A stretch of DNA of 64,000 nt from positions 496,001 to 560,000 of the forward strand of contig NW_026781864.1 in assembly GCF_031769215.1 (NCBI RefSeq), given 5' to 3'. Under the pieces are notes generated by a model. The model did no database searches, was not told the origin of the DNA, and saw nothing but the letters and a program-made list of their open reading frames with translations. The stretch's first letter is position 1, and every line of letters starts with the position of its first letter. Below, one piece after another: positions 1-64,000 of the stretch. This stretch comes from Ylistrum balloti. Its lineage: Eukaryota. The position numbers and the translations under genes were made by a program.

Positions 1-349
1 TGATTCATGCACGCCAAAGCTCACATAAAATGAAAACTTCTCTTTCTTATTTCACAAATTCTCATTTTGGATCCTATAGATAATATCAATCTTTGTTCAT
101 CTCATATTGCAGTACAACTAAATTCATTGTTCACTCCATATCGTTCTTCATGCAAACCATTACAAATGTGATCTTCAAAATCATCGCCAGTTTTGTGGGA
201 AGGATACAAGTATTTATCAGGGTGATCCTTACCCCATTTTATAAAACCTTAAACATGTTTACTGAGGTAGGAGCACAGTCCAATTTTAAGAAATATTCTC
301 AGAAAAAAATGTTTATGTTCTGATATTGACCAGTTGATAAACAACTTAC

Positions 350-3300
350 CATTAGTATCCCAGTATTTCCATGTACCGTCTTTAGACACTGATGCCATTC
401 TTAAATGAAAAAATAAATAATATCATATTTCAATAAATTCCATATGGACGTCCAACAGGTTGACTTAACATGTCTAACAAACCATTCAGGTGGTTACATC
501 ATGAAAATGATTTGAATGTCTGTGTTGGTAAATAACTAATTCATAATTCATAAAAACACTTCATTAGAATAGATCTACATTCAAATAACAGCAATTTGCT
601 CATTACCATATCAAACATAATGAGCAAAAATATCTTGTTTCTTCATGAAATTAAAAACATTTATTCCACTGAGCTTTTGTTCTCTTCTTTCATTTCTAAT
701 ATGCTTACATGAAGGTAATTTCTGTTCTCGACCACCTACCTACTATAATCATTGCCTACCAGAAAGGTAATTTCTGTCCTGTCCACTTACCTACTGTAAT
801 CATTGCCTACTAGAAAGGTAATTTCTGTCCCAACCACTTACCTACTGGAATCATTGCCTACTAGAATGGTAATTTCTGTCCCGACCACTTACCTGATGTA
901 ATCATTGCCTACTAGAAAGGTAATTTCTGTCCCGTCCACTTACCTGCTGTAATCATTGCCTACTAGAAAGGTAATTTCTGTCCCGTCCACTTACCTGCTG
1001 TAATCATTGCCTACTAGAAAGGTAATTTCTGTCCCGTCCACTTACCTGCTGTAATCATTGCCTACTAGAAAGGTAATTTCTGTTCTTGATCACTTACCTG
1101 CTGGAATCATTGCCTACTAGAAAGGTAATTTCTGTTCTTGATCACTTACCTGCTGTAATCATTGCCTACTAGAAAGGTAATTTCTGTTCTTGATCACTTA
1201 CCTGCTGGAATCATTGCCTACTAGAAAGGTAATTTCTGTTCTTGATCACTTACCTACTGGAATCATTGCCTACTAGAAAGGTAATTTCTGTCCCGTCCAC
1301 TTACCTACTGGAATCATTGTTAAATGAGAAACTATAAACTCCTGCGGTATGTCCCTTTAGTTCAAATGCCCGCTTGGTATCTGAATAGCTTCCATTTTTG
1401 TTGAAGCATACTTCCCACACTTTTACATCTGGTGTAAATCCTATCAATTAAAAACAGTGATTTTAAATTATAATTAGGGGTTCTCAAATAACAGGATGAT
1501 GGTTTGACTACTATTTTCATTTTTCATTTTACAAATTTTTATTTAACATTAATGCATGTTTTTTTTTTTTTTTTTCAACGTAAATGAGTGGTATAATAAT
1601 CACATTCCTCAAATAATCAAGATATCATGTGTAGGTGAACTAGGTTTATTATGGTTTAAAATATTGGTGCCCTGGGTTTATAATGGTTTACAGTGGTATT
1701 AATGTTTTCTACCCACATGTAACATGAATTGTCAATTGAATGCTTCAGCTGTTACTGTAATGTTGATTTACTGCAATTTCTTATTCTGATTTTGAGGCGA
1801 AATACATGTATAGAGCACAGATTTATTGTCATTAAATACATTTGCAGGGTAAAAATTCATTGCCCTTAAATACATTTACCAGGATACAGATTTCCTGCCG
1901 CAAAAAAAGGCATGTTCAAGACACAGAATCATTGCTTAAAGATCATTTCTAAAAGGTCATTAACAACTATTAAAAATTACTAAAACAGATTTTTATTTTT
2001 TACCTGAAGATGCAACAAATCTACCACAAGGTGAGACACAAGCAAAGGAATTGTTCATCTGATGCGTGTCGATAGACTCAAGCACTTCACCTGTAAAGGT
2101 AAAATATTTGAACACAGGTACATACAGTAAAGTTCCTTTTTTGTTTTTTTGATGATGGTTCAATTTTTATGGTTTAAAAAAAATCTTGATATAAATAGAA
2201 GTATTGTTTGAGTAAGTCATTATACAGACTTTTGTATTACAATGTATTTCATTTTACAGGGTATACATATCTCATTTTCACAGTATCCCGATCTCATTTT
2301 CACAGTATCCCCATCTCATTTTCAGGGTATCCATATCTCATTTTCACAGTATCCCTATCTCATTTTCACAGTATCCCTATCTCATTTTCAGGGTATCCCT
2401 ATCTCATTTTCACAGTATCCCTATCTCATTTTCACAGTATCCCTATCTCATTTTCAAAGTATCCCTATCTCATTTTCACAGTATACCTATCTCATTTTCA
2501 CAGTATACCTATCTCATTTTCACAGTATCCCTATCTCATTTTCACGGTATCCCTATCTCATTTTCAGGGTATCCCTATCTCATTTTCACAGTATCCCTAT
2601 CTCATTTTCACAGTATCCCTATCTCATTTTCAAAGTATCCCTATCTCATTTTCACAGTATCCCTATCTCATTTTCACAGTATCCCTATCTCATTTTCACA
2701 GTATCCCTATCTCATTTTCACAGTATACCTATCTCATTTTCACAGTATCCCTATCTCATTTTCACAGTATACCTATCTCATTTTCACAGTATCCCTATCT
2801 CATTTTCAGGGTATCCATAATTCACTTTCAGGGTATCCATATTTTTCTGTCTACATCATAAATGGGTGATAGACTCAAATTAATGTGAGAGTTATCTTAC
2901 CTTTAATGGTCCAGATGATAATGGTTGTATCACTACCACACGACATTATATATTTGCCATTACTTGCTATACCTATTCTTATTATGTCTGCCTGGTGTAC
3001 CTGGAAAGACAATGTAAACTCAACTTAAATCCTTTTTTGTGTGTGTTTTATTCATAAATATTTTATCAAAATAATTTGAAATATATCAAACCTGCATTTA
3101 TACTATAACTTTAATACCTCCTTTAACTAAAGGTTACTCTTGGCTTGTACAGTGTGTTGTTTACTTCTCACAATATATATACATGTTGTATTTATATGAA
3201 AGGTTAATATGAACTTTTGATCACAATTGCACAGTGTAGATTACAGTTGTATTCTTCTTCATAAATTCAGTCACATTTTATACATAACAAAAGCAGAATA

Positions 3301-6169
3301 TTATCCAATAATATTCAGTAAAATTTTCATCAGGTGGTTAAACCAAGAGCCCCATTACCTTGGGAAAGTCAAAAGCAGAGGTGATATTGCCTGGCGACCC
3401 ATCGTCTTTCTTGCCTATTCGATAAACTCGCAGAGCATTTTCATTGGCTAAGCTTATAATGAAAGCTCTGAAAAAAAGTTATGCAATCATAGGTAAAAAA
3501 AAATATCTGAAAAAGACAGTCAGTTCAGAAATAGAATTGACAGAGAAGAGAAGAGTTACTTTAAAACTGTCTACAATATATGTGATATTTAAATGAAAAG
3601 AAAAGAATTTAAAAACAAGTCTTTAATTTTGGTCCCAGCTGATCACTAATCCACCATAATTAATATATGAGTTTTCTAGAAGTAATAGGCCATTAGAAAG
3701 TGTTTTAAGATGCTTCGATCTGCCATTAATTTTAAAGAAAAAGGTTGAATGAAATAGCTAGTAAATCCCTGCTGTACCTACTTGGTATCTGGGCTGAATT
3801 TGACTTGAGTCCCATGATCCAGTTCTACAATGCCTTTAATAAATCTGAGAAAAAAAAAACATTTTCAAAAATTTGAAAGCAGCTGTATGTATAAAGTATT
3901 TTTTGTTTATGATCTCAATAGTTTTTTTTCAATTATCAATTAAAACAAAGTGTTACATGTACACTATATACTAACTTGTGTTCCTTTTGGTTGAAATCTT
4001 TGGTGCTCCATAACATAACACAGCGATCTGTTTAAAACACACCAGAAAAGAAGTCAATTAATAACACAAAAAGTATAGACAATAGTTAGACACTTTAGAA
4101 AAAAAAAAAAATTCAGGAATCTTTGTTTGTACCAAACCATTTCAACAAAACCCTTAGCAAACTCTTATGAAAGTCTGCCATAGATATGCAGTCACAGTTT
4201 GAACAAGAAATCTGAGGTCTGATGTTCTTCAATGGCAATTGATTCAAAAGTGAATTGAAGCGTTTTTTCTTAAATGGTGACCTTAAACAAAATATTGCCA
4301 TCTATTGATGAGGGACAAGTTTTGATATAAGTCTCTTTGATTGTAACATGATGTATAACCAAAGGAAAATTGACAGTAAGATGTAAATTCACTGACATAT
4401 ATTGTATCAAATATACTGCATTGGTATATTATACAATATCAAAATCTCTCTCGAAAGGTAATATGTTAAAAGAACCAGAGAACTTACTAACATGTTTGGT
4501 AAAGCCTTTTCTATGTCATACCTTCAGCAGTGGTAATGAGATATTTGCCATTTGGACTGAAGTCTATTCCTAACACAGCACTGCTGTTTCCCTTCAGAGT
4601 GCTTGCCAGCCAGGGATGTGTCACTTGCACCTGCTGTGGTTTCTTTGACCGAATATTCAGCTTCAACTTCTTTGAGTTTTTTTCTTGTTTAACTGGTTCT
4701 GTCTTGACTTTAGATACTTGATTTTCACCAGAGTCTAAAACGTGAAACACATAGATAACAATTAGACCAATTCCAGCTATAACAGTAAAGCAGTCAGGGT
4801 GGTCATGTGTCACAGTGGTAATACTACCAGAGCTCTCGATCTGCCAGATTTGGGGCCGAATTCCCAATGCAAAATAGTATCTTTTTTCCCCAATTTAGAC
4901 CCCAAGTTTTCCTAATTCTAAGGAAAATGCCGCTATTTTTCCCAATTCTAAGGGCCCCGGGTCCCAGTCCCAAAATGGGGTGTGAGAGCCCTGACTACTG
5001 ATTCCCCACATGGACATGGAAAGTAAACTCTGTAGAATATTCTTCTATTAAATTACACCATTTACAGCAATTGCATCCTTCATGAGCCTATCACTAAATA
5101 GTCAACACTTGTTATGGGTAAGATGCTAACATGAAAAACATTCAGTTTTTCCTTAAAAATTCAAAAAAAATTCAGTAAAATCAACATACAACTGTTGTAT
5201 GATTTCATCTCAAGTTTATGATTTATATCAACTCTGGTAAATACTAGCCACAATATACCGTTCTGCTTGAGAGAACGTCTCCAGCTCAATCAGTTGAGCA
5301 TCAGACAAGTAAGCCAGGGATCACAGATTCAAAACCATGCAGAGGCACTGAAATAAATAATTACCTCTCTTACATTGGCACCCGTGTAGGGACTTTGGAA
5401 TAATACTTCGCGTATCTTTCAAAAGCATCACTGTAACCCCTGGAAACTTGAGGACAAGTTGTTTCCTAAAGGGGGAGTATGTAACCCTGGTAAATACCAG
5501 CAGCAATATACTAGGGAGAACTTCTCTTTAGCTTGATCGGCTCAGCGTCAGCCTAGTAAGCCAAGGGTCACGGATACAAATCCCAGCACAGGCATTGAAA
5601 TAAATAATGACCTCTGTTACATATAAATTAAATATTTCTGCTTTAAAAATAATTGCCCTTTCTTCGCTTTATCCTCGTGGTAAATGCCAACTGAAATATA
5701 CCGCTTAATTGTTAGAGAAAACTTCTTAAACTCGATCGGTTGACCTAATAAGACGAAGGTCCAGGATTCAATCCCTTGCTGAAGCATAAAATAAATAATG
5801 ACATATATTACCATCATTTGGTGTTGCCTAATCACTCGTGTTTTTAATCGCCAAAAAAGCAAATGACCCCGAACGAAACAGAAAAAAAAATAAAAACAGT
5901 AAAATGAATCCATATGATTGCATGGTGTCTCAATATCATGGTATGTAAAAACGCATTGCAACATAAACTGCAACTTCAGTTACGCGTCTGCTTTTCGACT
6001 GTTCGATTCGCTGTATATGTGATGCAACCCTGCTTTAGTTACCTTCCTTCTGGTCTTTGGTATCTTTTTTCCATACACTACAAAGAAGTACCAATAGTAG
6101 TACGACAGCTCCAACAGCCGCAGTTACTGCCAGAGCCGGTACAGCAGAAGCTTCGGTTAAATCCGCCAT
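350..6169 (-). CDS. TBL2: Transducin beta-like protein 2 (WD40, N-terminal TM anchor); first 9 coding exons, 3' end lies outside the window
   Basis: Exons (minus): 6169-6043, 4734-4522, 4027-3976, 3844-3782, 3467-3359, 3000-2901, 2090-2004, 1440-1305, 399-350; all GT-AG with consistent phases. Translation MADLTEASAVPALAVTAAVGAVVLLLVLLCSVWK...THPWLASTLKGNSSAVLGIDFSPNGKYL...DRCVMLWSTKDF...GFTPDVKVWEV...RAFELKGHTAGVYSFSF...MASVSKDGTWKYWDT matches recalled TBL2 motifs. Confidence 0.95.
706..1319. repeat. 51-52 bp minisatellite, about 12 copies, starting within TBL2 exon 8 and containing its splice donor
   Basis: Unit aatcattgcctactagaaaggtaatttctgtcccgtccacttacctactgg; the last C of the ttac/ctac motif falls at 739, 790, 841, 892, 943, 994, 1045, 1097, 1149, 1201, 1253, 1304. 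Confidence 0.95.
2255..2835. repeat. 22-bp minisatellite in a TBL2 intron
   Basis: Unit atctcattttcacagtatccct repeated about 25 times; explains the spurious ORFs 2208-2861 and 2242-2820. Confidence 0.95.
4828..4993. mobile_element. Small MITE with CAGGG-type termini (hAT-like)
   Basis: cagagctctc at 4828 and gagagccctg ending at 4993 are inverted; GC-richer interior than the flanks; only a 5-bp flanking duplication (actac) is visible. Confidence 0.5.
5227..5374 (+). mobile_element. tRNA-related short interspersed element, copy A (decayed)
   Basis: agctcaatcagttgagc (A-box-like) ... acagattcaaaacc (B-box-like) ... gaaataaataattacctct; homologous to copies at 5480-5621 and 8817-8967. Confidence 0.7.
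5480..5621 (+). mobile_element. tRNA-related short interspersed element, copy B, with TGTAAC...GTTACA ends
   Basis: tgtaaccctggtaaa...tagcttgatcggctcagc...ggatacaaatccc...gaaataaataatgacctctgttaca; a further decayed tRNA-like head follows at about 5720-5800. Confidence 0.7.
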
Positions 6170-6509
6170 GATGCTGAGGTGTACTTACTATTCGAAGTTC
6201 TTCGGACTTTTCCATTGAAATATATTGGATGCGTTCCGAAGTTTACTTTCTGTTTCGGGAATTTGGAAATTTGTTTCAACCAAACGACATGCAAATCACG
6301 AAAAAATAAAGAAAATCGTCACCACGTTGCTAATTTAAATACTTTTCTAATTAAAATGCTGTTTAAAGTTAACGTTATGATAAAAAGGCAATAAATTACA
6401 TAATATGTATTCGTTCCGATTCATTTTTAATAAACCGAATCTGAAAGATTGCATTGTCAGCAATAACAGAAAGGCGTCGTCTTGTTTACACTTACAGTAG
6501 GGTACGACA
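6170..6509. promoter_or_regulatory. Probable bidirectional promoter between TBL2 and POLD4
   Basis: Divergent start codons at 6169 (minus) and 6510 (plus) are separated by only 340 bp. Confidence 0.65.
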
Positions 6510-9500
6510 ATGTCTAGTACTAGATTTATATCAGATACTTTCAAGTACGTGAAGAGGCCATCGTCGAATCAAGTATTGAAGCGATCTGACCTGGTCAGTC
6601 ACGATGATGGTAAGTTTCAGGTTTCGTTTCAATTTGCCTATAAAGAGGTAATTATCGGCTCATCAGTTTCGGACCACAGACGCTTTGGAAATAGAGACAC
6701 ATCGGCTCCAAACTTCACCAGCCCAATACTTCTTGGCCCGGTACTCTTTCGATTAAGATACCTTGGACCCTCAATCAAAATAAAATAATAGAAACGAAAC
6801 CCACATACTCGCTTAGAATCAGTACAGTATCGTCTGGATATCGGTTCCGGAACGTTATGTATTTAGGAACGACTATTTGGTCGTGCTGTATCGTATGGAG
6901 GGGGAGTGAGAAGGATTGGAACTCCGAGAAGAGACCAAAAAGAAAACTATACAAACATCGGGGGAATATCTCTATCCCGTAAGGGGCCAACCATGGAACA
7001 GAAAAACAAGAAAGATGAAAAACAAAACGATTAGCAGAAATTAACACCAAACAAACATTCTACCACTTGAACTGGTAATATAGATAGTATTCCGAATAAA
7101 CAAGATAAGATTTAATGATTAAAAGGCCACTTCTTTTTGCAATTGTTTGGCTATGGAAGTCCAAACATGCATGCCGTATATTGGAAAATTATGATTTTTG
7201 AATTATTACGTTTGATGATACATTTCTGATTTTATCAAACTAGCAAGTTTATCAACAGATATGGCTTATTTGAGGGAAAAAGGACTAACAATTGAAACTT
7301 TAACCTAATTCCCAGTAGAACAGCTGCACACATCAACACAGATATCCACCATTTTCATAACAATTCATTTAATTTACTACATGTGTATTTCTGGGTCACA
7401 TTTGGCTAACTCAAGCATCTCTGTGACTCAGAGATGTCATCAGAAACGAAAGTGCAGTCATATGTCTGATACACATGTCAGTCATTTCAGATCGAATTTG
7501 AGGTCGTATCTGCGGATGTTTTTTTAGAAAAATACTGATTAGTTTGGAAATAAATCTTACAGTATGAACACGTTTCAAGTTGTTTATGTATCTATTTGGT
7601 AGTGGTATTTCATCAACACAGTGTAGCAAGCCAAAAATAAATGTTAATGGGTCCGAAACTTATGTGCAATGGATAGATTTTTAAAAGCTTGAATCAAAAC
7701 AAAACAAACCAAAATCCTTTAGATTAAAGACTCAAAGAAAGGAAAGAGCAATATCAAAGCTTGTAAAATTTAGAAATTAATCAAGGCAGGGCAGACAGTT
7801 TAAAGGGCAGCAGGAGCTCTATTCTTAGCTGGATCGCCCCACAGCCTCAGAATCAAACTAGTCAGAATTGTTTTGAGGTTCTTTCTACTTTTGTAATAGG
7901 AAGGATTACCAAAAAACATCGTGCTACTGCTGGGGTTGGAAATAGTGGCCCTTCGGTCTCTAGCCTCTCAACTAAAGGGAAAATCTGACTAGCTGCAGAT
8001 TCAAACTAGTCCGAATTATTCTGATGTTCTGTCTTCTTTTGAGAGTCATGAAAAACACCCTACCACTGCTTTAGTTGGAGCTAGTGATCTTCTGGTCTCT
8101 AGCTGAACACACTACCTCTGAACTAAAGGGAATTTCCCACTAGCCCAATTAGTAAGGCGACCTGTACTCTCAACTACTCTCATCTTCTACACTACTCCCT
8201 CCTTCACAAAGTCTTTGACCCTAAAGCCATAACAACCCAAGTTCAATGTCTCCGAAGAAACATCTCGGTCTCCTATAGCTTCTACCCTTTAAGTGGTCAA
8301 CAGCACCAAATCTGTAATAGGAAGTAGTAATGAAATCACCATGCCACCACTGAAGTTCGAATTAGCGAGCCTCTTCTACACTTTACACTGTATGTCAAAA
8401 TAAAAAAGTCAACAGAACATCAGAATGAATCAGACTACCTTAGAACCAATCTATATTAAAACAATTTTATAACAGAGAGCCCAGATACTAAATTTTATCA
8501 AATTCAGGAAACAAAACTAAGATAAAATTTAAAGTCACCCAATTAAATTTTTTATTTATTTGTATTATTTCATTTCAGATAAACCTTCATCCAGTAAAAC
8601 TGACACGGATGAACTGTTTCCTGTCAATATCGTAAAGCACAGAAAAAGTGATAAAGACTTCCTCCGTGAATTTGACATGAACCTTGAATTTGGACCATGT
8701 ATTGGTAAATATACACACAGCTTAAATGACTAGGAAATGATACACAATTCAAAATTATCGTATTACTTTTAAGGGAAGAGAAACATACGCTGCTGTTTGG
8801 CTTATAATATGGCAATTGTAACAGAGGTCATTATTTATTTCAATGCCTCTGCTAGGAATCAAACCCATGACCCCTGACTTACTAGTCTGATGCTCAACCA
8901 ATCGAGCTAAAGAGAAGTTCTCTCTAGCCGAGTGGTATATTGTGGCTAGTATTTTACCAGGGTTACAGGTGATATTCTCAATCCAGTATCAACTTCAATT
9001 ATAATATGGCAATTGAATAAAATTATGCCGCATGATATTGTTTCCTAACTTTACTTGATGAAGAATGTAACGTAAATCCCAATCTCCATTTAAAAGAAAC
9101 GTACTGACAACTTCAGAAGAGTCTCCTGTCATAATCTCTTGTCAATGCCTCTCTGTGATGTCTGTTGTTATATCGATCTGCTTTTATGAATACCTTTACC
9201 ATTTGGAGATAGGCATGATAAATTTTCAGATATATACATTAGGAATCAATATGAGAAACACTTTAGATAACCCATGCAGAGAAACATTATAAGTCTTTAC
9301 AAATGCCTTGACCATAAATCCTGACCTGAATCTATCAAGAGTTTGACTAGAAAATGGACAGAGCTTTTAAATTGTCAGTGGTTGAAAGGGGCGTTTTTAT
9401 TTGCTAAGAACATGTGAAGGACTGTTTCAAACAAAAATTTAGCAAGTTTTAGCTTTATTTTAGTTTTGTTGATATTTGGATAATTATTTTTTATGCGTAT

Positions 9501-12072
9501 ACTAGAAATTAGTAAATGAATTTTGGTTTTAATGTGAAGCAAAGTCACGAGACACATTACGTCATTGCGTATGTTAGATCTATTGTTGAAGGGTCTTTAT
9601 AAAGTCGTAGAATATGAATAAGATCAGTAGAATAAGTTTCTGATCATTTAGATATTATTTGATAGGTATAACTCGTCTGGAGAGATGGGAGAGAGCACAC
9701 AAACATGGCCTTCAGCCACCTCAAGAGGTAAAGGAACTTCTGGTCAGGCATGCTGAGGATCCCAAATATACACAATGGTAAGACTGCTGTCCACACCAAG
9801 GTCTTCAATGTTCAACAAATTGTCAAGAGTTAGAAAATGCAGTTCGGTATTAGAGGTATGAAAGAAAGTGTAAATAAAATATATAGTATAGTAAACAGTT
9901 ATATCTATATTAAGTGTGAGTGTAAGATATTTTCAGTAAATAAGTGCCAAGATCTTTTCAGTAAATAAGTACCAAGATCTTTTCAGTGAATAAGTGTTAG
10001 ATCTTTTCAGTGAATAAGTGTTAGATCTTTTCAGTGAATAAGTGTTAGATCTTTTCAGTAAATAAGTGTTAGATCTTTTCAGTAAATAAGTGCCAAGATC
10101 TTTTCAGTGAATAAGTGTTAGATCTTTTCAGTAAATTCAGTCAAATAAGTGTTAGATCTTTTCAGTAAATATCTTTTCAGTGAATAAGTGTTAGATCTTT
10201 TCAGTAAATAAGTGTTAGATCTTTTCAGTGAATAAGTGTTAGATCTTTTCAGTAAATAAGTGTTAGATCTTTTCAGTGAATAAGTGTTAGATCTTTTCAG
10301 ATCTTTTCAGTAAATAAGTGCCAAGATCTTTTCAGTAAATAAGTGTTAGATCTTTTCAGTAAATACGTGTTAGATCTTTACAGTAAATAAATGTTAGATC
10401 TTTACAGTAAATAGGTGTTAGATCTTTTCTTTTCAGTAAATAAGTGCCAAGATCTTTTCAGTGTTAGATCTTTTCAGTAAATAAGTGCCAAGATCTTTTC
10501 AGTGAATAAGTGTTAGATCTTTTCAGTGAATAAGTGTTAGATCTTTTCAGTGAATAAGTGTTAGATCTTTTCAGTGAATAAGTGTTAGATCTTTTCAGTA
10601 AATAAGTGTTAGATCTTTTCAGTAAATAAATGTTCTGTCTTTAACAAATAAGTGTTAGATCTTTTCAGTAAATAAGTGTTAGATCTTTTCTTTTCAGTCA
10701 GTGAATAAGTGTTAGATCTTTTCAGTAAATAAGTGCCAAGATCTTTTCAGTGAATAAGTGTTAGATCTTTTCAGTAAATAAGTGTTAGATCTTTTCAGTA
10801 AATAAGTGCCAAGATCTTTTCAGTGAATAAGTGTTAGATCTTTTCAGTAAATAAGTGTTAGATCTTTTCAGTAAATAAGTGTTAGATCTTTTCAGTAAAT
10901 AGGTGTTAGATCTTTTCAGTAAATAAGTGTCTTTAACAAGATCTTTTCAGTAAATAAGTGTTAGATCTTTTCAGTAAATAAGTGTTAGATCTTTTCAGTA
11001 AATAAGTGTTAGATCTTTTCAGTAAATAAGTGCAAGATCTTTGGTAAGCACATGTGAGGTCTTCATTAAATTAGTGTTATGTCTTATTTGTAAATAAGTG
11101 TTCTGTCTTTAGTAAATAGGTGTAAGGTCTTCAGTAAAGAAGTGTTAGGTCTTAAGTAAATAAGTAATAGGTCTTCTGTAATGAAGTTTTCAGACTTGGT
11201 TAAATAAGTTTTAGGTCTTCAGTAAATGAGAATTAGGTCTTTTAAAGTAGGAAAGTTCTTCAGCAAATAATTAGTCGGTCGTAAGTTAAGAAGTGTTCAG
11301 CCTTCAGTGAATACGGTAAACTCCCAGTCAGTCTGAACAAAAATCAAATAAATATAGTTGTACCTATACAGAGTGTGGATTGAAACTTATGACTACGGAT
11401 TAATATTTGTTAAAATCTCTATGATTTGTAAAATTCTTTATTTGACATGATAAATAGGGACAGTCTTGACATGATTATCTTAGATATACATACTTGGGGT
11501 TTTACGTTATGTCAGCTGGCACCAGGACAGTGTAACAGTAAGATGTGAAGAAACCACGCTGAATCAATGCTAACTTAGTGACTTTTATGTGTATGATTTG
11601 GTAGTGTCAGTTTCCTATAATGGTCATTTACAGTCCACTACCATCAGCGTGTTTAACTCTGATGATTATACAGAGTGATTATTGTGACACCAATATCTTT
11701 ATCAATAGTTATAAAATTTGAATTATAAGTGAAACATGACTTTAAAGGGATCAAACTGTCATTAGACAAAAAAGAATTTTTTTATTGGAAAAAAAAACAT
11801 GTTTGAACTATCCACCTATTGCATCCTCGATATTCCAGGGGTTACTATCACTTTTGCTGTGTGAAAAAAATGTTAGTGATGGTAATTCCTATGCAGGCTG
11901 ATAGGAAGTTTACTGTATGTGTTAATTCTTCAATAAAGAATGTTAGAGTTTTGGTATGGAGGTGTAAGTTTGTAAATACGCATTAGAATTAGGTTTAACT
12001 TACAGTCTCCACTGAATTACTGGTGATATTTTTCTTACTTTTTGCAGTGTTTGGAATGACTATGTGATCTGA
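6510..12072 (+). CDS. POLD4: DNA polymerase delta subunit 4 (p12), 120 aa, complete
   Basis: Exons 6510-6609, 8579-8704, 9666-9777, 12048-12072 (363 nt, in phase). N-terminal PIP-like STRFISDTFKYVK; conserved C-terminal domain FLREFDMNLEFGPCIGITRLERWERAHKHGLQPPQEVKELL...YTQCVWNDYVI*. Confidence 0.93.
8817..8967 (-). mobile_element. tRNA-related short interspersed element, copy C (best preserved)
   Basis: Minus strand: tgtaaccctggtaaaatac...tagctcgattggttgagc (A box)...ggtttgattcc (B box)...gacctctgttaca. A 17-bp direct repeat ttataatatggcaattg occurs at 8802-8818 and 8999-9015. Confidence 0.75.
9935..11045. repeat. 24-bp minisatellite in POLD4 intron 3
   Basis: Unit agatcttttcagt(a/g)aataagtg(tt/cca), roughly 45 copies with local deletions; a decayed continuation runs to about 11310. 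Confidence 0.95.
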
Positions 12073-12158
12073 TCCACTAGAACATGGAGCTAGATTGACT
12101 CTGAATGCCTAAAACAGTTTGAAATATAGTGAAAAAGGGACCAAGTTATGTGTTCAAA

Positions 12159-12365
12159 TAGACCAGGATGGTCGACACTGTTGTAACGGGTCACGGGGTT
12201 TAATGATGAACTAGAATGATATTTTTGCCTGTATAACTAGGATGGCCGACACTGTTGTAATGGATCACCGAGTTTAATTATGGACTAGAATGATATTTTG
12301 CCTGTATAGACCAGGATGGCCGACACTGTTGTAACGGATCACTAAGTGTAAAAGATGGACTTTAA
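12159..12365. repeat. Three copies of an approximately 74-bp tandem repeat downstream of the POLD4 stop
   Basis: aggatgg(t/c)cgacactgttgtaa recurs at about 12165, 12239 and 12313. Confidence 0.8.
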
Positions 12366-13547
12366 TGATATAGTGAATGTATAGATCTCAATAGTCTTAC
12401 ACATCTCAGAAAAGTGCCTTCTTTAGTTTATATAGAAAGATACAATGTACAAATATGCATCAAAAGTCCTTTGAGATTTCCTACATGGTTAACCATACTA
12501 TAGGATAACCACTGACTGATGTACAACATTATAGAACACTCTGTGCAGGGACTTGACAAAATAAGTCATTATATTGTTCATATTTTGATAGTAAGGCACA
12601 GCAAATCGTGTTTATATAGAGTATGTATTGCTGAAAAAGGATTTCACTACAGGCATAATTTGGTTGAGGATTTGAAAGTATGATATGATTCATCAATGAT
12701 CTGGTGATGTAGGAATTTTTACATGGATCAGATTAATATCTACACCATTATCATCATTCGACCATGTTTATCCTTCTATAGCTTTTAAAGACTTGTATCA
12801 TTTTATTTACACATCCTATATATCTGCCATTTTAATTAATGTTTAATATCAGCTGTCTTTAATTGGTATTACTATAAAAACGTGAGGGAACTGACTTCTT
12901 TTGCTTGGGGATGAAGAAGCCACTAATATTTCTTCCTTTATGGAATACATCTATAGAAAACAGCTGTCAGTATGATTCTGAGTTATATATACATGCACAT
13001 ATATGTTGAAACAATATTATTTAATAAAGTCTATTTATTATATTAAGAATTAATTAGGTTTCAGATATGCCCAAGAAAAGAAAATGATACGTTCAAACTA
13101 TGATTTTAAAAAGAGAAAGTAATTTGATATAGGGAAAATTGTTTATTGCAATGATTACTGGTATAATTTTCTTTGAACAAGTGCATGCCTGAATGTGTAA
13201 TACCAAAATATGTTTACTTTGCTGAATATCAGAATTTCAGTAGTTTTAGATACGTTTTTTAGTTAACATGTTTGTCATCACACTATATATAAGTTGTTGT
13301 TTTTTTTAACTCAATATTGTGAATGTCTGCTTCTGAGCATAAATTCCGGTTTCTTTTTTTGTCTCATTTGTCTGTTTTCGTGTTTGTTAATTATAAAAGA
13401 TGATTTGTTGATTTTTTATTATTTAATCAGTGTATACTTACTTACATATATTTGGTACTTGAAAATACATTTTATTGAGAAAGAAACATTTATTTGCTTT
13501 GTTTTTGAGACACTACTGGTTATTTGTTGAAACATATTAGAGCCTTC

Positions 13548-15700
13548 CTTTTTATACTCCAGTCATAAATCATTTTGATGGGACATTATATGCTATGGCG
13601 TTGTTCATCTCTTGTAAACTTTAATTTGTACAGAAATTTCCTTCCAGTTTTCAACCAATATCTTTCAAACTTTACTTAATCACAATGACATAAAGATTTT
13701 CCAGAACGACACTTTCATTCCATCGCTTTTGGAAGAGTTATTGCCCTTTATTTTGTAGCAACTTTATCTTGTCTAGAGATGTCCTCGCCCAGTTTTCAAC
13801 CAGTCTATATCAAACATGCCATCACATGTTGTAGAGTTATGTTTTTCCTTAAGAGCAGTTTGATTAACAAGTTTAGGGTGAATACTGTCTCTTAACAGCA
13901 GTTTGATTAACAAATTTAGGGTGAATACTGTCTCTATACAGCAGTTTGATTAACAAGTTTAGGGTGAATACTGTCTCTTAACAGCAGTTTGATTAACAAG
14001 TTTAGGGTGAATACTGTCTCTTAACAGTAGTTTGATTAACAAGTTTAGGGTGAATACTGTCTCTTAACAGCAGTTTGATTAACAAGTTTAGGGTGAATAC
14101 TGTCTCTTAACAGCAGTTTGATTAACAAGTTTAGGGTGAATACTGTCTCTTAACAGCAGTTTGATTAACAAGTTTAGGGTGAATACTGTCTCTATACAGC
14201 AGTTTGATTAACAAGTTTAGGGTGAATACTGTCTCTAAACAGCAGTTTGATTAACAAGTTTAGGGTGAATACTGTCTCTTAACAGCAGTTTGATTAACAA
14301 GTTTAGGGTGAATACTGTCTCTAAACAGCAGTTTGATTAACAAGTTTAGGGTGAATACTGTCTCTTAACAGCAGTTTGGTTAACAAGTTAAGGGTGAATA
14401 CTGTCTCTTAACAGCAGTTTGGTTAACAAGTTTAGGGTGAATACTGTCTCTTAACAGCAGTTTGATTAACAAGTTTAGGGTGAATACTGTCTCTTAACAG
14501 CAGTTTGATTAACAAGTTTAGGGTGAATACTGTCTCTTAACAGCAGTTCGATTAACAAGTTTAGGGTGAATACTGTCTCTTAACAGCAGTTTGATTAACA
14601 AGTTTAGGGTGAATACTGTCTCTTAACAGCAGTTTGATTAACAAGTTTAGGGTGAATACTGTCTCTCTAACAAGTTTAGGGTGAATACTGTCTCTATAAC
14701 AGCAGTTTGATTAACAAGTTTAGGGTGAATACTGTCTCTATACAGCAGTTTGATTAACAAGTTTTGGGTGAATACTGTCTCTAAACAGCAGTTTGATTAA
14801 CAAGTTTAGGGTGAATACTGTCTCTTAACAGCAGTTTGATTAACAAGTTTAGGGTGAATACTGTCTCTTTACAGCAGTTTGATTAACAAGTTTAGGGTGA
14901 ATACTGTCTCTTAACAGCAGTTTGGTTAACAAGTTTAGGGTGAATACTGTCTCTTAACAGCAGTTTGATTAACAAGTTTAGGGTGAATACTGTCTCTATA
15001 CAGCAGTTTGATTAACAAGTTTAGGGTGAATACTGTCTCTAACAGCAGTTTGATTAACAAGTTTAGGGTGAATACTGTCTCTATACAGCAGTTTGATTAA
15101 CAAGTTTAGGGTGAATACTGTCTCTAAACAGCAGTTTGATTAACAAGTTTAGGGTGAATACTGTCTCTAAACAAACAGTCTCTAAACAGCAGTTTGATTA
15201 ACAAGTTTAGGGTGAATACTGTCTCTATACAGCAGTTTGATTAACAAGTTTAGGGTGAATACTGTCTCTAAACAGCAGTTTGATTAACAAGTTTAGGGTG
15301 AATACTGTCTCTATACAGCAGTTTGATTAACAAGTTTAGGGTGAATACTGTCTCTATACAGCAGTTTGATTAACAAGTTTAGGGTGAATACTGTCTCTAT
15401 ACAGCAGTTTGATTAACAAGTTTAGGGTGAATACTGTCTCTATACAGCAGTTTGATTAACAAGTTTAGGGTGAATACTGTCTCTAAACAGCAGTTTGATT
15501 AACAAGTTTAGGTTGAATACTGTCTCTATACAGCAGTTTGATTAACAAGTTTAGGGTGAATACTGTCTCTTTTTTCCAAGGTTTTTATCTTTTTAAGATG
15601 TTGCCCCTTTGTTTTAAACCAATTTCTTTGAAACATGGAAGGCTTCTCAACCATGACATGAAAATGTGTTTTCCTGAAAGGCACTTTGTTGTAATTATTT
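13548..15700. mobile_element. Helentron/DINE-1-like non-autonomous element relic enclosing the 43-bp array
   Basis: Begins tttttatactccagtc...tttgatgggacattatatgctatggcgttg, which resembles recalled mollusc HINE termini; ttgccccttt/ttttcaacc-type subrepeats occur on both sides of the array. Confidence 0.45.
13850..15570. repeat. 42-43 bp minisatellite, about 40 copies
   Basis: Unit aacaagtttagggtgaatactgtctc(tta/tat/ta)acagcagtttgatt; very homogeneous, no unique spacers. Confidence 0.97.
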
Positions 15701-15799
15701 TTTTGGAAATCTTACTTTTCATATTGTCTACTGTCTGCATGCTTGCTTGTGGATGTTAAAACATGTGTAAAGGTATATACATGCTTGTTTGTTACATCC

Positions 15800-16005
15800 G
15801 AGGTAAAATCTTCATGGACAGTAGAAACTTTGTTGTCTTCATCATTTGTCACATTCGAGATCAAATTCTTGTAGACAATGGAAACTTTTGTTATCTTCAT
15901 CATTTCTTATATACAAGATTAAATCCTCATGAACGGTAGAAACTATTGTTATCTTCATCTTTGGTTACATCAGACTTCAAATCCTCATGGACGATTGAAA
16001 CAAAT
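15800..16005. repeat. Decayed approximately 57-bp tandem repeat, about 4 copies
   Basis: aaatc(c/t)tcatg...gaaact(t/a)ttgtt(g/a)tcttcatc recurs at about 15807, 15863, 15921 and 15978. Confidence 0.65.
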
Positions 16006-16259
16006 GTATAATGTTTAATGGATATGCAATCATAGAAAAAACTGCCAAGAAACTTCAGGTCTGAAACATCTGGACAGTATTTTCAAATAAATTGCCTGAA
16101 ATTCCCTACCCGCGGTCCATATAAGTTATGAGACTTGTATTGAAGCAGGGTTGTCTTTTTCAGTGTTACTGTTCCCTAAATGTGTACCCGAAGACTGGTG
16201 TCATTTGGTCAGTTTGTATTGGAGAGGTAGGACTCTAAAGTAAACAAGACAAGTGACTT

Positions 16260-16465
16260 TTGCAAAATGGACAAACTGAAAGAACAGTGATTCAATATTT
16301 GCATGAGAAAGGTCCAGCACCTAAGGATATCCATACTGATATGGTAGCAACACTAGGAAATGATGTCCCTTCATATGCTACAGTGAAAATGTGGGTGGCG
16401 GAATTAGAATTAAACCGTGGCAGGCAGAGCCTTGGGGACGACGCCCATTCTGGAAGGCCTGTCAC
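16260..16465 (+). mobile_element. Mariner-type transposase N-terminal HTH fragment
   Basis: ERTVIQYLHEKGPAPKDIHTDMVATLGNDVPSYATVKMWVAEL...SLGDDAHSGRPVT matches the mariner/SETMAR DNA-binding HTH and the D..RSGRP linker; no DDD domain follows. Confidence 0.8.
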
Positions 16466-17313
16466 GTGCTGTGTGTCTGTCTTATATTCCATGATGACAC
16501 CAATCTGTATTCACGCACTTCCGTATTACGTTTTTCTTTTCACGCGTGAAATGCAGCTGAGGGGGAAAACCTTATTTAATACTTGATTTTTCGTACTTTT
16601 ATCCGTCAATACTAACAAACACAGATTTATGGTTATAATGATATATGAAAACTACTGAGCTTCCGTATTTCGAGAAGACTCAACATTTCAATATGGCTAC
16701 TATAATACTTTCCTACTAACTTCTTTTACCCTTTTCTAAATGGCTTATAATTCTGTAATGTAAACATATATCCAATTATATTAGAAGAAACACTGGGATA
16801 CACAGAGTCGTTTTCATATACATTGTTGACAAAATCGCTTTACGCAACAGTTGTTTTCCCATGTTTACCGTCAGATGGAAGAACGTTCTGATGGAAAGCT
16901 CGTTGTTTATTATATGTACCGTATTTCTCCGGCAATAAGCCCATGCTCGGTAATAAGCCCACTCCCCCTTTCTGCCAACTCCTATGCACAGGGGGGATGT
17001 CCGGTATTAAGCCCACCCCCATTTTTGACCTCAGCCGACCTGTCCCGGTCGGAAGACTTACCGATCGGGAGAATGAACTGAGCAAACTGAACTGTTATTC
17101 TGTCGATGATTGAAAGACTTCTCATAGAATTTCTGTCGTGTTTGTTGCATCATATGAATAAAAATACAGTCTTGTTTTGTATTGTGCCGGTGTTTGTAAG
17201 ATTGTTGCATCATAAAAAAAAACAGTCAAGTTTTGTATGAATACATTAACCCAGAAAGTCGTCTGCCGATGTTCATCGACGCAGTCATGCGTGTACATCT
17301 GTGTATACACAAG

Positions 17314-18394
17314 CACAGGCACTCGAGGCCAGGATATTATTTTTTAAACGTTGATTTTTGTTTTAGCACTCATGACTGACGTTATTTAAACGAAATATCA
17401 GCAGAATTCAAGTTTATGTGCCGGTTGACAAATCCGAGGTCCACGGTCATTAAAAATACACAAGGCAAGCAACTCCAGATTTTAAAAAATCGACCCCTCG
17501 CTTGGAAACTGGCTCAAAAAAAGTAGTTATGATAAGTTCCTTGTAAAACAATATGTATCCGTCATTATACAAATACATTTGCGGGGATGGAAAAATAATG
17601 GCTGGGCATTTAAAAAAAAAATAGAAAAAAAATCATTTAATTTCCAATTTCTAAGTTAATATATTTCCCCCACGATATTTTTCATAAATTGCGCCCTTTT
17701 TTCATTATCTGCATGATTTTTTTTTTCTATTTTTTTTTTGAAAAAAAATTCTCATTACCGCCAGCTTGATTGAAATTTGATGCATTCTGTATAATCCCTT
17801 ACCATGATATTGTATCCGAGTTGGCAACTGTGGACTTTCTTTGCCCAGCCATTATTTTTCCATCCCCGCAAATGTATTTGTAGAAATAAAAATATCTATT
17901 TTGAAGTTACACGCGTAATGACATCGGAACCTTTCTTACCTGTTCACTGGTATAGTGCTATCCGGAACTCCTCTCCCAAAAAGTCGGAGTGACCGCCCTT
18001 GAAATGGCATGTTACTTCCGTCAAAGATAATTACATGGGCGATAAAATCTCCGATTATTGAGATGTTAATCTCATGTACGTATTGTGAATTTCTCGTTGC
18101 CTGTAATGTTATGCACCAAATAAAAGGTAAATATACACACTACCTACGGATACATATTGTTTTACAAGGAACTTATCATAACTACTTTTTTTGAGCCAGT
18201 TTCCAAGCGAGGGGTCGATTTTTTAAAATCTGGAGTTGCTTGCCTTGTGTATTTTTAATGACCGTGGACCTCGGATTTGTCAACCGGCACATAAACTTGA
18301 ATTCTGCTGATATTTCGTTTAAATAACGTCAGTCATGAGTGCTAAAACAAAAATCAACGTTTAAAAAATAATATCCTGGCCTCGAGTGCCTGTG
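17314..18394. mobile_element. 1081-bp non-autonomous foldback element with 249-bp TIRs and 8-bp TSD (P-like CANRG terminus, or MULE/hAT-like)
   Basis: 17314-17562 is the reverse complement of 18146-18394 with no mismatch seen by eye; TSD tacacaag at 17306-17313 and 18395-18402; termini CACAGG...CCTGTG. Confidence 0.92.
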
Positions 18395-18753
18395 TACACA
18401 AGCACATTGACGGGTGGCCAGGTTACCATAATTAAAGGTATAAACTACCCTGGCTATAATACCTGGTATGTTTTCGTAGTGTAAGAATAGTGCGAATGTG
18501 AAACAATGGTGGCTAATTGATCAGCGTGGTCACTGGACGAGTATAACACGCGCTTTATGAAAACAGTTACAGTCAAGTAAATATAAAGGCCATGCCCGTT
18601 GAAGTCGGGTGTCGCTATAACAATAGCGCCTAATGACACCTAAAATAACATCAGTATTAGACACTTTGAGTAAGAGCTAGACATCTTGAGATCAAAGGTG
18701 CCGTAATGGGATAAATAAGGAGAGGTGTCTTGCTTTCATCATTCTACAGCATC

Positions 18754-19672
18754 ATGCCTCTTAGTCGTAAGCGCTACACAGTGAAGGACAAGATCGACAT
18801 CGTCCACTGGTTTCGAGGGAACGGCTCGAACTATTCCGCCACACAGAGGGAGTTTGGAGTTGACCGGAAACTCATCAGAACATGGAACCACGATTACGAC
18901 AAGCTACTTATGAACTCCGGTGGGAAGACAGGATCCCTGAAGAAGATTGGTGCAGCGACGCCACCAAGGTCTATGGAGCTTGACAACGCCGTGTTTGAAT
19001 GGTTCGTGGAGGAGAGGGCCGAGGGACGAGCCGTGACTAATTATATGCTACAAGCTCAGGGCCGCATCATCGCCAGCCAGCTTCGAGTTGATGGTTTCAT
19101 CGCATCCAACGGCTGGCTACGCAGATGGAAGAAGCGCTTTTCTGTCGGGATTCGCCGCGGGACCAACGACGCACAGAAACTGCCATCAGATTATCAGGAG
19201 AAGATCGCCGCCTTCCACGACGCCATCCGCCACCTCCGCCAGGCCAACGACTATACCGCGTACAACATTACCAACATGGATCAGACTATGGTCCGATTTG
19301 ACACGCCATTCACCACGACCAACTCCATGATCGGCGAGAAGACTGTCCGTATCACGAACAGCGGCGGGGCCAAGAAGGGTTGTACCGTAGCACTGTCAGC
19401 CACAGCGTCTGGTCACAAATTCCCAGCTTACATTATCTTCAAGGGATGTATTAAAATGTATTTTACCATGACAATCTTATACAATACTGATTTCCAATTA
19501 AAACAATTAAATAGATTAAATAGATAATTTTATTTATATACCTATAATTGGACATTAGTAAATAATTGAGTAGTCTTGTGTTATTTATAATTACCGTACA
19601 TAAAACAGGGACTAATGATATGATTCCCTGTATAAACAATACGCTATAATTACCAGGTATTTTTATTTCATT

Positions 19673-19711
<39 letters not shown>

Positions 19712-19965
19712 GCAGGAGAAATCTGGTGAGCTGTCGTCCCGGATCCAGGCTTCACTTCGGATTCCTCCGAATGTTCGAGTATCCGCTTCCCAGAACGGAT
19801 GGATGACGGCTGCCGAGGTGCAACGCTGGATTCGGCGAGTGTGGGGCCCGAACACTGACGATGTCCGCAGACTGCTCACTCTGGACAGTTACCGTCCACA
19901 CACCTGTCCGTCTACCCTTGAGATCTTCAAGCAGTATGACACAGACATCGTCACCATTCCCGGAG
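18754..19965 (+). pseudogene. Intron-containing pogo/Tigger-family transposase (CENP-B-type HTH + DDE_1), apparently defective
   Basis: Exon 18754-19443 (MPLSRKRYTVKDKIDIV...FGVDRKLIRTW...ASNGWLRRWKKRF...NMDQT...HKFPAYIIFK) and exon 19716-19965 (EKSGEL...QNGWMT...LLTLDSYRPH...IVTIPGG). Intervening donor reads AAG|ggatgt; the expected next exon with QPLD was not found. Confidence 0.85.
19668..19710. repeat. (TTA)n microsatellite in the transposase intron
   Basis: ttattattatt... run directly upstream of the acceptor at 19715. Confidence 0.9.
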
Positions 19966-21438
19966 GTATGTATATAATATTACATTTTAACATGGAAGTG
20001 CGTTTATTCAGACAATTACGGTACATAAAGCAATGTTCTGCAGACCCCGGAAATGAATGTAGGTCATGTATATATAGAAACATTATGATTCCGTCATAAT
20101 AAAAATCTTGGGGAATTCCCCTTACTTGCCTGCATAGTCCATGATCATACATGCATGTAACTTAGTTCTAGAAAAACCTTAAAAGTATGCACATGAAAGA
20201 CAGATGGAAAAAGAAATCACAATCATCGAGGTCAGTATGTTCTTGTTATGATTTCTGATTAGCACTAATTATGAAATTCAGAGTTGGTTGCAAAGATATC
20301 AATGTTTACACAGTAGTGTAGTCCAAATTATCCTGACATTTTCTCGATCTGGAATTGACGTCGTTTATCGATTTAAGACCGTTATTTCAAAAATCGAAAG
20401 AAAATTACACTGTTCACACTGTCAGCACGTAAATACACGTAAATTATAATACTATTCTTTATACAGTTTTTTTACATCTAATTCTTCATTTGTATTAAAA
20501 GTCGGCATTCACTGGTGTGCCTTTTGTACTATGAGATGAGAAAGTCACATATTTATGTAAAAACGAATTTGTACGTGAAGAATATAATGATATAACACAT
20601 ATATGTAAGTATATGACACCATGCGAGTATTTAACACAATGTGAGTATATGACAATATGTGATATATATGATAATACAGTTCGTTATAATGTATTGTCAC
20701 TGTTTGTTCGCCAGTGTTCAAATTCAAATTCTGTTGTGTATTGACAAAGAAACTACTCCCCGTGTGTAGATATTTCTCGAACAATAGTTGCGGAGAGCTT
20801 TGGAGAGTCACGACATGGTTGACTTACTTTGACGTAAACAGGTTCGACAAAAATTCACCCACACGCTAATATATCTTGTGTATCCGGCTGAAAAACTCAG
20901 CCAGAACTGTATAACAAGTTATATTGATTTAAAAATTAATTTAAACATGTTTTAAAACTCTGCAAAGTTAACGAAAAGGTTGAAACTGATCGATTTGCTC
21001 AATTACATCGTCTTCCTGGTCCAGGGAAATCGATCTCGTAGCCCCGTTCGAGGAAAATTGAACTCATGTAGCCTTTTCGAAGGAAGTTGACCTCATGTTC
21101 GAGGTTACAGCAACAATAAAGGTAAATTTAATGAAGTATTTCGGCTTTGTCCTTTTTGTTATATTCAAACCCATTTTTTTTTAAATTTTGATGATCATAG
21201 AAATTTCAGTAATTACTCATTAATAGGTCATCGATTTCACCGAGATTGCCCTTAATTGTGAATAACAGTATTTTGTTTGCAATGATATTTACTTTTTATA
21301 AACAAAGGCGATAAAAGCAAGTCTAATTTCAGTGATTTTTTTTTCTATTTCATCAACTTAAGTGATAGGAACAATATGAAATTCCCCTAGAATAACGACT
21401 GTGTTTCCGTCGCATTGCTGTAATACCAAGCTGAAAAC

Positions 21439-24400
21439 ATGGCGGATCGAGAAAAACGTGAGTTTATTTCTTTAGTAATTTGTAATGTACTTTTTAATTC
21501 AATCGAATGGCGGCACGGCTTAGAATAAACAAAAGTACTTGGCGTTCGTCCGAAATTATCAGATATGTGAACATTGCGATGTTTATATGATTGTGTGGCT
21601 TATGCCTCTCCCGATATAGATTTCAAAATGTAGGCCCTTATCATCACAGGTGTATGATAAAGTTAAATTTCTGGTTTTACTGTTTCAAATTGAAATTTGT
21701 ATTAAAGGGCGATAATCACTTATGTGTCATATGCTAGATTATTGGACACAAAATAACACCCGTATTGATTGCCTATGTTTACAGGAGTAGTCTTTAAGAT
21801 AACAAACTACTTCGGTAATCAGGGTATCCAAGTAGGAGACTGCAACACCATGCAGATAGCGGAAATGTTATCCGGAAAAAAAGGTGTGTATTTCATCATT
21901 ACATGTTAAGGAAGGATTCGTGTTCAAGATAAACTAGTACGGGGGTTATTCGACACAGTCACCTGCACATTCCCGACAATATGAAGTGGGTGTCCTTTAT
22001 TGTTAAAAAATGAAAAGAGATAAAAAAAATTCCTAACCCTAGTTTAAAATCTCCACGATCATATGTTACTGAGCTACACCATTGCTATTGTTTAATGCTG
22101 TTTTTGAAAGATTGCATAAGGTATAGGTGGGGTTTCCTTTTTCATGACGCAAGCACAGTTCGTTTTGTAAACAAAAATGTAATAATATCTCCACGAAAAG
22201 ATAAAGTTATTGGACGCTTTATCTGCAGGCACGATAACATCTTGAAGTGTCGATTTGTATTTTGAAATTCATTTTCCAGCTAACGGACGAGGTTTCACGA
22301 AATTTATAACCTTTCAGGATAACCTCTCGTAGCTTAACATTTTGAATAATGCTTTAATCACCAGTTTATTTGTATAGTTACGTTTTAATAGCACCGGTAT
22401 TAACACTCCCTGAATATTTTTCCAGGAACCACACGGGAAGATGTTCACATAGATAACCTTCTATGTGGTGCACTTAACAGTATTCTAAACCCGAAACGTT
22501 CCAAGTCTCCACATCCAATGAATCTGAACGTGTTGGAAACGAAATTTATAGAAACGTTTGGAGATCATTTACCGGAGGGAAAGAGAACGTTCACAAGTAC
22601 AGCTGGCATGTCGCTCCAATCATTCCTTCAAAAGCATGGGGATTATTACGAGACACACTTTACATCAAAGGGAAAGACAATGGTGCAACAAAGACTATCG
22701 ACATCCGAGTCGGAAGAGATTCCCAGTGACAACAGTCATACACACGCTTGTAACAGCCGTAAACAGGCTATGAGGCTCGAGAAAGAAAACGGTGGCGCTT
22801 TGCAGAAGGAAAACATTGTATACGATCCCTTGAATGACAAAAACAGAAATACGGAAGAAATAAGTCAAATTGACAATGATGCTGATGGGTGGCAAACAGT
22901 TTATAGTAAAGGACATAAAAAAATGATAAAAGCAACGAAACAGAGTGTCAAACCCGAAAGTGAAAGGAAACAACAAAAATATGCAGATCAAGGACACTGT
23001 TTTATAAAACATCTTCTCGAGAAAAAAAGCAGTCACGATTTGAAGTTTGTGCCATCGGATACCATATACTTCCAGAATTACCTCTTGTTTACCATAGATA
23101 TCATCAGTATGTGGAATACCCCAAAGGAGGTCCCCTCGTACATTGTCCTTGGTATTTTCGATAATGGCACAGATGGGTTAGAGTCTTACACCACCACAGG
23201 AATGAAAACAAGTCACACAACTGAGCATTTCAAAAAAATTTTCTTGTATGACTGCGTGGCCGGCAGTATCCCAGAGTTCTCGTATACTGAACTTTTTCTA
23301 GGAAACGATGTAGTAGGCGTGATTGAAATATGCAACACTGGAACGAGTCCATCTCCATGTGTGATGAACTGCAACCGGGAAAACATTGCTATTGCGACAC
23401 GCGAAGGAGACATGTGGATTCGAAAGAACTCAACGACTATTGTTTGCAAGCCTACAGATCACATATTTGCACAGGTATATCGATGGTTTGCAGAAAGCCA
23501 TGCAAATACCTCAAATAACGTGCAAGGTTTCGTTAATGAAAAATGTTCCATCCGAGAAACCGAGAACAAAGATTCGAACCCCATTGTTTATTCGCGACAG
23601 CCAAGTGCCGTTTCAGAAACGGACGATGGTTTGAAAGTATGTATTTCAATGGATCAGATGTTAGATGCTGTGAACAATTTTCGCAAGGGTCACTTCATTC
23701 TCTTGGCCGGTGATATATCCAGTCAATCCAAAAACATTGATGCAATCGCATGTGTACGCTGGCTGGCTGTTTTTGATTTCGATCCTTACAGCAGAGACCG
23801 AGGACTTCTTTGTTCAAATGAGGAACCCTTGTCCAAAACGACATCCCTTCATATCACCACATGGAAGTCAATCAACAAGCCTATATCGGAGTACGGAACT
23901 AATTGGTGTTTTATACGTGGATCAAGAGATGACCCTGAAAGTCGAGAGTGTTTCCAAGAATCAGACGATCTGCAGAGTTGGAGTCGAAAAATAAAACCGT
24001 TCATTGATCCTTACTTGAATGATATACAGGATTTCGTTGCAGATTACACCGTGCTGACCTCGATCGTTTTATGGCCTGAAGACGAAAGGATGCTCCCTTA
24101 CATTCTGAAGATGATAAATAAGTTAGATGAAAACATTGATCCTCCTCCAAAACTCGTTGTCGTCCTTGAGTCAGAACCTCGGACTGAAGCCGGAAAAAGA
24201 CTCTTCCGTATGTTTTGTGACGAACAGAACGAAAACGTTACTTTCGTTCGAATGAAGTTAAGCGACGTTCTGGATGGACTGAGTCATGCGCTTAAACAGA
24301 ATGACAATACACATGAAGTCAGATTTGATCTACCTGTAACCGAACAAAGAGATGTCTGTGTATTGGAGAGAGATGCATCATGGCTGCGTGAGCATTTGAA

Positions 24401-27260
24401 CGTTTTGTTCAAATCCAGCCCGTTTGTACAAAGGGAGCACGACATGGAGTTCCTGCAGGAAGAAAGCGACAGTTTCTATCGTGGTGGAACACTTCATTGG
24501 CGGACTTGGTACAGTTGTGAAGCAGGTCATTTTGATATAGAGAGAGATATTTACAGAAACGCCAAAACAGTCATTCAGACAAATATTCAGAAAGAGAAAT
24601 CAGGTCTGGTGACACTGTGTCATGCCCCTGGTGCCGGAGGTACAACACTTGCCCAACGTCTCGCCTGGGAATTCCATGAGAAAATTCCAACAGTACATGT
24701 AAGGAACAATAGTTTCAGTCTCCTCGATATTGTCCCAAGGATTGAATTCATTTACAGTAAAACACGGAAACCAGTCCTGGTACTTATTGATGGAGAAGAC
24801 GAGCAAAAGGTGTTTCATCTAATGCAGTATCTAAAAAGAAGTTGCATTACCATCATTTTGTTTGTGAAGAGGCGTCTCTGTAAGCCACAAGTTAGCAAAG
24901 ATGACACCGAACAGCTGTGGTTAAGTGGCATCGTTTCTACGAAGGAAGCAAAACAGTTGACCCTGAAGTTGTCAGTTCACTGCAAGGATGACGAAAGAAA
25001 GAAAAGGAATTTGTCTAGATTGTGTAAGGAGACCGAGCAAGGAAAACGGCACCATCTGATCAATTTTGGTCTCACTGTTTTTCTGCATGAGTTTAGGGGT
25101 ATATCGTCCTTTGTACAAGGCTACTTGCCCGTCTCGGGACACGTAGAGTCACCAACAGCTGACCAGAACATATTGCTCTTTCTAGCAATTGCGTATTTCT
25201 ATGGGCACACATCACTTCCTTGTCAGTTCTTCAGCGAACTTCTCCACTTACCAGCAAACTATTGTATAGATCTAGATGATTTTCCACAGTCGGTCCAGTC
25301 TTTTGTTGTCGAAGACGAAGGAGAAGGTAAGAAGTCAAACATTCGGATTTGCCATAATCTGGTGGCAAAAGAAATCCTTGATCATGTTTTGTCACGAGGA
25401 AGAAATCCAAAAGACTCAATACAATTAGGACTTTCTGAACCAGCACGACATAAACTTGCATCTATTTGCTTAGAGTTTATAAGATACGCAAGCAGAAGGG
25501 AAAAAAGGGGTTCAATTTCGTCAAATACAGTTGTACACTGCTTGAGACAAATTTTCGTTGTACGGGATACTTTGGATATGAATCAGGGATCCGAACATCT
25601 GACGAGAAAGACTCTCATTTCAAAGGTTTTAATGGACATTAGATCTTCACCGCCATTGTACAGTGAAAGGTTAGAGGTTTTGAAGAAACTCGTTCAAGCG
25701 TTTCCTGATGATCCAAGTTTCATAGCACATCTTGGTAGGTTTTACGCAAACTGTCTTCCACATGAAGAGAAAGAGACTGAGAAATGTTTTCTTAAGTCTC
25801 TTGAGTTGTGTGAAGCCAATACCAGAGGAACCAGTGATGGGAAAATAAACGACAGAACGAGGCTCCCTATGATGTACATATATCATATGTATGGCATGTT
25901 TCTACTGAAACTGATCAAACGTGAAACCGGAAATGGTACCTTCGGCGCCGTTACGGGTAGCTCGGAATCAGAAAAAGCATCTAGAAACATAGATGAACTT
26001 CTTACTTTAGTTAAACAAGCATGTTCGCTGTTTGAAAAGTCCAGGATGTACACGCCTGTTGAACAGGAAAGTGGCTATGGTTATACCGGTGAAATTGAAG
26101 CTCGTCTTCATTTTTGTGATTTTCTTCAAAAAGAAGAATCTTTTCTCAGAAGTACATTTGAGATCACCCGTGAGAAAGTGAATATCTTTGTCAGAAAAAG
26201 TATCCCGATTATAGATCAACTTATAAACGAATGCACGAAAGAGTCACCTCGTCAAAAAGAAATCGGCTACTTCATTAACAAGTACACCCGATGGTACGAC
26301 CACCTGTTTAAGGGAAAAGTTTTCACTTTGGAACAGATGGAAGACTGCTGTGACATTGATTCATGTCGACTGGGAATCGCTTTGACAAAAATTAACCACA
26401 AATCAGGGACCAGAAGTAGCGTCAATATCATGGACGATATCAAGAACAAGGAAGACATAGAGAACATAGTGAAATTGTATGAAAAGGTTTTTGAATTGGT
26501 CGATGTCTGTGATACGTACAGAGAGCAAAAGGTTTTAGAAACGAACCTTATTGATTGGTTGAGAGCAATCAGACACAAAGAAATGACCACAGAATACAGC
26601 ATCGAGCATGTTCTTGGACTTGTAGCGAAAATCTATAACATTGTATCATCACCAGTTGTGAAGTTTTACATCTTCGTCCTGAAAAGTTTGTTAGGGTTTG
26701 GAATTTGCTCAGAGTCAAGACAGGTGGATACCAGTGTCCTTTATGATGCCAAGCAACTAAAGACTGATCTCAAAGCTTGTGGAAATGACGTGATGAAGTC
26801 CAGATACCCTAGGGAATGGATAGGGAATTCTGGAAATGGAATCAAGCTTCTAATCCCGGGATTTCAGTGCACGTCCTTGATGCCAGAACACAGGTTAACT
26901 AGGCATTTTCCACTGCTATATGTCTTCAAGGGATCAGTGTGTCATCCAAACAAGAAGAGGCTCGCAGGATTTATCAGTCTAGACCTTGGCGAAAACACGT
27001 GCCCGGTGGAAGTCTTCTTCATACCTGATATTGCAAATATGACAGGCTCCCAGCATGCAGGACGTAGGGTGGAGTTCACGCTCGCATTCAGTATTGAAAA
27101 TGGATATGAGGCTTTCAATGTGACTTCTTTGAAGAAATATAAATGCATACACTTTCCATGTGGGGCTAGTGTTGAAATCACCTCTGCTGAAGAGTTTGGT
27201 GTTTGCTATGCTTGTAAACGGGCGGTTTACAGAAATGACTTCCTTGAAGAAGATAAATGA
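21439..27260 (+). CDS. SAMD9-like STAND NTPase, 1650 aa, with N-terminal RHIM-like motif in place of SAM
   Basis: Exons 21439-21457 (MADREK, donor C|gtgagt), 21785-21883 (phase 1-1), 22426-27260 (open from the acceptor through the track ATG at 22518; in-frame TAA at 22401-22403 lies upstream of the acceptor); total 4953 nt. SAMD9-family motifs: HDLKF...SMWNT...YIVLGIFD (AlbA_2), RWLAVFDFDP (SIR2-like), HAPGAGGTTLAQRLAWE (Walker A variant, 24621-24650), VLVLIDGED (Walker B), IAHLGRFY (TPR-like), VFFIP...VEFTLAFSI (OB fold). Confidence 0.88.
21785..21883 (+). other. 99-nt symmetric (phase 1-1) exon encoding a RHIM-like motif
   Basis: tttacag|GAGTAGTC...GGAAAAAAAG|gtgtgt; translates (R)VVFKITNYFGNQGIQVGDCNTMQIAEMLSGKK; IQVG core at 21826-21837. 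Confidence 0.8.
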
Positions 27261-27930
27261 GAAATCTGCACAATCATTATAGACTGGTTCAAGAATCATA
27301 CTCTTATCCCACAAAATAACTAATACTTCTGTGGACTTATTTCTGTAAATGAGCGTTATCATTAATAGCCCATTCAATTTGAATGGCAACAATTTATTTA
27401 TGCAGTGGCAACTAAAAGATGGGAAAATAATTCAACTTGTCAAAACATCTTGGGCCATTGCAAAATATTATGCTAAATGATAACCAAATGCTTAAGATCT
27501 GTTGGTAAGTGTGAAGAAAGTGTGTAAAGTTTTATTGAAAACAACCAACAAGCCTGAAGCAGTTATCTAGACAAAGACCTTCCAACAAAGGGGTATAACT
27601 CCATGAGTATCAGAAACACAGCCTCAGGAGATGTGTATGATATGTGAAAAGGTTACTTTCTAGTACCAGGTAGTTTAGACTGAGTTGTGTTGACAAATCT
27701 TTCAACAATGAGGTATAACTCAAAATATGACAACTACGCATCTACATGATCACAAATAATTGCATAATTATATTAGAATTATATTAGAAAGAACCATTTT
27801 TCCAAAATTAGATTTGTTACTTTGAAGCTATGACATCATGATGCAAACAATGTGAACCTTCAGCCAATCACAGGTCCACTAGGTCATATTACACGAGTAA
27901 TAAACATCAAAGACGAATACCAACATGTTG

Positions 27931-28554
27931 CCGGTGTAGCATGGAATTGAGAAGCATGGGGAAAGGAACCGGGGTCAAAATACCATAATGGTGAAATGAA
28001 CCCCTCCCACATAGTGAAGTGAAGCCACTTAATATTTTGTTTTCAGTCTATGTTTCTGCACTTAATTTCTTATCACTTTGATTAATCAAATTCCTCCAAA
28101 CATAATAAAATTGATTACTAAAAATGGTTGGGCAAATTTAGGGTGGGGCTGGGCCTTGGTAGAGTGAAGCATTACACAATTTTCTTAGTGGTTAAATTTT
28201 TTTACAAATATTTTGGGTATTCACCTTGATTCAGTCATACAGATAACAAAAAATATGTCTGGGGTGGGGAAATTTAGGGTGGGGCAGGGGGATGCTTCAC
28301 CTCACCATGGCCAGACATATTTTTTATTATTTATGTATTTATATGATTGGATCAGGGTGAATTGCAAAACATTTATGTATTGAGGAACATAATTAACTAA
28401 ACTGAAAAAAATTAAGTGAAGAAACAGCAATTGAAAACAATATATAAAGTGGCTTCATTTTACCATGGAGGGTGGGGGGGGTTCATTTCACCATAATAGT
28501 GAAATGAACCGCGGTTCACTTTACCATAGGCTTCACTTTATCATACTACATCGG
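27931..28554. mobile_element. MITE with imperfect TIRs and subterminal repeats (Tc1/mariner-pogo-like)
   Basis: Left ccggtgtagcatg versus right catactacatcgg followed by TA; repeated inverted motifs ggtgaaatgaacc / ggttcatttcacc and aagccactt / aagtggctt near both ends. Confidence 0.7.
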
Positions 28555-29629
28555 TATCTGAATTCAAATTAGAAACTAGAGCAAAATATGAACAAAAAAC
28601 AGCAAAAATAAAATAATGTAGAGTTCTGAAAAAAGGAGAAAGGTAAGGGTCTTCTACTTAATAATTAGTGTTAAATTCCCATTGTTTGTAATCTCACCTT
28701 GAATTCTTTTACAAGTGTTTGAGAAAATAGAAAAATAAATTTTTTTTTTTTCCTAATGTTAAAATTGTCCACTTTACTTCATTTTTCTATCACAGTATTA
28801 GTTGTATTTAATCCATATAATTTTAAGACTGTTGAATATCGAAAAAACACACACAATCAGGAAAAATATCCAAAAACGTTTTCTAAATTTTTGAATTTAT
28901 TTGTTTGGGTGACATAACATGCTCAATAAACAAGTTTTCTAATCAATCACAGTACCTTGGTATATCTAAAATTTTAATATTATTTACAACAACAAATTAT
29001 GTACGACACAAATGTTTGAAGGCAAACTTGTATCATACTTCAATTTTTCCATATATGGCGTGTTTATAGACATGTTAAAATGTAAAGACTTGTCCCGATC
29101 AGTAAAATAATAATTTTGTTAAAAACAGAATTACCACAGATTATACGAAAATGATAACACAATGAAAACATGAATCAATGGATAAAGACTTATCCACGTG
29201 TAAAATTTTTGTCATACTTATTTCACCTCCAGAACAAGGTAATTGTGAAATCCAGGAAAGTCTGACTAAATCCTCGCTTTGTAACATTGCATTTTATCAT
29301 TACCTCATAACTATACAGCAAAGCTTTTCTGTTAATGATCACTGTTATATGTACTGTTGCTGTGTTTATTCTTGTACTTACAAAATCTTAAAATATACAT
29401 ATATATATATTTTTTTTTTTTTTTCAAAATGTGTGTTATCAAAATCATGGTATAATTACATTAACTTGAAGAAGACACTGTCTTTGATCCCCTTAATGCT
29501 GAAATGTGTATATAGAAAATGTTGTCATTCATAGAACTGATGTAATTCCTACATATTATAGATTTCAACTTCTATTTACAATTCCTAACACAACTTTATA
29601 ATCTACTGAAAGTTGTTGTGAAATGGATT

Positions 29630-29815
29630 GTATCCAATGAATTCATCAGTTTTTCCATTATGTCCAACGTAATCATCACATTTTTCACTATATCAAACTT
29701 AATCATAACATTTTTCACTATGTCCAATGAACTCATCATGTTTTTCACTATGTCCAACATAATCATCACATTTTTCAATATATCAAACTTAATCATCTCA
29801 TTTTTCACTGCCAAA
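29630..29815. repeat. 30-bp minisatellite, about 6 copies
   Basis: ttttcactat(g/a)tc(c/a)aac...aatcatcaca with 30-nt period; source of the ORFs 29596-29814 and 29618-29827. Confidence 0.85.
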
Positions 29816-31129
29816 TTAATGTTGTAAACAATTTACTAATTTATGTTCCTTCAGTAGCTAGACACTAAACTGATCAATTCATGTTCATAGTTAATATGAA
29901 TTGATCAGTTAGAATTGATAAAAAAATCCAATTAATATTTATATTGGCTATGAATGACAAACATGGAAACAGTTTATACATAATATTTTATAAATACTTC
30001 AATCAATGCGATGCAATTCAGCTTTGAGTTTCATTTGAATAAATAAAAGAACCAAAATTCTAAAAATAGTTGGTAGCAACCTACAGTCAAGTCTTTGCAT
30101 TCATAGCTGATGTAAATGCCAACTTAAGCTGATAAGTGTTATAAAAAGGTTGATAGTACCCTAAAATCATGTCCTTATATTCATAGCTGATATAAATGCC
30201 ATCAAAAATTGGCTGTGTTAAACAGTATATTGCAGTGGTCAATATATTTTAACATCACCGATCATTGGGTAAAGTTTTAAATATTTATCAGATAAGATTT
30301 TGATGTTGAAATACTTTATTGTTATAGAGAGATGTTTTCTAAGAACATTTCTGCAAATATATAAACAGTATTAGTGCAATAGAAAGCTTTTCAAAAATAT
30401 ATTTTTACATATTTATCTTCAAAAGTTGAGATGTAAACTGCTAAGTTATCATTTACCAAAACATTCCAAGCCAAGTTCAGTACATGAAACAGTATGACAG
30501 TTTTTCAGTTGTCTATCTTAAAGTTACCTAGGGGTATCATGGTTACCCATTACAGCACTCACCAATGATGATGTTCTTCAGTCAGATCAGGATAACATTG
30601 TCATATAAGGTTGGTGAGACCAATCCTGACATTCCATTGTTTAATTCACTTTTACTTTTTTCTACTACTATACTTAAGAAATGCATTCTGCTACAAATAC
30701 TTTAAAATATTAAGGAAAATTTGTGGTAGAAAATGATCTACTTCTTCATCAAAACATATTCAAACTGCTAAAAATACTTTAAAATATTACGGAAAATTTG
30801 TGGTGATCTACTTCCTCACCAAAACATATCCAAAGGATTTTAAATTCTTGCTATCTCGTATTCCAAGATTAATTGGAAATGTTTCTTTGAGAATAAAGAT
30901 GGGGAAAATACATAGTATAATGTACACGGTATAAAGACATGTGTGTTGAACATTAACACAAGGTAAGCACTACAGTTGGCTCTACAATGGACGGAGATAG
31001 GTATATAGTAGAACAATACTACATCTGTACACACTGGTAATGATAACAAATTCTCCAAATGTAAACTTGATGACATAAAATGTTTATGAATCATAATAAA
31101 TGATAGAAATGAACACGTTGAGACTTTCC

Positions 31130-34100
31130 TTAATAATTTGGATCTTCTATTTGTGTTGTAGCTTTTCCAAATAAATATTCTTCAAATTTAGAGAGCTGCT
31201 GAATGAATCCTCTGTTTGGTCGAACTGTTGAGCAGCATTGTGTGAGATGACCATAAGCCTCCTGAAACCAACAAATTACAGGAATATTGATATCTACCTG
31301 AGAGTATGCAAATTGTGCATGTATACCCGAAAATATCTATGAAATGATTATACATGTATAATATTACATGATCATAGTGGTAAAATATGATAAACTTCAT
31401 AATACATATAATTTGTAGTATATGACAGTTTGTATATCAAAATGAAGAAAACTATCATGTTACCTTACAGTTTCCTCAAATTCCCACACCAGATATTAGA
31501 CATTTTAACTCAACCCCTCCCCCTCCATTTCCATCCCTCCCAGACATGTCAAAATATCAAATGTCAGATGTAGGAGATGGAAACCCCTTGGGCTAGGTGC
31601 AGCAAATTTTGTATGAATATGGGTTTCAAATCATTGTTGAATTCTTCTATAGTTGTATATCTTAAAATTTACACATAAATTTAATAACTATTCAGGGTTT
31701 TCCATAAGAGCCGGTCACCGGCCAATTTGACCGGCTACTTTGATCATTTAGCCGACTACACCAATACAGTTCCGTAATAATGTTCTGTACACGACTACAC
31801 GTACACGGCAGGCCAGCCTCCTACTTTCACTACACAGCCTGCTACTAACAAAATTATGGAAAACCCGGACTATTTAATAAAACAGACTTCCAGGCATGAC
31901 ATTACCTTAAGTGTCCATTTGTAGTGGTGCATGAGGTAGGCAACAACCACTGTGGCACTACGACTGATCCCAAGGGAAGAGAACACCAGCACTGCTTCAT
32001 TCTTCTCCTTGTGTGTGTCTGTAACAAAATGTTACATATAATGGATTACCTCCCCTTAATGAAATGATACCTAACTTTCAGGGATAATAAATGGTACCTT
32101 TATAAGGGCACAAGTAACTTTCCGATACAGAAAGTGATATAGTATTTTTTTTTTTTCAAATAATCTTTATTAATTTTACAACAATTGCGAAGCAAGTTTT
32201 TCCAACTTTTGTTGGCTCGGAACGAAACACATGAGGGGTCTTAGTGTGGGAGGAAACTGAAGTACCCAGGGAAAACACACATGGTTGAGTAGGTGACCCC
32301 ATACCTTTTCACATCCATTCCGGGAATCGAACCCCAGACCGCTAGGTGAAAGGCGAGAGTCTTACCACTGCACCACTCGATTATTTTAAAAAAAAAAGAT
32401 ACAGTACTCACCTATGAAAGCACAAGCATGCTGTAGTTTACTGTAGAGGTCAGCTTCTGCCTCATCATTGACCTGTAGGTGTAACAAATGGGGTCCAGGC
32501 TCTGAAAAGCTGTACACAAACATATCGGTAATATACTTGTTGGCATATCTCTCTCCAGTACATTATACATAAAACAATATATCCAGAAGTCACTTTTATT
32601 AAAATGCAATTGACTTCAATTTTGAATAATTGCAAATCATGAATCTAGAATAATTTGTTGTTTTTCAATGTGAAAAACTTATCATAATCCTGATTATGAA
32701 TAACAATAAAGATCAGATTACAAAATAAAAAGTGATGCTCATAATGATAGGGAAGTTAAAAAAGAATATGGTTATAATCTACTCCATTTTTAGGCAAAAG
32801 TATAACCAGTTTCTTATAACCACTTTTAATTCCACAGCCTACCAACAATCTTTTGACATCCCTTTTGGAAAACTGGAAGCTCCAAATTTGTATTAACAAA
32901 TATCAACAAAATTTGCTGTATTAACAAGTACCAAATATTTGAAAAGTACTTATATTAAACCTTCTTTAGCTTAGTAAGGTTCTAAGAGTAAAATGCTGTA
33001 CTATGTTAATACTATGTTACTATGTTTTTACTAGTACTTGATTTTGAAATTCATGAGTAAAAGGAATGCTCCATAATATTGAGGTGAAAATTTTGAAAGT
33101 TTAAAGCTTCCAAGCAGAGTGTGCTTGTAAGTTTACCACTCTAAGTCCCACCATTGTCTTGTTTTAGAAAGTATCAACAGACCAAACATCAATTTTATAA
33201 CATAGTTTTTATGTCAATAACTCTACATAGGAGAAAAACTTTCATATATCTGACTCCATCAAAAACGTCTTACAATGTTTCTGACTCCAAACAGCAGTTG
33301 ATATGACCTTTGATCTTTAAGTCTTTCTGAATGTATCTGGCATTGCCTTGTCTCCAGTTTCCCAGGTATAGAAACCCATGTATGATCTCAATAGGGTAGG
33401 ACTTCATCTCATCCATTTCCTGTCAAATCACAAAAACAGACACCAGTATATACTCTAGGTACAGAAACCTGTGTACATATCATATCAATGAGACAGATAC
33501 AGTCTGCTCAAAGAAAATACAAAAGGCCCAAGCTCCTGAACAGTGTGAACCCACAAATGGAAACAATTGGACAGAGGAGTCTTACCTTATGACTCTTCAC
33601 TCCAAGATGGGTATTTGGGTATAAAGAAGATTTTTGAAATTTCGGTCAATTTGAACATTTTCTATCATGCCCATCATCCCCCAGGGATCAGCCAATGTAA
33701 AGCATCTTCAGACCCTTCCATCCATGAAGAGTATTTGATTCTAACAAATTTGAGTATTAAGTAGAAGATTTTTGAAATTTTGGTCAATTTGATCCCTTTT
33801 GGTCCTGCCCATCAGCCCCTTGGGGTCAACCAGGGTTAGCGTGTGCATGAAATCATACTGTCGTTCTATATGCACAAACAATTCTAACCAAGTTTGATCT
33901 TTCCAAATTGGGCTCAAAAATGTAATTCCTATAAAAACTATTGTAAATTTAACTCCTTCCTTAGGGGGAAATGTGAGATCCTTGGGCCGCAAAATTTTTA
34001 ATTTTGGTAAAACACCTTCAGACCCTTTCATCGATGAACAGTATTTCATTCTAATATATTTGGGTATTGAAAAAAGATTTTTAAAAGATCAGTCAATTAG

Positions 34101-37100
34101 ACCCTTTTTGGCCTCGTCCCTCAGTCCCCTAGGTGCTGGGGACCATACAATTTACAATTTTGGTTTAGCCCTTTGGCCATGGAAGGTTTCTACCAATTTT
34201 TATTGAAATCGGTTCAGGGTAAAATGAACTGGCTAAGACAACATGAACATTCTTCATTTACAGTACTGACTATTGAATATATAATCAGTGAGTAATATAT
34301 GATTCATCAGATTATTTCCATATACAAAGAAATTGTGTCATTGAAATATGAAGAAAATGTAATCAAGTTACACAGTAAATTTCGCTAAAATCAATTATAA
34401 TTATGATCACAAGAAACTGAAAAGTCTGTAATTACTAATTACTCTTGAATACTTTGAAACTTGTAATTGATTATGTTTACAGGATTACAATTTAATTGCC
34501 TCATGCCTGGAGCTATTTTTTATCATTTTTTTTTTTTTTGTTATCAATATCATCAATACAAACCTTTGGCATGAACATAATTTTCTGTGTTCTCAGGAAT
34601 GGATACAGTGCTGAGAATTCCTCATAACCACCTGTTTACAGTGAAAAAAGCATGCTCTTGTGTTAAGGTGTCAGACTTCTAAACATGCAATTGTTACAAC
34701 AAGTTTTAATACTAATTTACATCTAGGATATAGCATTCCTCTCTGTTAGTTGTTTTCTTATTCATACAGAAAGATTAGATATGTAAATTTCCTTGTACTT
34801 GATACCGATATTTCAACCCAGCATGCTTACCTGTGGCCCCCTGAACGTATTGTAAGGGGTACGTGTAGTTATTAATACACAGTGTAGTTTTTATCAATAT
34901 AAATACCTGTTTCACAATGTCTACTTATCTTGGTGTCTCAAAAAACCACTGACTGTCAGTAAAAATATCTAACAACTGTAGTTACCAGTAATAATAATGT
35001 GGATATGAGATTAAGTCTTACTGGCATTAATCAACAATCTGTTGTAACAAGATAATTAATATATAGGATATTGATATTAGTTATTAGAAACATCTTATTA
35101 GGCTTGACTTCTGTAAGTTAAATGTTATGTGTTATAGAACTTACCTTTTAGTATTTTAACTCTATTTCTACTTCCTTTATCCCATAGCATCATCCCACAG
35201 TCTATGGCTTGACCTAATAATTACAAAATTTTCAAATCTCTGATATAATTCATAGATTCGTAGTATTTCATGAGAATGGATTATAACTCTGAAATTGTTC
35301 CTGGTGTGATATCAAGTGAACTCTTTTATATTTAAGAATTATGTTGTATATGAAGGAAATGAAATCACACATGACATTATTGTCCAAGTTCAAATCTTTT
35401 GGATATATATCTAATACTCACCTCCTTCACGGATTGTTTTTGTGTTACTGTCATAAACAACGACATTTTGTTTACACTCCAGTTCAGCATCATAAGGAAC
35501 TCTAAAAGACCCTTCAGCATCCTGAAAAAAAAAGTAAAGAATTTACTTATAAATGAAGATAAAACAGAATATTTATCTGGCATCATGTTTATATGTTCTG
35601 CCTTTAACCCTAACCTTAAGCTTATTCTGATAGCATCTACATACATACCAAACTTATATTTTGGGAGGAACTTAGCCGTAGACAAATATGGTGGTCAATA
35701 TGATAATCGTCATAGGAAAAATCCTCAAAATACCATCCAGATTATCTTGTGAGACATCCAACAGGTACAGTACCTAACAGTGACCCATTACTCAAATGAC
35801 ATGTATTTTTACATCTACAATTGCAGATCTGAATTTCTTAAAATAATCACCAACTATCTCCATTATCAGTTTCTGAAAAGTAGGACAATACACATTACTT
35901 GAAACAAAATTGACAATTCTTTGAATTTTTTACTTCATTTCTTTGTCCTTGACATGAATTGTTGTATAAATAACTGCACCAGTCACTTCACATCATTTTT
36001 ACATAACAAATGTTAAATACGGGTAAATGTAATTAATTGTGAATGCCAAAACATTAATATCATACCTTTGGTGCTTTCTTAGCAGTTACAACATGACTTT
36101 CATTATATTCATTTTTATTCCTTGCATCTGAAAGTAACAAAATTAATAATAAATGAATGTGTTTCAAAAGGAATCAGAAAGTCTAGGATACCTGCTACTT
36201 TAGCAGCTTAATAGCTACAATTCATAAGCAGCTTAATAGCTACATTTCATTAGCAGCTTAACAGCTACATCTCGCATATAGAAGGTCTGATCCCTATGTG
36301 CAAGAGAGAATGAAATTAAAATGAAAAGGCTAATATAGGATAATGAATGATAATATTAGGAGCATAGTAAATAAGCATTCATATCTTGAAAGTTAAAAGG
36401 TCTAACTCTGGACCTCTCAGACTAACAACAATGCTTTTTGCATTTCTGAGTAGCAATTCAACCACAAACAGTATCACTGAAAACATAGACCCTTTTGCGA
36501 TAATCTTCTTTCAGCACTTTTCATGTCAAAGATATTGTGCTAAAATATGATTGCACAAAGAGGAATACCTCCTATGAATTCCGATCAAAAGAGCTTTCTG
36601 AAATTTCTCCATTTCTCAAAATAGTCTAAAACTTCCCTTTTTTCCACAATATTACCCAAGTTGTAGATTAACTCATTAAGTAGGAACACAATTTGTTTCT
36701 ATTGTTAATATGGTAAACACACTTAATTTTGCATAAACAAATTTGAGCCCATAATCTTTTTTTGTCAAATAAGTGCAATGATAAATTCATGCATCCAAGC
36801 AGTGTATAAAACTGCAAATATTGAAATCATGTTTAAGTGTAATTCAGTGCAAAAAGCACTTGATATAGGCTACTGCTAAAATATGTTCATTTATAGTAAC
36901 AATTGTTCAAAATTGATAATATGCTAAAATGTGACAATTCAAAATATGTGGTCCTGCAAGTATTATATAATAAACTGTCAAAAAATCAGGTTTTATTTCA
37001 TGTCATCATAAGCTTTGTAATCTTTGTCTCCTTTGGTTCAATGACCTAGAAGGTTTTGTTTACATGAGTCTTATTTAAAACTCAAACTGTAATTCACTTA

Positions 37101-37544
37101 AATACATCTTCAAGTGGAATGTAAAACTAATAAACAAGCAAAGAAAATTTGACACACACACCTAGCCCATTAAACAAAATGACCTAATTCATAAGGTTGT
37201 ATGTTCCTGTTTCAAAAAATAGGGGGGATATGAAGTAATAATTTCAAAGACTCGCTTCATATATTGTAATAAAAATTGTAAATTAAAACAGGACGATAGT
37301 AGACTGAAATTTAAAGTGTGTTATATACGTCTCTGACTGAACAGGGTAAAAAAGTGTTATTGGCAAAAAGGCTTACGATAACACGAAGACATGAAACTGA
37401 TACTGAAACGTACAAAGTAAAAGAACTATTCTTACCTATCAATAGTAAATAATTAGGGTCGCTTAAATTCGAATAAATGGTAGCTTGCTGAAGCATATTA
37501 TAAAGATCTGTTGGCTCTAAAATGTCAAGTCCTTCCATTTCCAT
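31130..37544 (-). CDS. STYXL1: Serine/threonine/tyrosine-interacting-like protein 1 (MK-STYX pseudophosphatase), 298 aa, complete
   Basis: Exons (minus): 37544-37436, 36127-36066, 35521-35422, 35213-35145, 34631-34564, 33419-33274, 32509-32412, 32018-31906, 31261-31130 (897 nt). [30 protein letters not shown]...YNESHV (rhodanese-like); GGYEEFSALYPFLRTQKI; YPIEI...QKDLKIKGHIN; VLVFSSLGISRSATVVVAYLMH; RPNRGFIQQL. Confidence 0.95.
31693..31868. mobile_element. Small MITE with CAGGG-type TIRs in STYXL1 intron 8
   Basis: cagggttttccataa ... ttatggaaaacccgg inverted termini. Confidence 0.6.
32235..32380 (-). mobile_element. tRNA-derived SINE with V-domain-like core
   Basis: Minus strand: gtggtgcagtggtaag (A box), ggggttcgattcccgg (B box), then ttttccctgggtacttcagtttcctcccaca resembling the V-SINE core. 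Confidence 0.75.
33505..34215. mobile_element. Helentron-associated non-autonomous element with internal degenerate tandem units
   Basis: Starts acaaaaggccca...gtgaaccca; internal repeats aagaagatttttgaaattt..ggtcaatttg and aaaacaccttcagaccct..catc.atgaa; approximately reverse-complement relative of the units at 46440-47450. Confidence 0.55.
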
Positions 37545-38156
37545 TTTGCAAGATTTTTAGTATCCTCTTCCTAATGTTTACGTGCAACATGTGCTGGAAC
37601 CTGACAGCAGTTATTATATACAAATAGTATTACGCCATTAGAATATAGTTATCTAAGTTTTATTTCAAATTTAACAAGAAAAAGGGAAAATCTATTCATT
37701 TTATACAAAAGGAACAAATAAACTAAAAAAATAACGTCACTTATGTTGGACGGTCATTTTTAGGCCATCTTAAATTAAAAATACTTTTCATCGGTTGTCA
37801 AGTGCGTATTGATATCAAAAAGTCACTGAACGCATGCGTGATAAGATGAAACTAACTTCCGCTTTTGCATATTATAATATGTAAAAACGAACCTGATCCG
37901 GAAATTAAGGAAAAGATATATTAACTATATTTTATCATCTGTCTTCCACAACGAACCAAAAGATATTTAGATTAAATTCAAATTATATATACATTTTTAT
38001 GTCATAATAATTTTGATATTTAGATCACTAATTTTCAAGGTCAACTGTTCAGGATGTATGATTACGTTGGTGTCACATTTACTTAGGCACGACCTGTCAT
38101 TGAGGCCATCTTGAAATTTCGGAAAGGGCACCGGCACCTAAAACAACTTCACAAAC
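37545..38156. promoter_or_regulatory. Probable bidirectional promoter STYXL1/MDH2
   Basis: Divergent ATGs at 37544 and 38157 (612 bp apart). NRF1-like palindrome acgcatgcgt at 37830-37839, ETS-like acttccgc/ccggaa at about 37855 and 37898, YY1-like gccatctt at 37764 and 38105. Confidence 0.6.
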
Positions 38157-41100
38157 ATGTTTTCCAGACTTGCAAGACCAGCTCTCTCAAAATGCATGTC
38201 ACAGAGGACATTCATGACATCATCAAAGGTATGTTTGATACATGACAATGGTTAAAATTAATCAGATTTTGGATTTGATTCAGAGTTGAAAGTCAACAAA
38301 GCGAACAGCTGAAAAGCATGTGGCGGTTGTGCTAAATATTATGAGATAAAACATAAAAGATAAGCTGTTGTATAGGTTAGAATATTGTATGCATTTATTA
38401 AATATTTTCCTATTGTCAGAAGCCATAGCAAGTATTAACTGCATCCCGTGTACGTAAAGTTAAATCGATGACATGTTAATGTCAAAAAGAAAACCTTGGC
38501 AGACTATAAATCGGCAAAAATCACGTATCATGCTTCTAGCGCATGATCATTGGAAACGGAAGGGGTACTCTTTTGCAGGAATGAATTGAGAGAGAATTTT
38601 TTGTTTGAGTTTTTTTTTTACCTTTTTAATGCATACACGTCGAATCTAGGTAAAAAATAATATTGTGTGTGGCAATGACCGAGTTTTAGCTATGCATTTC
38701 ACGGCATTTAACAAGAAATAACAAGTTTATAATAACAACTACGATAATGAAATTCCATGGCTTATTTTTTAAACAACATTCAATTCTTTTAAATAATCCT
38801 GAAATCACTTACGACTTACGAGATTTTCAGAGCGTTTGATGATTTACTTGCAATAGTGTAAATCTTACTTAAAAAAAAGAAGGCAAAAGCTATATGTGGG
38901 GTTCAGTTTAATAAGCTTTGATACACAAAATATTTCAGATGGCAATTCTTGGGTCCCTAAATGTTGTGCAAAAGAAAACACTAGTGCTATTATAGATAAA
39001 GCTGTTAAAGTTGTTATATCTTAATACATGTATCATTGTTGAACAGGACCATGCCAAAGTTGCAGTGTTGGGAGCCAGTGGAGGAATCGGACAACCTCTC
39101 TCTCTCCTGCTCAAAACATCACCAGCAATTACTCAGCTGTCTCTTTATGATATTGCACACACACCTGGAGTAGCTGCAGACCTCAGTCACATTGAAACAC
39201 CAGCAAAAGTTTCGGGTCACATGGGACCAGACGAGCTTGATGCCTGTTTAGAAGGAGCTAATGTTGTGCTCATACCTGCCGGTGTACCAAGAAAGCCAGG
39301 TGAACTACTATAATGTGGTTATATTTGAAATGTCTTCATTGAATGTATTCCTACCTCATCATTAAGAGCTGTAGCTGCAAATTCACAAGAACCATGATTG
39401 TTTATTTATCATGAATTTGGAAGATTTTTATGTCACCGCATACACAATAATCGTGTAAGCTGAAACATTCATGTCTTGCACAATTACAGCAGAAACAGTC
39501 ACATCAAAGTCTTTTTGATATTTAACGATTTATTTAAAAAACTACATATTCAAACTCATATTTGTACTGATGCAGAAAATGATAGACATTCTTTATGCAT
39601 GAATTCATTTACAATTGTGATTATTTCTTTCACAGGAATGACAAGAGATGATCTGTTTAATACCAATGCTAGTATTGTACTCAATCTAGCAAAAGCATGT
39701 GCTAGAGTGTGTCCTGGGGCCATGCTTGGTATCATCACAAATCCAGTAAGATCTATTATATTTTTCTGATTTTGTGTCATAATCAAAAATTGGTTTGAAA
39801 GATCTTTAAATAGATGATAAATCCCTGGCATGGTTATTCAATGTTTATTTACCGTAAAAACCCATGTAATGTCCGCACTTTTTTTCACCGAAAATCAATC
39901 CAAAAAAGGGGGTGCGGACATTACAGAGATATAGAGGAAATACTTTTTTCCTTCCGACAATTCATATCATATCTCCTTGAATAAAAGCCAAGCATAATGG
40001 ATCAACCAAACATGATTATTTATGATTATTTATTATAGTTTCCATGGTTATTCCTTTTTCTGATTTTGTGTCGTAATAGGAAGCCATGACAAAAATTGGC
40101 ATATACAAAATAACACAACATTTTCATTCTACATTTTATTTACAAAATAACATGTAGAATATTACATAAAATAAATAATCAGACGTTTTATTGATTATGG
40201 ATCGTTTATTCTTAATACAAATAGATGAATAGTTGTCTTCCTCTGTCTGGTCGTTGTAATAAATGGCGTTCTCGTCGTCTGATGGTGTGTCAGTAGGGTC
40301 AGTGGCGCCGTGGGTCATGGGCGGGTCATGTTCCCTGGCATGGTTATGGTAAGCTTACTGTACCATTATGGAGAATAACTGTTGTTATCAATGTTTCGGC
40401 CATTCAAAAAAGGGGTTTACACAGATGCGGATTTATTTAACTGGTTTTACATCCACTTTTACAACCATTTAGCCTTTTAGCAAAAATAAATTATCAATAT
40501 TTGAATATCAGTATTCAGTTACCTGTAACTTCATGTCTTTTTACTCTTCTGTGAAATCAACTACCTGTATATGGCCTAAACTACTATAAAGTTTCCTATA
40601 TCCTAAGTTTTTAAATCCACTTTGACAGTTTGTTTTAACATGATGTAGTATTTCGTCTATTATATGTTAAAACATTTTTTTGTATACCAGAATTCTGTTG
40701 ACTGTGAAATGGGAAGTTTTCATGTTTCATGAAAATATTTGATAGGTAAATGGAAAAGTTATATTTTTGTGTTGTGATAAAAGAAAACTCTTAGAGGCAT
40801 TTGTGTGTTTTGCAAAGATCAAAATTTCATACTCTGTTTTAGGTAAACTCCACAGTTCCAATTGCTGCAGAAGTATATAAAAGGATGAATGTTGATGGCT
40901 GGGAAAAACGTCTTTTTGGTGTAACAACTTTAGATGCTGTGAGAGCTAACACATTCATTGCTGAGGCCAAGGTAAGTGACACCTTTACTCAAAATTTGTG
41001 TCAAACCATCATGGTACATGTATTTATTTTGAACTTTGTCTTATCAACTCTTTATATACTTTGATTGGTTCACTGTGATTTCACTTGTTAAAAGAAGTCC

Positions 41101-44100
41101 ACCAGAGTGATGATAGGTTGACATTATAATGACAAATTATTCTTTATATATATGTATAGTCTAAATATGAAGTGATACCTGATGATAAAAGCCTACAAAT
41201 CTGTATGTCTTCTCCAGCCCCGTTTTTAATCTGTAACTTGACATGTGCTGACCTTTTTGCCATTTCAGGGAACTGATGTAGCAAAGATGAGTGTGCCAGT
41301 AATTGGTGGCCACAGTGGTGTAACTATTATACCAGTCATATCACAGGCTACCCCTCCAGTGTCCTTCCCTATGGTAAGTGCAAAAACAACTTTAAATACA
41401 CAGTTATTCAATAATTGTCCAAAAGAACACGACCATGTCACAATCCCAATTGCAATAGCTATATTTTGTCCATTAATCTCGGACTCTTCAAAGTTTCAGT
41501 GTGTCATAAGTATATTCTCTAACTTGCCCTATCGCCTTACTGACTTTGAGAGGTCCCTGAAATCATGATCATCATAGGAGTGTTCTAGGGACAAAATTAA
41601 AATTATGTAATGTCTCACTGTTTCTGCTTATTTCACACAAATATATATACTAACTGTTTTACTCAAAAATGAAGTTTGAAAAAATTGAAGCAAAAAAATG
41701 CAGTTAAGGATGAAAATGCACACCACTTACAGGGGAACTTGGGAAGTGATGATTGATCAGTTATGTTTGATATTAATAAAGCAATGTTTGAAGTTTAGTT
41801 TTAATGTTGTGAAATCAATCATGTTAATTTAGGTTTTGTTTTGTGTTAAAGAAATTTATTATGCCCTCATATTGATAACTTCCTTAGAAAGTGATGATGT
41901 ATTGTTGATGGAATTTGTGAGAACCATTCATCAACAAAACAAGGTGTCTAAAAAATAACACAGTGTATTTTGTTGAAAGCTGAAGCTCCATTACGATATA
42001 TGATGTAATAGGGATTGAATTTCATGTATTATGTAATTTCCAGGAACAACGCAAGGCATTAACTGTGAGGATACAGAATGCTGGTACTGAAGTTGTAGAG
42101 GCCAAGGCTGGAGCTGTAAGTTGTCTCCCTTAGAACACTTGTTTCTCGTGCAATGTACATGCAAATAATTCAATCATGAGAAAACTTTTGCCGAAAATTT
42201 TGCAATCTCTGATCATCTAATCAATGTAAAAAACATTTAATGAGCATATAATTGTACATGGTGTAAAGGAAATCTGCTATCGAAAGTCAAATATCTTGTT
42301 TTTGGTTTAATTACACTTGTCAATTTAAGTATATAAATTAATATCAATTCACTATGGATGATTTCTTATTAATGGCACAGCTGGTTAATGATAATGTACT
42401 TTTTTTTCTAAGATATTGGTTTTGTGCATCAAGTTTGATGATTGAAATTACATCTATTAATAAATTCACTCAATCATATTTTTTTTGTCCAAAGGGATCA
42501 GCCACTCTGTCTATGGCTTTTGCTGCAGCCAGGTTTGCAGAAAAGCTTCTTGAAGCTTTGGCTGGTGGTAAAGGACAAGTTGAGTGTGCTTTTGTAAAAT
42601 CCAACGAGACAGATGCCAGCTACTTTGCTACTCCTATCCTTCTCGGGGTAAGATTCTTTGCCACCTTAATATATATTGAAAGGATAAAGAAATGCAACTT
42701 GTTTCATTGTGGAATATTTTGTATCAAATTTACATGGTCATATATAAAGTAAGAGGAATACCAGGGCAATAGTGTCAATTTCTAAGTATCACCAAGATAT
42801 GTGATTGCCAACAAATTTGCAATCAATTATTGTTTTTACATATATGCAATGGCTATCCCACTGGGCTCTTGCAATGCTCACAGGAGGTAGCACACAACAA
42901 CTGGTCACTACTCCCTCAGGAGTTCATAAGTTGACTATGTGTTGATTTGTTTTACGCCTCAATGCCATGGGAGGTGTTTATGAAGGAGATCTGGACATCC
43001 ACATGTCACATCCAGAGTGGTTCATAAGACTTGCCCACTTGCATGACAAGAGATTAACAGCAGCCGAAATGGCACAAAATACCATTGGCATTGGATACTG
43101 TCGAATCTACCAAAAAAAAAACTGTGAAAAATAGAATGTGAGAGGCAAACTTATGCCATGGTTACTAGTGCGTTGGTTTGCCACTGACACCTCAATGTTG
43201 AAAGCACATGTGTCCAGACATTTCTTGACAAGATGTTGGAGGTTCCTGTTCATCATGGATGAATCTTGATTACATTATTTTAATCAATACCATCATTTTT
43301 CATCAATACCAGCGTCGACGAGAGCATCATGCAGATGCTTGTGTTTTGTAGCAGATATGGGGATGAATTGGTTATGATTTAGGGAGGAATTTCCTATGGT
43401 TTAAAGACACCTATAGTGATCATTTAGGGGAATTTAACAACTGTACACTATTGAAGTGAGATCCTTGGGTCACATGATGTGCCTTTCATTAAAAGGCACT
43501 ATTGATTTTTCAGTATGATAACGCGAGGCCACAAGTTACAGGAGTTTGTAGGGACAGTCTTGCAAACCAGAACATCGTCCCTATGTATTGGCTTCCATGT
43601 AGCCCCGATTTGTCCCCAATCGAACACTTATAGGTTGAATTAGAATTCGGAATTGAGCAAACATCCCAAATATCTTCTGCCAATTGGCCAATGCACTTAC
43701 CAAGGAATTAAGAGACAATATAACATTTGGGGAGGGCACACGCAATATTAGGGATCGGTCTGACAACTGACGTTATTTCAACTTTGTGTATATGATCGTA
43801 CCCTAATTCATGGTGTCCTTATGAGGTCCTCATTTGAAAAAAATCTCAAAAAAATTGAAGACGGGTGGTCCAATATTTGACATTAACTACTGTATTTTAC
43901 ATTTAGGCATATTGCTCAAAAATATCATTACATTTAACCATAAAGTTGAAGTTGCATTTCTTTGTATATGCAAGACCTGGAAATAATCTCAGATTACATA
44001 AAACAGAAATCTAGGGTTTATATCTCTTCAACATCAAAATGTTATCTTTGTACTGAACCACTGTATTGTATTTCATATAATTGGATAATAATTACCATTG

Positions 44101-44331
44101 TTTGAAACAAAAGTCAACAAACAGGCGAACAGATACTGCAGGATGTGTATAAAAATATATTCGTCTAGGATAACATTGTTTGATTCTATTTTTCAGGAAA
44201 ATGGCGTTGACACCAACTTGGGAGTTGGTAAGATGATTGAATATGAAATTGAACTAGCTAGTGCTGCCATGGGAGAACTGAAGGCAAACATCAAAAAGGG
44301 AGAAGACTTTGTAGCCAACAACTGGTCCTAG
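38157..44331 (+). CDS. MDH2: Mitochondrial malate dehydrogenase, complete
   Basis: Exons 38157-38228, 39047-39299, 39636-39745, 40843-40971, 41269-41373, 42044-42115, 42495-42647, 44197-44331. Transit peptide [12 protein letters not shown]; [20 protein letters not shown]; [20 protein letters not shown]; ITNPVNSTVPI; [10 protein letters not shown]; [20 protein letters not shown]. Confidence 0.98.
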
Positions 44332-46435
44332 AGTATATCAGCAACAGAGACAACTTGTTTGAAGGGCAGACTGCAAATTTATTATCTATGAAAGAGGTGC
44401 AACAACTCCCAACAACAGTGCTATACAGTCATCTAATGGTGCAAAATACAGTGCTACAGTAATACACCGAGGACTCCCATCATATATAAGATGTTCCAAG
44501 GGGTACAGACCACACACATACTCTAATTTTATTGGATTTTTTTTTTTCAGAGATGTTTTTTGATATATTATACAGAAATAACACAGACTTGTTATCCATA
44601 CTAGAGAAACAAATTGATCGCATAAAGATGGCTAAGACCACTAAGTTTAATGTTGAACACTACTTCGAACAGTTTATATGTTAGATAGGACATATTGTGT
44701 CTTTTTCAGCATTTTGTACTACCTTATGCCAGTGAAATAGTTTTCCTTGTTTTTGGTTGTTTCCTAACTTTTGAAGTTGTTTAACACCATGTGTTAGACT
44801 GTGTGATATTAGGTTCTCGTTTCTACGGGGAAGAGAGAACAGTCAAAAAATGTTGAGAGAGGAATTGTTTTAACATGATTAGAATATAAAACAAAGCTAT
44901 GATGAAGAAGATTCACTGCTATGTGATAAAATTAAAACATTTCCATACTATGATTTATATGTGGTTTATTTATTTCAACTTATATATCAACGTACATGTT
45001 AAAGGATCAAAAATGGAAAACTCCAGTTTTAAAGTCTTTCCCAAACTAGAAATTGTGAATACCGGTATGTTACTTAAAATTCAATACTTTTTGTACTTTA
45101 GCATTTTATAGCAACTGCAAGTACTGCAATCAACAAAGATTAAGAATTAAACTCATTATATTGATCTAAATAATAGATCTTCTTGTTAAGAATCTTCAGT
45201 TTGAATCTAACGACCAAATTTAGAAGAATAAACTGGAGATTCCTGTTCAAAAACCTGAGAATTAAAAGGAATCACATTTAATCATTTTACTCTGACTTTC
45301 TAATCTCTCAATAGTGTCTGTTCATCCATCCATACGTTTTAGCTGTCCATAGCAGAGACCTAATGTTACATGTGTGATGTACATTGGCACTACAAAATGC
45401 AGGATGCAGATGCTGAATTGGGCAAACAGTTGGAATTTTCGTGCAGCCCATATTTTGAAACTTAGTACTACTCTGTTTATATTTAAATTTGCTAAATGAA
45501 AAAAAAAAAAAAATGCAAGTGGGAAGGCTCTACAAAATGCAGGTAGAGGATGCAGAATTTGACCAATTGAGTTGAAATTTGGATAAAAAGATTTAAATGA
45601 AGTCACTTCAGGGTATATATTGGCCAGGATGATATGGTGCTGGTACATGTAGGATTGTTCTACAGGAACGTGGCCCCAGTGCCTAATCTCTAAAATATGT
45701 GCAGCATTGCAATGCAGCGAAGTTCTGTAAATGAGAGCCAGGTGTATTGCTTGGTTTTAGCATTGAGCGTTTAATGAGGAACTTAGAAAATAGTGACATG
45801 GGCCATTTTGAATAAGTAGTGTGAAAGTTGATAGCAATTTCTTATCACAAAGACATAGGGGCCATTTTGAATATTTATTCAGTTACATGCAGATATAAAA
45901 AAAATCCATCTCTTCATACATGTATATATATATATTAATACATGTATATCATCAAAATGATTTTTTCGTATTAAAATATAAATGACTTATTTTCTGGTAT
46001 GAAAAATAGATTTTTAGAGAGGAAAAAAGAGCAATTTTTTGTCTGTCTTTTTTCATCTTCAATCAGAATATGGTGAATAAATAGGAAAATGTCCCCTCAT
46101 AGAAATGGAGTCACTTGAAAGTGAAAGATTGTGGGAAATTTGCTTAAACTATATCAGGGACATATAATATAGATATACAATTGAGAATGAAATGTAATAC
46201 AAATGAGACAAAGTTTGGTTCGTACAACTCTTTTTGTTGTATTTTTTGTCCAACGAAATGCATTAATAGGCTCTTTGCTACAGAAAACTAATCGATTTTG
46301 GACATTAATCTGGAAGACCACTTGTTCCCTAGGTTTGCAGTTTTAAACATTGGCAACATTCCAGATTATACTACATACTACACACTTAGCGTGCAGAGAA
46401 ATTCAAGTGTGGATTGACATTTCCCAAGAGGATAT

Positions 46436-47460
46436 GAAATGAGGTCCATAGGGCCTGTATTGCTCACCTGGCAAATTTTTTTCCTTTTCACTCAAGAATG
46501 ATTCAGACCAAACTTCAGCAAAACCCAATCATTCCTATTATGTATAGTATTTTCAAGAATTAACTACATTTCCCTAATTGGTTCCCACCTCTCCCCCCTC
46601 AGGTGTCCAAGACCCACTGTTCACACAAAACTGATTCTCCTTCACCTGAGAATGCATCGGACCAAATTTGGGCAAAATGCTATAATTCCTACAGGAGAAG
46701 TAGGATTTTAAAGATTTGCTCTATTTCTCCGATGGGGCTAAACCCCTCCTGTCCCAGAGGGCTGAGACCCACCATTTAAACAAATTTGATTCTCCTTCAC
46801 TTAAGGATGTTTCTGACCAAATAAGGACAAAATCCTATCATTCCTACAGGAAAGGTAGGATTTTAAAGAACTGGCACTATTTCCCCTATTGGCTCCCCGA
46901 GACCCACCCTATATACAAAACTGCTTCCCCTCAACTGAAGAAAGCTTCAGATAATTTTGGGACAAAATCCAATCAGTTCTTTAGGAAAAGTAGGATTTTA
47001 AAGAATTTGCTTTATTTCCTCTTTTGGGCCATGCCCCTCCTGTCCAAAAGGACCAAAATACACTGTTTACAAATATTGATTAGTCTCCACCAAACAATAT
47101 ATCAGACCAAAGTTGGACAAAATTCATTCATTCCTGCAGGAGGAGTAGAATTTCAATGAATTTATTATTTTTCCTCTATTTGTCAGTCCCAAGGGGCAAA
47201 GACCTACCATTTTTTCAAAATTGATTCATCTTGACCTTAGTATGCTTCATATCAAATTTGTGAAAAATTCAAAGATTCCTAAAAAAAGGACCTGGATTTT
47301 AAAATATCCCCTTTTGGGCCTGCGTTTCAGGCTTCTGGATGCCAAGACCCACCATTTACAAAAAAATCTGTTGAACTTTTACCAAGGATGCTTCTGACCA
47401 AATTTTGTCAAAATTCTACGTTATTTCAGACTAGTAGGGATTTTTGGGTGACAGATGTTG
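46436..47460. mobile_element. Helentron-associated non-autonomous element with approximately 145-bp degenerate internal array
   Basis: Terminus gaggtccatagggcctgtattgctcacctgg (shared with the 50518 element); repeated tttgattctccttcac...gaccaaa...caaaatcc...gtaggatttt units. Confidence 0.6.
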
Positions 47461-48739
47461 TGGTATACTATAAAAATATCAGAGAAAGAAATTTCATTGT
47501 AATTAGTACCTAAATGTATATAAGTGGTATTTAAAACCTTATGGTATGCGATTCTAGGATAACCACCCAATGATATGCATTTTGCTGTCTTATGTAGATG
47601 ATAACTTGGTTTAAACTACAATAAATTATTTATAGTTGACAGTGTAACCCCTCAAATGGAAAAGCCATTTTGAAGGCAGGATGTCAATGTTTGAAAGCCA
47701 TGCCATAATTGAAGGCACAAGCAAAGTAATTTGATTGGTTTCAAGAGAAATAAAACTAACCAATCACAGGCTGAACCGTTCCTTTTGAAGAATACTAACG
47801 AGTGACACGCAACATCAAATCCATTATAATGTACCTTATGCGACCTCGAGGTTTGTTTGATCAAAGTAGGCTTTTCGTCTTGTCCACAAGGTCTTGTGCA
47901 TGGAGTCTTCAATTTTGCCTCGACATGTTCCAGGGTAGCAGTGAGTGAAATTGATTGTAATTCCTGGAGTATAGAGGATGCTTACAAGGACATTGTATTG
48001 GTCATCGCTCAATAAACACTGCTTCTTTCTGGTTGGTATCGAGACATTTCCATACAAATGTACAGTTAAAATAAACAAACCTAACAATTAAGGTATTATA
48101 AATGATGCCCATTATGAGGTCATTCTTGTTGGCGTAGAAACAGTGACCAAAAACTGTTAAAATGACGGAATATTCTTTTGTAATGATGATCTGCATAACG
48201 GACAGCAACAGGTGTACATGTTTATAGAATAAAATAGGTGAACAGGACCAGACAACGCCAATGAAGATCTTCTGTAACTTTATTAGTTGACTAGTTTCGG
48301 CACACTAGGTATGCCGTCCTCAGAACAGTACAAATTCAAAAAGCAGGACTTTATATACTCCTGTGCCTAGCAACTACACATGTTATTTCCACCAACGTCA
48401 TAGAGAGTACACTATTTGTAATGACGTAATTGATTGGTGACGTCATAATGCAAGTAAACAGATAATAGCGGAGTCCCGCTTAGCCCTCAGGTAATCCGCT
48501 GTGGAGTGTAACCGGACTTACCAGCCTTACCTCTTGGACGTTGGATCTCTTTTTCTTCGTAATGTTTATAGAATGTATATATCGAATGTCTATAATGTGT
48601 ATATAGAATTATCTAGAATATGTATAAAGAATGTTAATAGAATTATATAGAATGCAAATATAGAATTTTGTATAATCAAATAGAATGTGTTTGTAGAATT
48701 ATATTGAATGTATGTACCTATTACCTCTTCATAGACACC

Positions 48740-49730
48740 ACTTGTTAGCTTATCTCAGCTAATTGAGGCGCATTTTGTCGAGTCAACTCGTTGTTGTCCG
48801 GTTGTGCCAAATAAAATCTAGGATAAAACTTGAATGGTACTTGTTGCAAGTGTTCGTTCTCTGCAAAGTGTTTAGGGTAGGGGCTTCTATTACGGTGTTT
48901 GGAAGAGAATTCCAAAGATCTACTACCTGTCGACTAAAAGTCCCTTTAATGACATATGCTTCTTGAAAAGTTTTTACTATTACCTCTAGCAGAGACTGTG
49001 GACATAGTAAATAGTTTGTCTATGTCTAGTTTGTCAATGTTGTTATACCTCAACCATATCGTTTCGTTTACGTCTATACTCTAAAGTTGGAAGACCTAGC
49101 TTTTTTAACCTGGCATGATATTGTAAGTTCTTTATGGAGTGTACTCTCATAGTGACCCTGCACTGAACATTCTCTATTGCAATCTGATCTTTTTACTAAG
49201 ACAGGTGACTATACCTGAGTAGCATACTCTAGATTGGGGCGCATTAAACTTTTGTACAAGTTTGAAAACAATGTCCGTGAAGACAAAAGTTTTAAAGATT
49301 AATTCAACAACATGATTCCCTTTGTTAACTGCTTGACTCACATGTTCACTAAATTCTAATTTGTTGTCGAACACTACACCTAAATCTTTTTCTTTGTTAA
49401 CCTTTTCTATTTGTTTGTTAGATGGAAAATAATATTTTATGTTCTGATCAATGTTGCCGATGTTTAGGTGTTTGCATTTCTTTGTGTTCAAATATATTTT
49501 CCAGTCTATTCTCCACTTGATAATGTTGTCAATATCTGATTGGAGTTCTTGTGATTCAGATGGGTTAATGGTGCTTTTGAAAAGCTTAAAGTCGTCAGCA
49601 AACAATTTCATAGTGCTGTGTTGTGTTACGTCAGGGAGGTCATTGATATAGATCAGAAATAGAACAGGCTAAGGACACTGCCTTGGGGTACACCGCTTGT
49701 CACATCAACTAGACCAGACTTCTCACCATT
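48740..49730 (-). mobile_element. CR1/L2-type LINE, 5'-truncated and frameshifted
   Basis: Minus strand VTSGVPQGSVL, (frameshift) LIYINDLP...MKLFADDFKLF...LQSDIDNIIKW...EKDLGVVFDNKLEFSEH, and a 3' segment FSRQVVDLWNSLPNTVIEAPTLN typical of CR1 ORF2 ends. Confidence 0.85.
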
Positions 49731-50069
49731 GATATAAAATGTATATAGAATTATATATAATGTTCATAGAATGTGCATAGAATGTAAACATAGACCATAA
49801 ATGACATAACAAGACAAACTTGGCTTTCACAACAAGATTTTTTTCCTCACAATTCCACAAAACGTTGGTGAGAGTTCTCTTGGAATACTAGATGTAATAA
49901 CCTTTGGATGAAACCAATACCGTAGACCACTTGAATTATACTGAAGGAATGTACAGCAATATCTATGATAGTACAACATCTTTTACTAACACAGATCAGA
50001 GTCACAGAAATCCAAAGTTTTAATTTTTGACTTTATTAGTATACATCAAGACTGATCTACCTTTTACGG

Positions 50070-50510
50070 GAAGTGAAGTCTCTTTATGAGCATTTATATA
50101 GTGAAGACAAAGACATAGAAGATGCATATTTAGATGAAATTTCGAAAAATTACCACATTCCAAAATTTAGTAAGGTATAATCTGATAGCTTGGAAGGTCT
50201 CATTACTCTTAAGGAAGCTTCTGATACTCTAAAAAACATGTAAAACAATAAAAGTCCAGGTTCAGATAGGTTTACAGTGGAATCTAAAAAAAATTTTGGA
50301 AAGATTTGGGGAACATTGTAGTTAGGTCTTTAAATCATGGTTTTAGAAACGATCAATTGTCTGTCACTCAGAGACGGGGTATGATAACTTGTTTACCTGA
50401 GGGGGATAAACCCAGGCATTTTATAAAGAATTGGCATCCAATTTCTCTTCTAAATACTGTCTATAAAATAGCTTCTGGTTCCATTGCTAACAGAGTTAAA
50501 CCATAACTAG
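50070..50510 (+). mobile_element. L1/Tx1-type LINE reverse transcriptase fragment, degenerate
   Basis: LEGLITLKEASDTLKNM*NNKSPGSDRFT, then FWKDLG...TQRRGMITCLPEGDKP...KNWHPISLLNTVYKIASGSIANRVKP. Confidence 0.85.
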
Positions 50511-50514
50511 GAAA

Positions 50515-51800
50515 ATTAACAAGAGGCCCAGAGGGCCTGTATCACTCACCTGGATCTTTATGACCAACATTACTATATCTGTGCATATATTCCACGTTTA
50601 ACGCATTTGACCCCAGTGACCTTGACTGGGTCAAGGTCATTTCTTTTACTTTCTTGGACTCCATAAAAGGAACATACTGGCCAAATATAATGATTCTAGG
50701 CTTTCCGATATTTCAGAAGATATTGTTTAAACGTTTTAACACATTAGACTCCTGTGACCTTGAAGATTGGTCAAGGTAATTTATTTTGGCAAACTTTGTA
50801 GGACACCATAAGAGGAACATAGTAGCCTAATATAAAGTTTCTAGGCCTTCCGGTATTTTGAAAGAAATCGCTATAAATTTTTTAACATATTTTACCTCTG
50901 TGACCTTGAATATGGGTCAAGATTTTTTTTTTTTTTTGCAAACTCTGTTGGGCTTCATCATAGGAACCTTCCAGCCAAATATAATGATTCTAGGCCTTCC
51001 AGTATTTTGGAAGATATTGTTTAAACGTTTTAACACATTAGACTCCTGTGACCTTGAAGATTGGTCAAGGTAATTTATTTTGGCAAACTTTGTAGGACAC
51101 CATAAGAGGAACATAGTAGCCTAATATAAAGTTTCTAGGCCTTCCGGTATTTTGAAAGAAATCGCTATAAATTTTTTAACATATTTTACCTCTGTGACCT
51201 TGAATATGGGTCAAGATTTTTTTTTTTTTTTTTTTTGCAAACTCTGTTGGGCTTCATCATAGGAACCTTCCAGCCAAATATAATGATTCTAGGCCTTCCA
51301 GTATTTTGGAAGAAGTTGTTTAAAGGTTTTAACACATTTGACCTCTGTGACCTTGAATATGGGTCAATGTCGTTTCTTTTTGCAAACTTTGTTGGTCTTC
51401 ATCAAAGGAACCTTCCAGCTATAAATAATGATTCTAGGCCTTCTGGTATTTTGGAAGAAGTCGTTAAAATGTTTTAACACATTTGACCTCTGTGACCTTG
51501 AGAAGGGTCACGGTAATTTTTTTGCAAACTTTGTTGGGCTTCATCATAGGAACCTTCCAGCCAAATATAATGATTCTAGGCCTTCTCGTATTTTGGAAGA
51601 AGTCGTTTAAAGGTTTTAACACATTTGACCTCTGTGACCTTGACTATGGGTCAAGGTCATTTCTTTTTGCAAACTTTGTTGGGCTTCATCAAAGGAACCT
51701 TCCAGCAAAATATAATGAGTCCAGGCCTTCCAGTATTTTGGAAGAAATCGTTTAAAGGTTTTAACACATTTGACCTCTGTGACCTTGAATATGGGTCAGT
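50515..51800. repeat. Approximately 146-bp satellite-like array inside a Helentron-associated element
   Basis: Terminus aacaagaggcccagagggcctgtatcactcacctgg, then about 9 units each containing ctgtgaccttga and ccagccaaatataatgattctaggccttcc; two adjacent approximately 293-bp dimers (about 50700-51290) are near-identical. Confidence 0.85.
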
Positions 51801-52150
51801 AAAATTAAAGGGTGCGAAACATCGTGATGTAACCCGAGATTGGACCGATATGACAGTATATTAATGCCAGATTATCGCTCTCTGTCAAAATCTAGGGCCG
51901 AATGTGAAATGATGGCATTGCTTTTTTGACGTTTCACTCTTTGAAATATACCAAATATGTGATAGCATAGGTGTATAAGCTTAACAAGAACGCGCATATA
52001 AATATAATTGTATGAGACAGTTCATGTTCCGATTTAGCAAAGCTACTTTAACAGTCACGGTAAAAAAAATGACAACAAGATTTTTGTTCTTACTTGGAAA
52101 TTTTAGCGGGACTCTAAACGTGGAACTCTTCATTTTGAGGAGATACGATA

Positions 52151-52207
52151 ATGGCGGCTGAAGAAAATGGCTGCGAAAACAGATATTGTTCGGATTTCTT
52201 ACAATGA
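52151..52207 (+). promoter_or_regulatory. 18-codon uORF overlapping the SMG6 start codon out of frame
   Basis: ataATGGCGGCT...CAATGA (MAAEENGCENRYCSDFLQ*); main SMG6 ATG at 52167 is 16 nt downstream, in a different frame. Confidence 0.55.
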
Positions 52208-55200
52208 ATTAGAAAATATTGTACACAAGAAAACAGAGAAATCGTTAGCACATCAAGGAATTCAAGTAAAAGAAGGTATGTATGCCAAAGCAGTTACACT
52301 GCAAACTTTCTCGAAAAATTGTAATGGAAATAGAAAAATATAAAAACTTTCTTTGGTCCATAAGTAACTGTAAATTTTCAAAATATTTTGAGTATTTCCA
52401 TATAAAGGATATGTCAAAGCGTGAACATAACATCAAACTGCTATCTTGATTCTGCCTTAAAGCAAAGTTGTGGACGAATAAAGATAGTCTGTTTGGATTT
52501 TCATGATCTGTCAGATTGTCACCAACGTAGATAATTTCGTTATATTGTTATAATAACATCTCCCCATTCAAAGCTTAATATTTTCTAACTCAGCGTTTTT
52601 GAAATTCAATGGTAACGTTATCGAAGCAAACGTTTCGAACTGAAATATTCCCAAACATAAATTATGCAATTCTAGTTGTCGATGAAACAAATAACAATAG
52701 TGAAGTCGACTCATGCTGCTTTGATGCAGAACAAAACTTGAATTTTGCAGCAATTTTTGCTCGCATTACTGTGATATCAAGTCACCAACAAGAGACAATG
52801 TTCTCAATTAAATATGTTTGTATCAAAATATAAAATATATCATATAGGATTTACAAAACACATCCATGTAAATATTACATTTCCTTCATGTGAGATGGCA
52901 TAAAATATATCAAGAAAAATAGATGAAGACACCAAAATGATATTGTAAACATACAAAAGTGTTAATTTGAAAATGGTTGGATGCCTGAAATAATTGAGTC
53001 TATTATTAGGAATGCCAGTGAATGATGAAATATGTATTGGAACAGGAAGATAATGCAAACTAATTGTTTTCACAATTGTTAAATATTAACATTAGAAAAA
53101 TTGCTAAATTTTATCAGTTCTCTGTTGACGAGTGGTATGTCCAATTTACTCTATGAATAGAATTTTGTCAGCGAAACAATCAAGGAAGTATATAGTGTTT
53201 TCAAGGTTTTACACCTGTACAGTTCACCATGACACTGATAAACCTATCTCCAGAGGGTCTGAAGTCCCCATTCAGATGTTTTTTACACCTCATTTGCGTG
53301 AAGCAACAAAGATCACTGCCATACCTGTAATATTGTAGTGAAATTTGGTCATATAGCCTTGTCAGTCCTTTTAACCAACATTTTAAGTACTTACTGTTAG
53401 GTGTTTATGGACATTATGACATATGGTTTATATAAATATCGGATGACATTTTCCCTTAGACATTCGAAGCATCACATTGACAATGGGTGCATAGTGATGG
53501 TCATATTGACACACTTTTTGAGAAATTCTTTGGCGATCTCAATAAAAGAGATGTTGTATGATCAATCAAATTTTTGTTGACTTTAACTTACATTTAACAT
53601 GGTTATGGGCCTTATACATATAGCAAAGGCCATCATTGTAGCAGATGAAATCCTATGATGATATTTCAATTATAGATAGTAATTTAAGAACAATTCTATT
53701 TTCTGAAAATTTTGAAATATGAGTGGATATCTATCTATCTTTGTGTTTCCACAACATGCCTTTTCCAATGACACCTTTCAAGATATTTTCACAATTTGAA
53801 TTCATAATCAGAAGAATAGGTGTAGAAGTTGATCTTATTTGTTAAATTAACCTTTCCTTTGCGGTTTAGTTCTGGTATTAGGGGGTGGGGATGAAATGGA
53901 ACCATTGTGGATTGTGGGTACATGCATCATTCTGTCCATATTGGTAAAACATTACTGATATTCTAGTGTACATATGGGGACTGACTCCTTAAAGTTTAAT
54001 ACCATATGTTATGGATATGAAAACTATTTGAATATTCGAATGATGAATCGACAGATATTCAAATGACAATTTTTGTTGAATTGACATCCTTATTCACCAG
54101 ATTTGGTTCTAAGCTCAAAGCTCTGTGGATGTTCGGTTTTCTTGTACAGTCATTACTAAAGTAAGTTGTTCCTCCTAACCACAATTATGTATAGTCAGAC
54201 TTTTAGGTAATATTTAAGTCTGTGATGAGGCTTAATTATTTAAATCAAAATAACATTACAACTGATAATCAGTTCGAACTTCAAATTTGTTATAAATAGA
54301 TAAAAAAGATAAATCCTGGTATCACTGATGGTAGTTGTAACTAAATACCGGTTATCATGCATGCACATTGATTTCAGCATATTATCTTAATTTGATTAAC
54401 TGTTGATATTAGACTTTGTTGATAACTGTTAGGATTGTGTCTTTAGAAAATAATGAAATAAGTGACCCACACTAGGGCCTGGGTCAGCATTCAAATGATA
54501 ATTATAGGAAAAAATGACATTTTCCTATGTAATCCACTCACAGATTGAAAGGTCTGTTCTTATCTACAAGCTGAAACAAACATAAAGTTAAACTACATTT
54601 TCTGTACCCAGCCATATTGGGATAGAAATTAGGACAGGAGGTCTTCAAAGAGATTTGTTAAGAATTTGCAATATCCAGCACATTTTTCAGAAGTCATGAC
54701 AGATATTAAAATAAATCAGATGAAAATAAACACATACTCTCATTTATATCTCACTTATAAAAATGAATTACCTCATTGTCAAAATTGTGATATAAGGAAT
54801 TGCTCAATTATACAAAGGCACAGAAGTGAATAAGAGAGAGTAAAGAGTTGTTGTCTGAATCTTTGCAGGAAGAAAGATTAATATGGCAAGATTATGTAGG
54901 CATGTGAGGAGACGAGATGTGGCTATATGACTAATGTGTGTTAACCGAAACAAAATTAAGTTCTGTGAATGTATGGGTGTTATTGAGCATATATCCTTTT
55001 TGAAATAATGATATGTCCTAAATATGTACAACATTTACTGAGGACAGTTACATTCAGTGTTAATTGTCCTGCATGTAATGCAATTTCCAAACTTGTGTTT
55101 GATCTGTGGCATGATCTGTTTCATTTTTTTTTTTCAGATGAACGAGCCAATAGATTGGACAAAAAGGAAAAGAGACCGAAACGCCCAACAAGAGGAGTGT

Positions 55201-58200
55201 ACCAACCACCAAGTATTTTAAGGCACAAACAACAGCTTGAACAAGCAGGAGGAGGGAATTGGAATGGAGAGGCAGAAGGTGAAGGAGAATGTTGGGAGGA
55301 GGAATTAGATGTAGAAAGCCATGGGTCAGCAACTAACAGCAGCAAGGAGAACAGTGTCGAAAAAGAGGTATCATATTTTATCATTTGTGTATTAAAAAGT
55401 GTTGAGTATTTATTCTTTGTGTAGAAAACGAGGTAAAGTTTTGAATTGTTTGTGTAGTAAAAGGTAGAAAAAAGTAAACTATTGATTGTTTGACACCTGC
55501 TGGTAATTTAGAGGCTGTAATAGCTCAGTAGATTGTCGATCTTTGATCCGTTAGGTGAGGACGTGTGTAGCTCAGCAAACCATGCGTAGTGCTGTTTGTA
55601 TTTTCAGCTAAATTGAACCATTCTGTACCGTTGCATTTGTTTTCTTGAGCAAGATACTTAATACCAATTGCTGTTGCTGTCAACAGCAGAAAATTGACCT
55701 CCTGTATATTGTTCAGAGTGGTAGCCACCAGCTACTATAAAGAAATCCTGCCTCAAAATGACTCTTACTGTGATAAGTGATAAAGCAGGCAAATGAATTT
55801 AAACAAACAATACTATTATTTCATAATTTGGAATTATTTCTATATGTCTAAAAGTACAGTCTAGTGTATTAACATACATGATCATATAAGGATATAAAAT
55901 TGATGGATGGACAGTAAATGGAAATGCTAAACATGTGTCGGTTTATCAATAAATTTAAGTGACCAGCTCTTTAAAGAAATATCAATGAGAATCTGTCAGA
56001 TTGATAAATCCTGGAGTCCTGTCAGTATTCTGATGTATAAATCTTCACATGAATTGTAACCAGGCAGTACATGTATTTCAAAATAAGATGAATATTATAA
56101 TGCAGCTTTGCTAACGTTAAAATATATATATTATTAATTGTATAAGAAAATATTGAAAGAAAAAAAAATGATTAAAGAATTATAGAATTTAAATGCCATA
56201 AATATGTTTGAACAATGAATAGATATAGTCTATGTATGTATGAAATGTAAAAAATGTTATGAAGGATAAGATAATAAAAGATAACAAAGTGTTTAGTTTA
56301 CTCGAGTTTACAAGAGGATAGGCTAGTAAACTTGTACATTCAAAGGATGAATTAGAACCAGTGAATTGAATATGACAGGAAATGAAATGATTTGAGAATT
56401 TATATCATGTTCATTCATTAACACTAACTTGGAATAAGGTCACAATATAAAGTGTATTTCTTTTTCTGTAAACAACAGATTGATGAGGTCCTCACAAACA
56501 TTCGTAATCTGCAAGTGCAGTCTGAAGATGGACTGGTCAGTACTGGAGACGCCAAGAAAAGATCCAAGTCAGGGAAAAGACCAGAGATTCAGCGATATAT
56601 TCCAAAGGGAAAACTGATAGAGCAAAGTCAAAAAGACTCTGAGTCAGAGGAGCTTGATGATCCCGCAAGAATTCCATCAAATGTTGCCTCTCCTCTGTTT
56701 GATGACAATACCTCTCTGCGTAAAATAGATTTTGGGAAATGTTCACCCATGGATGTCAAAATCACATTTGTGAATCAAACTTCCTCACCTCAGGGATCAA
56801 AGCCTGATGAGGCCTCAAATACACCTCAGAGAGCTGGAAGTGAGTCAAGGTTAAGTGGTGGTCAAGGAGAATCTCAAACTGGTGGTCAAAGATTGAGGTC
56901 AGCTGGAGTTCAAGAGGAGTGTCATTATCAAGATAAGAACAGAACTGACAACCACAGTCAGAAATTTGCAAGAGATAAACGACAAAATCAGAGAGGACAA
57001 TTTATGGGGGACAGAGGAGGTAAACGTGGAGGAGGGTTTGGGAGGGGACAGAATCGAGAGGAAGGATATGGCACATGGCCAAGAGAAAAAGGAGGAGGTA
57101 GAGGAAATGTCCAAAAGGAAAACAGTCCACCTAGTGGCGAAAATTGGGATGTGGAATTACGGATTGTGGAAAAGGATGATATTGAACAGAAAGAAGACAA
57201 ACAGAATCGAAATAATGTCAGTACCTCTCAAGCCAATCCTGTTACTGGATCAGAACCGCCAAAACCACAAAGAATTAATCAGCGGCGTCCACGTGATCGT
57301 CCCGTAAAACAGACAACTGTGTCAATTATTGATGCTCCGGACGAAGGTGAAGATGGCAATGGTAACCACATACCAACCATGATCTTTGAACGAAGGAACA
57401 GTAATTCATCAGTAACAGGCAGCGGGCAAGGTGGTAATGGAAATCTGAAACAAAAGCCTCCCAAAGGTCAACCTATGACCAAGGGACCCCCTAAAAGGTA
57501 CTCACTTTCAACCATGCGTCGACAAAGGACTGGCAGTGTCAGCAGTGACGTAAGTACTGCCAGTGACTTGAGCATTGATGATGAAACAACAACCAGGATT
57601 CTGGATTGGGATAAGGAAGTAGAGAGAGAAATGGCCAAACAAGTCCAGGATGAAACAATGAAGTTAAAGGAATTTCTGGAAAGACAAGGGGATTTCCCTG
57701 GGATGGACTTTGGAATGGGTTCTTCTGATCAGAAACAACCAGACAGAATGTCAGAATCAGGTAGTGAATATGGTATATATCGTGAGAAAACTAGTGAGAG
57801 ACAATACAGACCCTCAAGAGCCAAAGAAAATCAATACAACGAGAATAAAAATCGTAACTCAGGTTCCCGCGATAGACATGATGGCAGTGATCAGTGGTAC
57901 AATGAGTTACCCAGGAGTAGACGGAGAAATAGACGGAGTTCCCTAAATGGTCGACACAGTAGAGACTCTAGTGTGTCCAGTGTCCAGAGTGTTCAGAGTT
58001 ACCATGGAGATGAAGGAGAGAAGATGTACCACAGTCTAAGTCTGCCACGAAAAGGAAGGCGACGTAGGAGGAGTAGTAATGCTAGTCTCAAGGATATTAG
58101 TTCTAGTCGTGAAGCTCTCAACAATCCAGAAAATCTCAACCTCAAGATAACTTTTGCTCAAGATCACAATGAGAAACGCCAAGTCACAATGCAAGGACCT

Positions 58201-61200
58201 AGTCAAGGTCATCAGCAAGGTCATGGTCAAATTCACCAGCAAGGTCATAGTCAAGGTCACCAACAAAGTCATGGACAGGGTCACTATCAAGGTAACCAAC
58301 AAGGACATGGTCAAATTCACCAGCAAGGTCATAGTCAAGGTCACCAACAAAGTCATGGACAGGGTCACTATCAGGGTAACCAACAAGGACATCAACAAGG
58401 ACAAAAAGGTCAGGGACAAGGGTCAACATCTCGTGGAAGAGGACGGGGCAGAGCTCGGAGTGCTGAGAGGAGCAAAGATAAGCAGGGATCAAGGGGCCGT
58501 CCTGAGGAATACAGAGGACCAGCAGGAAAGGACAAAGACTACGATAAAATAGGAGTAGGGAGAGGGCAGGACCGTAGAAGTGTAGGCAGAGGGCAGGACA
58601 CAAGAGGCAGTCGAGGACAAGATACAAGGGTTGGAAGCAGAGACAACAGAGGACAAGGACATGACATGAGGCATGATTCCAGGGGTCAGAGTCAGGACAT
58701 CAGGGGACATGGTCATGATAAAAGAGGTCAAGGACAAGACATTCATAATCCTAGTTTTAGGGGACAAAGTCATGATTCACGAGGCCATGGGAAGGATCAA
58801 CATTATAGTTATGACCGTCATGAACGTCGACTCTCAGGGCGCGATGAAACCATGCATGAGACAGGAACCTCCCCCAGAGGTGGACTGCTGAAACTTCCAT
58901 CTGGTGCACTTCATAGTGAGACACAGAGCTATCGTGATGAAGGTCAAAGTCAAAGGTCTAAAGGTCCTCAAGTTCACAGTGGTACCTCTGGAAACACGTC
59001 TAGAGGTGGGGCAGGACAAAGAAGACTCTTTGACCCCAATAATCCAAACAAACCCATAATGATTCAGGATGGAAACAAGTCACAAAACTTACATGAAGAT
59101 AGCAAACCTCTACAGTTTCAGGATGTTGATAATCCTACCACTCCTACCTCACCTCATGGGCCACCTTCTTTCCATCAGGCCTACCCGCCCATGGGTCCAG
59201 CTGCACCCTACTTTCAAAACTATGATCCTAGGTTTGTGGATGGTGGCCATGGCTTTCCTCAACGACATTCTGGTCCTCACCCAGTACCTATTTCTGGACA
59301 CCCTGGGACACCTGGAGGCTACTATTTCCCGTACCCTGTGCCTTATAGGGACATGGCGATGTATCCAGAGGAAATGTACCAGAGGGAACCGTACTATCAA
59401 GGGTAAGTACCCAGAACATTAGCTGTTGTAGACTTGGTAACAAAAACAGTGGTCACATGTTGTGTCTTTTCACTACTTTTAGTAATCATCTTAATGAAAG
59501 AGATTCTAGGTTGTACATGTATTTAGAACTTTGGAAAAGAAAGGAAGATGGTTATTAGTGTTTAATCAAACTTGAATTACAATATTTTAGAATGAATGAT
59601 AATATTATTTTGTGTATGTTATTTTTAATAATAAGAATATATTGACAGTTGTGTTGAATGATTGGGTTCATGTTGTTATGAATAAAGTTTAGAAAACACT
59701 CTACAGATATGGATAGTAATGATTTAAGCAATTTTTTTTCTTCAGGGGAGAGTATGACCAGGAATTGGCAGTATCTGGGCGATCTCGGACACAATGTCGC
59801 GCCATGGCGGAGCGAATGATTCAAGAGTCCCTATCATTAGACAGCCAGTTGAGTGATCTTGTGTCGAGGCGGTTATCTAGCAAGGATTTCACCACCCTCT
59901 CTCAGATCAGGTATGAAACCAGGATTTCAGCACCCTTACTGAGATCAGATATAAAAACTAGGATTTCACCACCCTCACAGAGATCAGGTATTAAATCTAG
60001 GATTTCGCTACCCTTACTGAGATCAGATATAAAAACTAGGATTTCACCACCCTCACAGAGATCAGATATAAAAACTAGGATTTCACTACCCTTACTGAGA
60101 TCAGATATAAAAACTAGGATTTAAGCAGTTTTTAGGGTATTAGCCACAATGTAAAATACATTCGTTATTAGTGAAAACACTATCAAGTGTCTCTGTTTCT
60201 ATTTTTAGACAAGACCTACAGTGTAAGTGTGAACAGGTGATACTCTTGGACTTGGATGTAGCCAACAAACATAATGCAGAACAGCTCCTGTGGAAGTCGG
60301 TATATTACCAAGTAATAGAGGTGTTTAGGAAAAACTTGTCCGAGGAAAAGGATGAAGAAACCAAAAGCCAGCTCACTCATATACTCAATCAGGTTTGTCA
60401 CTGAATCTCAGCTCCTTTATATTAATAGTTGTCATCTTCGAACTCAATTTCCTGTTACCAGGTACCAAGATAAAATCCTGCTCTTTATTCACTGGAGACA
60501 TGTAAATGTTAGCTTGTATATTTTAGCAGTGATATGAATATGCTTATTGCAGTTTCTGTACTGGATATGCTTATATAGCCATTATTGTGAATACATAAAG
60601 CCATCACTTCATTAACTTGCCAAAAAGTGATATTGTGCTAAAACTTCATAGCACCAAAAATAAGTACATTTACAGTATGCAAACTGTAAAGTAGAATTAT
60701 GCTTTATTTTAAAAGTAGTAATGTTCAGTGTCTTTAATGTGTTTACAGGGAACTGAATTTTACGAGCGCCTTCTTCAGAAACTGCAGCAGACATTTAATT
60801 TCCAACTTGAGGCTTTTTTGGACACCAGTGTCTTGCCCCCAGAGAATATCTCCCGAACAGTCAAACTGGCTCTGCTCAGTACCCAGAGAACTCTGATCTG
60901 TCTCGGTGACATTGCTCGATACAGAGAGCAGAGCAATGATACCGGAAAGGTCAACTATGGAAGAGCAAGAAAGTAAGGTTCTTAATGACCTAACTGGAGA
61001 TATGGAATGACTGCAAAGACGTCTTTTGAAAATAGATACAAAGAAGGGCTTAATATTTTTCAATTCTCCCTTCATCTTCTCTGAATCTATATTTTTATTA
61101 TTGAATATTCTATTGCTATATTGAGAAACAATTTTTTACTGTATAATACAAGCACTTATATGTGTACATTTACTATATACATTGTATAACTTTTCAAGTG

Positions 61201-63921
61201 ACCATTTACTGAAATCAATAATCTTTTTTGTAATACTGTTTTTATTAAGAATTATTATGTCTCTGCTGTCAGTCTTTGTAGGAGAAATTCCAGTATACTT
61301 TTCCATTGGTTGAAACTGTAAACTGAATGAAATAAATCATATTGTACTGTTACAGCTGGTACTCCAAGGCGCAGCAAATAGCTCCGAAGAATGGCCGTCC
61401 CTACAACCAACTGGCTATCTTGGCTCTATACACGGTAAGTGTTGTCAGCATAAATAAAGGCCATATTCATGATATATGATGTCAGTATCAGTAATGGCCC
61501 TATTCATGAAAATGACGTCCGTATCAGTAATGGCTCTATTCATGATAAGTGACGTCATTATCAAGGCTGAATCATTTCACTGTAAGTGATGTCCGTATTG
61601 ATACTGGCCCTCTACACAGTGTGTTGTCCATATCAAAACTAGGTTTCTACACAACTAGTGTTGCAATATCTGTAGTGGAGGTGATAAAAATAGAAATCAT
61701 TCAAATGAGTTTTAGTTATTGCACTTGAGGATGTGTTGAAGGAGGATTGCTGGGTTATAAGTATTGTATTTCTCTGGCACAGTGGTTTGTCAGCTTTAAA
61801 ATCTCAGCAATTAAGTCATTGTGTTTTTATTGTATTATATTGTTTGTTAACCCTGACAGAGAAGGAAGCTTGATGCTGTCTACTACTATATGAGAAGTTT
61901 GGCGGCAAGTAATCCGTTCCTAACAGCACGGGAAAGTCTGATATCATTGTTTGACGAGGCAAGGAAGAAGGTAGGTGGAACAGCATTACAACAAAGAATA
62001 TCATTCTACAGAAATATCAAATACGATAAAGTAGCATTACACAGAGTAATGGCACTTTATAGAATTACTATATACAGCAAAGAAGCATTACACAAAATGA
62101 TGACACTGTATAGAATTACATGGAGTTGTAAATCAGATATGCGCTAATGCTTGATTTTGAAACTAGTTTAATCAGCACAATATTGAGCTTGAGCAAAAAT
62201 AAAGTTTTCTGTAGGGAGTGAAAAAACCGGGACAGAGGTTTTACTGTACATAGTACGTATAACAATAGTTCGTTTCTGAATTTACTTCCTGTCTCCTCCT
62301 TGTTTGTCAGACTGGACTTAGAGAATTCTAACATTTTACTCAAATGTCGATGAAAACATTTATTTACTTAGGCTTAATTGGAAAATTGATCTTTTGTTCA
62401 TCAGGCCCAGAACTCCGAGAAGAAGCGAGAACAAGAAAAAGAAAGGTCTCAGCAGCTGAGAAAGCAAAAGAAACAGCAGGGTGAAAGAATTGAGGTGTGG
62501 GTATCAGCAGATGGTACAAGTACTGAGGACAACGGAGATGAGGGGGCTCATCAGGACTTGTCCAAACTGGATGCTGTTGAGGTTAGGGTCAAATTATAGT
62601 TTGTTTGTTAGCTATGTTTATCACCCTATGAACTGACAGGTTCATTTTGAGTGAGAATCTCCTTGTAGTAGATGAGGACTATCTCACAGAACAACATATC
62701 AAAATAAATGATGGGAATATACTAAGGCTCATATGGTATGTTCATCCATCCTTTTGTCCAGCAGACCTTTTCTAGACATAACCAGATCTATTTGTCAGTG
62801 TATTTGCTTTAGAATGTAAATATGTTTACATTTAAATTGTCATTGCATCTTAAATGAAAGTTGAAGTTTAAATCATGAAGTGTTTTTACCAAAAATCTTA
62901 AGGGGGAAGTTTTGGTTACGCTTTGAGTTTAGCTCTATTTCCTTGGGACATACAATATTGGTTTCAAACAATCTGTGATTCATTATCATGAATTGGCATA
63001 TATCTCTGCTTTAAACAAAACAAATTGAATTCCAAAATAATAAGTCTAAATTCCAACTTACAGTTTTGCAATATTATTTAAATGGATATCATCTTCCTGT
63101 TAATGTAAGACTGTGTAAGTTTGCTATGTTGGTGTTTGTTTTGTATCAATAAGTTTGCTACGTTGCTAAGGTTCATGTTGTATCAGTAAGTTTGCTACCT
63201 TGCTAAAGTTCGTGTTGTATCAGTAAGTTTGCTACCTTGCTAAGGTTTGTGTTGTATCAGTAAGTTTGCTACCTTGCTAAAGTTCGTGTTGTATCAGTAA
63301 GTTTGCTACCTTGCTAAGGTTTGTGTTGTATCAGTAAGTTTGCTACCTTGCTAAAGTTCGTGTTGTATCAGTAAGTTTGCTACCTTGCAAAAGTTCGTGT
63401 TGTATCAGTAAGTTTGCTACCTTGCTAAAGTTCGTGTTGTATAAGTAAGTTTGCTACCTTGCTAAGGTTCGTGTTGTATCAGTAAGTTTGCTACCTTGCT
63501 AAGGTTTGTGTTGTATCAGTAAGTTTGCTACCTTGCTAAAGTTCGTGTTGTATAAGTAAGTTTGCTACCTTGCTAAGGTTTGTGTTGTATCAGTAAGTTT
63601 GCTACCTTGCTAAAGTTCGTGTTGTATCAGTAAGTTTGCTACCTTGCAAAAGTTCGTGTTGTATCAGTAAGTTTGCTACCTTGCTAAAGTTCGTGTTGTA
63701 TAAATAAGTTTGCTACCTTTCTAAGGTTTGTGTTGTATCAGTAAGTTTGCTACCTTGCTAAAGTTCGTGTTGTATAAGTAAGTTTGCTACCTTGCTGTTT
63801 GATTTGTATAAATAAGTTTGCTATGTTGTGCTTATGTATGTTTCATTTATGTTTTCCAGCTGAATAAAAGATTTGTTCTCAGTTTTCTCAATGTTCATGG
63901 AAAGTTATTCACTAAAGTCGG
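52167..63921 (+). CDS. SMG6: Telomerase-binding protein EST1A / NMD endonuclease SMG6; first 10 coding exons, continues beyond the window
   Basis: Exons 52167-52275, 55138-55367, 56479-59402, 59746-59910, 60209-60392, 60749-60972, 61356-61434, 61860-61970, 62405-62581, 63860-63921; phases consistent. N-terminus VRISYNEL; EJC-binding motifs KRPTRGVYQPP and KRPEIQRYIPKG; EST1/TPR motifs EQLLWKSVYYQVIE, CLGDIARYREQ, WYSKAQQIAPKNGRPYNQLAILA, LDAVYYYMRSLAASNPFLTARESL, LNKRFVLSFLNVHGKLF. Confidence 0.95.
58225..58392 (+). repeat. Coding 84-bp direct duplication within a Gln/Gly/His-rich tract of SMG6 exon 3
   Basis: GQIHQQGHSQGHQQSHGQGHYQGNQQGH occurs twice in tandem. Confidence 0.9.
59883..60122 (+). 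repeat. 38-39 bp minisatellite, about 6 copies, starting inside SMG6 exon 4
   Basis: aggatttc recurs at 59883, 59921, 59960 and onward; the first unit is the exon end plus donor (cag|gtatga). Confidence 0.9.
61421..61630 (+). repeat. Decayed 36-37 bp tandem repeat, about 6 copies, starting at the SMG6 exon 7 end
   Basis: tggctctatacacg|gtaagtgttgtc is echoed by tggctctattcatgataagtgacgtc and tggccctctacacagtgtgttgtc. Confidence 0.65.
63110..63830. repeat. 37-bp minisatellite, about 19 copies, just upstream of SMG6 exon 10
   Basis: Unit gtgttgtatcagtaagtttgctaccttgcta(a/g)(a/g)tt(c/t). Confidence 0.95.
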
Positions 63922-64000
63922 GTAAGTTGATTTTCTTAACTTATCATTTTATTCAAGATCTAAAAAGAAAACCTATTTATGTTCAATTTTTACATTTCTA

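What the first reader, a model, noticed from the sequence alone, without database searches (positions are those of the whole stretch)
21439..27260. SAMD9-like STAND NTPase carrying an N-terminal RHIM amyloid motif: candidate amyloid-signalling immune receptor
Seen: two small exons upstream of the 1580-aa ORF splice in frame and encode MADREKRVVFKITNYFGNQGIQVGDCNTMQI; the large exon has the SAMD9-family motif series (AlbA_2, SIR2-like, GAGGTT Walker A variant, TPR-like, OB). Established: RHIMs have a (I/V)Q(I/V)G core followed by xxNx(M/L) (RIPK1 IQIGAYNYM, RIPK3 VQVGDNNYL) and polymerise into signalling amyloids; fungal and bacterial STAND/NLR receptors use N-terminal amyloid motifs to trigger death effectors; vertebrate SAMD9/9L are antiviral tRNA-cleaving proteins with an N-terminal SAM domain. 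Inference: here SAM is replaced by RHIM, so ligand-driven STAND oligomerisation could nucleate a RHIM amyloid to recruit a downstream adaptor or cluster its own AlbA nuclease. I do not recall this combination being described, but cannot exclude it.
Basis: partly seen in the sequence, partly recalled or inferred. Interest (0 to 1): 0.9.

Follow-up and report, generated by a model that had tools for sequence, protein, structure and literature searches.

The report
RHIM-tipped SAMD9-like immune receptor, scallop
A scallop gene for a large SAMD9-type antiviral switch protein starts with a short RHIM-type motif, the peptide that mammalian cell-death kinases use to build signalling amyloids, and the same layout recurs across molluscs.

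Summary
The window is from the scallop Ylistrum balloti.

**Gene model.** Both small exons have orthologues in Pecten and Mizuhopecten, with the same phase and the same downstream neighbour gene. NCBI's own model fuses a transposon remnant to exon 2 instead, which is probably an annotation error.

**SAMD9 body.** Sequence profile and predicted fold both match human SAMD9: AlbA_2 tRNase-like, SIR2-like, P-loop with GAGGTT, TPR-like and OB-like parts.

**The motif.** KITNYFGNQGIQVGDCNTMQI does not reach Pfam's RHIM threshold. A profile of 13 molluscan N-termini finds only RIPK1, RIPK3 and viral RHIM chains as its ten best PDB hits. All Q-type motif bearers fall in one clade spanning abalone and bivalves.

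**Limits.** Amyloid formation, a partner protein and transcription in Ylistrum are untested. No paper in the searched library links RHIM with SAMD9. Close precedents are RHIM-NACHT proteins in amphioxus and CARD/Death-SAMD9 in invertebrates. I rate it a new variant of a known kind. The scan holds four other unchecked RHIM notes in this genome.

The parts
21439..21457 (+). Coding exon 1 (MADREK + 1 nt, phase 1), donor GTGAGT, Kozak A-3/G+4
   Evidence: It is homologous to Mizuhopecten RefSeq exon 1 (L008:6001-6025) and to Pecten L001:6688-6712.
21785..21883 (+). Exon 2: 99 nt, phase 1-1, so it could be skipped in frame. It encodes the whole RHIM-type motif.
   Evidence: The same junctions are used in NCBI model P0001 and in Mizuhopecten P0079. 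It shows no variant in a second individual.
21796..21858 (+). RHIM-type core KITNYFGNQG-IQVG-DCNTMQI (tetrad at 21826-21837, Asn +6, Met +8)
   Evidence: The region is disordered in the AF2 model.
22426..27260 (+). Exon 3, the 1610-codon body of the SAMD9-like protein, including the stop codon
22446..22700 (+). LOTUS/OST-HTH-like winged-helix domain
   Evidence: AF2 pLDDT is above 90. Foldseek matches TDRD5 3s93 (TMt 0.72), TDRD7 3rco and Oskar LOTUS.
22956..23540 (+). AlbA_2 / SAMD9 tRNase-like domain
   Evidence: Foldseek matches human SAMD9 7ksp and rabbit SAMD9 9o0d at E about 5e-4, and Schlafen N-domains.
23640..24347 (+). SIR2-like region (approximate bounds)
   Evidence: It aligns to human SAMD9 by phmmer and by the family profile.
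24441..25397 (+). STAND P-loop NTPase. Walker A HAPGAGGTT is at about 24621-24650. Walker B-like VLVLIDGEDE follows.
25425..26789 (+). TPR-like helical solenoid
   Evidence: AF2 pTM 0.83. The best Foldseek hits are human SAMD9 cryo-EM 9zjs/9zjr (E 1e-9 to 5e-8), then TPR proteins.
26814..27239 (+). C-terminal beta-rich (OB-like) domain with four invariant Cys
18754..19970 (+). pogo/Tc5 transposase remnant in two pieces (18754-19386 and 19716-19970). It is not part of the gene, although NCBI's model fuses it to exon 2.
   Evidence: Depth is about 5 times that of the flanks in a DNA run.

Best explanation
Shown.
- This is an intact three-exon gene for a 1650-aa SAMD9-family STAND NTPase.
- Its architecture is: short disordered N-terminus with a RHIM-type motif on its own 99-nt exon, LOTUS, disordered linker, AlbA_2 tRNase-like domain, SIR2-like, P-loop, TPR-like, OB-like.
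- It belongs to a subfamily found in abalone and in most bivalve orders, in which a RHIM-type motif sits 32-40 residues before the LOTUS domain.

Inferred mechanism.
- In the resting monomer the motif is unstructured.
- The C-terminal sensor part binds a ligand, probably viral or nucleic acid, and the NTPase oligomerises. This crowds several N-terminal motifs together.
- The crowded motifs nucleate a cross-beta (RHIM-type) assembly.
- That assembly recruits other RHIM proteins of the host, such as the CARD-RHIM adaptors reported in bivalves, and so couples to caspase or NF-kB-type death signalling.
- The protein's own AlbA_2 nuclease shuts down translation at the same time.

In this reading the motif does what CARD, Death or Pyrin domains do in other invertebrate SAMD9 proteins and what SAM does in vertebrates.
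For: Gene model and orthology.

SAMD9 body.

RHIM relation:
- The scallop-only profile hits RIPK1 RHIM peptides and a viral RHIM at E 0.05-0.09 against the whole PDB.
- With the 13-sequence profile the top 10 PDB hits are all RHIM chains, down to E 1.9e-4. The next, unrelated, hit is at E 1.5.
- Pfam PF12721 is passed at the same position by Solemya (23.2 bits), Sinanodonta (25.1), Potamilus (24.5) and Tegillarca (20.4), against a cut-off of 20.

Not chance: the pattern [IVL]Q[IVLC]G..N occurs 9 times in the first 100 residues of 59 family proteins and 0 times in the other 83,090 residues. Shuffles give 0.05.

Spacing to the LOTUS domain is constant.

One clade (SH-aLRT 96), on a tree built without the N-terminus, holds every protein with a Q-containing tetrad.

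Gene models that appear to lack the motif have it on unannotated upstream exons in 4 of 4 loci checked.

Transcript-like contigs of two relatives carry the motif and the body in one ORF.

The motif is disordered in AF2, as RHIMs are.

Literature:
- Invertebrate SAMD9 proteins carry CARD, Death or Pyrin at this end (PMC5445408).
- Amphioxus has RHIM-NACHT proteins, with RHIM where CARD-like domains usually sit (PMC4262963).
- Bivalves have CARD+RHIM proteins, and a bivalve iridovirus carries a copy of one (PMC12452177).
Against: - The Ylistrum, Pecten, Mizuhopecten and Argopecten motifs do not hit Pfam RHIM even at E<=10.
- A profile built without scallops scores Ylistrum only 6.8 bits and Pecten 9.8 bits. 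These are no better than six-frame noise unless the position is taken as given.
- The loop before the tetrad is longer than in RIPK1 and RIPK3, and the residue at -8 is Thr rather than aliphatic.
- The tetrad Q is not conserved in the second scallop paralogue (VMIG, VLVG, VIVG), in oysters (IVVG, EQHG) or in Mya (VVIG).
- Exon 2 evolves fairly fast, with pN/pS about 0.4-0.6 against Pecten.
- No second motif lies in the 64-kb window.
- No other protein with a close copy of the motif appeared among 1.84 billion representatives.
- There is no RNA evidence for Ylistrum.
- Nothing here tests amyloid formation.
Confidence: 0.55

Rival explanations
1. Self-assembly only. The motif is a working cross-beta or beta-zipper module, but it only glues copies of this receptor together. 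That would replace SAM polymerisation in vertebrate SAMD9 and raise the local concentration of the AlbA_2 nuclease. No separate RHIM adaptor would be recruited.
For: - No partner motif lies nearby.
- No near-identical motif was found elsewhere.
- The protein already has its own effector domain.
- Vertebrate SAMD9 has a self-associating SAM domain at this end (PMC5445408).
Against: - Other invertebrate SAMD9 proteins carry CARD, Death or Pyrin here, which are recruiting modules (PMC5445408).
- Bivalves have other RHIM proteins, and a bivalve virus copies one (PMC12452177).
- Mammalian RHIMs of only moderate mutual similarity still co-assemble.
Confidence: 0.25
2. Decayed relic. The scallop motif descends from a true RHIM but no longer forms amyloid. 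It is now a disordered tail, or an ordinary short linear motif with some other role.
For: - It fails Pfam RHIM.
- It scores low against the non-scallop profile.
- The tetrad Q varies in paralogues.
- pN/pS is 0.4-0.6.
- Oyster RefSeq isoforms without the motif exist.
Against: - The tetrad, Asn +6, Met +8 and Ile +10 are kept in all three scallop orthologues: IQVGDCNTMQI, IQVGDYNTMEI and VQVGDCNTMQI.
- From the tetrad onward the residues match human RIPK1 IQIGAYNYMEI at 8 of 11 positions in Pecten.
- Exon borders and phase are conserved.
- The exon is more conserved than the linker that follows it: 70% against 49% identity.
Confidence: 0.15
3. Not translated. Exon 2 is 5'UTR or a rarely used cassette, and the protein starts at the Met inside exon 2 (MQIAEM...) or further downstream, as in models P0002 and P0003.
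For: - Two database models start after the motif.
- There are no RNA data for Ylistrum.
- Exon 2 can be skipped in frame.
Against: - An ATG exon in the right phase is conserved in three scallop genera.
- The RefSeq Mizuhopecten model P0079 translates the motif.
- The reading frame through the motif is kept open, with synonymous changes, in Pecten.
- Many annotated homologues translate the motif.
Confidence: 0.05

Closest known systems
Vertebrate SAMD9/SAMD9L (antiviral tRNA-Phe anticodon nuclease, STAND NTPase)
   Same: The body has the same order of parts: AlbA_2 tRNase-like, SIR2-like, P-loop with the GxGGTT Walker A, TPR-like, OB-like. Profile E is 4e-33 over 600 positions, and both the N-terminal and C-terminal parts match by fold.
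   Different: There is no SAM domain. The N-terminus is a RHIM-type motif plus a LOTUS domain. Identity to human SAMD9 is only about 15-25%. The catalytic acidic and basic residues (E184, E196, E218, D241, K198, K214, R221 of human SAMD9; PMC12331169) were not mapped here.
RHIM of RIPK1, RIPK3, ZBP1, TRIF and herpesviral M45/ICP6 (Pfam PF12721)
   Same: The core is G-IQVG-D..N.M.I. From the tetrad onward the residues match RIPK1 IQIGAYNYMEI and RIPK3 VQVGDNNYL. The motif lies in a disordered segment next to folded domains. Profile hits run in both directions.
   Different: The scallop motif is below Pfam's cut-off. The loop between the first strand and the tetrad is longer. The carrier is a STAND NTPase, not a kinase or adaptor. 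Amyloid formation is untested.
Amphioxus (Branchiostoma) RHIM proteins with NACHT ATPase domains (Kajava et al. 2014, PMC4262963)
   Same: This is an animal STAND-type ATPase with a RHIM where CARD-like interaction domains usually sit.
   Different: The NTPase there is NACHT, not SAMD9-type. It has no AlbA_2 or SIR2 effector and no LOTUS domain. It is in a different phylum.
Invertebrate SAMD9 homologues with CARD, Death, Pyrin or FIIND N-termini (Mekhedov, Makarova and Koonin 2017, PMC5445408)
   Same: The family is the same, and so is the principle: a swappable homotypic interaction module sits at the N-terminus. CARD and Death versions were also seen here (P0036, P0060).
   Different: The module here is a short amyloid-type motif rather than a six-helix death fold. 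RHIM is not mentioned in that paper.
Fungal NWD2/HET-S and bacterial BASS NLR-effector amyloid signalling
   Same: A short amyloid-type motif sits at the N-terminus of a STAND receptor. The fungal PP and bacterial BASS3 motifs are held to be RHIM relatives (PMC12261475, PMC4262963).
   Different: No adjacent gene carries a matching motif. The receptor has its own nuclease effector. Templating onto an effector protein has not been shown.

Membership tests
RHIM (PF12721) | Core tetrad (I/V)-Q-(I/V/L/C)-G | tested here: met
   IQVG at 21826-21837. The tetrad is IQVG in Pecten and VQVG in Mizuhopecten.
RHIM (PF12721) | Score at or above Pfam's gathering cut-off (20 bits) | tested here: not met
   No hit at E<=10 for the Ylistrum, Pecten or Mizuhopecten peptides. 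The cut-off is met at the homologous position in Solemya, Sinanodonta, Potamilus and Tegillarca, at 20.4-25.1 bits.
RHIM (PF12721) | Flanks: Gly/Asn-rich loop and beta-strand before the tetrad, Asn at +6 and a hydrophobic residue at +8 after it | tested here: met
   G+3 and N+6 are invariant in 13 molluscan motifs, and M, V or I sits at +8. The loop is longer than in RIPK1/3, and position -8 is Thr.
RHIM (PF12721) | Detectable similarity to experimentally solved RHIMs | tested here: met
   Scallop-only profile: RIPK1 and a viral RHIM at E 0.05-0.09, 4 of the top 5 PDB hits. 13-sequence profile: the top 10 hits are all RHIM, best E 1.9e-4.
RHIM (PF12721) | Lies in an unstructured segment outside folded domains | tested here: met
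   AF2 pLDDT is below 50 over the motif, and the next confident domain starts about 25 residues later.
RHIM (PF12721) | Forms homo- or hetero-amyloid, with function lost on tetrad-to-AAAA mutation | not testable with these tools
   This needs ThT, EM or cell assays.
SAMD9 family (STAND) | AlbA_2 nuclease-like domain followed by SIR2-like and a P-loop NTPase with GxGGTT | tested here: met
SAMD9 family (STAND) | C-terminal TPR-like array and OB-like domain | tested here: met
   The AF2 model's best matches are human SAMD9 cryo-EM chains, E 8e-10.
SAMD9 family (STAND) | N-terminal SAM domain | tested here: not met
   There is no SAM. RHIM-type motif plus LOTUS sit there instead. SAM is limited to vertebrates and does not define the wider family (PMC5445408).
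SAMD9 family (STAND) | Catalytic acidic and tRNA-binding basic residues of the tRNase | not tested
   No residue-level structural alignment was available. The residue list is taken from PMC12331169.
NLR-effector amyloid signalling pairs (NWD2/HET-S, BASS) | Matching motif on an effector encoded by the neighbouring gene | tested here: not met
   There is one motif only in 64 kb, on both strands. None was seen in the flanks of L001-L003 and L005 beyond the receptor's own exon.

The most novel reading that the evidence does not exclude
Molluscs have an animal counterpart of fungal NWD2/HET-S signalling, built on the SAMD9 chassis. An ancient RHIM-LOTUS-SAMD9 receptor family, predating the gastropod-bivalve split, would oligomerise on activation and template a RHIM amyloid. 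That amyloid would recruit CARD-RHIM or death-domain-RHIM adaptors to trigger cell death. Bivalve viruses that carry captured CARD-RHIM genes would target this pathway. Alternative 5' exons, or in-frame skipping of the motif exon, would tune it.
Probability: 0.35. Interest if true: 0.85.

Novelty: new variant of a known kind. Interest (0 to 1): 0.68.

Why it matters
Animal RHIM signalling is known almost only from vertebrate necroptosis and the fly IMD pathway. Receptor-nucleated amyloid signalling by STAND proteins is known mainly from fungi and bacteria.

A RHIM-type motif fixed to the N-terminus of SAMD9-like receptors across molluscs would link these two fields. It would give SAMD9 biology a new output module. 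It would also offer a testable route to antiviral cell death in farmed bivalves such as scallops and oysters, which suffer viral mass mortalities.

There is a practical result as well. The motif exon is small and is often missed or mis-joined by gene predictors, so the architecture is under-counted in current annotations.

Tried and rejected
- Pfam on the Ylistrum and Pecten peptides gave no RHIM hit at E<=10.
- phmmer of the 32-aa peptide against the PDB found nothing.
- ESM Atlas feature searches with the scallop and unionid motifs gave only unrelated low scores.
- hmmsearch of the two-scallop profile against 1.84 billion representatives returned only three repeat proteins (LRR, WD40 and a tachylectin-like protein). 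They score through repeated weak stretches and I rejected them as false.
- A word-indexed search of the motif region among proteins of 1066-3391 aa found the query only.
- RNA evidence: the only run found (X1) proved to be genomic DNA, because its contigs run through the introns. It says nothing about splicing.
- A possible second motif at window 8293-8400 (SVIGSSNEITM) was the top six-frame hit of the non-scallop profile, at E 0.05. It lies in no gene-like ORF, so I dismissed it as noise.
- The large ORF at 56452-59406 is unrelated to the receptor.
- NCBI's transposase fusion is rejected as the true 5' end. The transposase is a broken, roughly 5-copy repeat, and three scallops share another first exon.

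Full report
**Source and gene model**

The big ORF is 100% identical to part of NCBI protein LOC132556822 of the scallop Ylistrum balloti. They join in frame to 1650 aa.

NCBI's model P0001 uses the same exon 2 acceptor and the same exon 2 to exon 3 junction. Upstream, however, it joins exon 2 to two pieces of a pogo/Tc5 transposase at 18754-19386 and 19716-19970. I think this fusion is an annotation artefact, for two reasons:
- The only sequencing run that holds the region is genomic DNA from another individual. In it the transposase stretch has about five times the depth of its flanks, so it is a repeat.
- The direct orthologue in Mizuhopecten has a RefSeq model (P0079) that starts MATSDQEKG-GVIVKIINYLGNQSVQVGDCNTMQIAELLSGKT.

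The three scallops share a homologous first coding exon, each in phase 1:

| Species | First coding exon and donor |
|---|---|
| Mizuhopecten | ATGGCAACTTCAGATCAAGAAAAGG\|GTGAGT |
| Pecten (L001:6688) | ATGGCTGCTTCAGGACCAGAAAATG\|GTAAGT |

The same Rhodanese/DSPc gene follows on the minus strand in all three species. No RNA reads were available for Ylistrum itself.

**The body is SAMD9-like**

- Pfam sees only weak nSTAND hits.
- phmmer finds human SAMD9 at E 2e-16, with HAPGAGGTTLAQRLAWEF aligned to HHPGCGGTTLAMHILWEL.
- A 34-member family profile aligns to human SAMD9 over 600 positions at E 4e-33.
- The AlphaFold model of the N-terminal 410 residues has a confident domain matching the SAMD9 tRNase/DNA-binding domain (7ksp, 9o0d), AlbA_2 and Schlafen N-domains.
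- The model of the last 611 residues (pTM 0.83) has human SAMD9 cryo-EM chains as its best matches (E 8e-10), followed by TPR proteins.
Model residues 41-125 (pLDDT above 90) match LOTUS/OST-HTH domains of TDRD5, TDRD7 and Oskar.

**Is the N-terminal peptide a RHIM?**

Direct tests on the scallop peptide are weak:
- No Pfam RHIM hit at E<=10.
- Nothing by single-sequence phmmer against the PDB.
- Nothing from the Atlas.
- Only false repeat-protein hits in 1.84 billion representatives.

Family context is what decides the question.

*Recurrence.* A search with the NTPase region gave 65 SAMD9-like proteins, mostly from molluscs. Their N-termini repeatedly carry the same kind of motif:

| Species | Motif |
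|---|---|
| Solemya | ININNCTGIQIGDHNQ |
| Unionids | ISNCQGLQ[LI]GN.NEM |
| Dreissena | VQIGNNNNT |
| Haliotis | VQVGSGNV |
| Argopecten | IQVGTENTM |
| Oysters (variant) | IVVGDQNVV, EQHGSNNTV |
| Mya (variant) | VVIGHSNII |

*Positional homology.* When the motifs are anchored on the tetrad, G+3 and N+6 are invariant. The distance to the LOTUS landmark is 32-40 residues in every case, and 34 in Ylistrum.

*Enrichment.* The pattern [IVL]Q[IVLC]G..N occurs nine times in the first 100 residues of 59 proteins and never in the remaining 83,090 residues. Shuffles give 0.05. These proteins are related, so the count overstates independence, but at least six lineages are involved.

*Pfam in homologues.* Pfam RHIM (cut-off 20 bits) is passed by Solemya (23.2), Sinanodonta (25.1), Potamilus (24.5) and by an unannotated upstream exon of the Tegillarca gene (20.4).

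*Reverse searches against the PDB.*
- A profile of only the Ylistrum and Pecten peptides, searched against all 177,635 PDB sequences, returns RIPK1 RHIM peptides and a herpesviral RHIM chain as four of its five best hits, at E 0.05-0.09.
- The 13-sequence profile returns only RIPK3, RIPK1 and viral RHIM chains in its top ten, best E 1.9e-4. The next hit is at E 1.5.

*Caveat.* A profile built without scallops scores Ylistrum 6.8 and Pecten 9.8 bits. That is no better than six-frame noise unless the position is taken as given. The scallop motif is therefore a diverged member, recognised mainly by position and by its core.

From the tetrad onward it reads IQVGDCNTMQI in Ylistrum and IQVGDYNTMEI in Pecten, against IQIGAYNYMEI in human RIPK1 as printed. 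AlphaFold leaves the motif disordered, as expected for a RHIM.

**Distribution**

- A tree built without the N-terminal columns places every protein with a Q-containing tetrad in one clade of 31 (SH-aLRT 96). The clade spans abalone and bivalves. Other clades carry CARD, Death or HEPN_DZIP3.
- Two members outside the clade (P0037, P0050) have M-type variants.
- Clade members that seem to lack the motif all start inside or after the LOTUS domain.
- In all four such loci with enough upstream DNA I found an unannotated motif exon with AG/GT borders: Pecten L001, Ylistrum paralogue L002, Pecten paralogue L003 and Tegillarca L005.
- Longer RefSeq isoforms in oysters and Mizuhopecten carry the motif.
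- Two transcript-like contigs hold the motif and the body in one ORF, with an upstream in-frame stop.
- The motif exon is 99 nt (102 in Pecten) and phase 1-1, so skipping it would keep the frame. Oyster databases list isoforms with and without this region.

**Mechanism**

Shown: the architecture, its conservation, and the motif's relation to RHIM.

Inferred: activation and oligomerisation of the STAND module crowd the N-terminal motifs and nucleate a cross-beta assembly. That assembly either recruits other RHIM proteins (my preferred reading) or only clusters the receptor's own nuclease.

Support for recruitment is indirect:
- Other invertebrate SAMD9 proteins carry CARD, Death or Pyrin at this end (PMC5445408).
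- Amphioxus has RHIM-NACHT proteins (PMC4262963).
- Bivalves have CARD+RHIM proteins, and a bivalve iridovirus carries a copy of one (PMC12452177).

Against it:
- No partner motif lies in the window.
- No close copy of the motif was found elsewhere.
- The tetrad Q is replaced in several lineages.

**Novelty**

- No paper in the library links RHIM with SAMD9. Seven papers hold both words, and their titles and abstracts, which are all I read, concern other subjects.
- The two SAMD9 evolution papers do not mention RHIM.
- No paper holds both SAMD9 and LOTUS domain.
- The principle has precedents: a swappable N-terminal adaptor on SAMD9, and RHIM on an animal STAND ATPase. I therefore rate this a new variant of a known kind.

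The scan's own notebook lists four other unchecked RHIM-like notes in this genome. I used them only as leads.

Noticed in passing
window 18754-19970: A broken pogo/Tc5 transposase (HTH_Tnp_Tc5), at about 5 times flank depth in a DNA run. NCBI's model LOC132556822 fuses it to the SAMD9-like gene, which is probably a chimeric annotation.
   Followed up: yes
window 22446-22700: A LOTUS/OST-HTH-like winged-helix domain lies between the RHIM-type motif and AlbA_2. It is conserved through the molluscan clade. No paper in the library holds both SAMD9 and LOTUS domain.
   Followed up: partly
window 21785-21883; P0070 vs P0012, P0081 vs P0017: The motif exon is phase 1-1 and a multiple of 3, so skipping it keeps the frame. 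Oyster RefSeq and Logan records include isoforms with and without the motif region.
   Followed up: partly
L001:7579-7680, L002:9452-9649, L003:7473-7595, L005:6093-6230: Unannotated upstream exons encode the RHIM-type motif in Pecten, in the Ylistrum and Pecten paralogues, and in Tegillarca. The public gene models there start too late.
   Followed up: yes
L002 (same Ylistrum contig as the window, JAUZWB010000455.1): A second SAMD9-like paralogue (LOC132555930) has the tetrad VMIG. Its orthologues read VLVG (Pecten), VIVG (Mizuhopecten) and IQVG (Argopecten), so the Q is not fixed in this paralogue.
   Followed up: partly
window about 27144-27215 (protein residues C1573, C1578, C1593, C1596 of the exon-3 product): Four Cys are invariant across 34 family members at the extreme C-terminus, spaced like a zinc ribbon.
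   Followed up: no
window 22955: A second individual (run X1) carries an in-frame 3-nt insertion (GAT) in the disordered linker before AlbA_2. It also has coding SNPs at 22815 and 23435. Exon 2 shows no variant.
   Followed up: no
window 56452-59406: A 984-aa low-complexity ORF rich in Ser, Arg, Gln and Gly repeats. It has no Pfam hit and no similarity to the receptor.
   Followed up: partly
window 31109-34713 (minus strand): Exons of a Rhodanese/DSPc dual-specificity phosphatase gene. It is syntenic with the gene downstream of the Pecten and Mizuhopecten orthologues.
   Followed up: partly
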